DNA from: Spirochaetales bacterium
GTDB lineage: Bacteria; Spirochaetota; Spirochaetia; JAIPGG01
Direction of reading: 5' to 3'
Assembly: GCA_021736255.1 (NCBI GenBank)
Contig: JAIPGG010000003.1
Span: 7,792-71,791 of the forward strand
DNA: 64,000 nucleotides
The notes beneath the pieces were generated by a model. That model ran no database searches and was not told the DNA's origin. It saw nothing but the letters and a program-made list of their open reading frames with translations. Positions within the stretch are counted from its first letter, which is position 1, and every line of letters starts with the position of its first letter. The position numbers were made by a program, and so were the translations under genes. Shown here one piece after another: positions 1-64,000 of the stretch.

Positions 1-117
1 TTCGTTTTCGCTTTCTGCCGCAGGGCACGTATGAGCTCCTTTGTCCGTTTCTCTTGGAATATGTCCGGCAATTATGAAGAAAGGAAGAAACTCCGTCAAG
101 TGGAGCTGATCGGGTAT

Positions 118-1095
118 TTAAAAGAGTGAATCAAATCCCTTCTTTCCCCACTGGGAAGCGAGCTCTTCAAGAAAACGCTGACTCTCTTCCGGCCGGTACC
201 AGCGCACACCCGGCAGACTGCGGAAAAAGGAGAGCTGTCGCTTTGCATATCTGCGAGAGTGGAGTTGAATCTGCCGGCGGACATCCGCAAGGGTGGGACA
301 ACCAAACCGTTTCATATCGAAGAATTCCCTGTATCCGATAGCCTGCATGGCCGGATCCCCCAAGTGGTAACCCTTTTCCATCAAAGCTGCCGCTTCTTCG
401 CGCAATCCCAGATCGAACATCCTGTCTACCCGCCGATTGATCCTTTGATAGAGCTCTTCCCTTTCCCGGTAAAGGCCGGCAACAAAAAAGCTATATGACT
501 CTCGAAGGGTATCGGGTACGCGAAAGCCGGAGAGAGGCCGGCCGCTTGTATACAGGACTTCCAGGGCCCGTACGATCCGGTATCCGTCATTTTTTCCTAT
601 ACGTTCGGAGGAGAGTGGGTCTTTTTCCTCCAGTTCCGCGCGAAGGGAATCGAGACCCCCTTTATTCATTCGTTCGATGAGCCTGCGCCGAATATCCTTA
701 TCGCCCGGTGGAGTACGGGGGGCACCGAAGAGGAAGTGTTTGATGTAATAGGCTGTACCTCCGGACACTACCGGCAGGTGGCCGCGCCGGCTTACCTTTT
801 GGACGGCATCATCGGCCAAGCGGATAAATTCTCCGACGGTATACTGAGAGGCAGGATCTTTTTGATCGACGAGATGATGAGGCAAGCGTTCCAGCGTTAC
901 CCGGTCGGGCTGGGCGGTCCCGATATGTAAACCGCGGTAGATCTGCATCGAATCAGCGTTGATTATCTCCGCCTGCGGACCGCTCCTGCCTGCAAAACAT
1001 CGGAGCAGAAACTCCGTCTTCCCCACGGCAGTGGGTCCGAAGAGCACCAGAACCCGCTGAACCGAGCCGAGCTCAGTCTTCGATTCGGTATTCAA
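118..1095 (-). CDS. miaA: tRNA dimethylallyltransferase
   Basis: 325-aa ORF with P-loop LFGPTAVGKTE and an IPP-transferase-like body (INADSMQIYRGLHIGTAQP, HHLVD). The listed start is a TTG overlapping rpoZ by 23 nt, so the true start may be slightly downstream. Confidence 0.85.
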   Translation of the reverse strand: MNTESKTELGSVQRVLVLFGPTAVGKTEFLLRCFAGRSGPQAEIINADSMQIYRGLHIGTAQPDRVTLERLPHHLVDQKDPASQYTVGEFIRLADDAVQKVSRRGHLPVVSGGTAYYIKHFLFGAPRTPPGDKDIRRRLIERMNKGGLDSLRAELEEKDPLSSERIGKNDGYRIVRALEVLYTSGRPLSGFRVPDTLRESYSFFVAGLYREREELYQRINRRVDRMFDLGLREEAAALMEKGYHLGDPAMQAIGYREFFDMKRFGCPTLADVRRQIQLHSRRYAKRQLSFFRSLPGVRWYRPEESQRFLEELASQWGKKGFDSLF

Positions 1096-1267
1096 CCTTG
1101 TTCGTAAGAATCTGTTTTATTGCGGTGGATACAACCTTTCCGTTATTCTTCTCCAGCTCTTCATCGCCGGTGACGGTTAACTGGTATGCTCGGCGAATAG
1201 CTGCGCAGGTTAATTCATACATATTATCATCATTCCCGATGAGCAAATCCAGGGGAAGTATCATCAC
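1073..1267 (-). CDS. rpoZ: DNA-directed RNA polymerase subunit omega
   Basis: 64-aa ORF with the omega-like motif NMYELTCAAIRRAYQL. Its position after the yicC and kinase genes mirrors the yloC-gmk-rpoZ type neighbourhood. Confidence 0.6.
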   Translation of the reverse strand: MMILPLDLLIGNDDNMYELTCAAIRRAYQLTVTGDEELEKNNGKVVSTAIKQILTNKVEYRIED

Positions 1268-1343
1268 GAATCTCCTTTGGAATCAATAAATTATCTTGTA
1301 AAAAAATATCTCAATCACATACTACCGAGAAATATAGGTAATG

Positions 1344-1883
1344 TCAAAGCTTCCGAACCGCATCAATAACAATCTGCGCGGTTTGCTCTATGTTATTCTT
1401 TTCGGTGTCGATTACCAGATCGGCCGTTTCGCGGTAGCGATTGTTGTCTATGCCGTAGAGTTTGAGATAACGGTCATGGTCCCGCTGATCCCGTTCCCGG
1501 GTTTTCTCTCGAACCGCTTCGAGATCCCCTCCTTCCCGCTGCTGGATTCGTTTTGCCCGGACCTCGAGGGATGCATCGAGAAAAATCTTGAGATCGGCAT
1601 CCTTCATCATCCAGATAGCAAGCCGCGAACCGAGCACGCAGTTACCTTTCGAGGCCATTTCCACCTGCCTTGTGTCGAGGTATCGGTCCCAAGAGGGATC
1701 TGTTTCCGCCAGTTCCCTCAACTGATCGAAGGATATGCCCTGTTCATCGGCGATGGTATGAAAGGTATAGTTCACTACATGCAGCCCGAGTCGTTCGGCC
1801 ACTACACGGGAAACAGTGGAATTTCCACAACCGCTTTTTCCGGATATTGCAATTATTATTGAAGGTGTGCTCTTATTCGACAT
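1344..1883 (-). CDS. cytidylate kinase family protein (short, archaeal-type)
   Basis: 179 aa with Walker A ISGKSGCGNSTVSRVVAERLGL and a small NMP-kinase size. It overlaps the yicC stop by 11 nt. Confidence 0.65.
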   Translation of the reverse strand: MSNKSTPSIIIAISGKSGCGNSTVSRVVAERLGLHVVNYTFHTIADEQGISFDQLRELAETDPSWDRYLDTRQVEMASKGNCVLGSRLAIWMMKDADLKIFLDASLEVRAKRIQQREGGDLEAVREKTRERDQRDHDRYLKLYGIDNNRYRETADLVIDTEKNNIEQTAQIVIDAVRKL

Positions 1884-2739
1884 TTCGAAGCTGCTCCCGA
1901 ATCTTTTCCACGGCCTCTTTCATGTCCACTACCAGGTTGCTGATGGACACATCCGTAGATTTCGAGCCGATCGTGTTTACCTCTCTATTGATCTCCTGAC
2001 ATATAAAATCCAGACGCTTGCCAACCGTTCCTTCTCCGGAAGCGATCGACCGAAAATTATCGAGATGAGACCGCAATCGGGCAATTTCCTCTCCGATATC
2101 GTACCGGGAAAGGATCACTGCTGTTTCCGAAAGATAGCGGTTTTCATCGATCCTGTTTCCGAGAACTTCTTGAAACTTCTGCAGCAGATCATCTTTGAGT
2201 CGCTGCTGCTCTGCCGGGACGAGCTCGCTTATCCTGTCCAGTCCAGACTGTAATGCAGCAAGATGTGTATCGATATCCGTACGGGTAGCCTCTCCCTCGC
2301 GAATCCTGGCTTGTTCAAACGCTTCGAAACAGAGCTCCAGCTCCTCTTCGATAACCGAACGGAAACTTTCAGCGTCTCGGCGGTATTCCGTCTTCAAAAC
2401 CCCTTCGAGCTGAATAACGGAGTCGAGTTTTACCGTATCTTCGAGCCCTTCCAATTCAATGAGTTCCCGCAAAGCCTTGGTGTAAGCGGAAGCGGTCCGG
2501 CGATCGATGTGGACGGTCAGGTCCTCTTCGAGCAAGCGAAGGCGTACGGAGATTTCCACCCGCCCACGAAGCACCCGCTTCCCTGTGAGCTCACGAATGA
2601 CCGGATCGAGAGGCCCTAGAAAACCCGGCAGATTCACCGCTATATCCAGATACCGATTGTTGAATGCCTTGAGCTCGATATTTAGCAGATAGGATTCGCT
2701 GGCCCGTTCCCTGTATGCATAGCCTGTCATACTCTTCAT
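1873..2739 (-). CDS. yicC: YicC/YloC family stress-induced protein (endoribonuclease family)
   Basis: 288 aa with the hallmark N-terminus MKSMTGYA and a C-terminal DUF1732-like segment KRLDFICQEINREVNTIGSK. Confidence 0.85.
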   Translation of the reverse strand: MKSMTGYAYRERASESYLLNIELKAFNNRYLDIAVNLPGFLGPLDPVIRELTGKRVLRGRVEISVRLRLLEEDLTVHIDRRTASAYTKALRELIELEGLEDTVKLDSVIQLEGVLKTEYRRDAESFRSVIEEELELCFEAFEQARIREGEATRTDIDTHLAALQSGLDRISELVPAEQQRLKDDLLQKFQEVLGNRIDENRYLSETAVILSRYDIGEEIARLRSHLDNFRSIASGEGTVGKRLDFICQEINREVNTIGSKSTDVSISNLVVDMKEAVEKIREQLRNVE

Positions 2740-2753
2740 ATTTTTCGTGCTCC

Positions 2754-4397
2754 TTAGATTCTTCCGTTTTCGGATGTTTCTTTATACAGTTCTCTGCCGA
2801 GTTTCCAATTGTCTCCGGCCCCCATGGTCAGAAAAAGGTCCCCTTCCTGCAGCTGTTCTCTGCAAAAAACCAACGAATCCATAACAGCCGGGAAATAATG
2901 AACATCCCGGTGGTGTGCCCGTACTTTCCGGTAGAGGGTCTCCCCGTTCACATCACCTCCTGCCTCCTCCCGGGCCGAAGCATAGATGTCATGAAGGATG
3001 AGCAGATCCGCCTCCCCGAAGGAATCGGCAAACTCATCAATCAGGGCTGCTGTGCGTGAGTAGGTATGAGACATAAAATCGACAACCAGCCGGCGGTCCG
3101 GAAAAAACCTGCGAATGCCCTCGAGGGTCGTCCGAATAGCGGTCGGGTGATGGGCATAATCGTCCATAAAAATGATTCCTCCCGCTTCTCCGATGATTTC
3201 GCTGCGCCGTTTGCTGCCGGAAAAATGCTTCAGCCCTTCTTCGATTGCATCCATTTGCAGGCCGTTGGGGTTTTCTCCGCCGCTCTGTTCAAGGGAGAGT
3301 TCAAGAGTAAGAGCCACAGCGGCAGCTGCGTTCAGAACACTGTGTTTTCCGGGAACACGGAGCGACAGGGTGCGATCCCATCCCGCGAGGCGAAAAAGAG
3401 AACGCTCGTCCTCAACCCGGTAATCCATCACCCGATAGGGGCCGGTTGCCGCGAACCCGTAGGGAAGCAGCCGAAGATCGGGCCGTTTCCCGGCGATACT
3501 ATCAACGGTTTCCACCGCTCCCCCGTCGTCCGCACAGTATATGACGGTTCCCCCGGCCGGCAAGCGGTCGAGAAAGCTCAGAAAAGCAGACCGGATATCA
3601 TCATAATCCCGATAATAGTCGAGATGGTCAGCCTCTACACTGGTCAGAATAATCCTGTGGGGATGAAAATGGAGGAAGTTTCTTCGATATTCACAGGTTT
3701 CAGCTATAAAATATTTACTGCCCAGTCTCAAAGTGGATCTCCCGGCAAAGCTGCTAACCGCTGAGCCTGCGAGAATGGTAGCAGGGAGATCGAGAGCACG
3801 CAGCAGTTCTCCGGCCAAAGCGGTTGTTGTCGTCTTGCCGTGTACTCCTGCCACAGCTGACGAATCAAAGCGAGCAGAAAGTATGCCGAGGGCCTCAGGA
3901 TAGCTTATTCGCGGTATTCCGAGCTCTTTCGCTCTGGAAAGTTCAGGATTATCCTCAGGATCGTAGGCAGCGGAATAAATTACAATGTCGGGTTTTCTGC
4001 GTCCTGCTGCGGAGGACTTCTCCCGGCCCCCTTCGATATGCTCGCCGTGAAAACCCGTTAAGACGGGCACGCCGATCTCCTTCAAAACAGCATCGGTGTA
4101 AAAGACTTCCTCTACATCGGAACCGATAACATCCGCTTTCTCAGCCGTGAAAAGTTCGGCCAGAGCGGTCATTCCGGTACCTTTGATTCCGACCATGTAA
4201 ATCGAAAAGCCCTCGAGGTTTTCCGGAAGGAGATAGTTATGATTTTGCAGCTGCCGGCACCCATCTCCCGAATCCTCGGATCCTGAATCGGCGGCCTGGG
4301 AGGATGAACTGTTTCGATTCATAACCGGATCATAGAGAAAGGAATCTTCTTTTTCAAGAAGAAAAAACGGGACCGGCCTCAGCGACCGGTCCCGCAT
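2754..4397 (-). CDS. murC: UDP-N-acetylmuramate--L-alanine ligase
   Basis: Mur ligase motifs GIKGTGMTALAELF, AGVHGKTTTTA and DDYAHHPTAI. It has a long Ser/Asp-rich N-terminal extension, and an alternative start at M26 (4322) is possible. Confidence 0.75.
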   Translation of the reverse strand: MRDRSLRPVPFFLLEKEDSFLYDPVMNRNSSSSQAADSGSEDSGDGCRQLQNHNYLLPENLEGFSIYMVGIKGTGMTALAELFTAEKADVIGSDVEEVFYTDAVLKEIGVPVLTGFHGEHIEGGREKSSAAGRRKPDIVIYSAAYDPEDNPELSRAKELGIPRISYPEALGILSARFDSSAVAGVHGKTTTTALAGELLRALDLPATILAGSAVSSFAGRSTLRLGSKYFIAETCEYRRNFLHFHPHRIILTSVEADHLDYYRDYDDIRSAFLSFLDRLPAGGTVIYCADDGGAVETVDSIAGKRPDLRLLPYGFAATGPYRVMDYRVEDERSLFRLAGWDRTLSLRVPGKHSVLNAAAAVALTLELSLEQSGGENPNGLQMDAIEEGLKHFSGSKRRSEIIGEAGGIIFMDDYAHHPTAIRTTLEGIRRFFPDRRLVVDFMSHTYSRTAALIDEFADSFGEADLLILHDIYASAREEAGGDVNGETLYRKVRAHHRDVHYFPAVMDSLVFCREQLQEGDLFLTMGAGDNWKLGRELYKETSENGRI

Positions 4398-4421
4398 TAA
4401 TGTTTCTTTGAAAAAAACGGC

Positions 4422-6974
4422 TTATGTTGCTACAGGAAGTTCGGCTTTTTCCTGTGAAGCCTCATTTTTCTGGTTTTGTTTTTTCGAACCCTTTTTCGAT
4501 CGGTTTCTGCTGCGGAAATTGATCTTTCCGTTCCGTACCTCAACGGCAATGGTACTTCCGGCCTTGAACCGTCCCTTAAGAATTTCCATTGCCAGGGCAT
4601 CTTCGACATCCCGTTGCAGCACCCTTCTCAGTGGACGGGCACCGTACTTGACGTCGTAACCCTTTTCGATAAGATACTCCCGGGCCCCCTTGCTGAATTC
4701 GAGGGTGATATCGCTGTCGGCCAGCCGCTCCTGCACTTCGCCGATCATAATTTCGAGTATATTTCTGACCTCTGATTCAGTCAGACTGTGAAAAACCACG
4801 ATTTCATCGACTCGGTTGATAAACTCGGGGCGAAAACTCTTTTTGAGTTCCGTCATCGCGGAAGATTTAATCTCGTTATGGTCCATAATCCCTTCGCGTG
4901 TAGTGAATCCTACAGAGTTATCGAAGGTGATTTGCCGCGCTCCTGAATTCGAGGTCATGATGAGAACCGTATTCCGGAAAGAAACCTTATGGCCCAGGTT
5001 GTCCTGCAACTCTCCCTCTTCCAGTACCTGGAGGAGCAGGTTGAATACATCGGGATGGGCCTTTTCTATCTCATCGAGCAGTATCACACTGTACGGTCTG
5101 CGCCGCACCTTTTCGGTCAATAGCCCCCCTTCTTCATACCCGACATAACCGGGAGGGGCTCCCACGAGCCTGGAGACATTATGTTTCTCCATGAAGTCCG
5201 ACATATCTATTCGGATAAGTGCATCATCGTTCCCGAAAAGGAACTCGGCTAGGGTTTTGGCAAGCAGGGTTTTCCCGACTCCCGTGGGACCGAGAAAGAT
5301 AAACGATCCGAGCGGGCGTGTCGGTGCACTGAGTCCGGTTCTCGAACGACGTATTGCCGAGGAAACCGAAGCAATCGCATCGTTCTGGCCGACAACCGTT
5401 TTGTGCAGTTCATCTTCGATATGGAGAAGTTTGGCGGATTCGCTCTCTGCAAGCCGCTGAAGCGGTATGCCGGTGACTTCGGAGATAATGCGCTGAATAT
5501 CTTCGTCGTCGACCAGATTTTGCTCATTTTTGAGAGCAACCTTCCAGTTTTCCTTCATATCCTCGATTTGGTCCTTGAGCTGCCGGATTCGATCCCGTAC
5601 TGCAGCAGCCTTTTCATAATTCTGGTTGTTCACCAGGGTAATCTTTTCCGAGTTGAGTTGTTCGACGTCCTGCTCGAGTTCACGGATCTCTTTCGGCTGG
5701 ACACTGGTGTTTATCCGCTTGCGAGATCCTGCCTCGTCTATCAGGTCGATGGCCTTGTCCGGGAGGTATCGATCGGTAATGTATCGTTTCGAAAGTCTGG
5801 CGGCTATTTCGATAGCTCCCTGCGTGTAACTTACGTTATGAAAATCCTCGTACTGTTTGCTAACACCTTTGATAATGTCTACCGTTTCCTCTACACTCGG
5901 CTCATCGACAAAAATAGGCTGGAAACGGCGCTCAAGGGCGGCGTCTTTTTCTATATGCTTCTTATACTCGTTGAGCGTAGTTGCACCGATACACTGGATC
6001 TCACCCCGGGATAGGGCGGGCTTGAGCATGTTAGAAGCGTCGATCGCTCCCTCCGCCCCTCCGGCACCGATAATCGTGTGGAGTTCGTCGATAAAGAGAA
6101 TCACATTATCCGCCTGGATTATTTCTTTCATAACCCGTTTCAGACGTTCTTCGAACTCGCCCCGGTACTTGGTACCGGCAATGAGCGAAGCAAGATCGAG
6201 AGTCATGACCCGGTTGTTCAAAAGAACCTCCGGTGCAGTACCTTCGATGATTCGCTGAGCAAGTCCTTCGACTATGGCGGTTTTTCCTACTCCGGGCTCT
6301 CCGATGAGGACAGGATTGTTCTTCGTTCTCCTGGCAAGTATCTGAATAACCCGCTGGATCTCCCTGGTTCGTCCTACCACGGGGTCGAGTTCCTTCTCCC
6401 GTGCATAAGCAGTAAGATCCCTGGAAAACTCGTCCAATGTCGGCGTTGTCTTCTTCGTTGTTGTCTGCTGCTTTCTTTTCTGAGCCTGCTGTGCCTGAGA
6501 GGAAGAAGACTGCTTGTTCTTTTGCGTCTCCTTGGACTCGGCGTTCATCTCGATAATCACTTTCCTCAGTTTGTCAGGGTCAACCGAATGATGAGTAAAA
6601 AAGCGTTCTACCGTACTGCCTTTTTCCGTTGACGCAGCCAGTAATAGATGTTCGGTGCCGATATACTCATGGCTGAGATTCTTCGCTTCTTCAGCGGAAT
6701 CCTCGAGCAGCCTCTTACCCCGTTTCGAGGGAGGAATATCTCCGAGGATAAACCCGCCCTGTTTTTTGGGAATATTCTTTTCGAGTTCGAGCTGAAGCTC
6801 GACCGGGTCGATTTTTAACTGTTTCAGGACTTTAAAGCCCAATCCTTCACCGTCTTTAAGAACGGCAAGTATAATATGTTCCGGGAGAAGCTGATCGGAA
6901 TGAAACCGCTTTGCCTCTTCCTGTGCGAGAATAGTCAGTATTCGCTGTGCTCGTTGTGTCAATCCCTTAAACAT
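4422..6974 (-). CDS. clpC: ATP-dependent Clp protease ATP-binding subunit ClpC
   Basis: Double Clp_N repeat, two AAA modules (GEPGVGKTA and GPTGVGKT) and a UVR-like middle coiled coil. I take the start as [10 protein letters not shown] (ATG at 6974), just after the mcsB stop. Confidence 0.9.
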
Positions 6975-8049
6975 CGGATCCCTCCGATCCCAGTTCATTC
7001 TGTAAGGTTGTACGGATCATACCTGCCCGCACATAGTTAATATAATCATTTTTCGCCCTTTCATCATCTTCTTCAATCAAAGATTGAATGTGGGCCTTCT
7101 GGCTGTAGAAAAGCAAACTGGTGATAGTTTCCGTCTTCAGCGCAGAAAGCAAACCCAGGGCAATTCCGAATCGCAGGGTGGCAAGCATTTCTATTGCTTC
7201 TGAAGCCGTTACCGTCCTGCAATGGGTAAGTAAACCCAAGGCTCGAAAAACCTTGTCTTCAACCGTTGTTCTCTGTTTTTCCAGCAGTTCTTCCCTCGCT
7301 TTTCGCTCATAATGTACTAGTTGAAGTGCTACTGCTTCAAGTTTTTCCATTATCTCCTGTTCCGACAGGCCGAAACCAAACTGGTTGGTAACCTGATACA
7401 TATTCCCGAGGGAGCTGTCTTCCTCCCCGGAAAAACTCTTTATCGTCAATCCGATCTGCATGGCGGTTTTTAACACCTTTTCGATCAATCCGGTCAACAC
7501 CAATGCCGGCAAATGAACCATAACCGAAGCACGCACACCGGTTCCTATATTCAAAATCTCGGTATTCAGATATCCGGCCTCAAGAGAAACCGCATAATTC
7601 AAGCGTTGTTCGAGCTTATCGTCAAGCTCTTGGAGCTCCCGGTTCGCCTCGTGGAGATTCAACCCTCCACGGAAACAGGCAGTCCTCAGATGGTCCACTT
7701 CACATATCATACCGCTGATACGCTCATCCTTCCGGAGGATAAACGGTTTTCTCTCGGCCACGATAAAATCATGGCTGAGGTAGTTCCGTTCCATCCAGAC
7801 CCGCCTCTGAAGAGGGCGATGATCGGAAAGAGTCCGTATATCGAAGTTGTTGTCCGAATTGACATCCACGAAGGCATCCTCGATAACTTTCTCTACGGAT
7901 TTTTCTTCCGATACGGAGATAGTCCCGGGAAACGGGTACCCTGCAAGGTTTCGTGACAACCGAACCCTGCTTGATACTACAATGTCGTTATCCCTGCCGC
8001 CTTCTGCATACCAGATCCCGGAATTTACATGCTCCCGGAGATCAATCAT
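6967..8049 (-). CDS. mcsB: protein arginine kinase (ATP:guanido phosphotransferase)
   Basis: Guanido-kinase core with CEVDHLR (NEEDHLRI-like), [11 protein letters not shown] and [15 protein letters not shown] chose the start MIDLREH at 8049, 4 nt after the mcsA stop. Confidence 0.85.
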
Positions 8050-8548
8050 CCTTTTCCTCCACCGACCGTTCGAGGGCTCGTATCCGGTCCCGTATTCCGG
8101 CCGCTTCTTCATATGCTTCCCTCTCGACCGCTTCCTTCAGCTGTTTCTTGAGCTGTTCCCGATCGAAAAGAATAGTTTTATAGGTGGCGAGCTTTCGCGG
8201 ATATTTTCCCCGGTGCTGGGTAAAACCCGTCATATTCTTGAGCATAGAGGCAATATCCGTCTGGAATGCCTCGAAACAATCGGGACAACCCAGCAGACCA
8301 TCGTCACGAAACTGCTCGATGGTTTTCCCGCAGGAAGGGCAGACAGCCGAATCAGTTTCCCCTTCCTCGTCCACATCTACCAAACCGGTCAAAAGGCTGG
8401 AGAGGGAGAGTTCGACCCGGTTGTCATCGGTAGATATGCCCTTTTCTTTGGCACAGGCCGAGCAGAGATGAAGTTCCATAACCTCATTCCCCATGATCTG
8501 TTGGATATGTATTATTGCTTCTTCGTTTCCGCATATATCACATAGCAT
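8042..8548 (-). CDS. mcsA: McsA-like activator of arginine kinase (zinc-ribbon plus UVR domain)
   Basis: Cys pairs CDICG..CSAC and CPSCG..CPDC, plus a C-terminal UVR motif EAYEEAAGIRDRIRALE. It sits immediately upstream of mcsB-clpC. Confidence 0.75.
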   Translation of the reverse strand: MLCDICGNEEAIIHIQQIMGNEVMELHLCSACAKEKGISTDDNRVELSLSSLLTGLVDVDEEGETDSAVCPSCGKTIEQFRDDGLLGCPDCFEAFQTDIASMLKNMTGFTQHRGKYPRKLATYKTILFDREQLKKQLKEAVEREAYEEAAGIRDRIRALERSVEEKDD

Positions 8549-8609
8549 TATTCTTTCCCTTCACTATTTATGGTACGCAATTCCGGAGAATCTGTCGATA
8601 GAAGTCTGC

Positions 8610-9920
8610 TTATTGTTTTCTGAAAATATCCACTGGTGCAATTCGCCCGGCTCTTCGGGCAGGCAGGTATGAAGTCAAAGTGGAAAGAAAAACTGTCGCA
8701 CCACCAATTATCAGAGGTTCCCACATAGTAATTGATATCGGAATACGTTCAAGATAATAGACAGTACTGATAAAGTCAACATCGCTGTGAATTGATATCC
8801 CGAACGGTCGCATCAGAACACTCAGGCCGGCAGCTCCGGCGTTGAGAAAGATTTCAACGGCAGCAAAAATTTCGTTGATATTAACGGAGACGAGCATGCC
8901 GCCGGCAATCCCTAAGATTGAGCCGACCAGCCCGATTCCGAAGCCGGCTGCGGTGAAAGCGAATACCAAATCCCCGGGAGAGGTCCCAAAACTCTTCATC
9001 ACGCCGATTTCCTGGCGCTTATCCAATACCAGCATAACCATGGAGGAAGAGATATTCACAACCGCCACCAGGATGATGATTATCATGATAAAGGCAAGAA
9101 GCGAACGGGTTGTCTGAAAGGACTTGTACTGGGCCTTTTCTATATCATACCAGCTGAGAGTCCACCAATCACTCCCGGTAAGCTGTCTTACCATCCCCGA
9201 GACGCGCTCGAGCTCCTCGAAGGGTTTATCCATTTTTATCCCGATATATTGAGTAGAGGTGGAGGGGTCGAGGATAGCCATCCCGGTTTCGTGGGGAAGA
9301 AAGACCCAAAGAGCATCGAGTTCCCGGTAGCCTGTTGATACAATTCCCTCGACGTTCAACCGGGTTATACGGGGTACCATACGCCCCCCCGGCATCATTT
9401 TTACCGTCAGCAGAAGATATTCATCACCCGGGCCAAGCCTCAGATCCTCGGCAACCCCCTCACCGATGACAGCAGAATTCTTTGACTCCAGATTGAACCG
9501 CCCCTCGACAACCTCCAGATACTCACGAAACCCCTCATCTTCGCGGTAAATGTCCGGCGGAACCGATCGGACGGTAACTCCGCTCGAACCGGATGAATAA
9601 CGGGCAATACCCAGGCCCCGCCGTTCGATAGCTGCAGCCTGTACCGGTTCCAGCCGGGACACCGCTTCGCGGGTTCTTTCATATCCTTCGATTCCCTGAG
9701 GGGTAAGGCTCCTGAGCTGCAGATGATAGGTTCCGACCTCGAGATAGCGATTTGTGATCCCCTGTATCATTCCGTCTGCAACCGAGGAAACTACAAACAG
9801 AGGGACAAGGCTGAAAGCAATGCCCAGGATTCCCCACCGAACCTGCCGGCCGAGATAGGAACCGCTCCGCTGATGAAAGATAAGCCGGAAACTGTACCAG
9901 AGGGAAACACCGATGTTCAT
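8610..9920 (-). CDS. ABC transporter permease, FtsX/LolC-LolE family
   Basis: 436 aa with an N-terminal TM helix, a large periplasmic MacB-like domain and a C-terminal FtsX 3-TM bundle. There is a 4-nt overlap with the upstream ATPase gene. Confidence 0.75.
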   Translation of the reverse strand: MNIGVSLWYSFRLIFHQRSGSYLGRQVRWGILGIAFSLVPLFVVSSVADGMIQGITNRYLEVGTYHLQLRSLTPQGIEGYERTREAVSRLEPVQAAAIERRGLGIARYSSGSSGVTVRSVPPDIYREDEGFREYLEVVEGRFNLESKNSAVIGEGVAEDLRLGPGDEYLLLTVKMMPGGRMVPRITRLNVEGIVSTGYRELDALWVFLPHETGMAILDPSTSTQYIGIKMDKPFEELERVSGMVRQLTGSDWWTLSWYDIEKAQYKSFQTTRSLLAFIMIIIILVAVVNISSSMVMLVLDKRQEIGVMKSFGTSPGDLVFAFTAAGFGIGLVGSILGIAGGMLVSVNINEIFAAVEIFLNAGAAGLSVLMRPFGISIHSDVDFISTVYYLERIPISITMWEPLIIGGATVFLSTLTSYLPARRAGRIAPVDIFRKQ

Positions 9921-10606
9921 GCTTCGTGCAGCCGTCCATGTTCAAGGACAAAGCTTTTGTCTCCGCGGGATGCTATTGCCGTATCATGGGTAACCAGAAT
10001 CATGGCTGCCCCGTGTTTTTTCACAATGGAGAACAACATGCCTTCCACCATCCTCGAATTGTGCTCATCAAGATTGCCGGTCGGTTCATCTGCCAGGATT
10101 ATCCTCGGGTTATTTATCAGAGCCCGGGCCACGGCAACCCGTTGTCTTTCCCCGCCGGAAAGCTGGATAGGATAGTGATCGGCTCTCTCGAGCAGTCCGA
10201 CTTCTTCCAGCAGACTGTCACTCTGGCACTCGGCTTCTGCGCGCTCCATTCCTCGGATACGCGCCGGAAGATAAAGATTCTCCCTGGCGGTAAAATCCTT
10301 GAGTAGATAGTGGAATTGAAAAACAAAGCCGACAACATCCCTCCGAAAAGCCGTGAGTTCATATTCACTCAAGGTATCGATTCGCTGTCCATCGACCTCC
10401 AGCTCTCCGGAATCGCTGTGATCGAGCCCGCCGATAATGTGAAGGAGGGTGCTCTTTCCGCTTCCACTCTCTCCCATGATGGAGGCGCAGGTACTGCTTT
10501 CCAATTCAAAATCAAGATCCTCGAGAACCCGCAGGTTCTCTGCAGAGGTTCGATACTGTTTGTTCAAACCGGAAACCCGGATCAAGGTATCAGCCATAAA
10601 TTTCAC
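9917..10606 (-). CDS. lolD: ABC transporter ATP-binding protein (LolD-like)
   Basis: Walker A GESGSGKST, signature LSGGERQR and Walker B ILADEPTGNLD. It is flanked by two FtsX-type permease genes. Confidence 0.85.
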   Translation of the reverse strand: MKFMADTLIRVSGLNKQYRTSAENLRVLEDLDFELESSTCASIMGESGSGKSTLLHIIGGLDHSDSGELEVDGQRIDTLSEYELTAFRRDVVGFVFQFHYLLKDFTARENLYLPARIRGMERAEAECQSDSLLEEVGLLERADHYPIQLSGGERQRVAVARALINNPRIILADEPTGNLDEHNSRMVEGMLFSIVKKHGAAMILVTHDTAIASRGDKSFVLEHGRLHEA

Positions 10607-11916
10607 TCATAACGCATAACATCCTTCGGATGGATTACCGCAACTGCCCGCGAAGCGGCAAAAGCGGCAAGTACCGAGGCCGCAACAGCTGCTAGAAAAA
10701 TTCCAGCGACTTCCCCCGGAAGCAGCCGGATCGGGACATCCGTTAAATAAAAGTATTGAGGGGAAAAAATAGTAAAAATCTCCTGTTCCGTGCCGTCCAT
10801 AAGCGGCCCTGACAGGATTACCAGTACCCGCTGAAAGCTGTTTACAAGCCCTTCCGCAAAGCGGAACAGGGCATTCACATTAATACTTACCAGAAAACCG
10901 AGTATAACTCCCAGAAGCCCTCCACCGAGACCGATCATCAGGCCCTCCGCTACAAAGATCGAGCGGATCGTCAGAGGAGGCGCGCCGAAGGTTTTCAGTG
11001 CCCCAATTTCTTCGGTGCGTTCAATAACCGAGCGCTTCAATGAATGATAACTGTTTACTCCCACGACCAAGAAGATCAGTCCCAGCAGTACAGTCATCAA
11101 CAGTTTTTCCATTCTGAGTGCGCTGAAGAAAGCCTGATTGAACGAGCGCCAGCTCTCGACCTTTGCAGCGGGAAGCAGCGTCCGGATCCTTTCTGCAACT
11201 CGCGAGTCCTGGAATCTATTTTTCAACTTGACTCCGTAGATTACCGATTCCGAATCGATTCCTTCGGCCTGCACCGCCTCGAGCGGCATGAACGCCCAGC
11301 CGAGGTCGAAATCATAGTATCCACTCCGAAAGATTCCTCCGACGGTGAGTTTTCGTTGTTCTCCCTGTGGTTGCGTTTTATTCATCCCGGAAAGAAAAAA
11401 GATCGAAACCTGATCACCTACCACGAGATTCAGATTCTGCGAAAGTTCAGCCCCAATGAGTACCGGCGGGGGGCCTTCTCCGGGAGTATACGAATCAAAA
11501 TAGCTGCCCGCTTTCAGTTCGAGGTGCTCGCTAAACCCGGAATCTCGTTGAAACGCAGATTTCGGAACAGCCCGGATCAAGCAGCCACGAGGCTGAGAGA
11601 CCTCATTCGATACCATGGCCTGGAGTTCTATAAAGGGCACGACTGCTTCGACGCCTTCCACATCCTCAGTAAGTTCTATGAGTTTCGATTCCGAGAGCGT
11701 GGTAGGGTTGTGCAGTTGCAGATGATAGGAGCTTATCTCGAGTATATCCCCGATAAAACCCTGTTGAAATCCATTCATGACTGCAAGCACAGATATAAGA
11801 GCCATCACACCTACGGCAATTCCACCGGTCGACACGATGGTCGAGGCATATCCCTTTTCTTTACGACGGGTTTTGAAATACCTCGCTGCTACCAGGATTA
11901 TCCAGGACCCCTTCAT
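10603..11916 (-). CDS. ABC transporter permease, FtsX/LolC-LolE family
   Basis: 437 aa with the same architecture as 8610-9920. It overlaps both neighbouring genes by 4 nt. Confidence 0.75.
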   Translation of the reverse strand: MKGSWIILVAARYFKTRRKEKGYASTIVSTGGIAVGVMALISVLAVMNGFQQGFIGDILEISSYHLQLHNPTTLSESKLIELTEDVEGVEAVVPFIELQAMVSNEVSQPRGCLIRAVPKSAFQRDSGFSEHLELKAGSYFDSYTPGEGPPPVLIGAELSQNLNLVVGDQVSIFFLSGMNKTQPQGEQRKLTVGGIFRSGYYDFDLGWAFMPLEAVQAEGIDSESVIYGVKLKNRFQDSRVAERIRTLLPAAKVESWRSFNQAFFSALRMEKLLMTVLLGLIFLVVGVNSYHSLKRSVIERTEEIGALKTFGAPPLTIRSIFVAEGLMIGLGGGLLGVILGFLVSINVNALFRFAEGLVNSFQRVLVILSGPLMDGTEQEIFTIFSPQYFYLTDVPIRLLPGEVAGIFLAAVAASVLAAFAASRAVAVIHPKDVMRYE

Positions 11917-13088
11917 TCCCGGCCTTCCCTATCCGTACCGAAATAATCTGTTCTTACAACGGCGCCGTTCCGGATAATTTCCACCTTTTCCTTTTGCTCG
12001 TTTTGATAGGTTACAATCAGAGAGAGATTCCCCTCACGGTACAGGCGTTCCACAACCCGGCCGGCATCTGCATACTCCCGTTCTTTTACAAGACGGCCGT
12101 TTCTGTAATAAGCATCATAGCTCTTTTCCGCATCATCATTATATCTATAGACATATCGTTCGCGTAATCCCGGTGTCCGCACCCGTTTTTCGGTCAACAG
12201 AGCTTTATCTTGCCCATCATAGGCACTCACCACCTCTTTTACCAAAATGCCCTCTTCGTACAACCGGTTCAGAACCTCTTCTCCGGATTTATTGTAACGT
12301 ATTTCCCGGCGGTGCGGGTAGGATTCGCTGTCGGCTTTGAAGGGCGGCCCTGCGTCCCCTTCCGGATACACAAGGATTTCTTCTATGAGCGACCTTCCCC
12401 GATAATGTTGAAAAGAGAGCTCGGAAAGCCGGCCCCCTCGATAGGTTCTGCGTTCCACCGGTAAACCGCCGGGAGAGTAGCGGTATTCATACTCCGCTTC
12501 GCCCCGCCGGTGATATTCGGAAATTTGTCCTGCCGAACCAAAGCGATAGGATGAAACCCTTTCGGGAACAGGAGACGGTTTATCGGGTTCCGAACGAGCG
12601 GTGCGGATCAACCGGCCCTCGGTGGTTGTTAAAAAGTTGTCGACGTATTGCAGCTGCTCCCCTTTGGAATAGGACTCGATCTTCTCGAGCCTTCCCTCTA
12701 CATAGCGGTACCGCAAAAGTTCCTCGAAGGTTTCCTCTCGATACAATGATACCGAATCGATTCGCCCGTCGGAACGGAACTCAGTTATACGCCGCTGGTT
12801 ATCCTGTACGACTGTTTCAGAAACCAATCTGCCGGCGGTACGGATCCTTAGTGTCCGCTTGATCTCTTCCCCTTTTTCCAGAAGACGGGTCTCTTCCTCA
12901 CGCGGATCATCGGAAACAGCGAGAACATAATCATATTCTCCGCGGTTTTCCGGCGGAATTTCCTGAATTCTGCTTCCCACACTGTTGGATTGATAGTAGC
13001 GGATCGTCTGGGATTCGAGCGGTAGAAGGACGGCAAGAAACATCAGGGAGAAAATCGTCGAAAAAAGCGGTAAACCCGCCGGTCTCAT
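11913..13088 (-). CDS. secreted repeat protein (MORN-variant / YwqK-like repeats)
   Basis: The signal-like N-terminus MRPAGLPLFSTIFSLMFLAVLLP begins at the ATG at 13088, right after the ftsY stop. The body has repeated Y-R-Y/G-R-L/E-x-x-Y units. The longer ORF-track start at 13238 would overlap ftsY. Confidence 0.5.
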   Translation of the reverse strand: MRPAGLPLFSTIFSLMFLAVLLPLESQTIRYYQSNSVGSRIQEIPPENRGEYDYVLAVSDDPREEETRLLEKGEEIKRTLRIRTAGRLVSETVVQDNQRRITEFRSDGRIDSVSLYREETFEELLRYRYVEGRLEKIESYSKGEQLQYVDNFLTTTEGRLIRTARSEPDKPSPVPERVSSYRFGSAGQISEYHRRGEAEYEYRYSPGGLPVERRTYRGGRLSELSFQHYRGRSLIEEILVYPEGDAGPPFKADSESYPHRREIRYNKSGEEVLNRLYEEGILVKEVVSAYDGQDKALLTEKRVRTPGLRERYVYRYNDDAEKSYDAYYRNGRLVKEREYADAGRVVERLYREGNLSLIVTYQNEQKEKVEIIRNGAVVRTDYFGTDREGRE

Positions 13089-13089
13089 C

Positions 13090-13965
13090 TCAAGAGCCTC
13101 CGAGCAGCTCGCTGATGTAAGCTTCTTTGCGAAACGGTTGAATCGAAGAATACTCCTCGCCGATGCCGAGAAACGAAACGGGAATTCCAAGACGGTCGGA
13201 CAGGGTAACTGCGAGCCCTCCCTTCGCGGTAGAATCATATTTGGCCAGAATTACTGAATCGATCCCCACCGCATCTCTAAAAGTCTCAGCCTGTTGTATC
13301 CCGTTTTGTCCCGTTGTAGCGTCGAGCACCAACAGCTTGCGGTAGGTTCCGCCGTTCATTCTGCTCTCGACCACCTTGTTTATCTTCTCAAGTTCCCGCA
13401 CGAGATTTTTTCTGGTATGCATTCTGCCGGCGGTATCGGAAATTACAACCGATTGTCCCCGGCTTCGAGCACTCTCGATACCATCATAGATTACCGCTGC
13501 CGGATCTGAGCCCTGATTTTGCCGTACCACCCGAAGGCCGAGCCGGTCCCCATGCAGGACAAGTTGTTCTATTGCTGCGGCCCGGTAGGTATCTCCGGCA
13601 ATCAGAACCGGTTCCCCGGTTCCGGCGTGCTCTCGAAAATAGTCGGCCAGCTTGGCTATACTCGTGGTTTTGCCGACCCCGTTTACACCGAGGATCAAAT
13701 AGAAGGTAAAATCATCCGGGTCCGGCATTTCCCGGGTTTGCAGGATTATATTATCGAGAATTTCTCCCAATACTTCCAGAAGGTCTTCCTGTTGTTCGAT
13801 CTTATTTGCACGACTCTCTTCTTTTAGCCGTTCTACCAGCCTTACAGCAGTCGCCGGCCCGATATCCGCCTCGATAAGCAGATCTTCGATTTCCTCGAAC
13901 CAGGACTGGTCGAGATTCTTTTTTGTAAACAGGCGCCGCAGACCGGCACCGAGCCCCTTTTTCAT
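13090..13965 (-). CDS. ftsY: signal recognition particle receptor FtsY (short form, NG domain only)
   Basis: SRP GTPase motifs GVNGVGKTTSIAKLA, DTAGR and TKYD-like AKYDSTAKGG. Confidence 0.9.
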   Translation of the reverse strand: MKKGLGAGLRRLFTKKNLDQSWFEEIEDLLIEADIGPATAVRLVERLKEESRANKIEQQEDLLEVLGEILDNIILQTREMPDPDDFTFYLILGVNGVGKTTSIAKLADYFREHAGTGEPVLIAGDTYRAAAIEQLVLHGDRLGLRVVRQNQGSDPAAVIYDGIESARSRGQSVVISDTAGRMHTRKNLVRELEKINKVVESRMNGGTYRKLLVLDATTGQNGIQQAETFRDAVGIDSVILAKYDSTAKGGLAVTLSDRLGIPVSFLGIGEEYSSIQPFRKEAYISELLGGS

Positions 13966-13983
13966 TCCGGATGTCCCCTTGAT

Positions 13984-15471
13984 TCAGCGATAGGATTCTG
14001 AAGTTTCGATATAATGAAATAAATCGACGATAGTCCGGGCAAAGAGAGAAACATTGACGAATATGCTTCCCCAATACGCGTAGTAGTATACTGTTGCGCC
14101 GCTCCTTCTTTTGTCAAGTTCGTTGATGTCTCCTGCCGTTTCAGCTTGAATGTATCCGATATACTCATTCTGATAGAGTCCGTAGAGACCGATCGATACC
14201 GGCAAACTGATTAGAAAAGCACCGAAAGAACGATAAAAACTGTCCTTCTGAGCCCTGATCAGGTCTTCCTCGTCTATCACATCGGGAACAAGCCGGATGT
14301 CGAAGGAATTATCTTCCATCGACGGACTCTTAAGCTGGTCCCCGAAAAACCTTTGCTGGGTTTTGTAGCCTTCCTTCTGAATCTGAAGCCTTCCTGAACC
14401 CACATCAATTCTTTGAAAAAGCGGAGTCGTACCCAGCCTCATCCCGTCGAGATACACCTCCGCATTGGAAGGCGTGCTGGTTACAGCAATCTGTTCTCTG
14501 GTAACCGGATCCAGCTCGACCTCGACTTGGTTTGTCGCATCAGCTGTCACCTTTTCCCTGATCGAACGGCTGGTATATCCCTCCATTCGTACCGTTACCT
14601 GGTGTTCGCCGGGTCTGAGAAACCGAACCAGGCTTTCTCCTCTTCCGGAAAACGAACCATCTACATAGATTTGCGATCCCGGGGGACTCGCTGCTACTTG
14701 AAGGTTTCCCCACTTCCCTCCCATGAGTTTTGAGGCGGCCTCTTCGAGAGCCCGGTCGATCAATTCACCGAACTGCTCCCGGGGAGCTACATCACGCAGA
14801 AGCAGGGCTTTTCGGTCCAGCAATTTATTGTAACCGAAAATTTCTACAAAAAAATAGGTATCCAGCTGTTCCACACTTCCCCAAAAGACGTAGTCGAGGT
14901 CTTGCCTGCGACAGGTCAGTTCCGGATTCTGAACAGGATCAAATAGCAGGTCCGTGTCTCCAGCCTGCACTACCGTTATCTCCTTAGAAGGCAGCACCGG
15001 TATCTCTGCAATTCGCATAGCCTGATAGAAATCCACCGCCTGTTTTGCTTTTTTGATTTTCGGGGGATACTCGGAGGGGCTCCACGGATACGATTTGTCC
15101 GGGCCTTCGGTGAAAAGGGTATCGTCCCGCTCTGTAATTATTTGATCGAGTTTGAGCCTCCGCTTACGCACCAGTTCATCGCGAATCCGACGGCGATAGG
15201 CGGTTTTCTCCTCATCACCGAGCCGGTGTATATGAAAATCTGAAATCGCCTCATACAGCAGGAGCGGCAGAGTTGTTGAAGCATGGTGGTTTTCTTTTTT
15301 GAGATTTGCTCCGGAGAATTCCGCTACTCCCACCCGCCACTCGGTTTTGTTGTCTTCCGGAAGCGGATAAGGTGGTTCGGCTGCTGTAAGAAGAGCCGCG
15401 GGTATTGTTACTAATCCGGCAAACAGCATAAGAAGTATCAAAAATTTGCTGCATCGGTTTCGCTCGGTCAT
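13984..15471 (-). CDS. PEGA domain-containing membrane protein
   Basis: N-terminal signal/TM, two PEGA-like modules (ASPPGSQIYVDG.., STPSNAEVYLDGMRLGTTP) and C-terminal TM segments. Confidence 0.6.
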   Translation of the reverse strand: MTERNRCSKFLILLMLFAGLVTIPAALLTAAEPPYPLPEDNKTEWRVGVAEFSGANLKKENHHASTTLPLLLYEAISDFHIHRLGDEEKTAYRRRIRDELVRKRRLKLDQIITERDDTLFTEGPDKSYPWSPSEYPPKIKKAKQAVDFYQAMRIAEIPVLPSKEITVVQAGDTDLLFDPVQNPELTCRRQDLDYVFWGSVEQLDTYFFVEIFGYNKLLDRKALLLRDVAPREQFGELIDRALEEAASKLMGGKWGNLQVAASPPGSQIYVDGSFSGRGESLVRFLRPGEHQVTVRMEGYTSRSIREKVTADATNQVEVELDPVTREQIAVTSTPSNAEVYLDGMRLGTTPLFQRIDVGSGRLQIQKEGYKTQQRFFGDQLKSPSMEDNSFDIRLVPDVIDEEDLIRAQKDSFYRSFGAFLISLPVSIGLYGLYQNEYIGYIQAETAGDINELDKRRSGATVYYYAYWGSIFVNVSLFARTIVDLFHYIETSESYR

Positions 15472-15484
15472 TTCTTCGGTGCAC

Positions 15485-15850
15485 TCACGCCTCGAGTGCT
15501 TTTCTCGTCGCCGAGATCAATCGTTCGGGACGAAAGGGTTTGACTACAAAATCTCGGGCGCCAAGTTGGATGGCCTTGATAATCATGCTCTGTTCCCCGA
15601 GAGCCGAACACATTACCACACTCGCCTGGGGATCCAGACGAAGGATCCGTTGCATTGCCTCAATCCCGTTCATAACCGGCATACTGATATCGAGGAGGAC
15701 CGCATCGGGTTTCAACCGCTGATAAAGGCGCACCCCCTCGGCCCCGTTCTCGGCCTCTCCGATAATCCGAAAACCGGCCTCTACCAAAGAGTCCCGGATT
15801 ACCTGCCGCATAAAGGCAAGGTCGTCTACTATCAGTATGCCCGCTTCCAT
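15485..15850 (-). CDS. single-domain response regulator (CheY-like)
   Basis: Receiver motifs ILIVDD, LLDISMP and VVKPF. The ATG at 15850 shares one nucleotide with the prfB TAA (TAATG). Confidence 0.85.
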   Translation of the reverse strand: MEAGILIVDDLAFMRQVIRDSLVEAGFRIIGEAENGAEGVRLYQRLKPDAVLLDISMPVMNGIEAMQRILRLDPQASVVMCSALGEQSMIIKAIQLGARDFVVKPFRPERLISATRKALEA

Positions 15851-16954
15851 TAACTCGCTTCCGCCCATGTAAAACGAAGATATTCTTCAATAAACCCATC
15901 CAGATCCCCGTCCATAACCGCCTGAATATTACCGGTTTCCCGCTTTGTCCGATGGTCCTTTACCATTGTATAGGGGTGGAATACGTAGGACCGAATCTGA
16001 TTCCCCCAGGCAATATCCTTTTTTTCCTGAGCATGTTTTGCTCGTTCTTTTTCCTGGGCTTTCTGATAGAACTCAAAGAGCCGCGACCGAAGAACTTTCA
16101 TCGCCGTTGCCTTGTTCTTGTGTTGGCTTCTTTCGGATTGACACTGTACCACCAAACCGCTGGGAAAATGGGTTATTCGTACCGCCGAGTCCGTTTTGTT
16201 GACATGCTGACCACCGGCACCCTGGGCCCTGTAGGTATCCACCCGGATATCATCCGCTTTTATATCTACATCAATAGCATCATCTATAACCGGAGATACA
16301 TAAACAGATGCAAAAGAGGTGTGCCTTCTGCTCGATGAATCGAATGGAGAAATCCTGACCAAACGGTGGATACCGCTTTCGGCTTTGAGATAGCCGTAAG
16401 CGTAATCCCCGTCCACCTGCAGGGTAACAGATTTCAACCCTCCCTCAGCCTCGGTCATATCGATAATCTGCATTCGGTATCCGTGGCGTTCGATCCAGCG
16501 GGAGTACATTCGGTAGAGCATCTGAGCCCAGTCGCACGCCTCTGTTCCACCGGCGCCGGCATGGACGGTTAGAAAGGCTGCGTTCACATCATATTTGCCG
16601 CTGAGAAGCTCAAAAAGCCTTAAGCGTTCGTATTCGGCCTTGAGCTCTTCCAGCTGTGAGGAAATTTCCCCTTCGAAGGATTCGTCCCCCTCGCTCATAG
16701 CGAGTTCATGTAAATCAGCAAGATCCTTGCCCCTGGCAACCAGATCTTCCCACGGTTCGAGACGGTTTTGCAGGAATTTAAGTCTCGAAAGGGTTTTCTC
16801 AGCCTTCTCTCGATCATTCCAGAAATCGGGATTTGAAGTCTTTGTTTCCAGTTCCTGTATTTCACTCCTGATCATATCAGGGTCAAAGATGCCTCCAGGT
16901 TTCGAGAATGGACTGATACAGGTCATATACGGGTTGCTTAAGATCGGTAATCAT
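15850..16954 (-). CDS. prfB: peptide chain release factor 2, expressed through a programmed +1 frameshift
   Basis: The main ORF carries SPF-type and GGQ motifs (RAQGAGGQHVNKTDSAVR). A short upstream frame, MITDLKQPVYDLYQSILETWRHL, starts at the ATG at 16954 (SD AGGAGG) and ends at the CTT TGA C shift site. Confidence 0.9.
16882..16888 (-). promoter_or_regulatory. RF2 autoregulatory +1 frameshift site CTT TGA C
   Basis: Reading the minus strand gives TGG AGG CAT CTT TGA C. The in-frame TGA is at 16885-16883 and a GGAGG-like internal SD sits 3 nt upstream. Shifting +1 yields DPDMIRSE, which continues the RF2 ORF. Confidence 0.85.
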
Positions 16955-16976
16955 CCGGACCTCCTAATATTTTCCG

Positions 16977-17249
16977 TCAGGATTTGAGCAGGGTTCTTGC
17001 CCACTTGTTTTTTTTCAATTCAGTGATAACCAGTGTATTTTCAACCGGATATTGATAAAAACGAATGATATCGTAGAAATCGGTTGCCTTGTCAAGATCG
17101 CGCTTTAGCCGCAACAGGCTCTTTTCTCCTATCCGGGCTGATTCAAATACGTTCGCCAGTACCGGTTTGAAATGATACTGCAGAAGAATATGGGCAACCT
17201 CCTTCCGCGTATCTTCTCCGGATAGATCACAGGCAACGGATACAAACAT
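16977..17249 (-). CDS. small Cas2-like (ferredoxin-fold) protein, orphan
   Basis: From the ATG at 17249 the sequence reads MFVSVACDL..RKEVAHILLQYHFKPVLANVFES..LLRLKRDLDKA..DIIRFYQYP. This matches the Cas2 beta-alpha-beta-beta-alpha-beta pattern, including the Asp at position 8. It was recognised by eye only. Confidence 0.4.
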   Translation of the reverse strand: MFVSVACDLSGEDTRKEVAHILLQYHFKPVLANVFESARIGEKSLLRLKRDLDKATDFYDIIRFYQYPVENTLVITELKKNKWARTLLKS

Positions 17250-17331
17250 ACCGCTAGTGTACCGAGTCGGGCTGTGGCTTGTCAAACAGAAACGAAAATA
17301 CTACTGTTTCTTTTGGAAGGGGTCGCCGATT

Positions 17332-18621
17332 ATGATAATGATGGGTTTTCGAAAAATTGCTTTTCCTGCTCTCCTTTCTCTTCTCCTTTTAAGCGGCGGA
17401 ATCTTCGCACCGCATGCGGCCGCTCAAATGCAGGACCAGGTCTTTGCCCCCTTTGTCTCCCGGCTCAGGGCTGTTCCGGTCGATTCGAGCATCAAGATTA
17501 CCTGGAAAGATTCGAGAGACATCAGCAGCGGTGAATACCTGGTCTATCGACACAGCAAACAGATTACAAACAAGAACTTTGAGGAAGCAAGCCTTCTCGC
17601 CGTGATAGAACCGGGAGAAGAACTGTATGTCGATAAGCCGCTGGACGAGAGCTCTTACTTTTACCTGGTCCTGGCACGTTCAGCCTCCGGACGACTCTTT
17701 AAACTCTTTATCCCCTACCGTAACACAACCGTCGACGGGGTAGCCGCGAGTTTACCGAAATCTGAAGCGGAACTCGCCGCAAAGATCAGCGATATATCCG
17801 CCGCAAAACAGGGTGAAGAGGTGCAAATCTCTTTTACTACATCTGCGGACGATCGGCAGCTTGTTCTTTACAGAAGCGAATCTCCCATTACCTCGAGCCG
17901 CGATCTGCTGAGTGCGGTGCTTATACGGCGTTTTTCCAGTTCCAGAAACACAATAACCGATTTCCCCATTCCCGGGGTTCCCTACTACTATGCAGTCCTC
18001 GATGCCAAGCTCGTTCAAAGAGGGATTACCGAGATAGATTCCGGCCGGAACGCTACAATCCGGGGTGTCCGTATTCCGCTTTCCACCGACCGTGTCGGCC
18101 TGCCGGAATACGAAAATATGCGGCCGATCCCTCTGCCCCAGATTCAGCTGACGCGAGAACTCGAAAGCGGCAGCCGGCTCGAAGACGGCCGGAGCATTCT
18201 GCCGTTGAACAAACAGGAGCTCGACCCGGAAACCGCCAAGGCTGTAGCCCGGGTGCTCGAAACGATCTCTCTGAAAAAGCCGAGGGCCCCCGAACCGGTA
18301 CTCCTTCCCGAAGACCGGGGCGAAAGCCCTGCAGGGGATGCATATACTCTTCAGCGGATTCTAAAAAGCTCCTTTGAGAAGCGGGACTGGGAATCGGTAA
18401 AGGATTCCCTCTATACCTTTTTGAGCCTGAACAGACAAACGAAGATCGAGGCCCGCGCTCGTTTTTATCTGGGTCAGGCACTCTTTTTCCTCGGGGAATA
18501 CCGTCCGGCAGCTATGGAACTTCTACTCGCACGAAAAAACTACTATGTGGAAACTGAACAATGGCTTGATGCCGTTATCAGAGCCCTGTCCGAAGAGGCT
18601 TCTTCCCGCCGAGAATCATAA
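17332..18621 (+). CDS. secreted protein with two FN3-like modules and a C-terminal TPR-like region
   Basis: Signal peptide MIMMGFRKIAFPALLSLLLLSGGIFAPHAAAQ. There are two similar modules (IKITWKDS..YLVYRH..YFYLVLA and VQISFTTS..LVLYRS..YYYAVLD) and a C-terminal ARFYLGQALFFLGEY. Confidence 0.5.
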   Translation: MIMMGFRKIAFPALLSLLLLSGGIFAPHAAAQMQDQVFAPFVSRLRAVPVDSSIKITWKDSRDISSGEYLVYRHSKQITNKNFEEASLLAVIEPGEELYVDKPLDESSYFYLVLARSASGRLFKLFIPYRNTTVDGVAASLPKSEAELAAKISDISAAKQGEEVQISFTTSADDRQLVLYRSESPITSSRDLLSAVLIRRFSSSRNTITDFPIPGVPYYYAVLDAKLVQRGITEIDSGRNATIRGVRIPLSTDRVGLPEYENMRPIPLPQIQLTRELESGSRLEDGRSILPLNKQELDPETAKAVARVLETISLKKPRAPEPVLLPEDRGESPAGDAYTLQRILKSSFEKRDWESVKDSLYTFLSLNRQTKIEARARFYLGQALFFLGEYRPAAMELLLARKNYYVETEQWLDAVIRALSEEASSRRES

Positions 18622-18643
18622 ACATCTACCGGCCAACAGGTAT

Positions 18644-20668
18644 TCAGCCGTCCAGACGAATACTGATCCTGGTTTCCCACGAATCACCAGCCTCGATTTC
18701 AAGAGGAAACTGTAAAAGAAACGACGTGGCCTGGTAAATCCGTTCCAACTCGTCCATTGAACGGGACACCGAAAAGATAGGAGCTCCGGTCAGCAGAAAT
18801 TCTTTTGAACTATGGACCGATATAATTACATCGTTGGTAAAATCATGCAGCGAGAATTCACTGATTCCATCCTTTTCAAAGGTGTCGTTACCGAGCTCTC
18901 TTTTTTTTCTGTCCACCATCTCGAAAATTCGATGGCTTTCAGGAGCGGCAGAGGCAGCCGAAAGATTAATCTCCGGGGCAAACACTATGTGCCCATGCTC
19001 GGCTCCCTCATTGGTCAAGCGGTAATAGACATGGACGGATGATCGGTTGAAGATATACGTCTTGTATAAAGTGAGGTGAACAGACGTTTCATTGCCGACG
19101 GATTCGTTTAGTTCGTATTTGAGATTTATTTCCTTATGTTCCCGTTTGAAATTTTCTATCTCATACAAGGATTCTGCTGCCGGCACTATTTCATGGAGCT
19201 GCGCTTTTTGCAGAGCATCGGAATCAACCGGTTCTTTCAGAAAATGATCAATAAAGGATTTTCTGGGGTAGTCGTCGTAGCCTTCCCGACGGGCAACACC
19301 ATCATGATAGTTTTCCTCTCGGCGGGTGAGTGAATCTAAATAGTTCCAGCTTACCGGCAGATAATCCAGCTCGAAAAGCATTCCCCCGCGCAGATGAATG
19401 TAAGCGTTTATTTCGTGCCCCTGGTAGAGAAATTCCTTGATACCATCCAAATCGAAGTCAGTGGTAATAACAGAAGGGATAAAAATGCCCTTTTCCCGGG
19501 TTATCTTTTCGGATTCTATCAGAGCCCGGTAGGTCTCTTTCCGCAGACGGTTATGATAGATTCCGCCTTGCTTTCCATGCCAGTAAGCATTGTGGGCCTG
19601 CCCCTTCCAGAGTTCCTCCCGGGCTGACTTCTTTCTTGACTTGTCGCCCCGAATCTGGTTTACCAGAATATTTGTGTATACCATTTTCGAATAAAGAAAA
19701 TTACTGTCAGGATACTTTGTAATGAATTGTTTGAAAAACCCGCCTGTTATGTAGGCCTGCGCTTTTTCGGGATTCGAAATCTCTCGACGAACTTCAAGAA
19801 ACTCTTTTTTACGAGGTGGGTCGAGTGCCCAGTGCATCAATTCTTCGTTGGAGGTACAGGGGAAATAGCATTTCTTTGCCGGATAGTGGCGGCGCAGGTA
19901 TCGTCCGGGATGGATTATCTGAAACCGTTCGGGCTGTTCGGATATTCGAGTAAAAAACCGTTCGAACCATTTTTTCGTATAAAAATACTCATAGGAATCA
20001 TCATTTTTGCCGAAGTGCTCTCCATCCCGAATGAGCGTAATCACGGCATCCGGAATATGCGAGGCAGTCAGGTACAACTGTTCGAGAAACGCCTCGGGAT
20101 CCATTTCGGTCATCTTATTTCGGAAAGAAGATACCGGAAACACTATGACACACTTGCCTTGATCTTCAGTTATCACCGGCCTGAGCAAATCTTCTCCGCT
20201 GAGCCCGGCTCGACGAAAATGGAATTCATCGAGGAAAGTGTATTCGATCCCGCTGTTGCGCAGTGTAAGCGCCAACGAAGGTTCCCAAACTCCTTTGGTT
20301 ATCCAGCTTCCGCGGGGTCTTTTCCCGAAGTGTTTTCTGATAAATGTGGTCAGTGCTTCTATCTGTCCTATACGATCGCTGACGGGTATGACCGGAAAAA
20401 TAGGATTGTAATACCCGCCTCCGAGCAATTCTATTTGCTTTCTATTGATCATTTCGTTCATGAGAATGACCAGTTCAGGATGCTGCTTTTCAAACCACTC
20501 GAGCAGATTCCCCGTGTAGTGCAGTACTACAGGTATATCGGGGAAACCGTACAGTTCGGAGAGATAGGGTTTAAACGCCTGCTGGTAGGCACTCTCGAGC
20601 TGATACTCGAAACTGCCCACCGGCTGACTGTTATGGGTGCCTAAAATGATGCGAACCGGTTTTGACAT
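18644..20668 (-). CDS. glycoside hydrolase family 57 (alpha-amylase / 4-alpha-glucanotransferase-like)
   Basis: 674 aa with a GH57-like N-terminal catalytic region (LGTHNSQPVG, HYTGNLLEWFEKQHPE, WEPSLA) and a long C-terminal beta-rich region. Confidence 0.7.
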   Translation of the reverse strand: MSKPVRIILGTHNSQPVGSFEYQLESAYQQAFKPYLSELYGFPDIPVVLHYTGNLLEWFEKQHPELVILMNEMINRKQIELLGGGYYNPIFPVIPVSDRIGQIEALTTFIRKHFGKRPRGSWITKGVWEPSLALTLRNSGIEYTFLDEFHFRRAGLSGEDLLRPVITEDQGKCVIVFPVSSFRNKMTEMDPEAFLEQLYLTASHIPDAVITLIRDGEHFGKNDDSYEYFYTKKWFERFFTRISEQPERFQIIHPGRYLRRHYPAKKCYFPCTSNEELMHWALDPPRKKEFLEVRREISNPEKAQAYITGGFFKQFITKYPDSNFLYSKMVYTNILVNQIRGDKSRKKSAREELWKGQAHNAYWHGKQGGIYHNRLRKETYRALIESEKITREKGIFIPSVITTDFDLDGIKEFLYQGHEINAYIHLRGGMLFELDYLPVSWNYLDSLTRREENYHDGVARREGYDDYPRKSFIDHFLKEPVDSDALQKAQLHEIVPAAESLYEIENFKREHKEINLKYELNESVGNETSVHLTLYKTYIFNRSSVHVYYRLTNEGAEHGHIVFAPEINLSAASAAPESHRIFEMVDRKKRELGNDTFEKDGISEFSLHDFTNDVIISVHSSKEFLLTGAPIFSVSRSMDELERIYQATSFLLQFPLEIEAGDSWETRISIRLDG

Positions 20669-20676
20669 TCCCTACT

Positions 20677-21513
20677 CTATGATTTTGCTTCTACGACGGC
20701 CTTTTCCTCGACCGGTACCAGAGGGATGATACATTTAGCCGGACATGCTTCGGCTGCTTCCTTTCGGCTTCCGGTCTTGGAGAAGTCGATGCGGGCCAGA
20801 TTATTTTCGACGGTAAAGCCCCCCTCCGGCGATTTCTTCTCACATATTTTACACCCTATGCAGCCAACTTTACAGTATTTTCTTGTAACGGCCGCCTTGT
20901 CCGTGGAATTACAGGCAACGATATAATCTGCTGAATAGGGGATCATTTTCATTACCCCCGTAGGGCATATATCCACACATTTTCGGCAGGATATACAGAG
21001 ATCCCGGTCTACGGTCACCAGACCCTCATCGTCATAGTAGATAGCGTCGGTCGGACATACCTTCATGCAGCTGCCCAGCCCCAGACATCCGAATTTACAG
21101 ACCTTGTTTCCCTCATAGAAGATGTGCAGTGCATTGCAGTCCTCAATACCCTCGTAGTCAAAGGCATATGCGCTTGTTGCGGCATTTCCCCGGCAATGGA
21201 CCTGGGCTACCATCTTTTCCGATGTGGTATCGACTGTTTTCCCCATGATATCCGCGATCGTCTTGAGAGCATCCGCCCCCCCGGGTCCGCACAGGTCCAG
21301 CGGAGCATCTTCTTTTACAATCGCTTCGGCATAGGATGCGCAGCCGGCATAACCGCAGGCACCGCAATTCAGTCCAGGAAGAGCCTCCTCGACCTCGGCT
21401 ACCCGTTCATCTTTTTTTACCGCCAGAATCCGCGAAGCTATCGCCAGCCCCAGGCCGAGCACGCCCCCCAGGGCTGCAACCGAAATAAATGCATAGAGTA
21501 CCGTGGTTCCCAT
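20677..21513 (-). CDS. rnfB: Rnf electron transport complex subunit B
   Basis: N-terminal TM helix, the CGACGYAGC motif and several CxxCxxCxxxCP ferredoxin motifs. It is the last gene of the rnfCDGEAB order. Confidence 0.85.
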   Translation of the reverse strand: MGTTVLYAFISVAALGGVLGLGLAIASRILAVKKDERVAEVEEALPGLNCGACGYAGCASYAEAIVKEDAPLDLCGPGGADALKTIADIMGKTVDTTSEKMVAQVHCRGNAATSAYAFDYEGIEDCNALHIFYEGNKVCKFGCLGLGSCMKVCPTDAIYYDDEGLVTVDRDLCISCRKCVDICPTGVMKMIPYSADYIVACNSTDKAAVTRKYCKVGCIGCKICEKKSPEGGFTVENNLARIDFSKTGSRKEAAEACPAKCIIPLVPVEEKAVVEAKS

Positions 21514-21522
21514 CTTCGTCCC

Positions 21523-22113
21523 CTAACCTACGAGATTATTCAAAAGTGCTTTGTCGAAGGCCATAAAGGCCAGAGCCATGAGGCCGCCGGTAATAAAGGC
21601 AATCGGCGTACCCCGCAGCGGTTTTGGAACCCATTCCCGGTCCATCCGCTCCCTGATCGTCGACATCAGGACAATAGCCAGAAGGAAACCAAGTCCGGCG
21701 GCTATTCCGGCAACAAAGCTCTCGAGGGCACTGTACTCACTGCGGACGGCAATGAGTGCGATACCGAGGACCGCACAGTTCGTTGTTATCAGCGGCAGAT
21801 AGATGCCAAGAGATTTGTACAGAGGGGGAGATGTCTTCTGTATAACCATTTCCACCAGCTGAACCAGGGTAGCAATAACCAGGATGAAGGTAATTGTCTG
21901 CAGAAAAGTGATGTCCAAAGGAGCGAGAATAAAGTTGTAGATTGCCCAGGTGGTAAGGGCGGCAATCGACATAACAAAGGTAACGGCAAATCCCATACCG
22001 ATCGCCGAATCAACATTCTTCGAGACTCCGATAAAGGGACAGAGGCCGAGAAATTGACTGAGAATGAAATTGTTTACGAACACAAACATGATAATGATGC
22101 CGATATATGTCAT
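21523..22113 (-). CDS. rnfA: Rnf electron transport complex subunit A
   Basis: 196-aa polytopic protein with FVNNFILSQFLGLCPFIGVS. Confidence 0.9.
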   Translation of the reverse strand: MTYIGIIIMFVFVNNFILSQFLGLCPFIGVSKNVDSAIGMGFAVTFVMSIAALTTWAIYNFILAPLDITFLQTITFILVIATLVQLVEMVIQKTSPPLYKSLGIYLPLITTNCAVLGIALIAVRSEYSALESFVAGIAAGLGFLLAIVLMSTIRERMDREWVPKPLRGTPIAFITGGLMALAFMAFDKALLNNLVG

Positions 22114-22742
22114 GCCCGGACCCCCTTTCTGCGCATTTCCAGCCAGTTGAAAAAGGCTTTCAGATATCCCATCACCAGCAGAGCGCCTGCCGCCAAGGCA
22201 AGAACCATCACCGGCGCATCCACGAGACCGGGTATCCGGATGACCCCGTCGAAGCTGCCCATGGGAAAGATGGTTATGGTACCGGCCCCGAAGACCTCAC
22301 GGACCAGCGCGATAAGCACCAGGCCCAGCGTGAATCCGATCCCCATTCCCAGGGCATCCAGTATGGACCGACCGATATTATTTCTGTTCGCAAAGGCCTC
22401 CGCCCTCCCGAGAATGGCGCAATTGACAACGATCAATTTGACGAAAACGCCGAGACTGTCCGAAAGAGTCGGGAGATAGGCCTGAAGAACAAGATCTACA
22501 ATCGTTACGAAGGAGGCGATTATCACGATATATGAGGGAATACGCACCTTCTCCGGAATAAAGTTCTTTAAAAGGGAGACAAAAATATTCGAGCCCAACA
22601 GTACAAAGATTACTCCGGCCCCCATTCCCAGGGCATTTACGACCTGATTCGACACGGCCAATGCCGGACACAGTCCGAGTAAAATTACGAATATCGGGTT
22701 TTCCTTGAACAGGCCTTTCGAGAAATCCTGAAACGCCGTCAT
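22110..22742 (-). CDS. rnfE: Rnf electron transport complex subunit E
   Basis: 210-aa polytopic protein with NPIFVILLGLCPALAVS. It has a 4-nt overlap with rnfA. Confidence 0.9.
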   Translation of the reverse strand: MTAFQDFSKGLFKENPIFVILLGLCPALAVSNQVVNALGMGAGVIFVLLGSNIFVSLLKNFIPEKVRIPSYIVIIASFVTIVDLVLQAYLPTLSDSLGVFVKLIVVNCAILGRAEAFANRNNIGRSILDALGMGIGFTLGLVLIALVREVFGAGTITIFPMGSFDGVIRIPGLVDAPVMVLALAAGALLVMGYLKAFFNWLEMRRKGVRA

Positions 22743-23296
22743 GGCAGCTGCTCCTTCACATACTCCGACCCCTCGGATAGGGCGGTTCCAATTCCCCGAA
22801 AGGTAATGGTCGCGCCGGTTACCGCATCGGCCTCCTCCCGGGACAGATCGTCTTTACGGAAAGGTACCGGAGTATCAACACCGGTACCGATATACTTCTC
22901 CATGTACTCGGGATTCTCGGCCTTCTTCCCCAAACCAGGTGTCTCTTCGTTCTCCATGAGAACAACCGACTCCACCCTCCCATTGGGAGAAAAGGCGGCA
23001 AGCAGTTTCATTTCTCCGCCGTATCCGATACTCAGCAGGTCCAGTATGTAGGCATGCGGTTCGCCCTTTTCATCCGAAACGGGATAAAACCCCTGCACAA
23101 CCGGATGCTGTTCGACAACCTGTTTGTCACCGATGGTCCCGGATTCAACAAGCGAAGAGAGGGCTTCCTGGAGTTCCCGAGCCTTGCGTTCCTTGATCAC
23201 CGGCGCGGTAACCGAGTTTACCGCGCCGAGAGCCAGGGCCGCCGCAGCGGCAATGACGGCGAGCCTGAGGGCGATTCCTGCGATACCGAGCTTCAT
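22739..23296 (-). CDS. rnfG: Rnf electron transport complex subunit G (FMN-binding)
   Basis: N-terminal TM helix and the FMN_bind signature DAVTGATITFRG. Confidence 0.85.
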   Translation of the reverse strand: MKLGIAGIALRLAVIAAAAALALGAVNSVTAPVIKERKARELQEALSSLVESGTIGDKQVVEQHPVVQGFYPVSDEKGEPHAYILDLLSIGYGGEMKLLAAFSPNGRVESVVLMENEETPGLGKKAENPEYMEKYIGTGVDTPVPFRKDDLSREEADAVTGATITFRGIGTALSEGSEYVKEQLP

Positions 23297-24384
23297 GATG
23301 CCGCCTCCTTCCCCTTCTGTTCGAGGGTCCCGAACCGTACCGGCTTGACCGCCCGGTTGATCATCGGAACAAAGACATTCATCACAATAATGGCAAGAGA
23401 AACGCCTTCCGGGAAGGAACCGAAAAACCGTATCATAAATGTCAGAAAACCGGCGCCCAATCCGAAGATAATCATCCCCTTCGGCGTCAGGGGGCTGGTC
23501 ACCATATCGGTAGCCATAAAAAGAACGCCGAGCATCAAACCGCCCGAGAGCAGATGAAACAGAACATCACCGCTGAACAGACCCAGCCCGAAACGGGTTC
23601 CACCGAATACCCACACCAGCAGAGCGAAGCTCCCGAAGTAAGTCAGCGGTATCTCCCAGGTAATGACCTTGCGGAGAAAAAGATATGCCGCTCCGATAAT
23701 CAGGAGCAGGGCGGAAACCTCTCCAATACAGCCTGGGACCCTGCCGAAAAAGAGATCAGCATAAGAGACATCCAACGGCATGAGTCCGTCCCTGGAAATA
23801 AACTCCAGGGGCCCGCTCACCGTTCCGCTGAAATCAAAGAGTCCGGACTGCACCGCGCCGAGCACGGTTGGACCGGTAACCGAATCGACTCCCTGGGCCG
23901 ACCAGGCCATGGGAAGTTTCCATCTGGTCATTGCTCCGGTCCAGGAGAAAAAGACAAAAACCCGGCCTGCAAGCGCAGGGTTCATCCAATTCGAGCCGAG
24001 GCCTCCGAAAGACCACTTGACCACGGCGATTGCAAAGGCCGAAGCAACAATCGGGATATAAAGGGGAACCGAAGGGGGCATATTGAACCCGATCAACAAT
24101 CCGGTCAAAAAGGCACTGCCGTCGGTAACGGTGGACGGTTTCGTCCCAAGAGTGAGCAGCCACTCAACGCCCACCGCAGAGACAATACTGAGGACCAATG
24201 TCAACAGGGCGGGAATACCAAAGATATAGACACCCCAGACCGCCGCAGGAATCAGGGCAATAATGACATCGATCATGATTCGTGTCGTTTTACTGCGGTC
24301 ATGTATCTGTGGAGAACTGGATACTATCAGATTCTGCGCTGCCGGTTTTTGCGCCGTTTTTTCAGCTGTTTCCGTGGTACTCAT
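23293..24384 (-). CDS. rnfD: Rnf electron transport complex subunit D
   Basis: Polytopic NqrB/RnfD-like protein. The ATG at 24384 (MSTTETAEK) forms an ATGA overlap with the rnfC stop. The longer ORF-track start would overlap rnfC by 100 nt. Confidence 0.85.
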   Translation of the reverse strand: MSTTETAEKTAQKPAAQNLIVSSSPQIHDRSKTTRIMIDVIIALIPAAVWGVYIFGIPALLTLVLSIVSAVGVEWLLTLGTKPSTVTDGSAFLTGLLIGFNMPPSVPLYIPIVASAFAIAVVKWSFGGLGSNWMNPALAGRVFVFFSWTGAMTRWKLPMAWSAQGVDSVTGPTVLGAVQSGLFDFSGTVSGPLEFISRDGLMPLDVSYADLFFGRVPGCIGEVSALLLIIGAAYLFLRKVITWEIPLTYFGSFALLVWVFGGTRFGLGLFSGDVLFHLLSGGLMLGVLFMATDMVTSPLTPKGMIIFGLGAGFLTFMIRFFGSFPEGVSLAIIVMNVFVPMINRAVKPVRFGTLEQKGKEAAS

Positions 24385-25703
24385 GATGCTTCCTTCCGAC
24401 GCCGTGCAAGACGTTTGCCCAGTTTCATCCCCTGTACAAGAGGGATGTGAGCGGGGCAGACAAAACCGCAGCTCCCGCACTCCCTGCAGTCGTTGAGTCC
24501 CTCCTCGAGGGCGGCGTCAATATCGTTGTGGTCGACACACTTGTATAACAATGTCGGGCTGAGGCCGACAGGACATACTCGTATACAGCGGCCGCAGCGA
24601 ATGCATGAGGTCGTCTGCGTTTCCCGGATCTCTTTTGCCGTCAGTGCCAGTAACCCGGAGGTTCCCTTTATTACCGGGGTGGTCTCAGGGTCAAAAACGG
24701 TGAAACCCGTCATCGGTCCACCGGCTACGATCTTTACGGTATTCCCGCTGGTTCCTCCGGCCTCTTCGATAAGATGAGAAAAGGGGGTTCCTATGGGGGC
24801 AAGGTAATTTCCCGGATTTTCAATACCGTTTCCACTCACGGTAACAACGCGATGAGTAAGGGGCTTTGAAAGCTCAACAGCCTCGTATATTGCATTGAGT
24901 GTACCGACATTTGATACCACGGTTCCCACGGCAATGGGCAGGCCGCCGGAGGGAACTTCCCTGCCGGTGATCGCCTGGATGACCATTTTTTCATCACCCT
25001 GGGGATAACGGAGTTTGAGAGGTACGACCTCAATAGGAATGGAGGCACCGGCGGCGGCAGCGCTCATTGCCTCTATCGCGTCGGGTTTGTTGTTCTCGAT
25101 GGCTATATAGACATGATCCGGCCCGAGGATTTCGGCGGCAATTTCAATGCCTTTGACAATTTCACTGCTTTTTTCGAGCATTAAGCGATGATCGGCGGTA
25201 AGATAAGGTTCGCATTCAACCCCGTTTGCTATAAAAAACTCAGCCTTCGATCCCTTTGGAATGGAATATTTGACGTGGGTGGGAAAGGTTGCTCCCCCCA
25301 TTCCGACAATTCCCATAGCCGCTATTCGGTCGATAAGTTCTTTTGCGTCGGTCGAACTCGGGTTCAAGGCAGCCTCTTCCCCTTCGGGAGCAGCAGGTAG
25401 TAATTCGACGGCCTGAGTTTTTGCACCGTTCGGGAGATATATCGACCGCATTTCTCCAATCGTCCCTCCGACCGGCGCATGAATGGGGGATGAAACAAAG
25501 CCACCGGCCTCCGCCAGAATATCACCAGCGGCTACTTCCGCTTCCTTTTCAACCTTTAGCGTCGGCGGTGCACCAATATGCTGCTGGAGGGGAATTATGA
25601 GTTTTTCGGGGAGCCGCAGACTTTGAATTGCTTCGGAACTGGCGAGTTCCTTTCTATCGTGCGGATGAACCCCTCCCTTTGCAAATGTTTTTAATCCTTT
25701 CAT
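24381..25703 (-). CDS. rnfC: Rnf electron transport complex subunit C
   Basis: NADH/FMN-binding GMGGATFPTH and two 4Fe-4S motifs, CIRCGRCIRVCP and CRECGSCGFVCP. Confidence 0.9.
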   Translation of the reverse strand: MKGLKTFAKGGVHPHDRKELASSEAIQSLRLPEKLIIPLQQHIGAPPTLKVEKEAEVAAGDILAEAGGFVSSPIHAPVGGTIGEMRSIYLPNGAKTQAVELLPAAPEGEEAALNPSSTDAKELIDRIAAMGIVGMGGATFPTHVKYSIPKGSKAEFFIANGVECEPYLTADHRLMLEKSSEIVKGIEIAAEILGPDHVYIAIENNKPDAIEAMSAAAAGASIPIEVVPLKLRYPQGDEKMVIQAITGREVPSGGLPIAVGTVVSNVGTLNAIYEAVELSKPLTHRVVTVSGNGIENPGNYLAPIGTPFSHLIEEAGGTSGNTVKIVAGGPMTGFTVFDPETTPVIKGTSGLLALTAKEIRETQTTSCIRCGRCIRVCPVGLSPTLLYKCVDHNDIDAALEEGLNDCRECGSCGFVCPAHIPLVQGMKLGKRLARRRKEAS

Positions 25704-27241
25704 GCTTCCTGCCGTTTTCTCCTGTATGAATATTGCACTTTCATCAACCTGATTCCCGAAATCTGAATATACTCGAGCATCATCGGGGAAAACATCAGAA
25801 GGCAGATCAATAAATCTAAAAAAATCCTTCCCGAACCCACAGATATAGCCCGCAGCTCGACACGAACCAAGCCATCCTGAGCAGTCAGGAGATGAACAAT
25901 GCTTTCTTCCGATACTTCACGCATAATACCAGCAAACCAGGAATCCGTAAATGCCAGGACGGGAATTTTCATCTCCCGGGTAACCCCGTTTTCAGTTTTA
26001 TAACCCGGGATATGTACTACGGTTCCTTCTTCCGGAACAGCAAAAGGAATACGGTAAGGAAACCCTTCCTGATATGCACGATGGGCGGTATAGTCTGCTA
26101 GATTCGGCAGAAAAACGTTCTTTCCTTTCTCTGTTTCGAGCTTTCTGAACCTTTCCATTTCCTGAAGTCCCTGGGGACTGACCATACTGCGAAATGCAAC
26201 CGGTTGAGGAAAGGGTTGCGAAAAACTGCCCGCCAAACGTTGAACCCCTCCATGGAGAAGGACGACAAAAAGAACGATTCCCATTACCAACGGAAACCTG
26301 ACTGCCTGTTTCTGCCGCCGGGCGGAGAATATCGAAACTGGAACGAACCTCCGGTGAACCCAACCGCGGCTTCTCCAGAGCTTCAAAGCTGCGGGAAATA
26401 CCGCCCCGGCAATCGAGCCTGCAATGGGAATAAGGTACGCGGCAGCGAGCGGCGGCCCGGCGTTTCGCAGGAAAAAGCTCAACGCCGGCAGAAGAGCAGC
26501 AACAAGAAACACTGCCGCAAACCTGCGATCCGAATTATCCGACAAGAGAGGGAGGCGGTAGTGAAGAAACTGCTCAAACCGAGTTTGCCGGCTGTAGACC
26601 ACCAGAGCAACAAGCACATAGCCTCCCAGGTAAACACCCGGCGGAATAGCAGGCAGGAAAAAAACAGCTGCAAACCAGGGAAGAGAAGCAAAAACCAGAG
26701 AAAACCGGGCTTTTCCCGACAGGAAGATGAAAACCGCCACCAGGGCAGCCAAAAAAATGAGCTTGCCCCAGCGCAGAAAACCTGCCGAATCCGGAAGCCG
26801 CCAACTGTCTTTCATAGGTCCAAGGCTTCGTCTTAAATCGACCCATAAAGAAGAGATTGAACGGTCATGTGGAAGGTAATAGAGACGAAAGTCCTGTTTC
26901 TCTATCTGTACATGAAACAAGGAACCGAGATTTCGCAGATATGGATCAAAACGAGGGTCGAAGGATTCGAGACGGCTGCCGAGCTCGGTAAAAGGGATTT
27001 CCTTCGTACCGTTGAAACTGCTGATTCTAACGGATTGGCTTTGCTCAGAGATCACCCCCGTCAGACCGATTTCCGCCAGAGCATCCGTTACCCGTTGGTG
27101 GGAAAGCTCTTTTTGGACTGCTAGTGGTGTATACCCTTTCCAACCGCTTGCCCCGGTTTCTTCAGCTGAGAAATCGAAAGGTAAGACCACAGAAAGAAGG
27201 AGTATAGACAGACTTGCCAGACTCAGCAGAGCGACGCGCAT
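25700..27241 (-). CDS. polytopic membrane protein of unknown function
   Basis: Signal-like start MRVALLSLASLSILLL (ATG at 27241), a central block of about 6 TM helices and two soluble domains. Its stop forms an ATGA overlap with the rnfC start. I recognised no family. Confidence 0.5.
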   Translation of the reverse strand: MRVALLSLASLSILLLSVVLPFDFSAEETGASGWKGYTPLAVQKELSHQRVTDALAEIGLTGVISEQSQSVRISSFNGTKEIPFTELGSRLESFDPRFDPYLRNLGSLFHVQIEKQDFRLYYLPHDRSISSLWVDLRRSLGPMKDSWRLPDSAGFLRWGKLIFLAALVAVFIFLSGKARFSLVFASLPWFAAVFFLPAIPPGVYLGGYVLVALVVYSRQTRFEQFLHYRLPLLSDNSDRRFAAVFLVAALLPALSFFLRNAGPPLAAAYLIPIAGSIAGAVFPAALKLWRSRGWVHRRFVPVSIFSARRQKQAVRFPLVMGIVLFVVLLHGGVQRLAGSFSQPFPQPVAFRSMVSPQGLQEMERFRKLETEKGKNVFLPNLADYTAHRAYQEGFPYRIPFAVPEEGTVVHIPGYKTENGVTREMKIPVLAFTDSWFAGIMREVSEESIVHLLTAQDGLVRVELRAISVGSGRIFLDLLICLLMFSPMMLEYIQISGIRLMKVQYSYRRKRQEA

Positions 27242-27266
27242 GATCAGAATACACTCACTCAATCCC

Positions 27267-27746
27267 TCACGACAGATAAACTGCCAGGGCTGTGGCGAAG
27301 CCGAGGCCTATGCCTACCAGAACCTCCATAGCGTTGTGCCCATGGACCTCCTTTACCGGCTCCCATTCAATGTTAAAATCTTTCTGCAAACGGCGGCCCA
27401 GCTGATTGAGCGATCGTGCCTGAGCCCCGGCTGCTCTCCGAACACCGAGAGAGTCACGTACAATCAAAAGCCCGTAAAACACCATTACGATAAACAGGGG
27501 GTGATCAACCCCCAAACCCAATCCGAGAGAGGTTGCTATTCCGGTGACCAATGCAGAGTGACTGCTGGGCATTCCGCCTGTAGTCCAGAAAAGTGTTATG
27601 AAAATTTTCTGTGAATATTTATGTTTCCTGGAAAAAAAGAAAATGAGGGTTTTTATGAACTGGGCCGCAAACCAGCTAAAAAAAGCGGAAAGGAAGAACG
27701 GGCTTACTATGAGCTGATGGAGCGATGTGCTGTCAACCGTATCCAT
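27267..27746 (-). CDS. divergent PAP2 family protein (DUF212, acid phosphatase/haloperoxidase-related)
   Basis: GGMPSSHSALV motif and VRDSLGVRRAAG. I chose the ATG at 27746 (MDTVDST), because the upstream extension in the ORF track is Arg/Cys-rich junk. Confidence 0.8.
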   Translation of the reverse strand: MDTVDSTSLHQLIVSPFFLSAFFSWFAAQFIKTLIFFFSRKHKYSQKIFITLFWTTGGMPSSHSALVTGIATSLGLGLGVDHPLFIVMVFYGLLIVRDSLGVRRAAGAQARSLNQLGRRLQKDFNIEWEPVKEVHGHNAMEVLVGIGLGFATALAVYLS

Positions 27747-27779
27747 TATACCGGTTAGTTTCTCTGCAGTTCTCTCCTT

Positions 27780-27809
27780 TGTCAAGGACAGGATCGGTTT
27801 TCCTTGACA
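27780..27809. repeat. 9-bp inverted repeat TGTCAAGGA-N12-TCCTTGACA in a divergent promoter region
   Basis: Read directly. The arms are 27780-27788 and 27801-27809. It lies between the DUF212 start (27746) and the pseudouridine synthase start (27886). Confidence 0.4.
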
Positions 27810-27885
27810 CTTCAGAAGTGTGTTCCTAGAATCAATAAGGTTTATGAAACAAAGAACAGAGACTGCATAACTGCAGTTCACAGAG

Positions 27886-28989
27886 ATGGGGAAAAAAAAC
27901 CAACAGCTGCATCTAACTGCCGGAGAGAACGATGCTGGCCGCCGTCTGGACCGGATCCTCCGCCGGTATCTCGACACGCTTCCTCTCAGTGCCGTTTACC
28001 GCCTGATACGCAGGGGAGATATTCGGGTCAACGGGAATCGGATCAAGAGCTCCTACCGCCTGCACAGGGGTGACACAATCGGTATCTCTGGACTCCCGCC
28101 GCAGGAAGCCGCATCTCTGCAGACTTCAGACAACCAAACGGAGGGGCAACCTTCCCCCTCCCCGTCTCTTTCCGAAGCTGAACAGCTCGACCGGAAAAGG
28201 ATTCTCTTCGAATCGCCGAATATTATTGCCGTCAACAAACCCCGCGGCATCCCCGTTCATGGAAATGGGGGGCTCGACCGTATGGTAGCCGCCTATCTTT
28301 CAAAGGTTCTCGAGGCATCCATCGGTTTCCGCCCAGGACCCCTCCACCGCCTCGACCGGAACACCTCGGGGGTGATCCTTTTTTCCCGCAGTATCGAAGG
28401 GGCCCGGCGAGCTAGTGAACTCTTTCGTTCCGGCGGCTTTATTAAGCGGTATATCGGCCTCGCAGAGGGTCGATGCGGGAAACATGAGTTCTGGGAAGAC
28501 CGTATCGAACGTTCCGGAGAGCGGCGAACCAGCCGGGTACTCCCGGACCACATTGCCGATACGCCGGCGGGAGGCCCTCTTTCAGCTGATGTTCCCTCTG
28601 ATTCCGGCGGAAAGGGCCGAATAGCCCGAACAAGCGTGCGCACTCTGGTTTCCGGGGAATTTTCCGGAAAAAAATACAGCCTGCTCGAATACACGATTGA
28701 AACGGGCTTGACCCACCAGATCAGGGTTCAGAGTTCGGCTCATGCCCTTCCCCTGGCGGAAGACCGAAAGTACGGAGGCAATCCGCTGCCTCATCACAAG
28801 GGGTCCCCTGCTGCAGGGGGAAAGACCGGCTATTTTCTTCATGCCCTCAAACTATCGCTTTCGGTGGAGGAACCTGTCCTCGGATTCCGTTCACTAACCG
28901 CCCCCATACCGGCTGATTTTCAGAAGATCTTAACTCGTTTATTCAAACTGCGGGATTTGGAGCAGGCTGGATTTCCCTTTTTTTCATAA
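27886..28989 (+). CDS. RluA-family pseudouridine synthase with N-terminal S4 domain
   Basis: S4-like RLDRILRRYL..VYRLIRRGDIRVNG and the catalytic HRLDRNTSGVILFSRS. Confidence 0.85.
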   Translation: MGKKNQQLHLTAGENDAGRRLDRILRRYLDTLPLSAVYRLIRRGDIRVNGNRIKSSYRLHRGDTIGISGLPPQEAASLQTSDNQTEGQPSPSPSLSEAEQLDRKRILFESPNIIAVNKPRGIPVHGNGGLDRMVAAYLSKVLEASIGFRPGPLHRLDRNTSGVILFSRSIEGARRASELFRSGGFIKRYIGLAEGRCGKHEFWEDRIERSGERRTSRVLPDHIADTPAGGPLSADVPSDSGGKGRIARTSVRTLVSGEFSGKKYSLLEYTIETGLTHQIRVQSSAHALPLAEDRKYGGNPLPHHKGSPAAGGKTGYFLHALKLSLSVEEPVLGFRSLTAPIPADFQKILTRLFKLRDLEQAGFPFFS

Positions 28990-29010
28990 ATCTCATATAC
29001 TTGTATCGAT

Positions 29011-29892
29011 ATGCGTAAATTGATTCACCATGTTATATGGCTAATACGCGGGGTGAAGGTTTTCTCTCTGACCGGACGAAGTGGAACGGGAAAGAGTTTT
29101 CGTGCCCGTCTGATTGCAGAAAAATACGGAATACCCCTTATAATCGACGACGGTCTTTTAATTCGGGAGGACCGAATTCTCGCCGGCAAATCAGCCAAAA
29201 AGGAATCCGGTTATCTGGAAGCAGTACGCACGGCTCTTTTCGACAAGACCCAGCACCGGGACGAAGTGCGAAAGGCTCTCGAAAGCGAGCGTTTCAAAAG
29301 GATTCTGGTCCTCGGCACATCGGAGCGAATGGTAAAAAAGATCACCTCAAGGCTTGGACTGCCGGCCCCTTCAAAGTCCATCGACATCACCGATGTTGCC
29401 TCGGAAGACGAGATAAACATTGCCATCAATTCGCGGAATACCGAAGGCAAGCATGTTATCCCCGTACCTTCACTCGAAGTAAGACAGAGATTACCGGCCA
29501 TCTTCCATGACTCTGTCCGGGTGCTTTTGAATAAACGGTTTTCCCTGGGCAAGAAGCAGCAGTTTTTCGAAAAAAGCGTTGTTAGGCCCAACTACACAAA
29601 ACGAGGCAAGGTAATTATCTCCGAGGCTGCGCTCGCGCAAATGGCACTTCATTGTGTCGATGAGTACGACAAACGACTCAATATCAAAAAAATCAGTGTG
29701 AAGCAGGATCTGGCCGGAGACTACCGAATGGATCTGCATATTCAAGTACCTTTCGGACTACAGTTGTCCGAATCAATGCAGAAACTTCAGCATTACATCG
29801 TAGACAGCATCGAGCGGTTTACCGGAATCTATCTTCAGAAGGTAAATGTGGTTATCGGAAATGTTTCCGATAAAAAAAATGAGAAAAAATAG
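29011..29892 (+). CDS. P-loop NTPase domain fused to Asp23/Gls24-like domain
   Basis: The N-terminus has Walker A LTGRSGTGKSF followed by LIIDDG. The C-terminal 110 aa resemble Asp23 (GKVIISEAALAQMALHCV..MDLHIQVPFG..KLQHYIVDSIERFTGIYLQKVNVVIGNV). Confidence 0.55.
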   Translation: MRKLIHHVIWLIRGVKVFSLTGRSGTGKSFRARLIAEKYGIPLIIDDGLLIREDRILAGKSAKKESGYLEAVRTALFDKTQHRDEVRKALESERFKRILVLGTSERMVKKITSRLGLPAPSKSIDITDVASEDEINIAINSRNTEGKHVIPVPSLEVRQRLPAIFHDSVRVLLNKRFSLGKKQQFFEKSVVRPNYTKRGKVIISEAALAQMALHCVDEYDKRLNIKKISVKQDLAGDYRMDLHIQVPFGLQLSESMQKLQHYIVDSIERFTGIYLQKVNVVIGNVSDKKNEKK

Positions 29893-29904
29893 GGGGGAAC
29901 CCGT

Positions 29905-31077
29905 ATGAAACGTTTCGTGATATTTCTTTTCCTCGTGCTTTCGGTTTCCATCGGAATCGCGGCACAGGAAACGGTGTTTTATGAATCCACCAGTGATCAC
30001 TATCTGGTCTATTCAGAGATTGGGACCGACCATGCCCGCAGTACGGCCAGGATTCTCGAAGCCTTCTCCCAGGACTACAACGATATTTTTCATTTCGACC
30101 GGGGAGAAACCGGCGGGCGTATGACTGTCCGGATATTCGCTACGAAAGAGTCCTACAACGAGTATTTGCAATCCCTCCTCGATGTTACCCGGGAGGATTT
30201 CGTCTATCTGCATTACTCCGATCCTGAAAGAAATCAACTGTTGGGATTCCAACGGGATGATGAATCCTTTCAGAAATCTCTTGCCCACTACGGCTTTATT
30301 CAGTTTCTGAAGAATCATATCAATAATCCGCCCATCTGGATGCGCGAAGGCTTTGCTTCGTACTTTCGGGGTCTTCGATATTCGAATCAAAACGGCGCCT
30401 CGGAATACCTGGAATATCTAGCCTGGCTGCCTTCTTTGAAAAAGATTATTTCCCGTGGTGAAACAATACCTATTAATGAAATGATAACTATGGACAGCGC
30501 GGATGCAGCAGCTGAATCAGAACGGTTTTACCCGATGGCATGGGGCCTTGTCGATTTCCTTCTTCACACTGAACAGCCTGATTACCGGCGGGTCCTCTGG
30601 GACAGTATATCGAGCCTGCGCAGCAGCGCCGGTGTGAAAGAGAATTCCCTTTTGGTTAAACGGAAAGCCTTCGGCTGGGTCGGTGAAACCGGGCTGAACC
30701 TCGCTTTCATAGAGTATATAAAGGGGAAAAAGACCTTTTCAGAACTGGTCCAGACAGGCGTTTCTGCTTACCGTTCAAAAAACTATACCGAGGCGGAAAA
30801 GCATTTCGAATCCGCTTTGGATAGGGATTCGAGCCACCATGCCCCTTATTATTATTTGGGTCTCATTCGATATAACAGGGGCGATTATCTGAAGGCCGAA
30901 TACTTTTACCAAACCGCGCTGCAGCGGGGAGCCGACTCTGCCGTAACCTACTATGCTCTCGGCCTGAATGCACTGGCGGACAACCGAAATGATGATGCCC
31001 GGGAATATCTCGAAAAGGCAAAAGAGCGGGACCCGGCATATACCGAACGGGTCGACAATCTACTCCAACAGGAGTAG
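29905..31077 (+). CDS. secreted DUF1570/peptidase-MA-like domain protein with C-terminal TPR repeats
   Basis: Signal peptide MKRFVIFLFLVLSVSIGIAAQE and MREGFASYF after AHYGFIQF, where the HExxH position appears degenerate. TPR-like repeats follow (YYYLGLIRYNRGDYLKAEYFYQTAL). Confidence 0.45.
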   Translation: MKRFVIFLFLVLSVSIGIAAQETVFYESTSDHYLVYSEIGTDHARSTARILEAFSQDYNDIFHFDRGETGGRMTVRIFATKESYNEYLQSLLDVTREDFVYLHYSDPERNQLLGFQRDDESFQKSLAHYGFIQFLKNHINNPPIWMREGFASYFRGLRYSNQNGASEYLEYLAWLPSLKKIISRGETIPINEMITMDSADAAAESERFYPMAWGLVDFLLHTEQPDYRRVLWDSISSLRSSAGVKENSLLVKRKAFGWVGETGLNLAFIEYIKGKKTFSELVQTGVSAYRSKNYTEAEKHFESALDRDSSHHAPYYYLGLIRYNRGDYLKAEYFYQTALQRGADSAVTYYALGLNALADNRNDDAREYLEKAKERDPAYTERVDNLLQQE

Positions 31078-31090
31078 CCAAACAGGAAAT

Positions 31091-31104
31091 CCCGGCTAGC
31101 CGGG
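31091..31104 (-). terminator. possible intrinsic terminator hairpin (CCCGGCTAGCCGGG)
   Basis: A perfect 14-nt palindrome in the 30-nt gap between convergent genes. On the minus strand it is followed by ATTTCCTGTTT. The stem is short and the loop tight, so the call is weak. Confidence 0.3.
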
Positions 31105-31107
31105 TGC

Positions 31108-32241
31108 TCAACCGCGCCCGGGCCGGCGTTTCCTGCCCTTTTTTCCCCGAGCCCCCATACCTATCTTTCTCTGAACGAAGCCTACGGCATATTCTACTTC
31201 CCGGTTCGGCGGAAGAGACGGCTTGAGTACATTTTTTGCTTCACGAAAAAGTTGATGGAACAACTCATCACTCCTTCCGTAAACTTCGGCCCGTTCTTCG
31301 AGATAATCCCACAGAAGCATTGCGAGCATCTTCCCAGGTCCCATGTTTCCATCCGATTGGATGCGCTCATCGAGAATTTCGAGCCGGCGAAACAATCGAT
31401 CTGCAAAATCGTCCCTTTGGCTCCCGTTTCCCGAAGCGTGAATCATTTCCGCATACCGGGGGAGAAAGTGCTCGAGCAAGTTGAACGAATCCATGGTGCG
31501 GAGAACGGGAGCAGTGTTGCCGGAACGAAGTATCTTGAAGAGCTCTTCAGTGAGTCTGGATGCGGATATATCGGCAAGGAGCGGAGCATCAGAGCGGATC
31601 TTTCTGACCACACGTGGTGGAATCTCGAAACCTGTAAGTTCAGCATACTTGACCGCCCGTATCATCCGTACAGGATCTTCGGAAAATATCCGCTTCAAAG
31701 GGATAACCGGTCGAATTTTTTTCCGTTTTATATCCCGATACCCGCCGACATAATCGATTACAAGTTCGTCTATCGGACAATAATAGAGGGCGTTGATCGT
31801 AAAATCCCGTCTCCGCACATCATCGTCGAGACTGCCGTAGATGGTGTTTTCACTCGTTGAACTCAGAGACCGAAAGGTAGAGACCTCGATTATCTTGTTC
31901 TGAAAATATATGTGGGCGAGTTTGAAACGTTTTCCGATTATTCGGGAATTTCTAAAAAGCTTGCGGATTCTGTTGGGCGTAGCATCCGTCGCAATATCGA
32001 CATCCTTCGGCGCACGACCGGTAAGAAGATCCCGTACCGCTCCGCCGACAATATATGCCCGGTGCCCGTAACGGCGAAGCCGCCGGATTATCTTGATTGC
32101 ATCATAGTCGATGCTTTCCCGGCCGATCCGGTGCTCATCGCTGGTGTAGATTCGAGCCGCTTTTGAAAACTCGTCCTTTGTTGTTGTTGAATACCGTGTC
32201 AGGAGTTTCTCCGGAAACCACTCAGGATTTGACCCTTTTAT
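31108..32241 (-). CDS. pcnB: poly(A) polymerase I-like nucleotidyltransferase (PcnB/CCA family)
   Basis: My manual translation shows the frame is open from 32244. The head domain YIVGGAVRDLLTGRAPKDVDIATDATPNRIRKLFRN..RFKLAHIYF is followed by RRDFTINALYY and a basic tail KKGRKRRPGRG. There is no in-frame ATG/GTG/TTG upstream of the head domain, so the start is uncertain. Confidence 0.75.
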   Translation of the reverse strand: MKGSNPEWFPEKLLTRYSTTTKDEFSKAARIYTSDEHRIGRESIDYDAIKIIRRLRRYGHRAYIVGGAVRDLLTGRAPKDVDIATDATPNRIRKLFRNSRIIGKRFKLAHIYFQNKIIEVSTFRSLSSTSENTIYGSLDDDVRRRDFTINALYYCPIDELVIDYVGGYRDIKRKKIRPVIPLKRIFSEDPVRMIRAVKYAELTGFEIPPRVVRKIRSDAPLLADISASRLTEELFKILRSGNTAPVLRTMDSFNLLEHFLPRYAEMIHASGNGSQRDDFADRLFRRLEILDERIQSDGNMGPGKMLAMLLWDYLEERAEVYGRSDELFHQLFREAKNVLKPSLPPNREVEYAVGFVQRKIGMGARGKKGRKRRPGRG

Positions 32242-32969
32242 ACATCAAGGAGAAAGCCCACGTCAACCGACATGCCCTTTTCCCCGCAATCCCTGCGGCA
32301 GACCTCGATACCTCGGTCTCCGCTGCAATGCGCCGGGCCCAGCCGTTGAACTCCCATCTCCATGAGGAGCCGGTATTCTTCGGCTATTTCTCTGTCTTCC
32401 TTGTTCTTGTAATGGAATCCACCGAGTACTGAATCAATCCGGAGCTCAGGAAAGGCGGCGGAACACTCGCGAACAACCTTCACCACCCCCGGATGCGCGC
32501 AACCGGTAACCACATTCAGCTGCTGCCTGTCTGCTCTCTCAGATGATACGAGAGCAATAGCCTGTTCCTGTATAGGGCCGCCCTGGTACTCGCCCTCTAT
32601 CGGACCGATGGTAAAAACCCCGGGAGCTATTTCGGTACGCCCGGAAACAACGCGGAGGTTCCCGCCATACTCTTTTACATCCTGATGAAAGGAATCACGA
32701 AACCCGTCACAGATATATACAGGCAGTCCCCGACGTTTTTCGAGCAGCTTCCAAAGCCCTCCCCGGTGGTCCCAATGATCGTGGGAGATTACAACCATTT
32801 GTATTTCGTTATAATCGTACCCAAGGCTCCGAAGATTTGACAGCAGCTTATCTCCGTCCTCTCCCGTGTCAAAGAGGACGGTTTTCCCTATCATAGCTGA
32901 AAAACCCCAGCCGTAGTGCAGTGTGGTCCCCGTTCCTCGATTGTCATATACTACCTGTACTTTCATCAT
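32238..32969 (-). CDS. MBL-fold metallo-hydrolase (COG1237-like)
   Basis: VVYDNRG..GFSAMIGKTVLFDTG.. and VVISHDHWDHRGG (HxHxDH). Confidence 0.8.
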   Translation of the reverse strand: MMKVQVVYDNRGTGTTLHYGWGFSAMIGKTVLFDTGEDGDKLLSNLRSLGYDYNEIQMVVISHDHWDHRGGLWKLLEKRRGLPVYICDGFRDSFHQDVKEYGGNLRVVSGRTEIAPGVFTIGPIEGEYQGGPIQEQAIALVSSERADRQQLNVVTGCAHPGVVKVVRECSAAFPELRIDSVLGGFHYKNKEDREIAEEYRLLMEMGVQRLGPAHCSGDRGIEVCRRDCGEKGMSVDVGFLLDV

Positions 32970-32989
32970 CGATCACCCTTGGGAGGACA

Positions 32990-33805
32990 TCACCCCTCCA
33001 TCTTCTTCGAAAGCTCCTCAATAATCTCCATGTACCGTTTTGCTGCGGGAGCCTCGGGCGAGGCCTGAATATATGCCCTTCCCCCGTCACCGGAGACAAC
33101 CATATTCGGATCGAGCGGGATATTCCCGAGATACGAGACATCCATTTCGGAAGCCGCCTTTTCGCCGCCGCCCTTGCTGAATATATCGACCTCTTCTCCG
33201 CAATGGGGACAGATGAAACCGCTCATATTCTCTATCACTCCGAGGACAGGAACATTGAGCTTTTTCGCAAAGTTGATTGTCTTGCGGGAATCGAGTACGG
33301 AGACTTCCTGTGGAGTCGTTACAATCACCGCACCGTCGATATCGGGAATAACCTGCCCGACCGTGAGTGGTTCATCCCCGGTTCCCGGCGGAGAGTCGAT
33401 AACCAGATAATCCAGATCCCCCCAATTCACATCGGCAAGGAACTGTTTGATTACACCGATCTTCAGCGGGCCCCGCCAGATCAATGCATCATCCCGGCCG
33501 TAACCGGCCAGTGCAATACTAGCCACTTTGAGATTGGGAAGGACCTCTACCGGATCGATTCTATTTTCTGAACCGGTGAACGTCCTGTCATCTATCCCGA
33601 GCATCTTTGGGACATTCGGTCCATGAATATCGACATCCACTATTCCGACCTGTTTATCGTTCATAGCTAGTCCGTAGGCGAGATTCACCGCAACTGTAGA
33701 TTTTCCGACCCCTCCCTTACCGCTGAGCACCATGATCTTGTGTTTTATATGACTCATAGCCTCTTTGAGCCTTTCGTCCTGCTGTTCGCGTTCTTCGTTC
33801 TTCAT
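32990..33805 (-). CDS. Mrp/NBP35/ApbC family Fe-S cluster carrier ATPase
   Basis: Deviant Walker A SGKGGVGKSTVAVNLA and the CPHC motif (GFICPHCGEEVDIF). Confidence 0.85.
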   Translation of the reverse strand: MKNEEREQQDERLKEAMSHIKHKIMVLSGKGGVGKSTVAVNLAYGLAMNDKQVGIVDVDIHGPNVPKMLGIDDRTFTGSENRIDPVEVLPNLKVASIALAGYGRDDALIWRGPLKIGVIKQFLADVNWGDLDYLVIDSPPGTGDEPLTVGQVIPDIDGAVIVTTPQEVSVLDSRKTINFAKKLNVPVLGVIENMSGFICPHCGEEVDIFSKGGGEKAASEMDVSYLGNIPLDPNMVVSGDGGRAYIQASPEAPAAKRYMEIIEELSKKMEG

Positions 33806-34737
33806 TATCTCTCTTGCTCCTTCGTATTGATGTTATTAGCCGGCGTATCAGCCCCGACTCTTTCTTCGAATAAGAAGTCTTGTATGGTCTCCCAAACAGA
33901 AAGGATGGCGCGACTCACCTCGTCTTCCGCGTATTTTATATAGGGAACTCCCTGTCGAATTGCCTCCCCTACGTTTCTCGAAAAAGGGATCTTTCCCGCC
34001 ATGTCGAATCCCAGCTTGCCTGCCAGGGCCTCGATCTCTGAGGCCGTTTCCGGATTCAAGTCGTGCTTGTTTATCACTACTCCGGCGCGTATACGAAACT
34101 GCTTGATTACCTCGGCCACCCGGTTAAGATCGTGATAGCCGGAGGGAGTAGGTTCGGTTATAACGATAACATAATCGAGTTCGGCAAGGGCGGAAAGTAC
34201 CGGGCAACCTATTCCCGGCGGTCCATCGACCAGGATCCAGTCTTTATTCTTTTCTACGGCCAGTGATTTCGCCTCGTTTTTTACCTTGGTCACCAGCTTG
34301 CCCGAGTTATCCTCGCCGGGAATAAGCCGGGCATGGAGCATGGGTCCATAACTGCTCTCGGACCGGAACCACTGTCCTGCAGTTTTCCGCTGCATGGAAA
34401 CAGCATTCTCCGGGCACACAAGAGAACAGGTTCGACAGCCCTCGCAGGCATAACTGTCGACTATGGCAACCGATTCCTCGTTCATCGACAAAGCGTCGAA
34501 ACGGCAGACATCGAGACACTCACGGCAGCCGGTACAGAGAACAGGATCGATCACCGCTTCTTCTCCACCGGCAAAATCCTCGGCAGTTGTTACTTTCGGT
34601 TGTAAAAGCAGATGAAGGTCCGATGCGTCCACATCACAATCTGCGAACACCGCATTCTCGGCCAGGGTCGCAAGGGAAGCGGTCAAGACTGTTTTTCCTG
34701 TTCCGCCTTTTCCGCTTATTATGCCGACCTGTTTCAT
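33805..34737 (-). CDS. MinD/ParA-type P-loop ATPase with inserted 2x[4Fe-4S] ferredoxin domain (COG1149-like)
   Basis: SGKGGTGKT plus CTGCRECLDVC and CEGCRTCSLVCP. It has an ATGA overlap with the upstream paralog and a TAATG overlap with mrp. Confidence 0.8.
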   Translation of the reverse strand: MKQVGIISGKGGTGKTVLTASLATLAENAVFADCDVDASDLHLLLQPKVTTAEDFAGGEEAVIDPVLCTGCRECLDVCRFDALSMNEESVAIVDSYACEGCRTCSLVCPENAVSMQRKTAGQWFRSESSYGPMLHARLIPGEDNSGKLVTKVKNEAKSLAVEKNKDWILVDGPPGIGCPVLSALAELDYVIVITEPTPSGYHDLNRVAEVIKQFRIRAGVVINKHDLNPETASEIEALAGKLGFDMAGKIPFSRNVGEAIRQGVPYIKYAEDEVSRAILSVWETIQDFLFEERVGADTPANNINTKEQER

Positions 34738-35621
34738 GAGATCCCCCCTCGCTGTCCGGGCGCGGCGATGCGTTTGTTTATATCGTGAAAAACATCGAGG
34801 AACAGCTTTCTGTACTCGGGAAGGGCCTCGACAACAGGCTCGCCGCGGGAATATGCTCTTGCTACATCCTCAGAATAGGGTAAAGCCCCGATCACATCGA
34901 TGTTCCTCTGTTCGCACCAGGGACGGACCTGCTGATTTTCTTCCTCTTCCCGATTGATAAAAACACTAAAGGGAACTTCGAGGTCCCGAACAACATCTAC
35001 GGCAAGTTCCAGATCATGCAGACCGAAGGGGCTGTCCTCGGTGACAAGCAGTGCATAGTCGCTCTTTCGTATTGCAGCAACCATGGAGCATGAGGTGCCC
35101 GGAGGGGCATCGAGTATCGATATCTCCTCCGAGTTGATCTCGTCCTTCAATCCCCTGACGATGGGAGGCGCCAGGGCTTCACCTGTATTCAGTCGTCCCT
35201 CGGTAAAGGCGAGATTGCCGCTCCTGCCGCGATTGATACGCCCGATAGGTCTGGGTTCTTCGAACAGGGCATCCTCCGGACACGCGATCAGGCAGGCCCC
35301 GCAGCTGTGACACATCTTGTCGAAAACCAGCAATTGATCTTTCAACAGGGCAAGTGCCCCATAGGCACAGGTTTTCACGCAGATTCCGCAGGAGGTGCAC
35401 TTGTCCTCTTTTACCCTGGGAACGAGCATGTTGTGGTCCGTCTGGTCGGTATACTCCGGATTCAAAAAGAGCGCTGAATTCGGTTCCTCCACATCCACGT
35501 CGATAAGCCGGACATTCACCGTCTTGTCATCTTTCGCCTGGTCAGCCACCGCCAAGGCAAGACTGGTTGCAATCGTGGTCTTGCCGGTGCCACCTTTTCC
35601 ACTCGCGATACTTATTGTCAT
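34734..35621 (-). CDS. MinD/ParA-type P-loop ATPase with inserted 2x[4Fe-4S] ferredoxin domain (COG1149-like)
   Basis: The ATG at 35621 gives MTISIASGKGGTGKTT. Ferredoxin motifs are CTSCGICVKTC and CHSCGACLIACP. Confidence 0.8.
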   Translation of the reverse strand: MTISIASGKGGTGKTTIATSLALAVADQAKDDKTVNVRLIDVDVEEPNSALFLNPEYTDQTDHNMLVPRVKEDKCTSCGICVKTCAYGALALLKDQLLVFDKMCHSCGACLIACPEDALFEEPRPIGRINRGRSGNLAFTEGRLNTGEALAPPIVRGLKDEINSEEISILDAPPGTSCSMVAAIRKSDYALLVTEDSPFGLHDLELAVDVVRDLEVPFSVFINREEEENQQVRPWCEQRNIDVIGALPYSEDVARAYSRGEPVVEALPEYRKLFLDVFHDINKRIAAPGQRGGIS

Positions 35622-35631
35622 GGAAAAACTC

Positions 35632-35952
35632 TCAAAGACTGTTGTTTCGGTAGGCTTCGATGAGCTCTCGTACCGTACCACCGTCGTGGGTCTTCATCTC
35701 GATACCGGCAGTATTCAGGACATTTTCGGCATTCGGGCCGAACTTATGAGAGATGACTACCTCCGCTCCTTTATCTATGACAAATTGCCCGGCTTTCACT
35801 CCCACTCCGCCTGCATCTTCCGTGTTCGGATTGCGAACAAATTCCGTTTCTTCCGTTTCGGTGTTATAGAATACAAAGTACGCGCATCTGCCGAAACGGG
35901 GATCAGCCTGTGCATCTATGGATTCTTCCTGGCTGGTGATACAGATAATCAT
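35632..35952 (-). CDS. NifX/NifB-C-terminal-like cofactor-binding domain protein (COG1433-like)
   Basis: 106 aa with the DPRFGRCAYFVFYN signature. It has an ATGA overlap with the upstream paralog. Confidence 0.75.
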   Translation of the reverse strand: MIICITSQEESIDAQADPRFGRCAYFVFYNTETEETEFVRNPNTEDAGGVGVKAGQFVIDKGAEVVISHKFGPNAENVLNTAGIEMKTHDGGTVRELIEAYRNNSL

Positions 35953-36329
35953 TCATCTTCTCCTTCGCTGCAATTCGTGTGTTGATGATCATGGTGGTCA
36001 TGGTGCTCGCAGGGGCTGCCGTCTGCTTCGAGGGTCCCCTTTATGAATTCATTGATCACATCCTCGACAGGCCCGCTTACCCCGAGAGCCTGTTTGATCC
36101 CGTAATTATTAAGCAGATCCCGGGCCCGTACTCCCATGCCTGAGGCAAGAATCCAATCAGCTCCGAGCTTGTGAAGAAATTCAGGGATTCTGCCCGGTGC
36201 ATGACCGGGGCTCTCGAAGTATTGCCGAGAGGTGACCGTTCCATCTTCGATGTCCACGATCGTATAGGTACCGCAGCGGCCGAAATGGGCCGCTACGGCG
36301 TTGTTTTCGGTGGGAATTGCTATTCTCAC
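35949..36329 (-). CDS. NifX/NifB-C-terminal-like cofactor-binding domain protein with His-rich tail
   Basis: 126 aa with AAHFGRCGTYTIVD and the C-terminal tail CEHHDHHDHQHTNC. Its GTG start overlaps the DUF5320 stop (GTGA). Confidence 0.75.
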   Translation of the reverse strand: MRIAIPTENNAVAAHFGRCGTYTIVDIEDGTVTSRQYFESPGHAPGRIPEFLHKLGADWILASGMGVRARDLLNNYGIKQALGVSGPVEDVINEFIKGTLEADGSPCEHHDHHDHQHTNCSEGEDE

Positions 36330-36715
36330 TTCGATTCTTCTCCTGATTGTCCGGATTCGAGCTCTCTCAGGCGCTTATTCAGAGCCGCTTGCTCTCTTTC
36401 CAGATATTTGGCCTGCTGCCTGAGATATTCGGCTTCATCTTCCGGTGAAGGAGCTGCCTCCGAATAGGGTACTCCCCCGTAAGGAGCTCCATACATGCCG
36501 GGCCCGGCATATCCGGGACCAGGCGCGCCCCAGCCGCGTCTCCAAGCGTTTCCACGGCCAAATCCGGCGCCGCCCCAGCCGCGACCCCAGCCGCGGCCCA
36601 TTCTCGGGGCCGACCAATTCATGAAACCGGGAGCGTCGTAACCGGCACAAAATCCGAGTCCACGACCACTCATAGGTCCGTAACCAACAGGTCCTGTTCT
36701 ATCTCCTCGTGGCAT
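36326..36715 (-). CDS. DUF5320-like protein (Gly/Arg/Trp-rich N-terminal half, coiled-coil C-terminus)
   Basis: N-terminus MPRGDRTGPVGYGPMSGRGLGFCAGY, an RMGRGWGRGWGGAGFGRGNAWRRGWG tract and a C-terminal heptad-like AEYLRQQAKYLEREQAALNKRLRELE. The SD AAGGAGG is 7 nt upstream. Confidence 0.65.
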   Translation of the reverse strand: MPRGDRTGPVGYGPMSGRGLGFCAGYDAPGFMNWSAPRMGRGWGRGWGGAGFGRGNAWRRGWGAPGPGYAGPGMYGAPYGGVPYSEAAPSPEDEAEYLRQQAKYLEREQAALNKRLRELESGQSGEESK

Positions 36716-36753
36716 AATACACCTCCTTAATGGTGATTGTATAGTAGTGTTCC

Positions 36754-37293
36754 CTAATTTTCTTCTTGGGAACGTTTTTCCTCATTTCTCCGGCGGCAAT
36801 CCACACAGAGTCCGTAGTATTCCACAACACGCCGCCGTAGTTGAAAACCGTATTCAGTTTCAAGAGAGCGGGTAACATCATCCATGCTTCCGGATGCTGC
36901 CTGATCTTCGACTGCTTCCTGGTCGCAGGGTTCCACCTTCATGCAATTCGTACAAATAAGCCGGCAACTGCTGCCCTCCTCGGCACCTGTTCGAAGACGA
37001 AAGCGGGCCTTGCCGTCTCCCATGTCGAACCGTTCTACCAACCCCATCTGAGCCAGGAGCGTCAGCGTCCGATAGACCGAAGTCAACCCGACTGCCGGGT
37101 ACTGTTCGTGGAGCTGGAAGAATATCTCCTCCGCCGACCGATAACGATCGTCCGCGCTGAGAACCTCGAGGACCGCTTGTCGGGGTACAGTCATGCGATA
37201 GCCCCGGCGCTTGAACTGGCCGTGCCATCCCCTTCCATGTCCCCATCCTCTTCCTTTTCCTGGTCCTGGTCCTCTTCCCGGTCCCGGTGTCAT
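36754..37293 (-). CDS. Fur-family transcriptional regulator with Gly/Arg/Trp-rich N-terminal extension
   Basis: Fur-like winged helix (RQAVLEVL..SAEEIFFQL..VGLTSVYRTLTLLAQMGLV) and two CxxC pairs (CTNC, CVDC). It carries a 33-aa extension, MTPGPGRGPGPGKGRGWGHGRGWHG. It is the first gene of the operon. Confidence 0.8.
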   Translation of the reverse strand: MTPGPGRGPGPGKGRGWGHGRGWHGQFKRRGYRMTVPRQAVLEVLSADDRYRSAEEIFFQLHEQYPAVGLTSVYRTLTLLAQMGLVERFDMGDGKARFRLRTGAEEGSSCRLICTNCMKVEPCDQEAVEDQAASGSMDDVTRSLETEYGFQLRRRVVEYYGLCVDCRRRNEEKRSQEEN

Positions 37294-37314
37294 TATCCTA
37301 TTTCAGCTCCCTTA

Positions 37315-37331
37315 TTGAAAACGATTTTCAA
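37315..37331. promoter_or_regulatory. palindromic operator 1, TTGAAAA-CGA-TTTTCAA (Fur-box-like)
   Basis: Read directly. The 7-3-7 inverted repeat sits immediately downstream of the predicted -10 of the fur-like operon and 22 nt upstream of its ATG. Confidence 0.55.
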
Positions 37332-37335
37332 TTTC

Positions 37336-37364
37336 AATATATACCTGCAGAATTGATTCGTCAA
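37336..37364 (-). promoter_or_regulatory. sigma70-type promoter of the fur-like operon (TTGACG-17 nt-TATATT)
   Basis: Minus-strand reading: TTGACG at 37364-37359, a 17-nt spacer and TATATT at 37341-37336. It is bracketed by the two palindromes. Confidence 0.5.
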
Positions 37365-37370
37365 GGGTTA

Positions 37371-37387
37371 TTGAAAATAATTTTCAA
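37371..37387. promoter_or_regulatory. palindromic operator 2, TTGAAAAT-A-ATTTTCAA (Fur-box-like)
   Basis: Read directly. This is a perfect 8-1-8 inverted repeat just upstream of the -35 of the fur-like operon and 50 nt upstream of the hisS ATG. Confidence 0.55.
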
Positions 37388-37436
37388 TTCGCGTATCCTT
37401 GCTGTAATCAACCGCAGTGTATCCGAGAGGTGTACA

Positions 37437-38777
37437 ATGAAACGAATAGAACCACGCGTACTCAAGGGATTCCGGGATTTTCTTCCGGAAAATCAGCGCA
37501 GGCGTATCGACTTGCAGAAGCAGCTCGAAAAGACCTTCCGTTCCTACGGATTCGTCCCGATAGACACACCGGTTCTCGAGTATACCGAGGTTCTTCTGGG
37601 CAAGGGAGGCGGGGATACGGATAAACAGATCTACCGGTTTCAGGACAATGGAGGCCGGGATGTTTCAATGCGTTTCGACCTGACCGTACCCTTTGCTCGA
37701 TATATGGCCGCTCACCGATCGGAACTCTACCTCCCCTTTCGCAGATACCACATCGACAAGGTCTGGCGGGGAGAAAATACACAGCGCGGCCGTTACCGAG
37801 AGTTTGCACAGTGCGATTTTGATATTGTGGGGCCGGACAGCGGCGAGGCGGATCTCGAAATACTTCTTTTGATGCGGGATGCGCTTGCTTCAATCGGCAT
37901 CGAAAACATCAGCATCAGGGTCGCTCACCGGGGTTTGTTCAACCGATTTCTCAGCCGGCTCGGGGTCGAAGACAAGTCGGTCGAGATACTCCGGCTCGTG
38001 GACAAGGTTCACAAAATCGGCAGGGAAGAACTCTCTACACAATTGACCGAACTCGTGGACTCGGAAAAGGCCTCGGCAATCATCTCGTATATCAGCCCGC
38101 AGGAAACCGGGCTGAAGAAACCCGCTTCCTCCTCCGAAAACTTTTCCGTAATCGACATGCTCGAAGAATCAGCGGGGGGCCAGGACGAAGACAGCAGCCG
38201 GCTTCGCTATCTCTTCGAACAACTCGAGGCATCGGGGAATGGGGCGGCCTTCCGGATCGATCCGTCGATCACCAGAGGGCTCGATTACTACACTGGTGTA
38301 GTCTTTGAAACCTTTCTCGAGGATCTGCCTTCTCTCGGTTCCGTCTGTTCAGGCGGACGCTACAACGATTTAGCAGGACTCTACACAAAGGAATCACTGC
38401 CGGGAGTAGGATCTTCTATCGGGCTGGACAGGCTCATAGCCGGAATGGAAGAACTCGGAATAAGCGGCAGCAAAACCGCTGTGTGCGAGGTGCTCATCCT
38501 CAACTTCTCCCCCTCTCTATCCGGCGCCTATCACCGGCTCGCCCGAGCCCTGAGAAATGCCGGAATCAGTTGTGAAATCTTTCCGGAGGCAAAAAAACTC
38601 GGAGCTCAGTTCCAATACGCGGAGAAAAAGGGTATCCCTTATGCCCTGATCATGGGAGAGGAAGAACACAAACGGGGAACTGTGAATCTAAAGAATATTA
38701 CAACCAGAGAAAACGAAGACGACCTTACTCCCTCGGACGCCGCAGAAAGGCTTCGCAGGTATCTCTCACACCCCTGA
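37437..38777 (+). CDS. hisS: histidine--tRNA ligase
   Basis: The ATG at 37437 (SD GAGAGG) gives MKRIEPRVLKGFRDFLP. Class II motifs include RYHIDKVWRGENTQRGRYREFAQCDFD and GGRYNDL. Confidence 0.9.
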   Translation: MKRIEPRVLKGFRDFLPENQRRRIDLQKQLEKTFRSYGFVPIDTPVLEYTEVLLGKGGGDTDKQIYRFQDNGGRDVSMRFDLTVPFARYMAAHRSELYLPFRRYHIDKVWRGENTQRGRYREFAQCDFDIVGPDSGEADLEILLLMRDALASIGIENISIRVAHRGLFNRFLSRLGVEDKSVEILRLVDKVHKIGREELSTQLTELVDSEKASAIISYISPQETGLKKPASSSENFSVIDMLEESAGGQDEDSSRLRYLFEQLEASGNGAAFRIDPSITRGLDYYTGVVFETFLEDLPSLGSVCSGGRYNDLAGLYTKESLPGVGSSIGLDRLIAGMEELGISGSKTAVCEVLILNFSPSLSGAYHRLARALRNAGISCEIFPEAKKLGAQFQYAEKKGIPYALIMGEEEHKRGTVNLKNITTRENEDDLTPSDAAERLRRYLSHP

Positions 38778-39636
38778 GCACACCTTCATCCATAGCTCCC
38801 GGTTTGTCCTGGTGGGTATGCCACTGGGGATACCCCAGGTCGATAAGAATAACAGCAGGAATACCCTGAAGAAAAAAGGGATAATGATCACTGATTACAA
38901 AGCCCTTCCGATAAATCGATGAGTCCCCAGAGAAACCTGCAGCAGCACCGCCGGGACGGGTTCCGGCAAAACGGAAGAAGCGTTGAGTCAACAAAAGGCT
39001 TGGCTCGTGATAGAGACAGTGGAGATCGATCCACCACTTAGGAGAACGCCCTCCGACCATATCGAGGATAAGTGCTTCCTCCGGGAGTGAAGGTACTGGA
39101 TGATCTACGAACCAGTAGGCACCCTCGCTGAAGCGGTTCACCCCGATATTTCCCACATCTTCGGCGTCGAAAAATACGAGGACCGTATCATACGGCGGAG
39201 GATCCCAGCGAAAACGCCGAAGAAGGGAAATCAAAACAGCCGTGCCCGATCCCCCGTCGTTGGCACCGGGTATGGGGCGGGTCCTTTCTGCAGGATCGGC
39301 TTCGTTGTCTGCAATAAGCCGGGTATCGTAATGAGTGCCTATGAGCCTCGGCCCGGGTCCGTCTTCTTTGCGCGTATTATCTGTAGCTCCCGGCTCTGCA
39401 GCAGGCTGCGAGCCGGGCTCTCTGCCGTTAGTCCCTTTACCGTTCGCCCCGAAAAACCGGGCCGCCACGTTCGTACATTCTACCAGCTGTCCCTTCAGGA
39501 ATATGGAGAATGATTGACGGTAAACCTCATCGGCACAGGCCCGGCACTCCTTCATCAGGAATGTTGTGAGCTGCTCATGAGCGGAAGCACCCGGCACCCG
39601 GCAGCCGAGCCCGGTCTGGTATTCGACAAGGTCCAT
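38725..39636 (-). CDS. M28-family peptidase / glutaminyl-peptide cyclotransferase-like protein
   Basis: GTHYDTR, GANDGGSGTAVLISLLRRF and VLVFFDAEDVG. I chose the start MDLVEY at 39636. The 3' end overlaps the hisS 3' end by 53 nt. Confidence 0.65.
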   Translation of the reverse strand: MDLVEYQTGLGCRVPGASAHEQLTTFLMKECRACADEVYRQSFSIFLKGQLVECTNVAARFFGANGKGTNGREPGSQPAAEPGATDNTRKEDGPGPRLIGTHYDTRLIADNEADPAERTRPIPGANDGGSGTAVLISLLRRFRWDPPPYDTVLVFFDAEDVGNIGVNRFSEGAYWFVDHPVPSLPEEALILDMVGGRSPKWWIDLHCLYHEPSLLLTQRFFRFAGTRPGGAAAGFSGDSSIYRKGFVISDHYPFFLQGIPAVILIDLGYPQWHTHQDKPGAMDEGVLRGVRDTCEAFLRRPRE

Positions 39637-39682
39637 GAGCTCTCCGCCTGATCCGGAGGAATTGTTCCGATTCTGTGGCAAA

Positions 39683-40864
39683 TCAACCAATCTCGAAGGA
39701 AATTTCGGCGTCAGTCTTTGCCGCAGAACCATTTTGAAGATAGAGCCGTATCCATTCCACCCCTGTTTGCGAATATGCCTGAAAGGCCGCATCCTCGAGA
39801 TAGCGGTCGAGAACGGAATCTATGGCCCGTGCTCCAGTCTCCCTCTCTCTCGCTTTCTGCACCATGGCATGCAGCACATCGTCTTCGATAAGGAGCTCGA
39901 TGCCTTCGAGGGAGAATTCCCGCTGCCAGTTCTTGGCAATCCGTCCGCGAACGATTTCCATAAGCTCCTCTTGTGTTAGAGAAGAAAAGGGGACAATCCG
40001 CCGAAAACGGCCTATCAATTCAGGCATAAATCCATAGGTTTGGAAATTTCTGACCATTTCCAGTTCATCCTGTTGATAATCGACGGCAATACTGCCCGGC
40101 CGTCCATCGATCTTTTTGTCGAAACCGATAGTTCGGCCCCGTTCTCGATCAATTACCCCCTTGAATCCGGAAAACGCACCGCAGGCAAGAAACGCAATAT
40201 TATCGGTGGGAATCATCCGGCGGCGGGCGTACTCGGAATGTGTTATATCTTCCGGAACCGGAACGGTAGTATTCTCCAAAAGCTTTAAGAGCTCCCTCTG
40301 CACTCCCATTCCCGAGACATCCTTGGTGGTCCCTCCGCCGGAGAAAACAGCCCGGTTGGAACCGCCCGAGAGTTTGTCGAATTCATCCATGCAGATAATC
40401 CCGACAGCTGCCGCAGCTGGATTCATGTCGGCAGCGTAGAGAAGCCGAGTGAGCAGGGTACTCACATCCTGGCCTACATAACCGGTCTCGGAAAAGGTCG
40501 TCATGTCGACTACGGCCGTAGGAAGTCCGAGAATGAAGCGAAAGGCAAGCTCCACAAGATAGGTCTTTCCGCAACCGGTAGGCCCGACCATGAGCATCGT
40601 GCCCTTCGCGGGAAGCTCCGCCGGATCCATTTTCCTTATAAAGATTGAACGAAGCCGTTCGAGGTGCCGGTACGCAAAGAGAGAGACGGCCTTGACCGCC
40701 GTTTCCTGGCCAATGTAGCCAGCATTTCGGATTCCGGCAGCAATTTCAGCCGGAGTCGGCCGAGGAAGCGACTCGACATATTCCGCCATATAATCCTGAT
40801 AACCGAAAGACTCGGGCTCTTCCGTTTTTCCGGCAATGCTGTCTTCGCTGTATATCTCCGCCAT
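39683..40864 (-). CDS. ClpX-like AAA+ unfoldase lacking the N-terminal zinc-binding domain
   Basis: Walker A VGPTGCGKTYL, pore loop ETGYVGQDV, Walker B ICMDEFDK, KDVSGMGVQRELLKLLEN and an IGF-like tripeptide (GRTIGFDKK). The N-terminal 60 aa contain no Cys pairs. Confidence 0.75.
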   Translation of the reverse strand: MAEIYSEDSIAGKTEEPESFGYQDYMAEYVESLPRPTPAEIAAGIRNAGYIGQETAVKAVSLFAYRHLERLRSIFIRKMDPAELPAKGTMLMVGPTGCGKTYLVELAFRFILGLPTAVVDMTTFSETGYVGQDVSTLLTRLLYAADMNPAAAAVGIICMDEFDKLSGGSNRAVFSGGGTTKDVSGMGVQRELLKLLENTTVPVPEDITHSEYARRRMIPTDNIAFLACGAFSGFKGVIDRERGRTIGFDKKIDGRPGSIAVDYQQDELEMVRNFQTYGFMPELIGRFRRIVPFSSLTQEELMEIVRGRIAKNWQREFSLEGIELLIEDDVLHAMVQKARERETGARAIDSVLDRYLEDAAFQAYSQTGVEWIRLYLQNGSAAKTDAEISFEIG

Positions 40865-40959
40865 ATTCATTAAAATTATAGCACACGGGCATAAGGCCGG
40901 CAAAGTCCGTCGTCAAACCATCGGTAGACAAGAGGCCTGCTCCATGAAAGAATAGAATC

Positions 40960-43452
40960 ATGCAGCCACATGAACTTCCAGTATATAAACAGAAAGAACG
41001 TATTCTTACAGCTCTCGAAAAAAATCAGGTGCTCGTCGTCGAAAGCCCCACCGGTTCGGGAAAGACGACTCAACTTCCGATCATCCTTCATGAAGCAGGG
41101 TACAGCAACACCGGGATTATCGGTATAACTCAACCGCGACGGATAGCCGCGCTCTCAGTCTGTGAATATATATCCAAACAGCTCGACAACGAAGTCGGTG
41201 ATCTCGCAGGTTACAAAATGCGTTTCGAGGACATCACCTCCGAAAAGACCCGTCTCAAGATCGTGACCGACGGCACTCTCCTTCAAGAGATGAAAACAGA
41301 TTTCTATCTGACTCGCTATAATGTAATTATCGTCGACGAGGCCCATGAGCGCAGTCTCAACATAGATTTTATCCTCGGCTTGCTCAAACAGGTTCTCGAG
41401 TTCAGAAGTGATCTGAAGGTTATTATCTCTTCTGCAACAATCAATGCGGAAATTTTCTCCGAATATTTCAACGAATGCCCGATCGTTCACATAGATACCG
41501 AGATGTATCCGGTACAGGTGGTTTACGATCCTCCGAAAGACGAAACCGAAGAAGAATCCTACCACCGAAAAATAGCCGATATCGTAGGGAGAATCATGCT
41601 GGAAAAACGGGAGGGGGACATACTCATATTCCTCTCCGGTGAACGCTCTATCAAGGAGTGCATTTCACTTCTTGAAAGCAGGCCCTACAGTAAACATCTC
41701 CACGTCCTTCCCCTGTATGCTCGACTGGCAAAAGAGGAACAGGAACGGGTTTTCAATCCGGCCCCGAAGGGAAAAACCAAGGTGATTGTTGCAACGAATA
41801 TTGCAGAGACGAGCATAACCATCGACGGAATTACATCAGTAATCGATTCGGGTCTTGCGAAAATGAACTACTACAATCCCAGGACATTCACCTCTTCGCT
41901 CATCGAAGGCCCCATTTCCCGGGCTTCCTGCAATCAGCGCCGCGGTCGGGCGGGTCGAACACAACCCGGTACATGCTACCGTCTCTACTCGAAAAAAGAC
42001 TACGAAAGCCGTGATCTGTTTACCAAGGAAGAGATCCTGCGCACCGACCTGTCGGAGGTTGTGCTCAGAATGGCCGAAATCGGCATCCAGGATTTCGAAT
42101 CCTTCGATTTTATTTCCCCGCCGGGGAAACCTGGCCTTATCGCAGCCGTCGAAACGCTGCTGCTCTTCGAAGCCATAGACGATGAACGAAACCTGACTGA
42201 AATCGGATCGCTCATGTCGCGCTTTCCCCTTATGCCCAAACACTCCCGTATGCTGGTAGCGGCAATTATGGAATATCCGGAGGTTCTGGAAGAGATCATA
42301 ATTGCAGCATCGTTTCTGACAACCAACAACCCCTTTCTGCTGCCGGACGGAGAGGAGCTCGCTGCCCGGCGGGCCCACCACAGCTTTCGTCATGATTATG
42401 GGGATTTTATTTCTTACTTGAACATCTATCACGCTTTTATCAAAGCCGAAGATCAAGAGCGGTTCTGCAAGGATTATTATTTTGATATCAAGGTGATGAC
42501 GGAAATCGCCAATGTCAAACAACAGCTCGAAGAAATTGTGGCCGAACTGGGTATTCCTATCCAATCCGGGGGAGGAATCCGGAAGTACCTCATAGCGGCT
42601 TCCAAAGGGTTGATCCAATTCGTCTGTGTTCGTTCCGGACGCCGTTTCTACCGGAGTGTAACCGCAGAACAGATCTTTATCCATCCCGGTTCCGTCTTGT
42701 TTCAGGAAAACCCAAAATATATTGTGGCAGGAGAAATCGTAAAAACCAGCAGGATGTATGCCCGTTCGGTCTCTCCCCTCAACAAAGAATGGCTTGAATC
42801 AATTTCCGATCACCTGGTAAAGGCCCTGGTTGAACCGGAAGAAAAAAAGGGAGCACCGGAGAAGAAAAAGACAGAGGAAAAAACCCAAAAGAGAGAAAGC
42901 AATCTCCTGCAAATCGGGAATGAAAGCTTCGAAGTCAAATCCTACAAGGGCAAAAAAAACATGGCCGTTCTGCCTTACGAGAAAATCAACCGGGTAGTAC
43001 ATACCTTGAAGCTTACTTCTCTAAGGCCCTATCGATCGATGCGGGCGGTCATACTGCTGAACGACAACGAAATCCTCAGCGGCACAAAACTCAATACCAT
43101 CATAAAGGTTCTGCCCATGATCGATCCCGATCTCAGTTATGCAGATTCGTGGCCGCGGGGAGAGAACCTGCACATTCCCGAAGACCAGGATAAAGTCTGT
43201 GAGTGGGTCGGAAAATGTCTAAAGCTGTGCCGAAAAAAACCGACCAGCAAACAACTCGGTTTTCTGACTCTGGTTACAGAGGGTTCCGGGCGGTATTGGT
43301 TTGTAAGTTCACGGAGCCTGCATTCTTCGGTAGGCCAAAGCATGGCGAGCATCGATACCTTGGTAGATGAAATAGGAGACGACCTCACGGACCGGCAGCA
43401 GGAAACAATCAACTCTACCTACAGGCGGCTCTCCTCCTTTTTCGAGATATAG
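40960..43452 (+). CDS. ATP-dependent DEAH-box RNA helicase (HrpA/HrpB-like)
   Basis: ESPTGSGKTTQLP, VDEAHERS, SATI, TNIAETSITIDG and QRRGRAGR, with HA2/OB-like C-terminal parts. Confidence 0.85.
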   Translation: MQPHELPVYKQKERILTALEKNQVLVVESPTGSGKTTQLPIILHEAGYSNTGIIGITQPRRIAALSVCEYISKQLDNEVGDLAGYKMRFEDITSEKTRLKIVTDGTLLQEMKTDFYLTRYNVIIVDEAHERSLNIDFILGLLKQVLEFRSDLKVIISSATINAEIFSEYFNECPIVHIDTEMYPVQVVYDPPKDETEEESYHRKIADIVGRIMLEKREGDILIFLSGERSIKECISLLESRPYSKHLHVLPLYARLAKEEQERVFNPAPKGKTKVIVATNIAETSITIDGITSVIDSGLAKMNYYNPRTFTSSLIEGPISRASCNQRRGRAGRTQPGTCYRLYSKKDYESRDLFTKEEILRTDLSEVVLRMAEIGIQDFESFDFISPPGKPGLIAAVETLLLFEAIDDERNLTEIGSLMSRFPLMPKHSRMLVAAIMEYPEVLEEIIIAASFLTTNNPFLLPDGEELAARRAHHSFRHDYGDFISYLNIYHAFIKAEDQERFCKDYYFDIKVMTEIANVKQQLEEIVAELGIPIQSGGGIRKYLIAASKGLIQFVCVRSGRRFYRSVTAEQIFIHPGSVLFQENPKYIVAGEIVKTSRMYARSVSPLNKEWLESISDHLVKALVEPEEKKGAPEKKKTEEKTQKRESNLLQIGNESFEVKSYKGKKNMAVLPYEKINRVVHTLKLTSLRPYRSMRAVILLNDNEILSGTKLNTIIKVLPMIDPDLSYADSWPRGENLHIPEDQDKVCEWVGKCLKLCRKKPTSKQLGFLTLVTEGSGRYWFVSSRSLHSSVGQSMASIDTLVDEIGDDLTDRQQETINSTYRRLSSFFEI

Positions 43453-43471
43453 GATTTCCGGGTGCCCCACA

Positions 43472-44605
43472 TCAATGGAGAAATTCATCCAGAAAGGAAA
43501 TCAATGTCCGGGGTTCGGTTTCGTGAAAAAAGGTATCCAGCGGTCCGCGCTGCAGAACAAGACGCACCAGGCTGCTGCGGTTTTTCTTGTCATGCGCCAT
43601 AGCTTCCACGAGTTTTTCGGAGTTGATCTTGTGTTCCCCCGATTTTAGGACATCTGCACCCTGCGGAAAACCGTACTGCCCGAGCAGCCGTATTACTTTG
43701 TCCGCATATTCGTTTCCGGTAATTCCAATTTTTCTGCCGAACTCCATAGCCGCGGTAATTCCCCATGCTACAGCCTCTCCATGGGACCAGCTGCTGAAAC
43801 CGGTCGCCGATTCGAGGGCATGCCCGAATGTGTGCCCCAGATTGAGAACTCCCCGCCTTCCGGCTTCACGAAAATCCTCTTCGACAATTCTTCCCTTCAC
43901 CTGGATTGAACGGCGAACTACCTCGTCTACCACAGCCGGTTCCCGCTTTTCGATTTCTTCATGTTTGTCTTCACATATACCGATCAAGTCCGGGTCCTGA
44001 AGCAGGCCCGACTTTATAACCTCGGCCAAACCGGAGCGGTATTCACGCTCGGGCAAACCTGAAACAAAGCCGGTATTGATTATGATCCGTGAAGCCGGAT
44101 AGAAGGTGCCAATGAGATTTTTGTATCCCTTGAAATCGAAGCCGGTTTTTCCGCCCAAAGCGGCATCAACCATCGCCAGGAGGCTGGTTGGAACGAGAAT
44201 GAGGTCCACACCCCTCATGTAGATGGAAGCGGCAAAGGCAGTAAGATCACAGACGACTCCTCCCCCCAAACCGAGTATTGAGGAACCACGACGGAGGCCC
44301 GCCGATAGAGAAGCAGTAAGGATCTTTTCTATCGATTGAAAGTTTTTGTTCGCCTCTCCTGCTTCGAGTAAAACCGGTCTTGTTTTTTCAGGGAGAGCCT
44401 GTCCAGCCTCAAAGCGGGATGTTTCAAACAGCCGGCAGGAATCGAGAAGACCGCCCGTGTTTTGATCGGCTACCACGAGATCAGGGGAAAAAGGCTGAAG
44501 GGTTTCAGTGGATGTATCGGCCCGGCCGACAAACTCTACTCGGCTGTGATACGTGCCAAAGGTAAAATCGAAAACGCTGTCGCCTGCGGAACCGGAAAGA
44601 ACCAT
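43472..44605 (-). CDS. aroB: 3-dehydroquinate synthase
   Basis: GGGVVCDLTAFAASIYMRGVDLILVPTSLLAMVDAALGGKTG and LNLGHTFGHALE. Confidence 0.85.
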   Translation of the reverse strand: MVLSGSAGDSVFDFTFGTYHSRVEFVGRADTSTETLQPFSPDLVVADQNTGGLLDSCRLFETSRFEAGQALPEKTRPVLLEAGEANKNFQSIEKILTASLSAGLRRGSSILGLGGGVVCDLTAFAASIYMRGVDLILVPTSLLAMVDAALGGKTGFDFKGYKNLIGTFYPASRIIINTGFVSGLPEREYRSGLAEVIKSGLLQDPDLIGICEDKHEEIEKREPAVVDEVVRRSIQVKGRIVEEDFREAGRRGVLNLGHTFGHALESATGFSSWSHGEAVAWGITAAMEFGRKIGITGNEYADKVIRLLGQYGFPQGADVLKSGEHKINSEKLVEAMAHDKKNRSSLVRLVLQRGPLDTFFHETEPRTLISFLDEFLH

Positions 44606-44673
44606 AGTAACCGACAGTATAGCGGTCTCATCTCAGCTTGTCACCGGCATAACGATTCTTTGGAGAATGTTGT

Positions 44674-45063
44674 TCAATTGTTCGAAGAGGTGTTGATGCC
44701 ATGGTCGGTCGGGAAATCCGGGTATTCCTGAATGCGATCATTCCCGAGACCCTGTAAAATCGATTTGATATAGGCATCCTGAATAGAATAGATACGCTTG
44801 TTCCCCTGTATTTCAGAACGCACAATCCCTTTGTCTTTAAGCACCGCAAGGTGCTGGGAAATAACCGGCTGCGGCTGATCGAGGCACTGCCAAAGGTCGG
44901 TTACACAAGCATCTTCACGTTCGATAAGGCAGAGGATCTTCAATCGCAGTGGATGACCACACACTTTCAGTTTCTGTGCATACTCTTCGATAAGGCTGTC
45001 GGGGCAACACGTATTCTGTATCATAACGCTATATAGTGTATCCTGTTTTTTGTACAATGACAA
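44674..45063 (-). CDS. ArsR/SmtB-family transcriptional regulator
   Basis: HPLRLKILCLI..ACVTDLWQCLDQPQPVISQHLAVLKDKGIV. The listed start is a TTG, and an ATG at 45024 is an alternative. Confidence 0.8.
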   Translation of the reverse strand: MSLYKKQDTLYSVMIQNTCCPDSLIEEYAQKLKVCGHPLRLKILCLIEREDACVTDLWQCLDQPQPVISQHLAVLKDKGIVRSEIQGNKRIYSIQDAYIKSILQGLGNDRIQEYPDFPTDHGINTSSNN

Positions 45064-45080
45064 TAGATATATGGTATAAT
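45050..45080 (+). promoter_or_regulatory. candidate promoter giving a leaderless mRNA for the Mth938-like gene
   Basis: A TATAAT at 45075-45080 lies only 7 nt before the ATG at 45088, and no SD is present. A TTGTAC -35-like element at 45050-45055 is part of the palindrome TTGTACAA. Confidence 0.35.
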
Positions 45081-45087
45081 TGTAATT

Positions 45088-45432
45088 ATGGAAGCAACAA
45101 ACCTCAAATTTGGATCAATCGAAATTAACGGTACCGAATATGATCACGATCTAATTATCGACCGAAACCGTGTGTTGCGAAGAGACAAAAAACCCTCGAA
45201 GGTCGGGAAAAAAATTTTCGGTCATACACCGGTAACTGCAAAGGAAATGCTCCCCTGGAACTGCAAGCGGCTGGTTATTGGAACCGGCCTCTACGGCAAG
45301 CTCCCTATCGGGGAGGATGTCTATACCGAGGCCGAGAGACATGGAGTAGAAATCGTCGCGGTAAAAACCCCCGAAGCCCTCTCTTATCTGAATGAAGAAG
45401 ACACGAATTTCCTTTTACACCTAACCTGCTGA
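45088..45432 (+). CDS. Mth938-like domain protein (DUF498)
   Basis: 114 aa with FGSIEINGTEYDHDLII, LVIGTGLYGKLPI and GVEIVAVKTPEA. Confidence 0.7.
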   Translation: MEATNLKFGSIEINGTEYDHDLIIDRNRVLRRDKKPSKVGKKIFGHTPVTAKEMLPWNCKRLVIGTGLYGKLPIGEDVYTEAERHGVEIVAVKTPEALSYLNEEDTNFLLHLTC

Positions 45433-45467
45433 AGGGATGCAGCTTGCGCAGGACCGTCGGCTGCGGC

Positions 45468-46169
45468 TTATCGGCGGCCGAAAAACCGCAGCAAGAGAAT
45501 AAAGAGATTGATGAAATCAAGATAAAGCTTTAGTGCCCCGAGGACGGATAGTTTTACAAACTCTTCTTCGGAGATCGAAGAGCCGTATTCGTGACTCCAG
45601 CGTTTGATCATCTGGGTATCATAAGCAGTCAAACCCATAAACAAGAAAACACCGATGAAGGAAACGATCCAATACAGCCCGGGACTTTGGAGAAACCAGT
45701 TGACCACTGAGGCAATAATTATCCCCACAAGACCCATGATCAGATAGCGTCCGAGCCCGGAAAGGCTCTTGCGGGTAGTCATTCCGTAAATACTCATGGC
45801 GGCAAAGGTTCCGGCCGTTACAAAAAAAGCTACGGCAATGCTCCCTCCGGTATAAGGGAACAGAATGACCGACAAGGTGATCCCATTCAGCGCGGCATAG
45901 ATAATAAAAGAAAGGGTAGCCGTTCCGGCGCTCATCTTGTTCAGCCGAGCGGAAAGAAAAATCACCAGACCAAACTCTGCGAATACCAAGAGAATCAGGA
46001 TGAGGGGATTTTGCATCAACACGTTCATCAAAGGCCTGTTCGTAACAAAGAGAAGAGCGATGACGCCGGTCAGTCCAAGACCTGCAGCCATCCAGGTATA
46101 CACGTTCTTGAGAATGGTATTCTCCCTCAATACAGGCGAAGAAAGAACTTCTTGACGGGAATAGGGCAT
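45468..46169 (-). CDS. Bax inhibitor-1/YccA family membrane protein
   Basis: 233 aa with seven TM segments, LKNVYTWMAAGL and a C-terminal ALKLYLDFINLFILLLRFFG. Confidence 0.85.
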   Translation of the reverse strand: MPYSRQEVLSSPVLRENTILKNVYTWMAAGLGLTGVIALLFVTNRPLMNVLMQNPLILILLVFAEFGLVIFLSARLNKMSAGTATLSFIIYAALNGITLSVILFPYTGGSIAVAFFVTAGTFAAMSIYGMTTRKSLSGLGRYLIMGLVGIIIASVVNWFLQSPGLYWIVSFIGVFLFMGLTAYDTQMIKRWSHEYGSSISEEEFVKLSVLGALKLYLDFINLFILLLRFFGRR

Positions 46170-46292
46170 ATAAATTTCCTCCTGAAAAAACAGCTCCAGA
46201 ATTCGGATTGGTTGTAATCAAATATATCTACGCAACAGGAAAGGGTCAACGAAAAGCGAGGCCCGAACGGATTCTGAACGGGAAATACTCTA

Positions 46293-46601
46293 TCAGATTG
46301 TCAGATAAAATGGGAGGTCTTCTTTTTGAAGTTCATAGATATTGTTTTTTACCTGCTGCTCCATCCAGGTTTTCACCGAGACCGTACGGGGAGCCGGGGA
46401 AGTTCGGCGGAGCCGCTTCAGGGTAGGCAGATACCGGTATTCTTCTATTTGGAGTTCATCCCCACGGCGGGATACTACATGGTAATAGGTCTCTTCTTCT
46501 TCCGCCGGAAGATCAGCGGAATCAGCAACACCAAACGCCTTGTACCAGGTCCCGGGTTTCATTTCATAGATCAGTATAGGCCCGAACCTTTCAATTATCA
46601 A
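46293..46601 (-). CDS. hypothetical protein
   Basis: 102-aa ORF with a TTG start (alternative ATG at 46562). I recognised no family, and coding status is uncertain. Confidence 0.3.
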   Translation of the reverse strand: MIIERFGPILIYEMKPGTWYKAFGVADSADLPAEEEETYYHVVSRRGDELQIEEYRYLPTLKRLRRTSPAPRTVSVKTWMEQQVKNNIYELQKEDLPFYLTI

Positions 46602-46614
46602 ATGATTTTCAATT

Positions 46615-46637
46615 CGTGGTCATCTTCCCGTGGTCAT
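46615..46637. repeat. tandem direct repeat CGTGGTCAT-N5-CGTGGTCAT upstream of the cysteine desulfurase gene
   Basis: Read directly. The copies are at 46615-46623 and 46629-46637, 47 nt upstream of the ATG at 46684. Confidence 0.4.
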
Positions 46638-46683
46638 TTTTACTCGCTTGTCACAAAGGTATTTCCCGGATATTCTGAAATCA

Positions 46684-47895
46684 ATGAAACAGGTATACCT
46701 CGATTGGGCAGCAACAAGCCCGCCGTATCCGGCGGCAATAAAAAAGATGCATGAGACCTCTCTCGAATTGTACGGCAACCCTTCCTCCCTTCATGAGGAA
46801 GGAAAAAAGGCGAGGGAAGCACTCGAGAACTACAGAGAACGCTGTGCAGCCCTTCTCGGCTGCGAACCCAAGCAGATCACCTTTACCTCGGGAGCGAGTG
46901 AAGCAAACACCCTGGTTTTGACCAGTTTGCTGCAACGCAAGCGGGACCGCCATTTGTGCATAAGCTCTATTGAACACGCTTCCGTTGAATACCAGGCCAG
47001 AGTACTGGAATCTCTCCGGATCCCCGTGGATCGTGTTCCGCTAAGTATCGGAAAGGCTTCAAATGAAGCGGAGGTCGCCTTATCGAGCGAGCAGTTGGCC
47101 TCTTCCATAAACAGACACACAGCCATGGTATCAATCATGACGGTGAACAACGAAACCGGGGCGATTATGCCTGTTCCCATGGTCAGGCGAGTCATAGATG
47201 AAGCGGCGGAACATCATGGAAAGCCCATACACTTTCACAGCGACATCTCTCAGGCGGCAGGAAAAATCCCGGTCGATCTCGACAAATTAGGCCTGAACTC
47301 CGCCACTTTGAGCGCCCACAAATTTTCAGGGCCCCGCGGTGCCGGGATCCTCTATTCAAGGGTCCCGCTGGACACTATCGTTGGGGGAGGAGGCCAGGAA
47401 AATTCCATGCGTCCGGGGACTGAAAACCTTGCGGCTGTTGCAGGCATGACGGTTGCACTGGAAACAGCTGTTGAAAAGATGGAACACAACCGGCAGCAGG
47501 CATGTGAGCACTCGGAAATACTCATTGACGGCATTCGGGATATCGGCGGCGACATAATACCTGCGGATTATAAAACCGCCCCTTTTGAAAACATTTACAG
47601 GAATGAGGAAATCAGCTTTTCCCCCTTTATCCTTACCGCCGCCTTCCCCCCGATCCCCGGGGAACTGCTCACACGGGTCCTTGACCGGGAAGGGTTTTCC
47701 GTTTCAACAGGCTCTGCATGCTCTTCGAGGGGAAAACGAGACCTGCGTGTACTAACCGCATTCGGCGTTTCTGCTGAAAAGGCTGCTTCAGCAATCAGGA
47801 TTTCTATTGGCCATTCAACCGGGAAACAGGATATTCACCGCTTTTTGGATGTGCTCAAAGAACAGGTTGCCAACCTGAAAGCCGTATCCTCATGA
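46684..47895 (+). CDS. cysteine desulfurase (NifS/IscS class V aminotransferase)
   Basis: The ATG at 46684 gives MKQVYLDWAATSP. The PLP lysine motif is SAHKFSGPRGAGILY and the active-site loop is STGSACSS. Confidence 0.85.
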   Translation: MKQVYLDWAATSPPYPAAIKKMHETSLELYGNPSSLHEEGKKAREALENYRERCAALLGCEPKQITFTSGASEANTLVLTSLLQRKRDRHLCISSIEHASVEYQARVLESLRIPVDRVPLSIGKASNEAEVALSSEQLASSINRHTAMVSIMTVNNETGAIMPVPMVRRVIDEAAEHHGKPIHFHSDISQAAGKIPVDLDKLGLNSATLSAHKFSGPRGAGILYSRVPLDTIVGGGGQENSMRPGTENLAAVAGMTVALETAVEKMEHNRQQACEHSEILIDGIRDIGGDIIPADYKTAPFENIYRNEEISFSPFILTAAFPPIPGELLTRVLDREGFSVSTGSACSSRGKRDLRVLTAFGVSAEKAASAIRISIGHSTGKQDIHRFLDVLKEQVANLKAVSS

Positions 47896-49088
47896 AGCAA
47901 AAACATTTTTATCTGATCAAATCAGGCGAGCTCTCGATCAAGAGAGGCAATCGCCCTTTCTTCCTGAAGATACTAAAAGCCAATTTGCGCAGAAATCTAT
48001 CTCACCTCGAACCAACTCTCTCTATCAACGGCAACCGAATCTACCTCGAGTGCCTGGCCGACAGTAAAACGGAGATAGAAAAGACCCTAACGCGAACCTT
48101 CGGAATAGCCGGATTCACGCGGGCTGTTCGCTGCGAAAAAAACATGAAAGGCATCGAGGAGGGGGTAATCTCTGTTGCACAGAGTATCCTCGAAAAGGAG
48201 CCCGGCAGCAGCTTTAAAATCGAAGCCCGGCGCACCGACAAGAGTTTTTCTCTCGACTCCTATGAGCTGGCCGACACCTTCGGCAATACGCTCCGGCAGC
48301 GTTTCCCTGAATCCCGGGTGGATGTACACAATCCCGACTGGATCCTGAATATCGAAATCCGGGAAGATGTTCTAGTCTACCTCTACGGAGGAGATTTCGA
48401 TCAGGGATTAATAACCGGAAAACGCGGGAGCGGAGGACTGCCGGTAGGCACGTCCGGGCGCGGGATGCTGCTTTTATCCGGGGGGATCGATTCTCCTGTT
48501 GCAGGCTACCTTATGGCAAAACGGGGTTTGAAACTCGATGCCGTATATTTTCATACCCCTCCCTATACCCCCGATGAGGCTCTCGACAAGGTTATAGACC
48601 TAGGCAAAATCCTCTCTCCATACCTTCAGGGCCTGGTTCTTCTGGTCGTACCCTTTACCGATATCCAGCTCAAACTCAAACAGGAAACGGCAAACGAAAA
48701 ACTTACACTCTTTATGCGAGCTGCCATGGTAGAGATTGCATCGAGGCTGGCCGCCGGCAGAAACGCCGGGAATCTTGTTACCGGGGAAAGTCTGGGGCAG
48801 GTAGCAAGTCAAACCCAGGAGAGTCTCCGCTTTACCGGAAGCTTTACCGACCTCGCCCTTTTCCGCCCTCTGATCGGCATGGATAAGTTCGAGATCATCG
48901 ACATCGCGAAAAGGATCAATACCTATGAAACATCGATCCTTCCCTATGAAGACTGCTGCACGGTTTTTGCACCGTCCAAACCCCTAGTGCGTCCCCGTTT
49001 TGAACCCCTTCAAAACGATTACTCGCGTTTTGAACGAAGGGAACTGATAGAACAAGCTGTTGAGAAAACTGAAACTATCCGTCTCTAA
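47892..49088 (+). CDS. thiI: tRNA 4-thiouridine(8) synthase ThiI (no rhodanese domain)
   Basis: THUMP-like N-terminus and the PP-loop SGGIDSPVAGYLM. It has an ATGA overlap with the cysteine desulfurase stop. Confidence 0.85.
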   Translation: MKQKHFYLIKSGELSIKRGNRPFFLKILKANLRRNLSHLEPTLSINGNRIYLECLADSKTEIEKTLTRTFGIAGFTRAVRCEKNMKGIEEGVISVAQSILEKEPGSSFKIEARRTDKSFSLDSYELADTFGNTLRQRFPESRVDVHNPDWILNIEIREDVLVYLYGGDFDQGLITGKRGSGGLPVGTSGRGMLLLSGGIDSPVAGYLMAKRGLKLDAVYFHTPPYTPDEALDKVIDLGKILSPYLQGLVLLVVPFTDIQLKLKQETANEKLTLFMRAAMVEIASRLAAGRNAGNLVTGESLGQVASQTQESLRFTGSFTDLALFRPLIGMDKFEIIDIAKRINTYETSILPYEDCCTVFAPSKPLVRPRFEPLQNDYSRFERRELIEQAVEKTETIRL

Positions 49089-49146
49089 ATCGAACGCGGG
49101 GCCATCACAGCCAAGCATCCAAAGCTATTGCCAGCATGCACAGCGG

Positions 49147-49482
49147 TCAGGCGGAGGCTTTTCCGGATTTAGAACCCGAATCCTTGCCGGAAGACGATGA
49201 CGATGAATCCGAGCCCCCGCTTTCAGAGCCGGAGGCCTTATCCGTCCCCCCGCTGCCGCCTTCTTTGTCGTCCTTTTTCCCGGAATCGGCTGCAGTACTG
49301 CTCTTTCTATTATCTGTGGCGTAAAAACCGTTTCCCTTAAAGATAATGCCGGCGCCCCCGCCGATGAGCCGGCGCACAGCGTTGCCGCACTGAGGACATG
49401 AAAGCTCCGGTTCCTCAGTCATTCCATGAAAAATCTCGAAGGTATGGCCACAGCTGGTACATTCATAATCATAGGTCGGCAT
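49147..49482 (-). CDS. FmdB-family zinc-ribbon protein with Ser/Gly/Asp-rich tail
   Basis: MPTYDYECTSCGHTFE..CPQCG, followed by a low-complexity C-terminus. Confidence 0.8.
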   Translation of the reverse strand: MPTYDYECTSCGHTFEIFHGMTEEPELSCPQCGNAVRRLIGGGAGIIFKGNGFYATDNRKSSTAADSGKKDDKEGGSGGTDKASGSESGGSDSSSSSSGKDSGSKSGKASA

Positions 49483-49554
49483 CGGAGTCTCCAATTAAAA
49501 AGAATAGGGTATGATTTGATATAGTAAAAAAAAATGCCCCGATAGGCAAGTAGA

Positions 49555-50343
49555 TTATTCCGTCTGTTTTGGCAGCGGATCCCGGCGCACCGCCACGTTC
49601 CGGGAGGAGAGATAGTTCTTGATTTCTTCCGGAGAATAGTCCCCGTAATGCACCATTGAGGCTATGAGAGCTGCATCCGCCTTTCCTTCCGTCAACACCT
49701 CTGCCAGATGCTCGGGTCGTCCGGCGCCGCCTGAGGCAACAACCGGCACTCCAACCGCCTCAGAGATCATCCGGGTCAGCGTGATTTCATAACCGTCCCG
49801 GGTACCGTCTGCATCGATGGAGTTGAGTACTATCTCCCCGGCTCCGAGGGATTCCGCCTGCCGCGCCCATTCGAGAGCGTCGAGCCCGGTCTCTTTCCGT
49901 CCGCCGTTGATTACAACCCGGTAACCCGAAGGCATGGTCCGGTCTTTTTTTGCATCCATACCGAGCACAATACACTGGTTTCCAAAGAGTGAAGCCCCCT
50001 CTTCAATAATAGCAGGGTTTTCGACCGCCTGGGAGTTAACACTCACCTTCTCGGCCCCTGCAAGCAGAACCGCACGCATGTCCTTTACCGAACCGATCCC
50101 TCCGCCGACAGAGAAGGGAATAAATATACGGCGGGCAACCCGTTCGACCACATCGATCATAATACCCCTGTACTCTGCAGAGGCGGTAATATCGTAGAAA
50201 ACTAGCTCATCCACACCCCGGCGATAATAGTCGGCAGCCATCTCCACCGGATCACCAATATCCACGTTTCCCTTGAAGCGGACCCCTTTCGTGGTCTTTC
50301 CGTCACGCACATCGAGGCAGACAATAAGCCGTTTGAGCAGCAT
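49555..50343 (-). CDS. hisF: imidazole glycerol phosphate synthase cyclase subunit
   Basis: [26 protein letters not shown] and VVASGGAG. Confidence 0.9.
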
Positions 50344-50364
50344 AAAAATAACTCCCTTGCCCTT

Positions 50365-50973
50365 TCATTCCCAGCTGAGGAAATTACCGAGTATTCTGAG
50401 CCCCCATTCGCCTGATTTTTCAGGGTGAAACTGGGTGGCTACCAGATTGTCCCTCCCGATAGCAGCAGGAAAATCGAGGATATAATCGCTGAAGGCCAGG
50501 ACATCTTCTTCGGAAGAAGGGCTGGGATAGAAGGAGTGTACAAAGTACATCGAAATGCCGGATGGTATGTTGCGAAAAATATGGTGAGGTTTTGCAGGGA
50601 CGATCCTGTTCCATCCCATATGCGGCACCTTGTACCCAGGCTGGTTTGGAAACCGCACCGCCCTGCCGGGCAGCAACCCGAGACACTCAGCATCCCGCTC
50701 TTCCGAACGCTCGAGGATTATATGGGAACCAAGACAGATTCCGAGCATAGGTTTTCCGGAGGCATAAAAGTCCCGGATAAGCTCATCGAGCCCCCTGTCC
50801 TTCAGGACCTTTACTGCCGAAGCAGCCTCCCCTACACCGGGAAATATCAGCCGGTCCGCCTTCCTCAAAACATCCGGATCCCCCGACAGCTGAAAATCCG
50901 CCCCCACTCTCTCGAGAGCGGTTTCCACACTCCGCAGGTTTCCGGCTTCATAATCAACTACACCGACGTTCAT
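50365..50973 (-). CDS. hisH: imidazole glycerol phosphate synthase glutamine amidotransferase subunit
   Basis: Class I GATase with GICLGSHIIL, FPGVG and QFHPEKSG. Confidence 0.85.
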   Translation of the reverse strand: MNVGVVDYEAGNLRSVETALERVGADFQLSGDPDVLRKADRLIFPGVGEAASAVKVLKDRGLDELIRDFYASGKPMLGICLGSHIILERSEERDAECLGLLPGRAVRFPNQPGYKVPHMGWNRIVPAKPHHIFRNIPSGISMYFVHSFYPSPSSEEDVLAFSDYILDFPAAIGRDNLVATQFHPEKSGEWGLRILGNFLSWE

Positions 50974-50977
50974 GGCT

Positions 50978-51892
50978 TCAGTATATCAAGATTGAAAAGA
51001 ATGTATCCAGCAGAACATCTCTGGGGATACCGTTATTAACGATATATACCTTATTATTCTCTTGATCTACCCGTGCTCCGGAAAACACCTTGCTGTAGAG
51101 CTGGGGTTCATAGCCCCGCTCCCAGGAGAGTATCAGAAGTTTGAGAATAATCGAAAATGCCCGTGCATCCTGTTCAGTGCCGCAGGTAAAGATACCGTTC
51201 ATATCCAGACCCTCTTCCGCCTCGTTCAGAGAAATCCAGGCCTTTGATATCGGCAGCTCCTTGTCTATAGCCGGAATGAAATGCCGGACATCCTTTCCGG
51301 GCCGGGGAAGATACACGAGGATATCGGAAACCTCGAAGGCCCTTTCCGCAACCATCGGCATCCGGCTTACCCGCTTGTTCTCGAACCTTTGGAGCATTAC
51401 CGGCAGCTGGCCGGATGAGAAACAGAGGAGATGACGGACCGGTATTTTCATCTGATAGGGTAAATAGTCATGCTCCCAAAACCGGTCGGCCTGGGTGATT
51501 TTCCAGTCGTCCCGCTGGGAGATATATCCATCGATCGTGGCTTTCGGAAAAGAGCCTGTCAAAACCGCACTGTAATCTATACGTCCTGAATCCACACCAA
51601 CCGAGGCATAGAGGGTGTCGAGCTCCTGGAACGAACGTCTCGCCGCACGGTCTTCGATCTCAAAACGGTGGAAAAACTCCTCCACCAGCCACGGCATTGA
51701 ACGGAGATGGATTCGAATGTACGCAGGCTTGTTTTCCGGCAATATACCGAGCCACTGGTTGGCAGGCTTCTCCGGCGGCTGCACAACGAGACAGGATTGA
51801 AGCATGACGGCAATCAGAACGGCAGTCACTGCTCCAACGGCAGACAGTAACCCGAATCGCATTCTTCCTGATAAACAAAAGGAGAATCTCAT
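50978..51892 (-). CDS. putative lipoprotein of unknown function
   Basis: The hydrophobic N-terminus ends in a lipobox-like VMLQSC. There is a 4-nt overlap with the ileS stop. I recognised no family. Confidence 0.45.
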   Translation of the reverse strand: MRFSFCLSGRMRFGLLSAVGAVTAVLIAVMLQSCLVVQPPEKPANQWLGILPENKPAYIRIHLRSMPWLVEEFFHRFEIEDRAARRSFQELDTLYASVGVDSGRIDYSAVLTGSFPKATIDGYISQRDDWKITQADRFWEHDYLPYQMKIPVRHLLCFSSGQLPVMLQRFENKRVSRMPMVAERAFEVSDILVYLPRPGKDVRHFIPAIDKELPISKAWISLNEAEEGLDMNGIFTCGTEQDARAFSIILKLLILSWERGYEPQLYSKVFSGARVDQENNKVYIVNNGIPRDVLLDTFFSILIY

Positions 51893-54800
51893 GCCTTTTC
51901 CAGGTCCACACAGCAGACTTCATCACCGCAGGGGACCTCGGCACCGGAGATTTTCGCAGCCGTTTGTGTCCCGGAAGCTTTTGCCCCGGTAACGCTTCCT
52001 GCGGGTTCTCCGCCCTTGCTGTCCTTCTCGCATTTACCCCATTCCCAGGAAACGGCAAGTGTCTCTTCCAGAAGGTAATCGAGATTATTCTCTACCGCCG
52101 CCTTAACAGCGCCGGAGCCGTTCAATCCCAGATTGATTCGGTCGGTTACATCCAGGCCGGCTTCTTTGCGGAGGTTTTGTATACCCCGGACAAGGTCCCG
52201 TACCATCCCCTCTTCCAAAAGCTCTGGAGTGAGTTCGGCATCCAGGGCTACAGTGAGACTCCCCTCGTTCACTACGCGGAGGTTATCTTTCTCCGAACGC
52301 TGGATCACTACACTTTCGCTGGTAATGTCGTAGCTGCGGCCGTTCACCTCGATAGAAAGCACTCCACCCTCGAGAAGCGATTGAATCTCCTTTGCCCGGA
52401 GAGCCGAGATGGTGGCGGCGGCCTGTTTCATGTCCTTGCCAAGCCGTTTTCCGAGCACTTTGAAGTTGGCCTTCGCGCTGTACTCGACCAAGTCTCCTTC
52501 ATTTTCCCGAAAGACCACCTCTTTGACATTCAATTCATCCTTTATGATCTCTACCATTTCGTAGAGGATGCTTCTCTCTTTTCGATCGATTGTGTAGATA
52601 TGAATGGCCTTGAGCGGCTGGCGCACCTTGAGGTTGTACATACTCCGCAGCGAACGCCCGAGGGATACGGCCTGTAGAGTAAGCTTCATCTTGTGCTCCA
52701 GATCAAAATCCCGGAGTGATGCATCGTATTCAGGATATTCACAGAGATGGATTGATTCAGGCATCGAATCCGTACGCAGATTCTGATAGATCTCTTCGGA
52801 AACAAAGGGTATAAACGGCGCAGATACGGTTACCAGCTTCATCAGAACCGACAAGAGCGTCTCATAGGCTTCCTGCTTATCCGTATCGCTTTCAGAACGC
52901 CAGAACCTCCGCCTGGAACGGCGGATATACCAGTTGTTCAGAACGTCGATAAAATTGACGATCGGGTCGATAGCCTTCTGAAGGTCGTATGAATCAAGTT
53001 GTTCGGTAACCTCCAGTACAAGCCGTTCGGCTTCAGAGAGAATCCACACATCCAGGGGGTTGCCGGGGCGCTCCGGCCGGCCGGCCGGTTTGACCTGGTC
53101 GATATTGGCATAGGTTACAAAAAAGCTATAGGCGTTCCACAGGGGAATGATCACCGTCTTCAGGATTTCGCGAACTCCTTCGTCGGAATATTTCAGATCC
53201 TCTCCCTTGACCACTGCCGAATGGGTCAGAAAAAGACGAAGAGCGTCGGCCCCGTAATTGTTGATGACCTGCATCGGGTCGGTATAGTTACGTTCAGATT
53301 TACTCATCTTCTTGCCGTCTGCGGCAAGAACAAGACCGTTTACCACCACATGTTTGAATGCCGGAGACTCGAAGAGGGCGGCTGCAAGGACGGTAAGTGT
53401 ATAGAACCACCCTCTGGTTTGATCCAGCCCCTCACAGATAAAGTCCGCAGGAAAGTTCGATTCGAAGTGCTCCTTGTTCTCAAAGGGATAGTGACTCTGT
53501 GCGTAGGGCATGGCTCCCGATTCGAACCAGCAGTCCAACACCTCCGGTATCCGGCGCATTGTTCCCTTCCCGTCGGGAGACGGCCAGGTAACCTCGTCCA
53601 CATAATGCTTATGCAGATCCTCCACCCAGACTCCGGATTTCTCTTTGAGTTCCTCTCGAGAGCCGATGCACTCGGTGTGATCGCTGCCGTCACACTTCCA
53701 CACCGGTATGGGATTGCCCCAGTAGCGGTTCCGGGAGATCGCCCAGTCCTTTGCCCCCTCGAGCCATTTGCCGAAACGGCCTTTCTTGAGGTGTTCGGGA
53801 ACCCACTGGACCCTGTCGTTGGCTTCGAGCATATGTTTTTTGAGCTTACCAATATCCACGAACCAGGAAGAAACGGCTCGGTAGATCAGGGGCTTGTGTG
53901 TCCGGTAACAGTGGGGGTAACTGTGGAGGTAATTCTCCCGTTTGACCAGTTTCCCCTCCTCTTTCAGACGTGCAATAATCGACTTATCCGCGTCTTTGAC
54001 GAAAACGCCCTCGTAGTCGGTAACTTCTTCGGTAAAACGACACTCAGCATCGATGGGACAAACAACCGGAACCTCGGTACCCTTCACAACATTATAATCG
54101 TCCTCACCGAATCCGGGTGCGATATGGACTATACCGGTCCCCTCCTCGGTGGTGACATAATCCGCCACATGAGTACGAAATGCACCGGAGACCTCGTGTT
54201 CCTGAAAATACGGAAACAGCGGCTCATAGCCTATCCCGGAAAGGTCACTGCCCTTGTAGCGGCGTACGACGGCATACTCATCATTCTCCCGGTAATAAGC
54301 TGAAATTCGCTCCTCGGCCAAAAGGTAATACTGCTCGCCGTCCCGGATGAGGGCATAGTCGATATCGGGCCCGAGAGCGAGACCCAGGTTGGAAGGGAGA
54401 GTCCAGGGAGTGGTCGTCCAAGCTAGGAAAAAAACCGGCCCGTCTTCCGGGAGCTCAAAGTTCCCTGTTCCGGAAGTAATCTTGAAACGGACGGTGATCG
54501 CCGGATCGGTCACCTCTTTGTAACCGCCGAGGTTCACTTCGAAGTTCGAGAGGGGCGTTGCCAGCGACGGGCTGTACGGGAGGATGTAGTACCCTTCGTA
54601 GACATACCCCTTTTCCCAGAGCTGCTTGAACACCCACCAGATCGACTCCATGTAATCCGGTTCCATGGTCTTATAGTCGTGTTCGAAATCCACCCAGCGA
54701 CCCATACGGGTTACGATTTCTTCCCACTCCGCCGTGTATCTGAGTACGATCGAACGGCAGCTCTCGTTGAATTTGGCCACTCCGTACTCTTCGATCTCCG

Positions 54801-55116
54801 TCTTGCCGGAAATGCCCAGCTCCTTTTCCATTTCGTATTCAACCGGCAGTCCATGACAATCCCATCCGAACCGGCGGTCCACCATCTTTCCCTGCATCGT
54901 CTGGTAGCGGGGGATAATATCCTTGATAGTTCCCGGCACAAAATGACCAAAGTGAGGCAACCCGGTAGCAAAGGGGGGGCCGTCGTAGAAGACATACTCT
55001 TCGCCGCCTCGACGCTGTTCAATGGATTTTTTGAAGATCTCGCTCTCTTTCCAAAAAGAAAGTATCGATTCTTCCATGGAAGGGAAATTGACCTTTGGAT
55101 CCACGGGCTTGTACAA
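51889..55116 (-). CDS. ileS: isoleucine--tRNA ligase, type 2 (eukaryote-like)
   Basis: PPFATGLPHFGH (type-2 HIGH region) and KMSKS. The ORF track starts at a GTG at 55134. I prefer the TTG at 55116, which is preceded by GGAGG 5 nt upstream. Confidence 0.9.
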   Translation of the reverse strand: MYKPVDPKVNFPSMEESILSFWKESEIFKKSIEQRRGGEEYVFYDGPPFATGLPHFGHFVPGTIKDIIPRYQTMQGKMVDRRFGWDCHGLPVEYEMEKELGISGKTEIEEYGVAKFNESCRSIVLRYTAEWEEIVTRMGRWVDFEHDYKTMEPDYMESIWWVFKQLWEKGYVYEGYYILPYSPSLATPLSNFEVNLGGYKEVTDPAITVRFKITSGTGNFELPEDGPVFFLAWTTTPWTLPSNLGLALGPDIDYALIRDGEQYYLLAEERISAYYRENDEYAVVRRYKGSDLSGIGYEPLFPYFQEHEVSGAFRTHVADYVTTEEGTGIVHIAPGFGEDDYNVVKGTEVPVVCPIDAECRFTEEVTDYEGVFVKDADKSIIARLKEEGKLVKRENYLHSYPHCYRTHKPLIYRAVSSWFVDIGKLKKHMLEANDRVQWVPEHLKKGRFGKWLEGAKDWAISRNRYWGNPIPVWKCDGSDHTECIGSREELKEKSGVWVEDLHKHYVDEVTWPSPDGKGTMRRIPEVLDCWFESGAMPYAQSHYPFENKEHFESNFPADFICEGLDQTRGWFYTLTVLAAALFESPAFKHVVVNGLVLAADGKKMSKSERNYTDPMQVINNYGADALRLFLTHSAVVKGEDLKYSDEGVREILKTVIIPLWNAYSFFVTYANIDQVKPAGRPERPGNPLDVWILSEAERLVLEVTEQLDSYDLQKAIDPIVNFIDVLNNWYIRRSRRRFWRSESDTDKQEAYETLLSVLMKLVTVSAPFIPFVSEEIYQNLRTDSMPESIHLCEYPEYDASLRDFDLEHKMKLTLQAVSLGRSLRSMYNLKVRQPLKAIHIYTIDRKERSILYEMVEIIKDELNVKEVVFRENEGDLVEYSAKANFKVLGKRLGKDMKQAAATISALRAKEIQSLLEGGVLSIEVNGRSYDITSESVVIQRSEKDNLRVVNEGSLTVALDAELTPELLEEGMVRDLVRGIQNLRKEAGLDVTDRINLGLNGSGAVKAAVENNLDYLLEETLAVSWEWGKCEKDSKGGEPAGSVTGAKASGTQTAAKISGAEVPCGDEVCCVDLEKA

Positions 55117-55328
55117 AACTACCTCCGGGTACACTGCAGAACATGTATCTGTGAATACTGTTATTTTCCTGTCTGGTTTCGATCAAGGCATTCTAGGCAA
55201 AATGCCCGATACAGTCAACCAAGAGGCTTCTTCGCCTAGGATAATCCGGTTTATTCTTGACTTTTCACAGCTATTGTTTTTTCATGAACGGAAACCCCGA
55301 AAAGAGGGGAAAAAATTCGGAGGCCGGC

Positions 55329-56078
55329 ATGAAAAAAATCGGAATAATCGGCGGAAGCGGACTGGATAATCCCGACATTCTCAAGGAACCCCAGGATATT
55401 GAGGTTGCAACACCCTACGGCCCCCCCTCTTCACCACTTAAAACCGGGGTTATCGGGGGAAACGAGGTCGCAATACTCGCCCGGCACGGGCGGGAACATA
55501 CGATTCCCCCAAGTCAAGTCAATTACCGGGCCAATATTCACGCCCTCAAAGACGCCGGCTGCAGCGCTATACTCGCAACAACGGCGGTCGGGTCCTTACG
55601 GGAAGAGATAGGCAGGGGGCATTTTGTCATCCTCGACCAGTTTATCGATTTCACCCGGCATCGGGCTATTACCTTTTACGACTCCTTCGAACCTCACACA
55701 CCGGTCCACATTCCCATGGCCGAACCCTTTTCCCGGGAGCTCCGTTCACTGCTGATAGAAAAGGGAAAGGAACTGAAACTTGAGGTTCACCAAAAGGGCA
55801 CCGTAATAACGATCGAGGGACCGCGGTTCTCCACCCGGGCAGAATCCCATATGTTCCGGGGCTGGGGTGCGGATGTCATCAATATGTCTATAGCCCCCGA
55901 GGTGATCCTGGCCAACGAGGCGGAGATACCCTACGCCGCTGTCGCCATGAGCACCGATTATGACTGCTGGAAAGAGGACGAGGAGCCGGTGAGCTGGGAA
56001 GCGGTCCTCCAGGTATTCAAGGAAAATGCGGAAGGAGTGACGAAGCTGCTCGTGCAAAGCATAAGCTCTCTCGAATAG
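55329..56078 (+). CDS. mtnP: S-methyl-5'-thioadenosine phosphorylase
   Basis: The ATG at 55329 (SD GGAGG) gives MKKIGIIGGSGL. Other motifs are ARHGREHTIPPSQVNYRANI and NMSIAPE. Confidence 0.85.
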   Translation: MKKIGIIGGSGLDNPDILKEPQDIEVATPYGPPSSPLKTGVIGGNEVAILARHGREHTIPPSQVNYRANIHALKDAGCSAILATTAVGSLREEIGRGHFVILDQFIDFTRHRAITFYDSFEPHTPVHIPMAEPFSRELRSLLIEKGKELKLEVHQKGTVITIEGPRFSTRAESHMFRGWGADVINMSIAPEVILANEAEIPYAAVAMSTDYDCWKEDEEPVSWEAVLQVFKENAEGVTKLLVQSISSLE

Positions 56079-56080
56079 AC

Positions 56081-57331
56081 ATGCTGATCGTATCGATTGC
56101 AGTTACCATAGTCTCTGCTTTCATTGTAATAACCCACCTCCTGCTTATCTTAGGAATCCTACGGGCCGGATTCAACGAAAAACGAATGGATACCGGCTCG
56201 CCGGGCAGCGCCGCAGACAGCGCCGCAGAATCCGGCCAAGCCCTCAAGGCCCGGAACGAAAGAGACGAAGCCAACCGGCTCCCCCCGGTGACCGTGATTA
56301 TTCCCGCCCGGGACGAAGAGAAAAACCTCCCCGCCCTGTTCCGGTCCTTGAAGAACCAGACGGACCAGGATTTTGAAATCGTCCTCGTAAACGACCGGTC
56401 CCAAGACAAGAGCCTGGAACTCATGCAGCAATTCTCCCGCGAACGCGGCGGTGTGACCCTGGTACAGCTTCCCGGCGGGCCGCGGACAGGCAACCCCAAA
56501 CAGTTTGCCCTGGCCAGAGGAATCGAACATGCCTCAGGTGCGATCCTCCTGTTCACCGACGCCGACTGCAGGGTACCGGAAAGCTGGATCGAAAAGATCC
56601 GGCAGTGTTTCACCGACCAGAAAACAGGACTCGTCTTCGGCCCGGTCCACACACGGTACAACGGAGAACATTCCGGTGAACCTTTGGGAAACGGGTTTTT
56701 GCGAAGATTTCTCGTTGGATACCAAGCCTTCGATCACATATTCCGATACTTTTACACCGTAGGCACGGCCGGTTTGGGAAACGGCACGGGGGGCTTCGGC
56801 AATAACCTGGCAATACGGCAGAAGACTCTGGAAGACATAGGCGGGTACGAATCCATCCCCTACTCGGTTACTGAGGATGCCGCACTTATCTCGGCGGTTC
56901 GAAGTCGCGGGATATATCGTATCGTTCCCCTTACTTCCCGGGCGGTAAAGATACAGGCCGAGCCAAAGCACCATTTGCGGGACTTGGCGAGTCAGGAAAT
57001 TCGCTGGTCTACCGGTGCGTTTTTTGCTCCGGACCGAAATACCCGCATGGGCTATATACTCGTCATGCTGTATCTGGCAGCCGGTTTTTTCGGCTTGATC
57101 GTGAGTCCATGGAAGCCGGGGATGCTCCTGATGACGATCTCCGCAATCGCGAGTATGAGCTCAATAGGCTTTTTGGGGGGGATACTCGCGGGAATGCCGC
57201 CGCTGCGGTATCTGCTGATGGTTGTTCCCTACGTGGTGTTCTCGATGTTTTTCTATCTCTTTTGTGATCTTCTGGCCGCCCTGCGAATCGACATCTCCTG
57301 GAAAGGCAGCACCCTCGACCGTATGGGATAG
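56081..57331 (+). CDS. membrane-anchored family 2 glycosyltransferase
   Basis: VTVIIPARDEEKNL..DFEIVLVNDRSQD, FTDADC and QEIRWS (QxxRW-like). TM segments flank the catalytic domain. Confidence 0.75.
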   Translation: MLIVSIAVTIVSAFIVITHLLLILGILRAGFNEKRMDTGSPGSAADSAAESGQALKARNERDEANRLPPVTVIIPARDEEKNLPALFRSLKNQTDQDFEIVLVNDRSQDKSLELMQQFSRERGGVTLVQLPGGPRTGNPKQFALARGIEHASGAILLFTDADCRVPESWIEKIRQCFTDQKTGLVFGPVHTRYNGEHSGEPLGNGFLRRFLVGYQAFDHIFRYFYTVGTAGLGNGTGGFGNNLAIRQKTLEDIGGYESIPYSVTEDAALISAVRSRGIYRIVPLTSRAVKIQAEPKHHLRDLASQEIRWSTGAFFAPDRNTRMGYILVMLYLAAGFFGLIVSPWKPGMLLMTISAIASMSSIGFLGGILAGMPPLRYLLMVVPYVVFSMFFYLFCDLLAALRIDISWKGSTLDRMG

Positions 57332-57364
57332 CAGGCTTTGCTGCAAAGGGTGCCGTACTAACTA

Positions 57365-59023
57365 TCAGAAGCGATAGGCTGCCTGTATTCCCAGATAGTT
57401 GTTTATCTCATTCTTCCCCGCAACAAGATCAGCGTTCGCTACGTACTCAAAGGTGTAGCCGAACGATGCCTCTATCTCTCCAGGTCCTAGCCGGCGGGCA
57501 ACCGATACATCGCCCCCCGCCTGCCAGATGTATTCGATGACCGACTGGGTAAGGAATTCGGTCGAATCGTTGAAGGTGGCGCCGCCGCTGCTCGAATAGC
57601 CGTCGTCGAAGATGCTGCCGTCCCCGATGCTCGCGAGGGATCCTTCGTCCTCGGAGGCGTTGCCGTGGCGGATCAGCCTGGCGGCCAGGTCTAGTTCTAT
57701 CGGATAGGCCGGCATGAGGGCTGCACGGAGAGAAAAGCGGTCGGAGTTGGGATCGAGGCCTGCGCCCAGACTGTAGCCGTCGTGGGTGTAGTTCTGGTAA
57801 TTGGGTTCACTCCGGTCTTCAGGCTTATGGGTGTACATGTAGGGGGCCGCCAACAGATAATCGAAAGAGATCTCCCGGAAGATGTTGGAAAGGGGTGTCC
57901 AAGAAATGCCGGTCTGAAAGGCGAGCTTGTACTTGGTGTCGAAATCGAACTCGGCCATGTCGGAGAAACCAAGATCATCGATAAAGATCTGGCCTGCGAG
58001 CTTGATATTGTCGAACAGGCGGTAGTCGGCGGTAAACCCGATAAGGGAGTTGTCGCCCACACCGACCAGAAACTGCTGATAGGTGAGCTGGCCCACCGGC
58101 AACAGGTAGACCGGCTCGAAGCGGCCCCCGTAGATTACCGATTCGAACATCCCGAGTTCGAGGTTCTCGGTGACCCGGAAGTTGATCCCGTGAAAAACCA
58201 TGTGTTTGTTGGGGTCTCTGCCGAGTCCCTCATCATCGGTAGCCGTCAGCTCGAGAAGCATCATGTAGTAATTGAAGAAATCGTTGCGCCAGATCAGGTT
58301 GTAACGCACGGCATGCGGCGCCTGGCGGCCGATAACCCCGCTGTTCTCCCAGAAGGGGCCGAAGGCTGTGCGCATCTGCCCCGCCTGAAAGTAGATCTCC
58401 GGCGTCCCGAGAGAGAGATCGGTGGTAATGCTCTGCAGGATCTGGAATTCCCGGTCTGCGACTTCGAATACCGAACTGTCGCCTACGAGGTCTCTCGGGC
58501 TGTATTGCCAGTACGGCAGGGCCATTCCGGTCTGGATGTCCTCCCTGCTTCCCGGGCTCCCCTGAGCGATCTGGGCCCCCTTCTGCTTGTCGATCAGATG
58601 GAGCCCCCAGTTCCCGGAGAGGGCGACGATGTCGCTGAAAAAGGCGGTTCCCTCCATATCGAGTCCGGTCAGGCCGAAGTACTCACTGCCGAGCTCACTG
58701 CGGCTCTCGTGAACCGGCGTAAAATGCAGATTGACGGTTGTGTCGAAGTCCCGAAGAAACTCTTCGGCGATACGGCGTTCACGCTCGGGGGCGGATGTGG
58801 CCACCTCCCTAAGGAGTTCTGTCACCAGCTGGGGGGAATAGGGCTGGATGGGCGGCAGCCGGCGGATGTAGCCCGCCCCCTCCCACTGATTCAGATATCG
58901 ATACAGGCGGCTGCTCGGATTGTTTGTCTGCTGTGCGTCGAGAGCCGGTATGCCCCAAATACTCAATATCACGAGGGTAATAGCCGGCAGGAGCAGCTTC
59001 TTGATTCTTCTCCGATAGTTCAT
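57365..59023 (-). CDS. outer-membrane beta-barrel protein (Wzi/capsule-assembly-like), paralog 1
   Basis: Signal peptide from the ATG at 59023 (MNYRRRIKKLLLPAITLVILSIWGIPALDAQ). It has alternating beta-strand patterns and a C-terminal AAYRF. It is similar along its length to the upstream ORF. Confidence 0.55.
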   Translation of the reverse strand: MNYRRRIKKLLLPAITLVILSIWGIPALDAQQTNNPSSRLYRYLNQWEGAGYIRRLPPIQPYSPQLVTELLREVATSAPERERRIAEEFLRDFDTTVNLHFTPVHESRSELGSEYFGLTGLDMEGTAFFSDIVALSGNWGLHLIDKQKGAQIAQGSPGSREDIQTGMALPYWQYSPRDLVGDSSVFEVADREFQILQSITTDLSLGTPEIYFQAGQMRTAFGPFWENSGVIGRQAPHAVRYNLIWRNDFFNYYMMLLELTATDDEGLGRDPNKHMVFHGINFRVTENLELGMFESVIYGGRFEPVYLLPVGQLTYQQFLVGVGDNSLIGFTADYRLFDNIKLAGQIFIDDLGFSDMAEFDFDTKYKLAFQTGISWTPLSNIFREISFDYLLAAPYMYTHKPEDRSEPNYQNYTHDGYSLGAGLDPNSDRFSLRAALMPAYPIELDLAARLIRHGNASEDEGSLASIGDGSIFDDGYSSSGGATFNDSTEFLTQSVIEYIWQAGGDVSVARRLGPGEIEASFGYTFEYVANADLVAGKNEINNYLGIQAAYRF

Positions 59024-59057
59024 TTTCAGGTCCTTCCTTGATGTACAGCATATCTCG

Positions 59058-60740
59058 TCAGAGATGATATTCCACGGAGGAAACCCACTGAATGTCGGTG
59101 TGCCGGTTTCCTGCAACATGCTCATAGTTGTCGATGGTAATCCACCAGAGCCGGGTCGAAAGCGACCAGTCAGGCCCGAGATCGAGCATCCCCTTCAGCC
59201 CAAAGAGCAGTTTGTGTTCAGGATTGTCTCCTGAGGGGGTGGTTTCTTTGATCGACGGGTCTCCCTTGATCAGATAGTCGTTGACCGTGTTTTCTCCCTT
59301 GACCTGGTAGGAGGCTTCGAAGCCGATAAGCCAGGATTCCGGCAGTCGATAATCGATCGCAAGGGTTGTAACGATCGCATCGGGCCCAGCGAAGTAGCCG
59401 ATCGGCTGGTTGATCTTTTTGTAGCCGAGAAACTCGGATTTCACCTCCCGGCGGGAGGTGAAGTTCAAAATCGGATGGTCATCCAGGTAGAAAAAGGGAT
59501 CGGTATAGACGAACTCGAGGTATCCCCCCAGATAGCCGGGTCCGGCAGGATAGGCAGCCTCCACTCCGGCAAGGTATCCCCGGGCCTGCGGGAAATCCGC
59601 CGCTCCCGGATACGTCTCCAGTTCATAAGCGGCCTGTATCTGGTCTACCCCCAGCTGACCGTAGACATTGATCCCGGGAAAGGGGGTAATATCCAGCTCC
59701 AGGGTGATAAAGGTGTTCTGGTATTCCGAACGGTAATAGCCGTGATAGATATAAAAGGGGTTCCAGTAGCGCAGCTCGGGAAACTTGCCGGCCCAAATCA
59801 TTTCCTCGCTGAGGGAAAAGCCGATGAAATCAAAAAGCCGCAGCTCCAGGCGGTGGCTGAAGAAGTACTTGTACTGCTCGTAGTCGCCATCCGGCGGCGA
59901 GGGGGCCTGAGCGTCAAGAACAGGATCACTCGCAAAGGCCTCCCACCCTTCCATGCTCATGACAACCGTTGAAAACTTGAAGTTGCCGAAGAAGGTCGTA
60001 AAGCGCAGGTAATCCTGCCAGTCCATTGCGTCGGAGAGGACCAGGCTTCCGGTATTTCCGTTTCCCCAGAAGAGGTGGTCCCGCCCGGCCTGGAGGTTCC
60101 AGTTCTCCCCCCCTACCGAGAGGTATCCGCGGAAGGGAAACTGGGTATCGATCCCCGGATACTCGAATGGGATATTCGTGTAGTTGTCCGGATCGTCGGA
60201 GACGGTAAAGGGATCCTTTTTGAGCTCGATCTCCATGGTGCTGTAGAAAAACGATGAAACCCAGAGTTCGAGGGGAATATGGAGGAGAGGCTTCCGCTCA
60301 CGATAGCTGTATTCCCAGCCGGTATTCTCGCTCTCCCTGTATTGCTCATTCCGGTACTCTGGGTCGGTGCGGACATAACCCTCTACAGCCAGATCGAGAG
60401 CCGCATTGACCGCCGCAAGGTCCCCCTCCCGATAGAGAACACGCGGTTCAAGCGAGGAGATCAGCTCCTTGTACACAGCCCTGCCGGCGGGAGAAAGCTC
60501 TGCCGGCTGCACCTTCTCTAAAAGCCTCCGGAACTCTGCTGCCGACCAGGGGCGGGTTGCCCAGGGCTTGGCCAGACCGGATTCGAGATAGAGGATCTCC
60601 AGATTCTGGTATGCCCGGTCGTCTGCGGGGATAATGTTCTGATCGTTCTGTGCGTACAGAACCTGTCCGAATAATACCAGTCCTGCTCCAAACAGAATCG
60701 TGAGAGCAAGGCCAAACCTCATGGTGCCGTTTTTTCGCAT
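59058..60740 (-). CDS. outer-membrane beta-barrel protein (Wzi/capsule-assembly-like), paralog 2
   Basis: Signal peptide MRFGLALTILFGAGLVLFGQVLYAQ and an N-terminal helical motif YQNLEILYLESGL..PWSAAEFRRLLEKV, comparable to YRYLNQWEGAGYI..PYSPQLVTELLREV in paralog 1. Confidence 0.55.
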   Translation of the reverse strand: MRKNGTMRFGLALTILFGAGLVLFGQVLYAQNDQNIIPADDRAYQNLEILYLESGLAKPWATRPWSAAEFRRLLEKVQPAELSPAGRAVYKELISSLEPRVLYREGDLAAVNAALDLAVEGYVRTDPEYRNEQYRESENTGWEYSYRERKPLLHIPLELWVSSFFYSTMEIELKKDPFTVSDDPDNYTNIPFEYPGIDTQFPFRGYLSVGGENWNLQAGRDHLFWGNGNTGSLVLSDAMDWQDYLRFTTFFGNFKFSTVVMSMEGWEAFASDPVLDAQAPSPPDGDYEQYKYFFSHRLELRLFDFIGFSLSEEMIWAGKFPELRYWNPFYIYHGYYRSEYQNTFITLELDITPFPGINVYGQLGVDQIQAAYELETYPGAADFPQARGYLAGVEAAYPAGPGYLGGYLEFVYTDPFFYLDDHPILNFTSRREVKSEFLGYKKINQPIGYFAGPDAIVTTLAIDYRLPESWLIGFEASYQVKGENTVNDYLIKGDPSIKETTPSGDNPEHKLLFGLKGMLDLGPDWSLSTRLWWITIDNYEHVAGNRHTDIQWVSSVEYHL

Positions 60741-60831
60741 GGAGGAAGTTTATGGTGCCGATTGTTTTGCGTCAAGATACGAATAGTGCCGGCTTCTGTT
60801 TTTCTTACTGCCGTTTATCTTGTGTAATGTG

Positions 60832-60860
60832 TTGACCTTCTCGATTCTATTCAATATATT
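60832..60860 (+). promoter_or_regulatory. sigma70-type promoter TTGACC-17 nt-TATATT of the CoADR-fusion gene
   Basis: Read directly: -35 at 60832-60837 and -10 at 60855-60860, 43 nt upstream of the ATG at 60903. Confidence 0.45.
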
Positions 60861-60878
60861 TTTATCGAAATATATTGA
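60851..60878. promoter_or_regulatory. 11-bp perfect inverted repeat TCAATATATTT-N6-AAATATATTGA (candidate repressor operator)
   Basis: Read directly. The left arm covers the predicted -10 hexamer. Confidence 0.5.
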
Positions 60879-60902
60879 TTGAAACATTCATGGGAGGCCA
60901 CG

Positions 60903-63410
60903 ATGAAAATAGTAATAGTAGGCGGCGTAGCAGGCGGCGCATCCACAGCTGCTCGGTTAAGGCGGTTGGATGAAGATGCGCAGATAATCATGTTCGAACG
61001 GGGAGAATACGTCTCCTATGCAAATTGCGGCCTCCCCTATTACCTCGGAGGGACAATAACCGACCGGGAACGACTTTTTGTTCAAAACCCGGAAAAATTC
61101 AAGAAAAACTACAACATCGAAGTGCGTATCCGCTCCGAGGTCGAACAGATAGACCGGGAAAAGAAGGAAATTACCGTCAAGAACCTCGAATCCGGCGAGG
61201 AATACTCCGAATCATATGATAAACTCGTTCTTTCGCCGGGGGCCGAACCGATCCGCCCTCCCATACCCGGCATCAAAGAAGAGGGGATTTTCACCCTCCG
61301 GAATGTTCCCGATACCGACAGGATCCGGGAATTCCTCGATCAAAAGAAGCCCAAACGCGCAGTTATCGTTGGAGCCGGCTATATCGGTCTGGAGATGGCG
61401 GAAAACCTTCATAACCGGGGAATCTTCGTGACCATCGTGGAGATGTCCGACCAGGTTATGAATGTCCTGGACTACGAAATGGCCTCCCTGGTCCATCAGC
61501 ACCTGAAGACGAAAAAGGTCGAATTCTACCTGAACGACGCGGTTTCCTCCTTCAATCGAAGGAACAACCGGCTGGAGGTTACTCTCAACAGCGGGAAAAG
61601 TCTGAATACCGACCTCGTAATACTCTCCATCGGAGTCAGACCGGACAGCAGCCTTGCCAAAGATGCCGGCCTGGACACAGGAGAGAGGGGCGGTATCGTG
61701 GTCGACAACTTCATGGCAACGAAAGACCCGGATATCTATGCCCTCGGAGATGCCGTAGAAATGGCCAACCCCATCACAGGGATTCCCGGCGCCATCCCCC
61801 TCGCCGGTCCGGCAAATAAACAGGGCAGAATAGTCGGCGACAACATCATTTTCGGGAACAGGAAAACCTTTGCAGGCGCCATCGGAACGGCAATTGCCCG
61901 GGTATTCGATATTACCGTTGCTACTACAGGTGTATCCGAGAAAGCCCTCAAAAAAGCGGGAATGAACTACACTTCATCGATTATCCACTCATCTGCTCAC
62001 GCCGGTTACTACCCGAATGCCATGCCTGTTACCATCAAGACGATTTTCAATCCGGACGACGGGCGGCTCTACGGATCACAAATCGTAGGCTACGAAGGGG
62101 TCGATAAACGGATCGATCTCTTTGCCTCGGTGCTCCGAATCGGCGGCTCGGTATTCAACCTGGAGGAACTCGAACACGCCTATGCTCCCCCTTACTCTTC
62201 AGCGAAGGACCCAATCAACTATGCCGGATTCGTTGCGGAAAACATCGTCAACGGTTTGAGCCGGCACATCCACTGGAAGCAGCTTTTGGAAATGGATGAG
62301 CGCAAGATCTTCCTCCTGGATGTCCGCACTCGGGAAGAAAATGAACTCGGCACCATTGAGGGAGCAGTTAATATTCCCATGGACGAAATCCGCGGGCGAA
62401 TCGATGAGATTCCACGAGACAAATCGATCATCGTATTCTGTCAGGTGGGTCTGCGCGGCTACCAGGTCGAAAGAGTTCTCCGGCAGCGCGGTTTCGAGGA
62501 TATTTACAATCTCTCGGGAGGGTACAAAACCTACGAATTCGTAACTCAGAAGCAGAGCAACGAGGACATTTATGACGGTGAATACATCGACATCGATGAT
62601 CAGATATATCAGAAAACCCCGAGTCCTAAAAGTGAAATCATTGAGCTCGACGCTTCCGGGCTCCAGTGCCCCGGTCCCATTATGAAACTCAAACAGCAGA
62701 TTGACCAAATCGATACGGGTACACAGATCCGTGAAGTAGCTACCGATCCGGGATTTGCCAAAGATGTGGCCTCCTGGTGCAACATGACCGGCAACCAGCT
62801 CGTCGACCTCAAGGAGGAAGGGGCCACCGTTACAGCGGTTATAGAGAAGGCCGGAGGGGAACCATGGACCGGTGCACCTGCAAAGCAGTCAGGAGAACCC
62901 CGAAGTGCAACAGGCATCACCACCGGCAAACCGGTACCCACCCAGGAAGTTACCCAGGTCGTTTTCAGCGATGAACTGGACCGCGGGCTTGCCACCTTTG
63001 TTATCGCCAACGGCGCTGCCTCCTCCGGAAAGCAGGTCACCCTCTTTTTTACCTTTTGGGGACTCAACCTGTTGAAAAAACAAAACAGCCCCCGGGTCAA
63101 AAAGGACTTCATGGGAAAAATGTTCGGTATGATGCTGCCGTCTCACACCGGTAAATTGAAACTGTCCAAACTCAATATGGGTGGAATGGGATCAAAAATG
63201 ATGAGAAAACGGATGAAGAAGCTGAACATCGATTCCCTCGAACAGATGATTCACGAGGCCAAGAAAAGCGGTGTTCGAATCGTAGCCTGCCGGATGTCTA
63301 TGGACGTGATGGGAGTAAAAGAGGAAGAACTAATCGACGGTATCGAGATCGGCGGAGTAGCCGCTTATCTGGAAGCAGCGGGGACGGCCGGTGTAAATCT
63401 TTTTATATGA
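60903..63410 (+). CDS. CoA-disulfide/persulfide reductase fused to rhodanese, TusA-like and DsrE-like domains
   Basis: The ATG at 60903 (SD GGGAGG) gives MKIVIVGGVAGGAS. The redox Cys is in SYANCGLPYY, the rhodanese Cys in FCQVGLRGY, the TusA CPxP motif in LQCPGPIMKL, and a DsrE-like C-terminus has VACRMSMDVMG. Confidence 0.85.
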   Translation: MKIVIVGGVAGGASTAARLRRLDEDAQIIMFERGEYVSYANCGLPYYLGGTITDRERLFVQNPEKFKKNYNIEVRIRSEVEQIDREKKEITVKNLESGEEYSESYDKLVLSPGAEPIRPPIPGIKEEGIFTLRNVPDTDRIREFLDQKKPKRAVIVGAGYIGLEMAENLHNRGIFVTIVEMSDQVMNVLDYEMASLVHQHLKTKKVEFYLNDAVSSFNRRNNRLEVTLNSGKSLNTDLVILSIGVRPDSSLAKDAGLDTGERGGIVVDNFMATKDPDIYALGDAVEMANPITGIPGAIPLAGPANKQGRIVGDNIIFGNRKTFAGAIGTAIARVFDITVATTGVSEKALKKAGMNYTSSIIHSSAHAGYYPNAMPVTIKTIFNPDDGRLYGSQIVGYEGVDKRIDLFASVLRIGGSVFNLEELEHAYAPPYSSAKDPINYAGFVAENIVNGLSRHIHWKQLLEMDERKIFLLDVRTREENELGTIEGAVNIPMDEIRGRIDEIPRDKSIIVFCQVGLRGYQVERVLRQRGFEDIYNLSGGYKTYEFVTQKQSNEDIYDGEYIDIDDQIYQKTPSPKSEIIELDASGLQCPGPIMKLKQQIDQIDTGTQIREVATDPGFAKDVASWCNMTGNQLVDLKEEGATVTAVIEKAGGEPWTGAPAKQSGEPRSATGITTGKPVPTQEVTQVVFSDELDRGLATFVIANGAASSGKQVTLFFTFWGLNLLKKQNSPRVKKDFMGKMFGMMLPSHTGKLKLSKLNMGGMGSKMMRKRMKKLNIDSLEQMIHEAKKSGVRIVACRMSMDVMGVKEEELIDGIEIGGVAAYLEAAGTAGVNLFI

Positions 63411-63418
63411 GCTGCAGA

Positions 63419-64000
63419 TCACAGTTCTTCGAGGGTGATCTTCCGCAATCCATCGATATCACCGAACTCGTCGATGAACCGTTCTACCGCAAAGTGGCGG
63501 GGAACATAAAGGAGGATCCGGAAAGTCGTCTCTTTCTCTGAATGGGAGTACGAAAGATTGACCGAACGGATCCTCATTCCGAAATCCAAAGCGGCCCGCT
63601 TCAATGATTCGGAGGTCAAAGAGCCGGTACGAACCGAAACAGTCAAGACCTTCAGAATACGCTGCTTAAAAATCCGGTGCTCAAAACGATTGAGAACAAT
63701 CAGGGCAAAGAGTATCAGAACAAAGGTGATCACCGAGGTATAATAAAGACCTGCGCCGATGGTAAGCCCGAGGGCGGCAACCGCCCATATCGAAGCGGCC
63801 GTAGTAAGCCCGCGGATATCGGCACCGAATTTGATAATCGCCCCGGCACCGAGAAAACCGATACCGGACACCACCTGAGCGGCAATTCGGCCCGGATCAC
63901 CCTCTCCTCCTGCGTTAAAAAGAACAGGCACGGCGATCGATACGAGCATGAGGATCGTCGCTCCTAAACTGATCAGAATATGGGTGCGAAACCCGGCCGG
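63419..64000 (-). CDS. mgtC: MgtC/SapB family membrane protein (5' end beyond the window)
   Basis: GIGFLGAGAIIKFGADIRGLTTAASIWAVAALGLTIGAGLY plus a C-terminal ACT-like domain. The frame stays open to position 64000 (..PAGFRTHILISLGATILMLVS). Confidence 0.75.
   Translation of the reverse strand, partial: PAGFRTHILISLGATILMLVSIAVPVLFNAGGEGDPGRIAAQVVSGIGFLGAGAIIKFGADIRGLTTAASIWAVAALGLTIGAGLYYTSVITFVLILFALIVLNRFEHRIFKQRILKVLTVSVRTGSLTSESLKRAALDFGMRIRSVNLSYSHSEKETTFRILLYVPRHFAVERFIDEFGDIDGLRKITLEEL

Follow-up and report, generated by a model that had tools for sequence, protein, structure and literature searches.

A probable orange protein (ORP) complex gene cluster headed by a Fur-family regulator gene in a Spirochaetales genome

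The ORP complex, whose gene cluster has been described in Desulfovibrio, comprises Orp3, Orp4, Orp5, Orp8 and Orp9 (PMC6345978) and has been physically pulled down (PMC6345978, PMC8359166, PMC3897727). Transfer of Fe-S clusters from its MrpORP component to Orp3 and Orp4 has been shown (PMC6345978), and the orange protein, according to work cited in the same paper, carries a non-covalent Mo-Cu-S cluster, [S2MoS2CuS2MoS2]3-. Expression is redox-controlled via a dedicated regulator, OrpR (PMC8359166). A second point of reference is IssA, the iron-sulfur storage protein of Pyrococcus furiosus, the tail of which is cationic, aromatic, Gly- and Pro-containing in composition and binds anionic thioferrate (PMC5524996).

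We have compared with these systems a locus in a 64,000-nucleotide stretch of a Spirochaetales genome, referred to here as the window. Eight minus-strand genes, overlapping or closely spaced in the list of open reading frames, run in one direction from 37293 to 32238. The original prediction had linked them through their start and stop codons, and the coordinates agree, with 4-nt overlaps at 36326–36329, 35949–35952 and 34734–34737, a 1-nt overlap (TAATG) at 33803–33807 between the second MinD/Fer4 gene and the Mrp gene, and remaining intergenic gaps of 38, 10 and 20 nt; the view of a single, tightly coupled operon is thus upheld. An independent gene caller gives the identical eight-gene set on a Logan contig. 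The families first named from motifs also stand, the motifs all being found in the translations and all eight products exceeding the Pfam gathering scores by which families were assigned here. The eight genes are best explained as one transcription unit with a sigma-70-type promoter, and the locus as a whole is probably an ORP-type gene cluster under a Fur-family regulator. The combination had been described as uncharacterised, which is an overstatement: the gene set matches the ORP cluster that was already known from Desulfovibrio and that anaerobes commonly carry.

Membership of a ninth gene in the unit is uncertain. A frame for a PcnB/CCA-type nucleotidyltransferase (31108–32244, minus strand) adjoins the last operon gene and is open from the stop codon of the latter, with no canonical start codon and no ATG, GTG or TTG before 31818; its PolyA_pol head domain occupies residues 63–178 of the extended frame. 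No terminator-like site was found between these two genes, and GC-rich hairpins lie 3′ of the stop codon of the PcnB-like frame.

Synteny was surveyed in the best 80 loci of a genome scan, from diverse anaerobes; 43 are complete, and many bacterial and archaeal phyla are represented. The core of the cluster is nearly universal across these 80 loci, and the Desulfovibrio cluster is likewise restricted to anaerobes. The pair of MinD-type ATPases, separate or fused, is present in all 43 complete loci, a NifX-like gene in 39, a DUF5320 module in 25, an Mrp gene in 18 and a Fur gene in seven.

Like the clusters of D. vulgaris Hildenborough and D. alaskensis G20 (Orp3, Orp4, Orp5, Orp7, Orp8, Orp9; OrpR), the window encodes two paralogous MinD-type ATPases with two [4Fe-4S] motifs apiece. 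These Orp3/Orp4-type proteins (34734–35621 and 33805–34737, minus strand) are 28% identical to each other, match the CbiA and Fer4 families above their gathering scores, and each carry two CxxCxxCxxxC motifs in an inserted ferredoxin domain. The first starts at an ATG, in agreement with the Logan gene call, although a GTG upstream at 35681 is also open; for the second, at least 8000 homologues reach E ≤ 1e-10. Fusion of the two in some genomes makes a heterodimer probable.

The third ATPase is an Mrp/NBP35-type Fe-S carrier with a CPHC motif (32990–33805, minus strand; Pfam ParA/NUBPL, 325.9 bits). In a comparison of NCBIfam models it scores 370.1 bits against MrpORP, over model positions 1–251, compared with 234.7 bits against ApbC. 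On its own it lies under the MrpORP equivalog cut-off (370 versus 450 bits), while a 126-residue NifX-like protein encoded elsewhere in the operon matches model positions 265–365 with 88.8 bits. Mrp would then correspond to the P-loop half of MrpORP, with the Di-Nase half on a separate gene. The window thus differs from Desulfovibrio in having MrpORP split between two non-adjacent genes, and also in an Mrp without N-terminal cysteines. It further adds an MBL-fold metallo-hydrolase (32238–32969, minus strand; HDHWDH; Lactamase_B, 34.4 bits; PDB relatives 7DCK, TM1679 (3H3E) and 2P4Z), which accompanies the cluster as a facultative accessory, in 13 of the 43 complete loci. No Orp5 equivalent was recognised in the window cluster.

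Could such a cluster be chiefly a spatial or cell-division system, in which the task of the MinD-like ATPases and of Mrp is to place the septum or some other structure, with the metal clusters acting as redox sensors only? The ATPases of the window do bear the deviant Walker A signature of the MinD/ParA class (SGKGGTGKT twice, SGKGGVGKS once), and a division role was the original hypothesis for the Desulfovibrio complex: septum positioning was proposed for ORP proteins and loss of OrpR was linked to cell division (PMC3897727, PMC4672049, PMC4641369), while MrpORP was found at the cell pole and MinD-like C-terminal amphipathic helices were reported for Orp3 and Orp4 (PMC6345978). The published evidence for such a role is indirect, however, and neither the cluster nor the rest of the 64-kb window contains ftsZ, minE or divIVA. 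The most constant partners of the ATPases are instead NifX-domain cluster carriers, Mrp-type Fe-S carriers and Fur-type iron regulators with Fur boxes, and related operons embed an IscU-type scaffold (locus L002) or a Cys/Met PLP enzyme and a radical-SAM gene (L057). We therefore consider a primarily spatial function unlikely.

Both NifX-like proteins fit the ORP-type reading. The smaller, of 106 residues (35632–35952, minus strand; Nitro_FeMo-Co, 77.8 bits), appears to be a single-domain carrier of the orange-protein (Orp8) type, like that of Desulfovibrio; against the orange-protein structure of D. gigas (2WFB) it gives E=3.8e-12, and against TM1290 E=9.4e-16. The 126-residue protein (35949–36329, minus strand; Nitro_FeMo-Co, 65.7 bits; PDB relatives TM1816 and PH0822) contains AAHFGRCG, SPGHAPGRIP and a His-rich C-terminal tail, SPCEHHDHHDH. 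The published Di-Nase motifs are CxHFGHCE, TPPPHxPGxxP and CDH (PMC6345978), and the elements HFGxC, PxHxPGxxP and C[DE]H are common to the window and Desulfovibrio; HFGRC and RFGRC are both present in the NifX-like pair. Putative orthology to the Desulfovibrio Orp proteins draws on two references, the NCBIfam model for MrpORP and the structure of ORP from D. gigas.

The Pfam name of the carrier domain, 'dinitrogenase iron-molybdenum cofactor', and weak Fer4_NifH matches of the ATPases might suggest remnants or accessories of nitrogenase, or of nitrogenase-like cofactor maturation (NifX/NafY/NifH-like). The window proteins do share the PF02579 fold family with NifX, NafY and the NifB C-terminal domain, a family in which metal-sulfur clusters are bound non-covalently or via few ligands. 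They differ from these in being short, single-domain forms without nif context that group with ORP and the structural-genomics relatives TM1290 and TM1816, and the NifX, NafY and NifB clades are themselves separate from many other IPR003731 proteins (PMC5524996). The operon was predicted to contain no nif, isc or suf genes, and none were found there; nor do nifHDK, nifEN or nifB occur in the 64-kb window. The NifH-family matches are below threshold (16–24 bits against a cut-off of 25), and the cluster is widespread in the lineages sampled regardless of diazotrophy, all of which makes a nitrogenase connection very improbable.

The DUF5320 protein (36326–36715, minus strand; 129 residues; 98.5 bits) begins with the motif MPRGDRTGP...GFCAG, followed at residues 35–90 by a cationic, Gly/aromatic/Pro-rich region of disordered type (pI 10.9) and at the C-terminus by an acidic helix of coiled-coil type. 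It may be Orp7, as gene order would suggest. The cationic Gly/aromatic region resembles the IssA tail, a compositional likeness rather than demonstrated homology, and is of the kind proposed for anionic thioferrate binding. IssA and the 'IssX' clade share with the window proteins the IPR003731/Nitro_FeMo-Co domain, and in other genomes an ORP-like domain and a DUF5320 segment lie on one polypeptide, an organisation like that of IssA, with DUF5320 above the Pfam threshold in L045, L046, L059 and L038. In the window, by contrast, the NifX-like proteins have no such tail; the tail-like segment belongs to a distinct protein, DUF5320, which has a conserved N-terminal motif and a coiled coil of its own. 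No requirement for MinD/Fer4 ATPases is known for IssA.

A cationic region of this type would bind any anionic thiometallate, and the cluster found on the orange protein, to which the 106-residue protein is similar, raises the alternative that Mo/W-sulfur or Mo-Cu thiometallates, and not Fe-S species, are what the system stores, detoxifies or delivers to Mo/W enzymes. The NifX domain family also carries Mo-containing cofactors during nitrogenase maturation (PMC5524996). Against this, we found in the 64-kb window neither genes for Mo/W transport, Moco or Cu nor a Moco riboswitch or a member of any other Rfam family, and the regulators attached to such clusters are either Fur-type, with classical Fur boxes, or the Fe-S redox sensor OrpR. 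A dedicated thiometallate system therefore seems improbable.

In its regulation the cluster in the window departs from the Desulfovibrio arrangement of two divergent operons served by sigma-54, IHF and the activator OrpR, although both encode a dedicated regulator in cis. In E. coli, for instance, operons for Fe-S assembly such as suf are controlled by Fur. The first gene of the single unidirectional operon in the window (36754–37293, minus strand; 179 residues; Pfam FUR, 83.7 bits) encodes a Fur-family protein, which we assume by analogy to be a repressor rather than an activator. Its N-terminus has an additional Gly/Arg/Trp-rich stretch of roughly 17–20 residues, and because G31-Y32-R33, upstream of Met34, is invariant among homologues, the long start is taken as the true one. 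The protein has the winged-helix Fur fold and both CxxC pairs, but of the metal sites only the structural Cys4 remains. Compared with relatives and E. coli Fur (8j6w), the regulatory ligands (HLSAE His, RYEL Glu, HHHH, NHxIQF His) are replaced by Y, R, SSCR and R, respectively. The loss of these histidines and the glutamate makes metal response by this copy doubtful. Of the proposed ATP-driven, metal-responsive machine, then, ATP-dependent handling of Fe-S or metal clusters matches the published working model, whereas the metal response is in question.

The predicted sigma-70-like promoter, TTGACG-17-TATATT (37336–37364, minus strand; 10 of 12 consensus positions), would serve the fur-like gene and the operon; no sigma-54 −24/−12 element was found in 36700–37450. 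Two perfect 19-bp palindromes matching ATTGAAAAnnnTTTTCAAT flank it, in line with the proposal that the operon is headed by a Fur-family gene equipped with operators of its own. The distal site, ATTGAAAATAATTTTCAAT (37370–37388; 26.5 bits in the weight matrix), lies upstream of both the −35 hexamer (by 6 nt) and the start of the divergent hisS gene (by 49 nt), and the proximal site, ATTGAAAACGATTTTCAAT (37314–37332; 28.5 bits), overlaps the predicted transcription start. A weak third site of uncertain function, GTTGAAAACCGTATTCAGT (36840–36858; three mismatches; 13.3 bits), falls in the 3′-terminal part of fur, some 125 nt ahead of where DUF5320 starts. At up to three mismatches 0.35 matches are expected by chance per window; three hits were reached in 0 of 100 shuffles.

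Fur-headed clusters other than that of the window account for 10 of the best 80 loci, and a Fur-type box, conserved in sequence and position, stands just upstream of the Fur start in 9 of these 10; the background rate at up to three mismatches is about 4e-5 per position. Metagenome contigs L002 and L003 share the arrangement, with an IscU-type NifU_N gene inside the operon; at the equivalent position L002 has a promoter, TTGACT-17-TATAAT, and a site identical to the proximal operator at 16 of 19 positions. A second operator site precedes the structural genes in four loci, and strong sites (20–27 bits) occur at the analogous fur/DUF5320 junction in L018, L019, L047 and L057. As in classical autoregulated Fur, PerR and Zur operons, an AT-rich 19-bp palindrome with a 7-1-7 core overlaps the promoter, autoregulation is predicted, and the boxes of related clusters are near the consensus TGATAAT-N-ATTATCA. 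The window is unlike those operons in its half-site, TGAAAAT rather than TGATAAT, in a regulator with an additional N-terminus and without the regulatory His/Glu ligands, and in having that regulator as the first gene inside the operon it controls.

These observations on gene content, operon structure, operators, wide conservation, regulator swapping and domain fusions can be joined in a working model. The Desulfovibrio literature supplies the formation of a complex and the passing of Fe-S from MrpORP to Orp3/Orp4, while the identity of the ligand, what DUF5320 does and the physiological purpose are inferred. The Fur-family protein would bind the two palindromes, just upstream of the −35 element and over the transcription start, repressing and autoregulating the promoter. 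Mrp, with the 126-residue protein as a split MrpORP (Orp9), would use its CxxC bridge to build or carry [4Fe-4S] clusters and would load the two ATPases, equivalent to Orp3 and Orp4, which may spend ATP and low-potential electrons on anionic metal-sulfide species (Fe-S, thioferrate-like or thiometallate). The NifX-domain carriers, the 106-residue Orp8-like orange protein among them, would hold these species non-covalently, the cationic DUF5320 region may help to retain them while its coiled coil oligomerises the assembly, and the MBL hydrolase would have a facultative, accessory role.

The best reading of the locus is thus a Fur-regulated variant of a known system with a putative role in handling Fe-S or metal-sulfide species. 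OrpR-type σ54 activators adjoin the same cluster in four loci (L027, L075, L078 and L080), implying that the regulators are interchangeable modules. We conclude that the cluster is real and tidy, yet no new system, with Fur-type control in place of the published sigma-54 activator.

The operon, in a Spirochaetales metagenome-assembled genome, consists of eight minus-strand genes, which a separate gene prediction on a public contig from this organism also returns, and whose coordinates agree with those originally predicted. A Fur-like gene (36754-37293, 179 residues) comes first, followed by genes for a DUF5320 protein (36326-36715, 129 residues), two NifX-like proteins with a Nitro_FeMo-Co domain (35949-36329, 126 residues, and 35632-35952, 106 residues), two MinD/ferredoxin ATPases (34734-35621, 295 residues, and 33805-34737, 310 residues), an Mrp/NBP35 protein (32990-33805, 271 residues) and an MBL-fold hydrolase (32238-32969, 243 residues). 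The predicted junctions, comprising 4-nt overlaps, a 1-nt TAATG overlap and gaps of 38, 10 and 20 nt, all follow from these coordinates; the two ATPase genes are adjacent and overlapping, and each encodes two [4Fe-4S] ferredoxin motifs. Every motif quoted in the original prediction is seen in the translated proteins, and all of its family assignments lie above the curated Pfam thresholds.

Directly after the MBL gene, on the same strand, is a gene for a PcnB/CCA-type nucleotidyltransferase (31108-32244). Its frame is open from 32244 and has no ATG, GTG or TTG before 31818, so that gene callers cut the protein to 236 residues; the extended frame contains a full PolyA_pol head domain at residues 63-178. 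Candidate non-canonical starts are an ATA at 32241 (in an ATAA overlap with the TAA of the MBL gene), a CTG at 32202 and an ATC at 32151. The pcnB gene of E. coli starts at AUU. This gene may be a ninth, translationally coupled member of the unit.

The combination of families had been taken as uncharacterised, but the gene set is that of the already described ORP (orange protein) system. The ORP complex of Desulfovibrio includes Orp3, Orp4, Orp5, Orp8 and Orp9, of which Orp3 and Orp4 are MinD-type ATPases with two [4Fe-4S] motifs each, Orp8 is the orange protein itself, with a non-covalent Mo-Cu-S cluster, and Orp9 is the Fe-S carrier MrpORP, in which an Mrp/NBP35 P-loop domain with CxxC is joined to a Di-Nase domain. 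MrpORP transfers Fe-S clusters to Orp3 and Orp4 in vitro (PMC6345978). Handling of Mo, W or Cu thiometallates is accordingly one rival account of what such a cluster does; no Mo context was found in the 64-kb window. The window shares with Desulfovibrio a single-domain NifX protein of orange-protein type and the MinD/[4Fe-4S] ATPase pair. Its 106-residue NifX-like protein (Pfam 77.8 bits) matches the D. gigas orange protein of solved structure (2WFB, E=3.8e-12). The Mrp protein scores 370.1 bits against the NCBIfam MrpORP model NF041136 (cut-off 450) over model positions 1-251, and the 126-residue NifX-like protein scores 88.8 bits over positions 265-365, which correspond to the Di-Nase domain; both parts are present in the window as separate genes, and at other loci fused as well as split forms occur. 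The 126-residue protein has the motifs AAHFGRCG, SPGHAPGRIP and a terminal CEH, and the published Di-Nase motifs are CxHFGHCE, TPPPHxPGxxP and CDH (PMC6345978). We conclude, from these sequence matches, that the operon is a variant of this known and widespread system. The NifX domains could also point to nitrogenase-related maturation of the NifX/NafY kind, a reading that finds no support in the genomic context, since the large ORFs found in the 64-kb window include no nif genes (nifHDK, nifEN or nifB); the predicted lack of nif, isc and suf genes in the operon extends to the window as a whole. No functional literature was found on DUF5320, COG1149, COG1237, 7DCK, TM1679, DVU2107 or Orp7.

How is the operon controlled? 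In Desulfovibrio the orp genes lie in two divergent operons with sigma-54 promoters, for which the Fe-S redox sensor OrpR acts as activator alongside IHF (PMC8359166). In contrast, the window has a single operon, whose promoter is sigma-70-like and whose regulator is of Fur type. No enhancer-binding protein is present, and a targeted check of 36700-37450 found no sigma-54 -24/-12 element; a looser sigma-54 pattern gave no information, matching 339 times where about 385 matches were expected. As predicted, the Fur-family gene at the head has operators of its own, namely two perfect 19-bp palindromes fitting ATTGAAAAnnnTTTTCAAT, at 37314-37332 and 37370-37388. These bracket a sigma-70-type promoter (TTGACG-17-TATATT, 37364 to 37336), one palindrome lying just upstream of the -35 element and its partner across the transcription start predicted near 37329, in what would be the usual layout for a repressor. 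With up to three mismatches allowed, the 64-kb window contains only these two sites and a weak copy at 36840-36858 (13.3 bits by weight matrix), compared with a chance expectation of 0.35, and three hits occurred in none of 100 shuffles. The features of a Fur-type operator, an AT-rich 7-1-7 or 19-bp palindrome overlapping the regulated promoter, are present and conserved across phyla; the window half-sites read TGAAAAT-N-ATTTTCA, and most sites in other Fur-headed clusters come close to the 7-1-7 Fur-box consensus (TGATAAT-N-ATTATCA). The start of the divergent hisS gene is at 37437, and two plus-strand promoter-like matches (37353-37381 and 37371-37399) overlap the distal operator, so that the repressor might also affect hisS transcription. 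A search of the 64-kb window for riboswitch or other RNA control found neither an Rfam family nor a tRNA.

The Fur protein of the window has both the winged-helix DNA-binding domain and the dimerisation domain (Pfam FUR 83.7 bits; best PDB match 9IRE, E=4.7e-20), and its structural zinc site is kept, with C114/C117 and C163/C166 invariant in the alignment. Comparison with cluster-linked relatives and E. coli Fur (8J6W) shows that the regulatory-site ligands, the His of HLSAE, the Glu of RYEL, the HHHH strand and the His of NHxIQF, are replaced by Y, R, SSCR (in GSSCR) and R, respectively. Nine relatives from Fur-headed clusters with recognisable boxes retain H, E, HHHH and H, and two divergent Furs lacking boxes (loci L020 and L046) have EHQH. 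Since the recognition-helix residues are conserved and the two operators are perfect, DNA binding is likely to be retained; canonical metal sensing seems unlikely. Among 5.8 billion proteins the closest other relative is 44-47% identical.

The N-terminus of this protein is unusual. Residues G31-Y32-R33, upstream of Met34, are invariant in the alignment, which argues that the long frame is the real one and that the 146-residue NCBI call, judged on this alignment, is too short. A long N-terminus is not a hallmark of the family, since the conserved GYRMT is simply the normal first Fur helix (the GLKVT region in E. coli), and a genuine extension is found in the window copy only. The DNA encoding this Gly/Arg/Trp-rich stretch is an imperfect tandem direct repeat of 24 nt at 37228-37275 (71% identity), which specifies the GPGPGKGRGWGHGRGW part of the N-terminus and suggests that the extension arose by local duplication. 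Homology between the extension and the DUF5320 repeat region was considered and rejected (BLASTP E=0.62), the likeness being compositional only.

For one of the window ATPases, homologues at E<=1e-10 number at least 8000. When one genome per species was scanned, 425 loci were confirmed, the best 80 of which were analysed and come from a very wide spread of anaerobic bacteria and archaea. The eight window proteins were searched against the ORFs of these 80 loci, and frequencies were taken from the 43 with enough flanking DNA; they are indicative only, because the 80 were picked by similarity to one ATPase. Conservation of the gene neighbourhood is borne out, with the ATPase pair or a fused pair in all 43 loci and a NifX-like gene in 39 (at least two in 27), followed by the DUF5320 module (25), Mrp (18) and MBL (13). 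The natural fusions make it probable that the two ATPases form a heterodimer. All eight families occur together in one Aminicenantales locus (L010), and seven of the eight in an Atribacteria locus (L047). Another Spirochaetales MAG (L057) has the order Fur, DUF5320, NifX, NifX, PLP enzyme, MBL and fused ATPases, then a radical-SAM gene. The two inserts in L057 were assigned by eye from their translations: a PLP enzyme of Cys/Met-metabolism type (4109-5257) between the NifX genes and MBL, and a radical-SAM protein (CxxxCxxC, 7901-8860) after the fused ATPases. Three loci encode tandem double-NifX proteins of about 237 residues (L009, 7156-7869; L010, 4546-5259; L015, 6180-6899), in which a Di-Nase-like domain precedes an ORP-like one across a His/Cys-rich linker, with Mrp immediately after.

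A Fur-family gene stands at the head of seven of the 43 complete loci, and of ten of the best 80. In unrelated metagenome contigs (L002 type), a homologue 44% identical to that of the window stands first in a comparable operon, in which an IscU-type NifU_N gene is found instead of Mrp and MBL; the promoter/operator geometry is the same, and the site is identical to the proximal operator of the window at 16 of 19 positions. Nine of the ten other Fur-headed clusters have a palindrome with no more than four mismatches some 35-40 nt before the start of the Fur gene, the background rate at three mismatches or fewer being about 4e-5 per position. In four loci (L018, L019, L047 and L057) the weight matrix places another strong site (20-27 bits) after fur and before the structural genes begin, and the weak third site of the window, at 36840-36858, occupies the analogous place. 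Fur is not mentioned in the ORP literature, as far as this is accessible.

At four other loci (L027, L075, L078 and L080), one of them from a Sphaerochaetaceae spirochaete, the cluster is instead adjoined by an OrpR-like activator carrying the PAS C-x8-C-x3-C triad and GAFTDA. In two more, a DUF134 HTH domain is fused to a NifX domain (L040, 8357-9136; L071, 8366-9121), which looks like a one-component regulator with the NifX domain as sensor, and thus a third regulator type for the cluster. In both of these Desulfobacterales loci the fusion, whose HTH is sigma-70 region-4-like, immediately precedes the ATPase pair. Since Fur, OrpR-like proteins and DUF134-NifX fusions are each found on these clusters, the regulators are interchangeable modules, swapped on a constant core. 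We rejected the idea that the Fur clade belongs to ORP clusters alone, because relatives in L004 and L005 occur in other contexts; in L005 the same Fur-type box (9966-9984, 23.4 bits) is found ahead of a related Fur gene whose context is cytochrome/rhodanese. Boxes of lower score (17.5-18.9 bits) stand before ORP-type clusters with no adjacent Fur gene (L021, 3550; L049, 6048), which suggests that in some genomes Fur may act on the cluster in trans.

Members of the DUF5320 family, which is largely low-complexity, have in common an N-terminal MPRGDGTGP...GxCAG motif, Gly/Arg/aromatic repeats, a Pro/Tyr/Ala-rich stretch and a C-terminal coiled-coil-type helix. In the window protein, residues 35-90 (pI 10.9) include 18 Gly, 7 Pro, 6 Arg/Lys, 9 aromatic and 1 acidic residue. 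A DUF5320-type repeat and coiled-coil module is joined in one polypeptide to the ORP-like NifX domain at a dozen loci, with DUF5320 above the Pfam threshold in four of these fusions (L045, L046, L059 and L038), and two triple fusions add a 2x[4Fe-4S] ferredoxin domain (L038, 7112-7987; L085, 10797-11660). In IssA of Pyrococcus furiosus, the same NifX-type globular domain precedes a disordered tail that is Pro-rich, cationic, aromatic and Gly-rich and is proposed to bind anionic thioferrate, and a mesophilic, uncharacterised 'IssX' clade with Gly-rich tails has been mentioned (PMC5524996). The IPR003731 (Nitro_FeMo-Co) domain of IssA and IssX is shared by two window proteins. Whereas the tail of IssA is on the same polypeptide, however, the window NifX-like proteins have no such tail, and its counterpart is a segment of the DUF5320 protein, which has a gene of its own; the 126-residue protein ends in an acidic His-rich tail. 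From fusion and composition only, we infer that DUF5320 may be a free-standing IssA-like tail, acting with NifX-type carriers on anionic metal-sulfide cargo.

Elsewhere in the window, an 843-residue fusion (60879-63410, plus strand) combines a CoA-disulfide-reductase-like Pyr_redox_2 domain with rhodanese, TusA and DsrE domains in a sulfur-trafficking architecture, and a related Pyr_redox_2-rhodanese gene lies within the Fur-headed ORP-type operon of L002 (10594-12315). A complete Rnf-type operon (20677-25703, minus) has the order RnfC, D, G, E, A, B and is preceded on the same strand by a 520-residue ORF (25700-27262) with no Pfam match; a 454-residue ORF at 17257-18621 likewise has none. A McsB-type ATP:guanido phosphotransferase (protein arginine kinase-like) is encoded beside a ClpC-type AAA+ chaperone at 4422-8112 (minus), a pair best known in Firmicutes and present here in a spirochaete.

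The best-supported reading is that of a Fur-repressed ORP-type operon whose products handle Fe-S or related metal-sulfide species in an ATP- and redox-dependent manner; Mrp would load the ferredoxin-ATPase pair while the NifX carriers and DUF5320 would hold the cargo. Gene content, operon structure, operators, conservation, regulator swapping and fusions are observed here, complex formation and Fe-S transfer come from the published work on ORP, and the cargo and purpose are what we infer. A rival role in positioning or cell division has been proposed for ORP, and not established (PMC3897727, PMC4672049, PMC4641369); a Fur-type regulator with classical Fur boxes in many lineages ties the cluster to iron economy, beyond redox state or cell division alone.

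A bolder possibility, which we consider improbable, is that ORP-type clusters are the bacterial, mesophilic counterpart of IssA-type iron-sulfur mineral storage. An anionic polymer or condensate, thioferrate-like or thiometallate, would be nucleated by the NifX carriers together with the cationic disordered/coiled-coil DUF5320 module, which is provided in trans in the window and forms one polypeptide with the NifX domain in other genomes. Loading or mobilising this material would fall to Mrp and the redox-active MinD/Fer4 ATPase pair, and in many lineages Fur (iron) would control the system directly. The window Fur, having lost its metal ligands and gained a similar cationic Gly/Arg/Trp tail, might then sense the stored species or DUF5320 and not free metal.

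Fifteen years after its description the ORP complex, present in very many anaerobic bacteria and archaea, has no agreed function; if storage were true, this 'anaerobe-specific' complex would acquire one, as an ATP-driven Fe-S store. What is added here is Fur-type control with conserved boxes, a degenerate sensor in the window copy, and the link between DUF5320 and the IssA tail; DUF5320 would be a detachable form of such a cationic tail, which suggests anionic metal-sulfide species as the cargo. Current views are not overturned, but the hypotheses for a widespread orphan system are narrowed.
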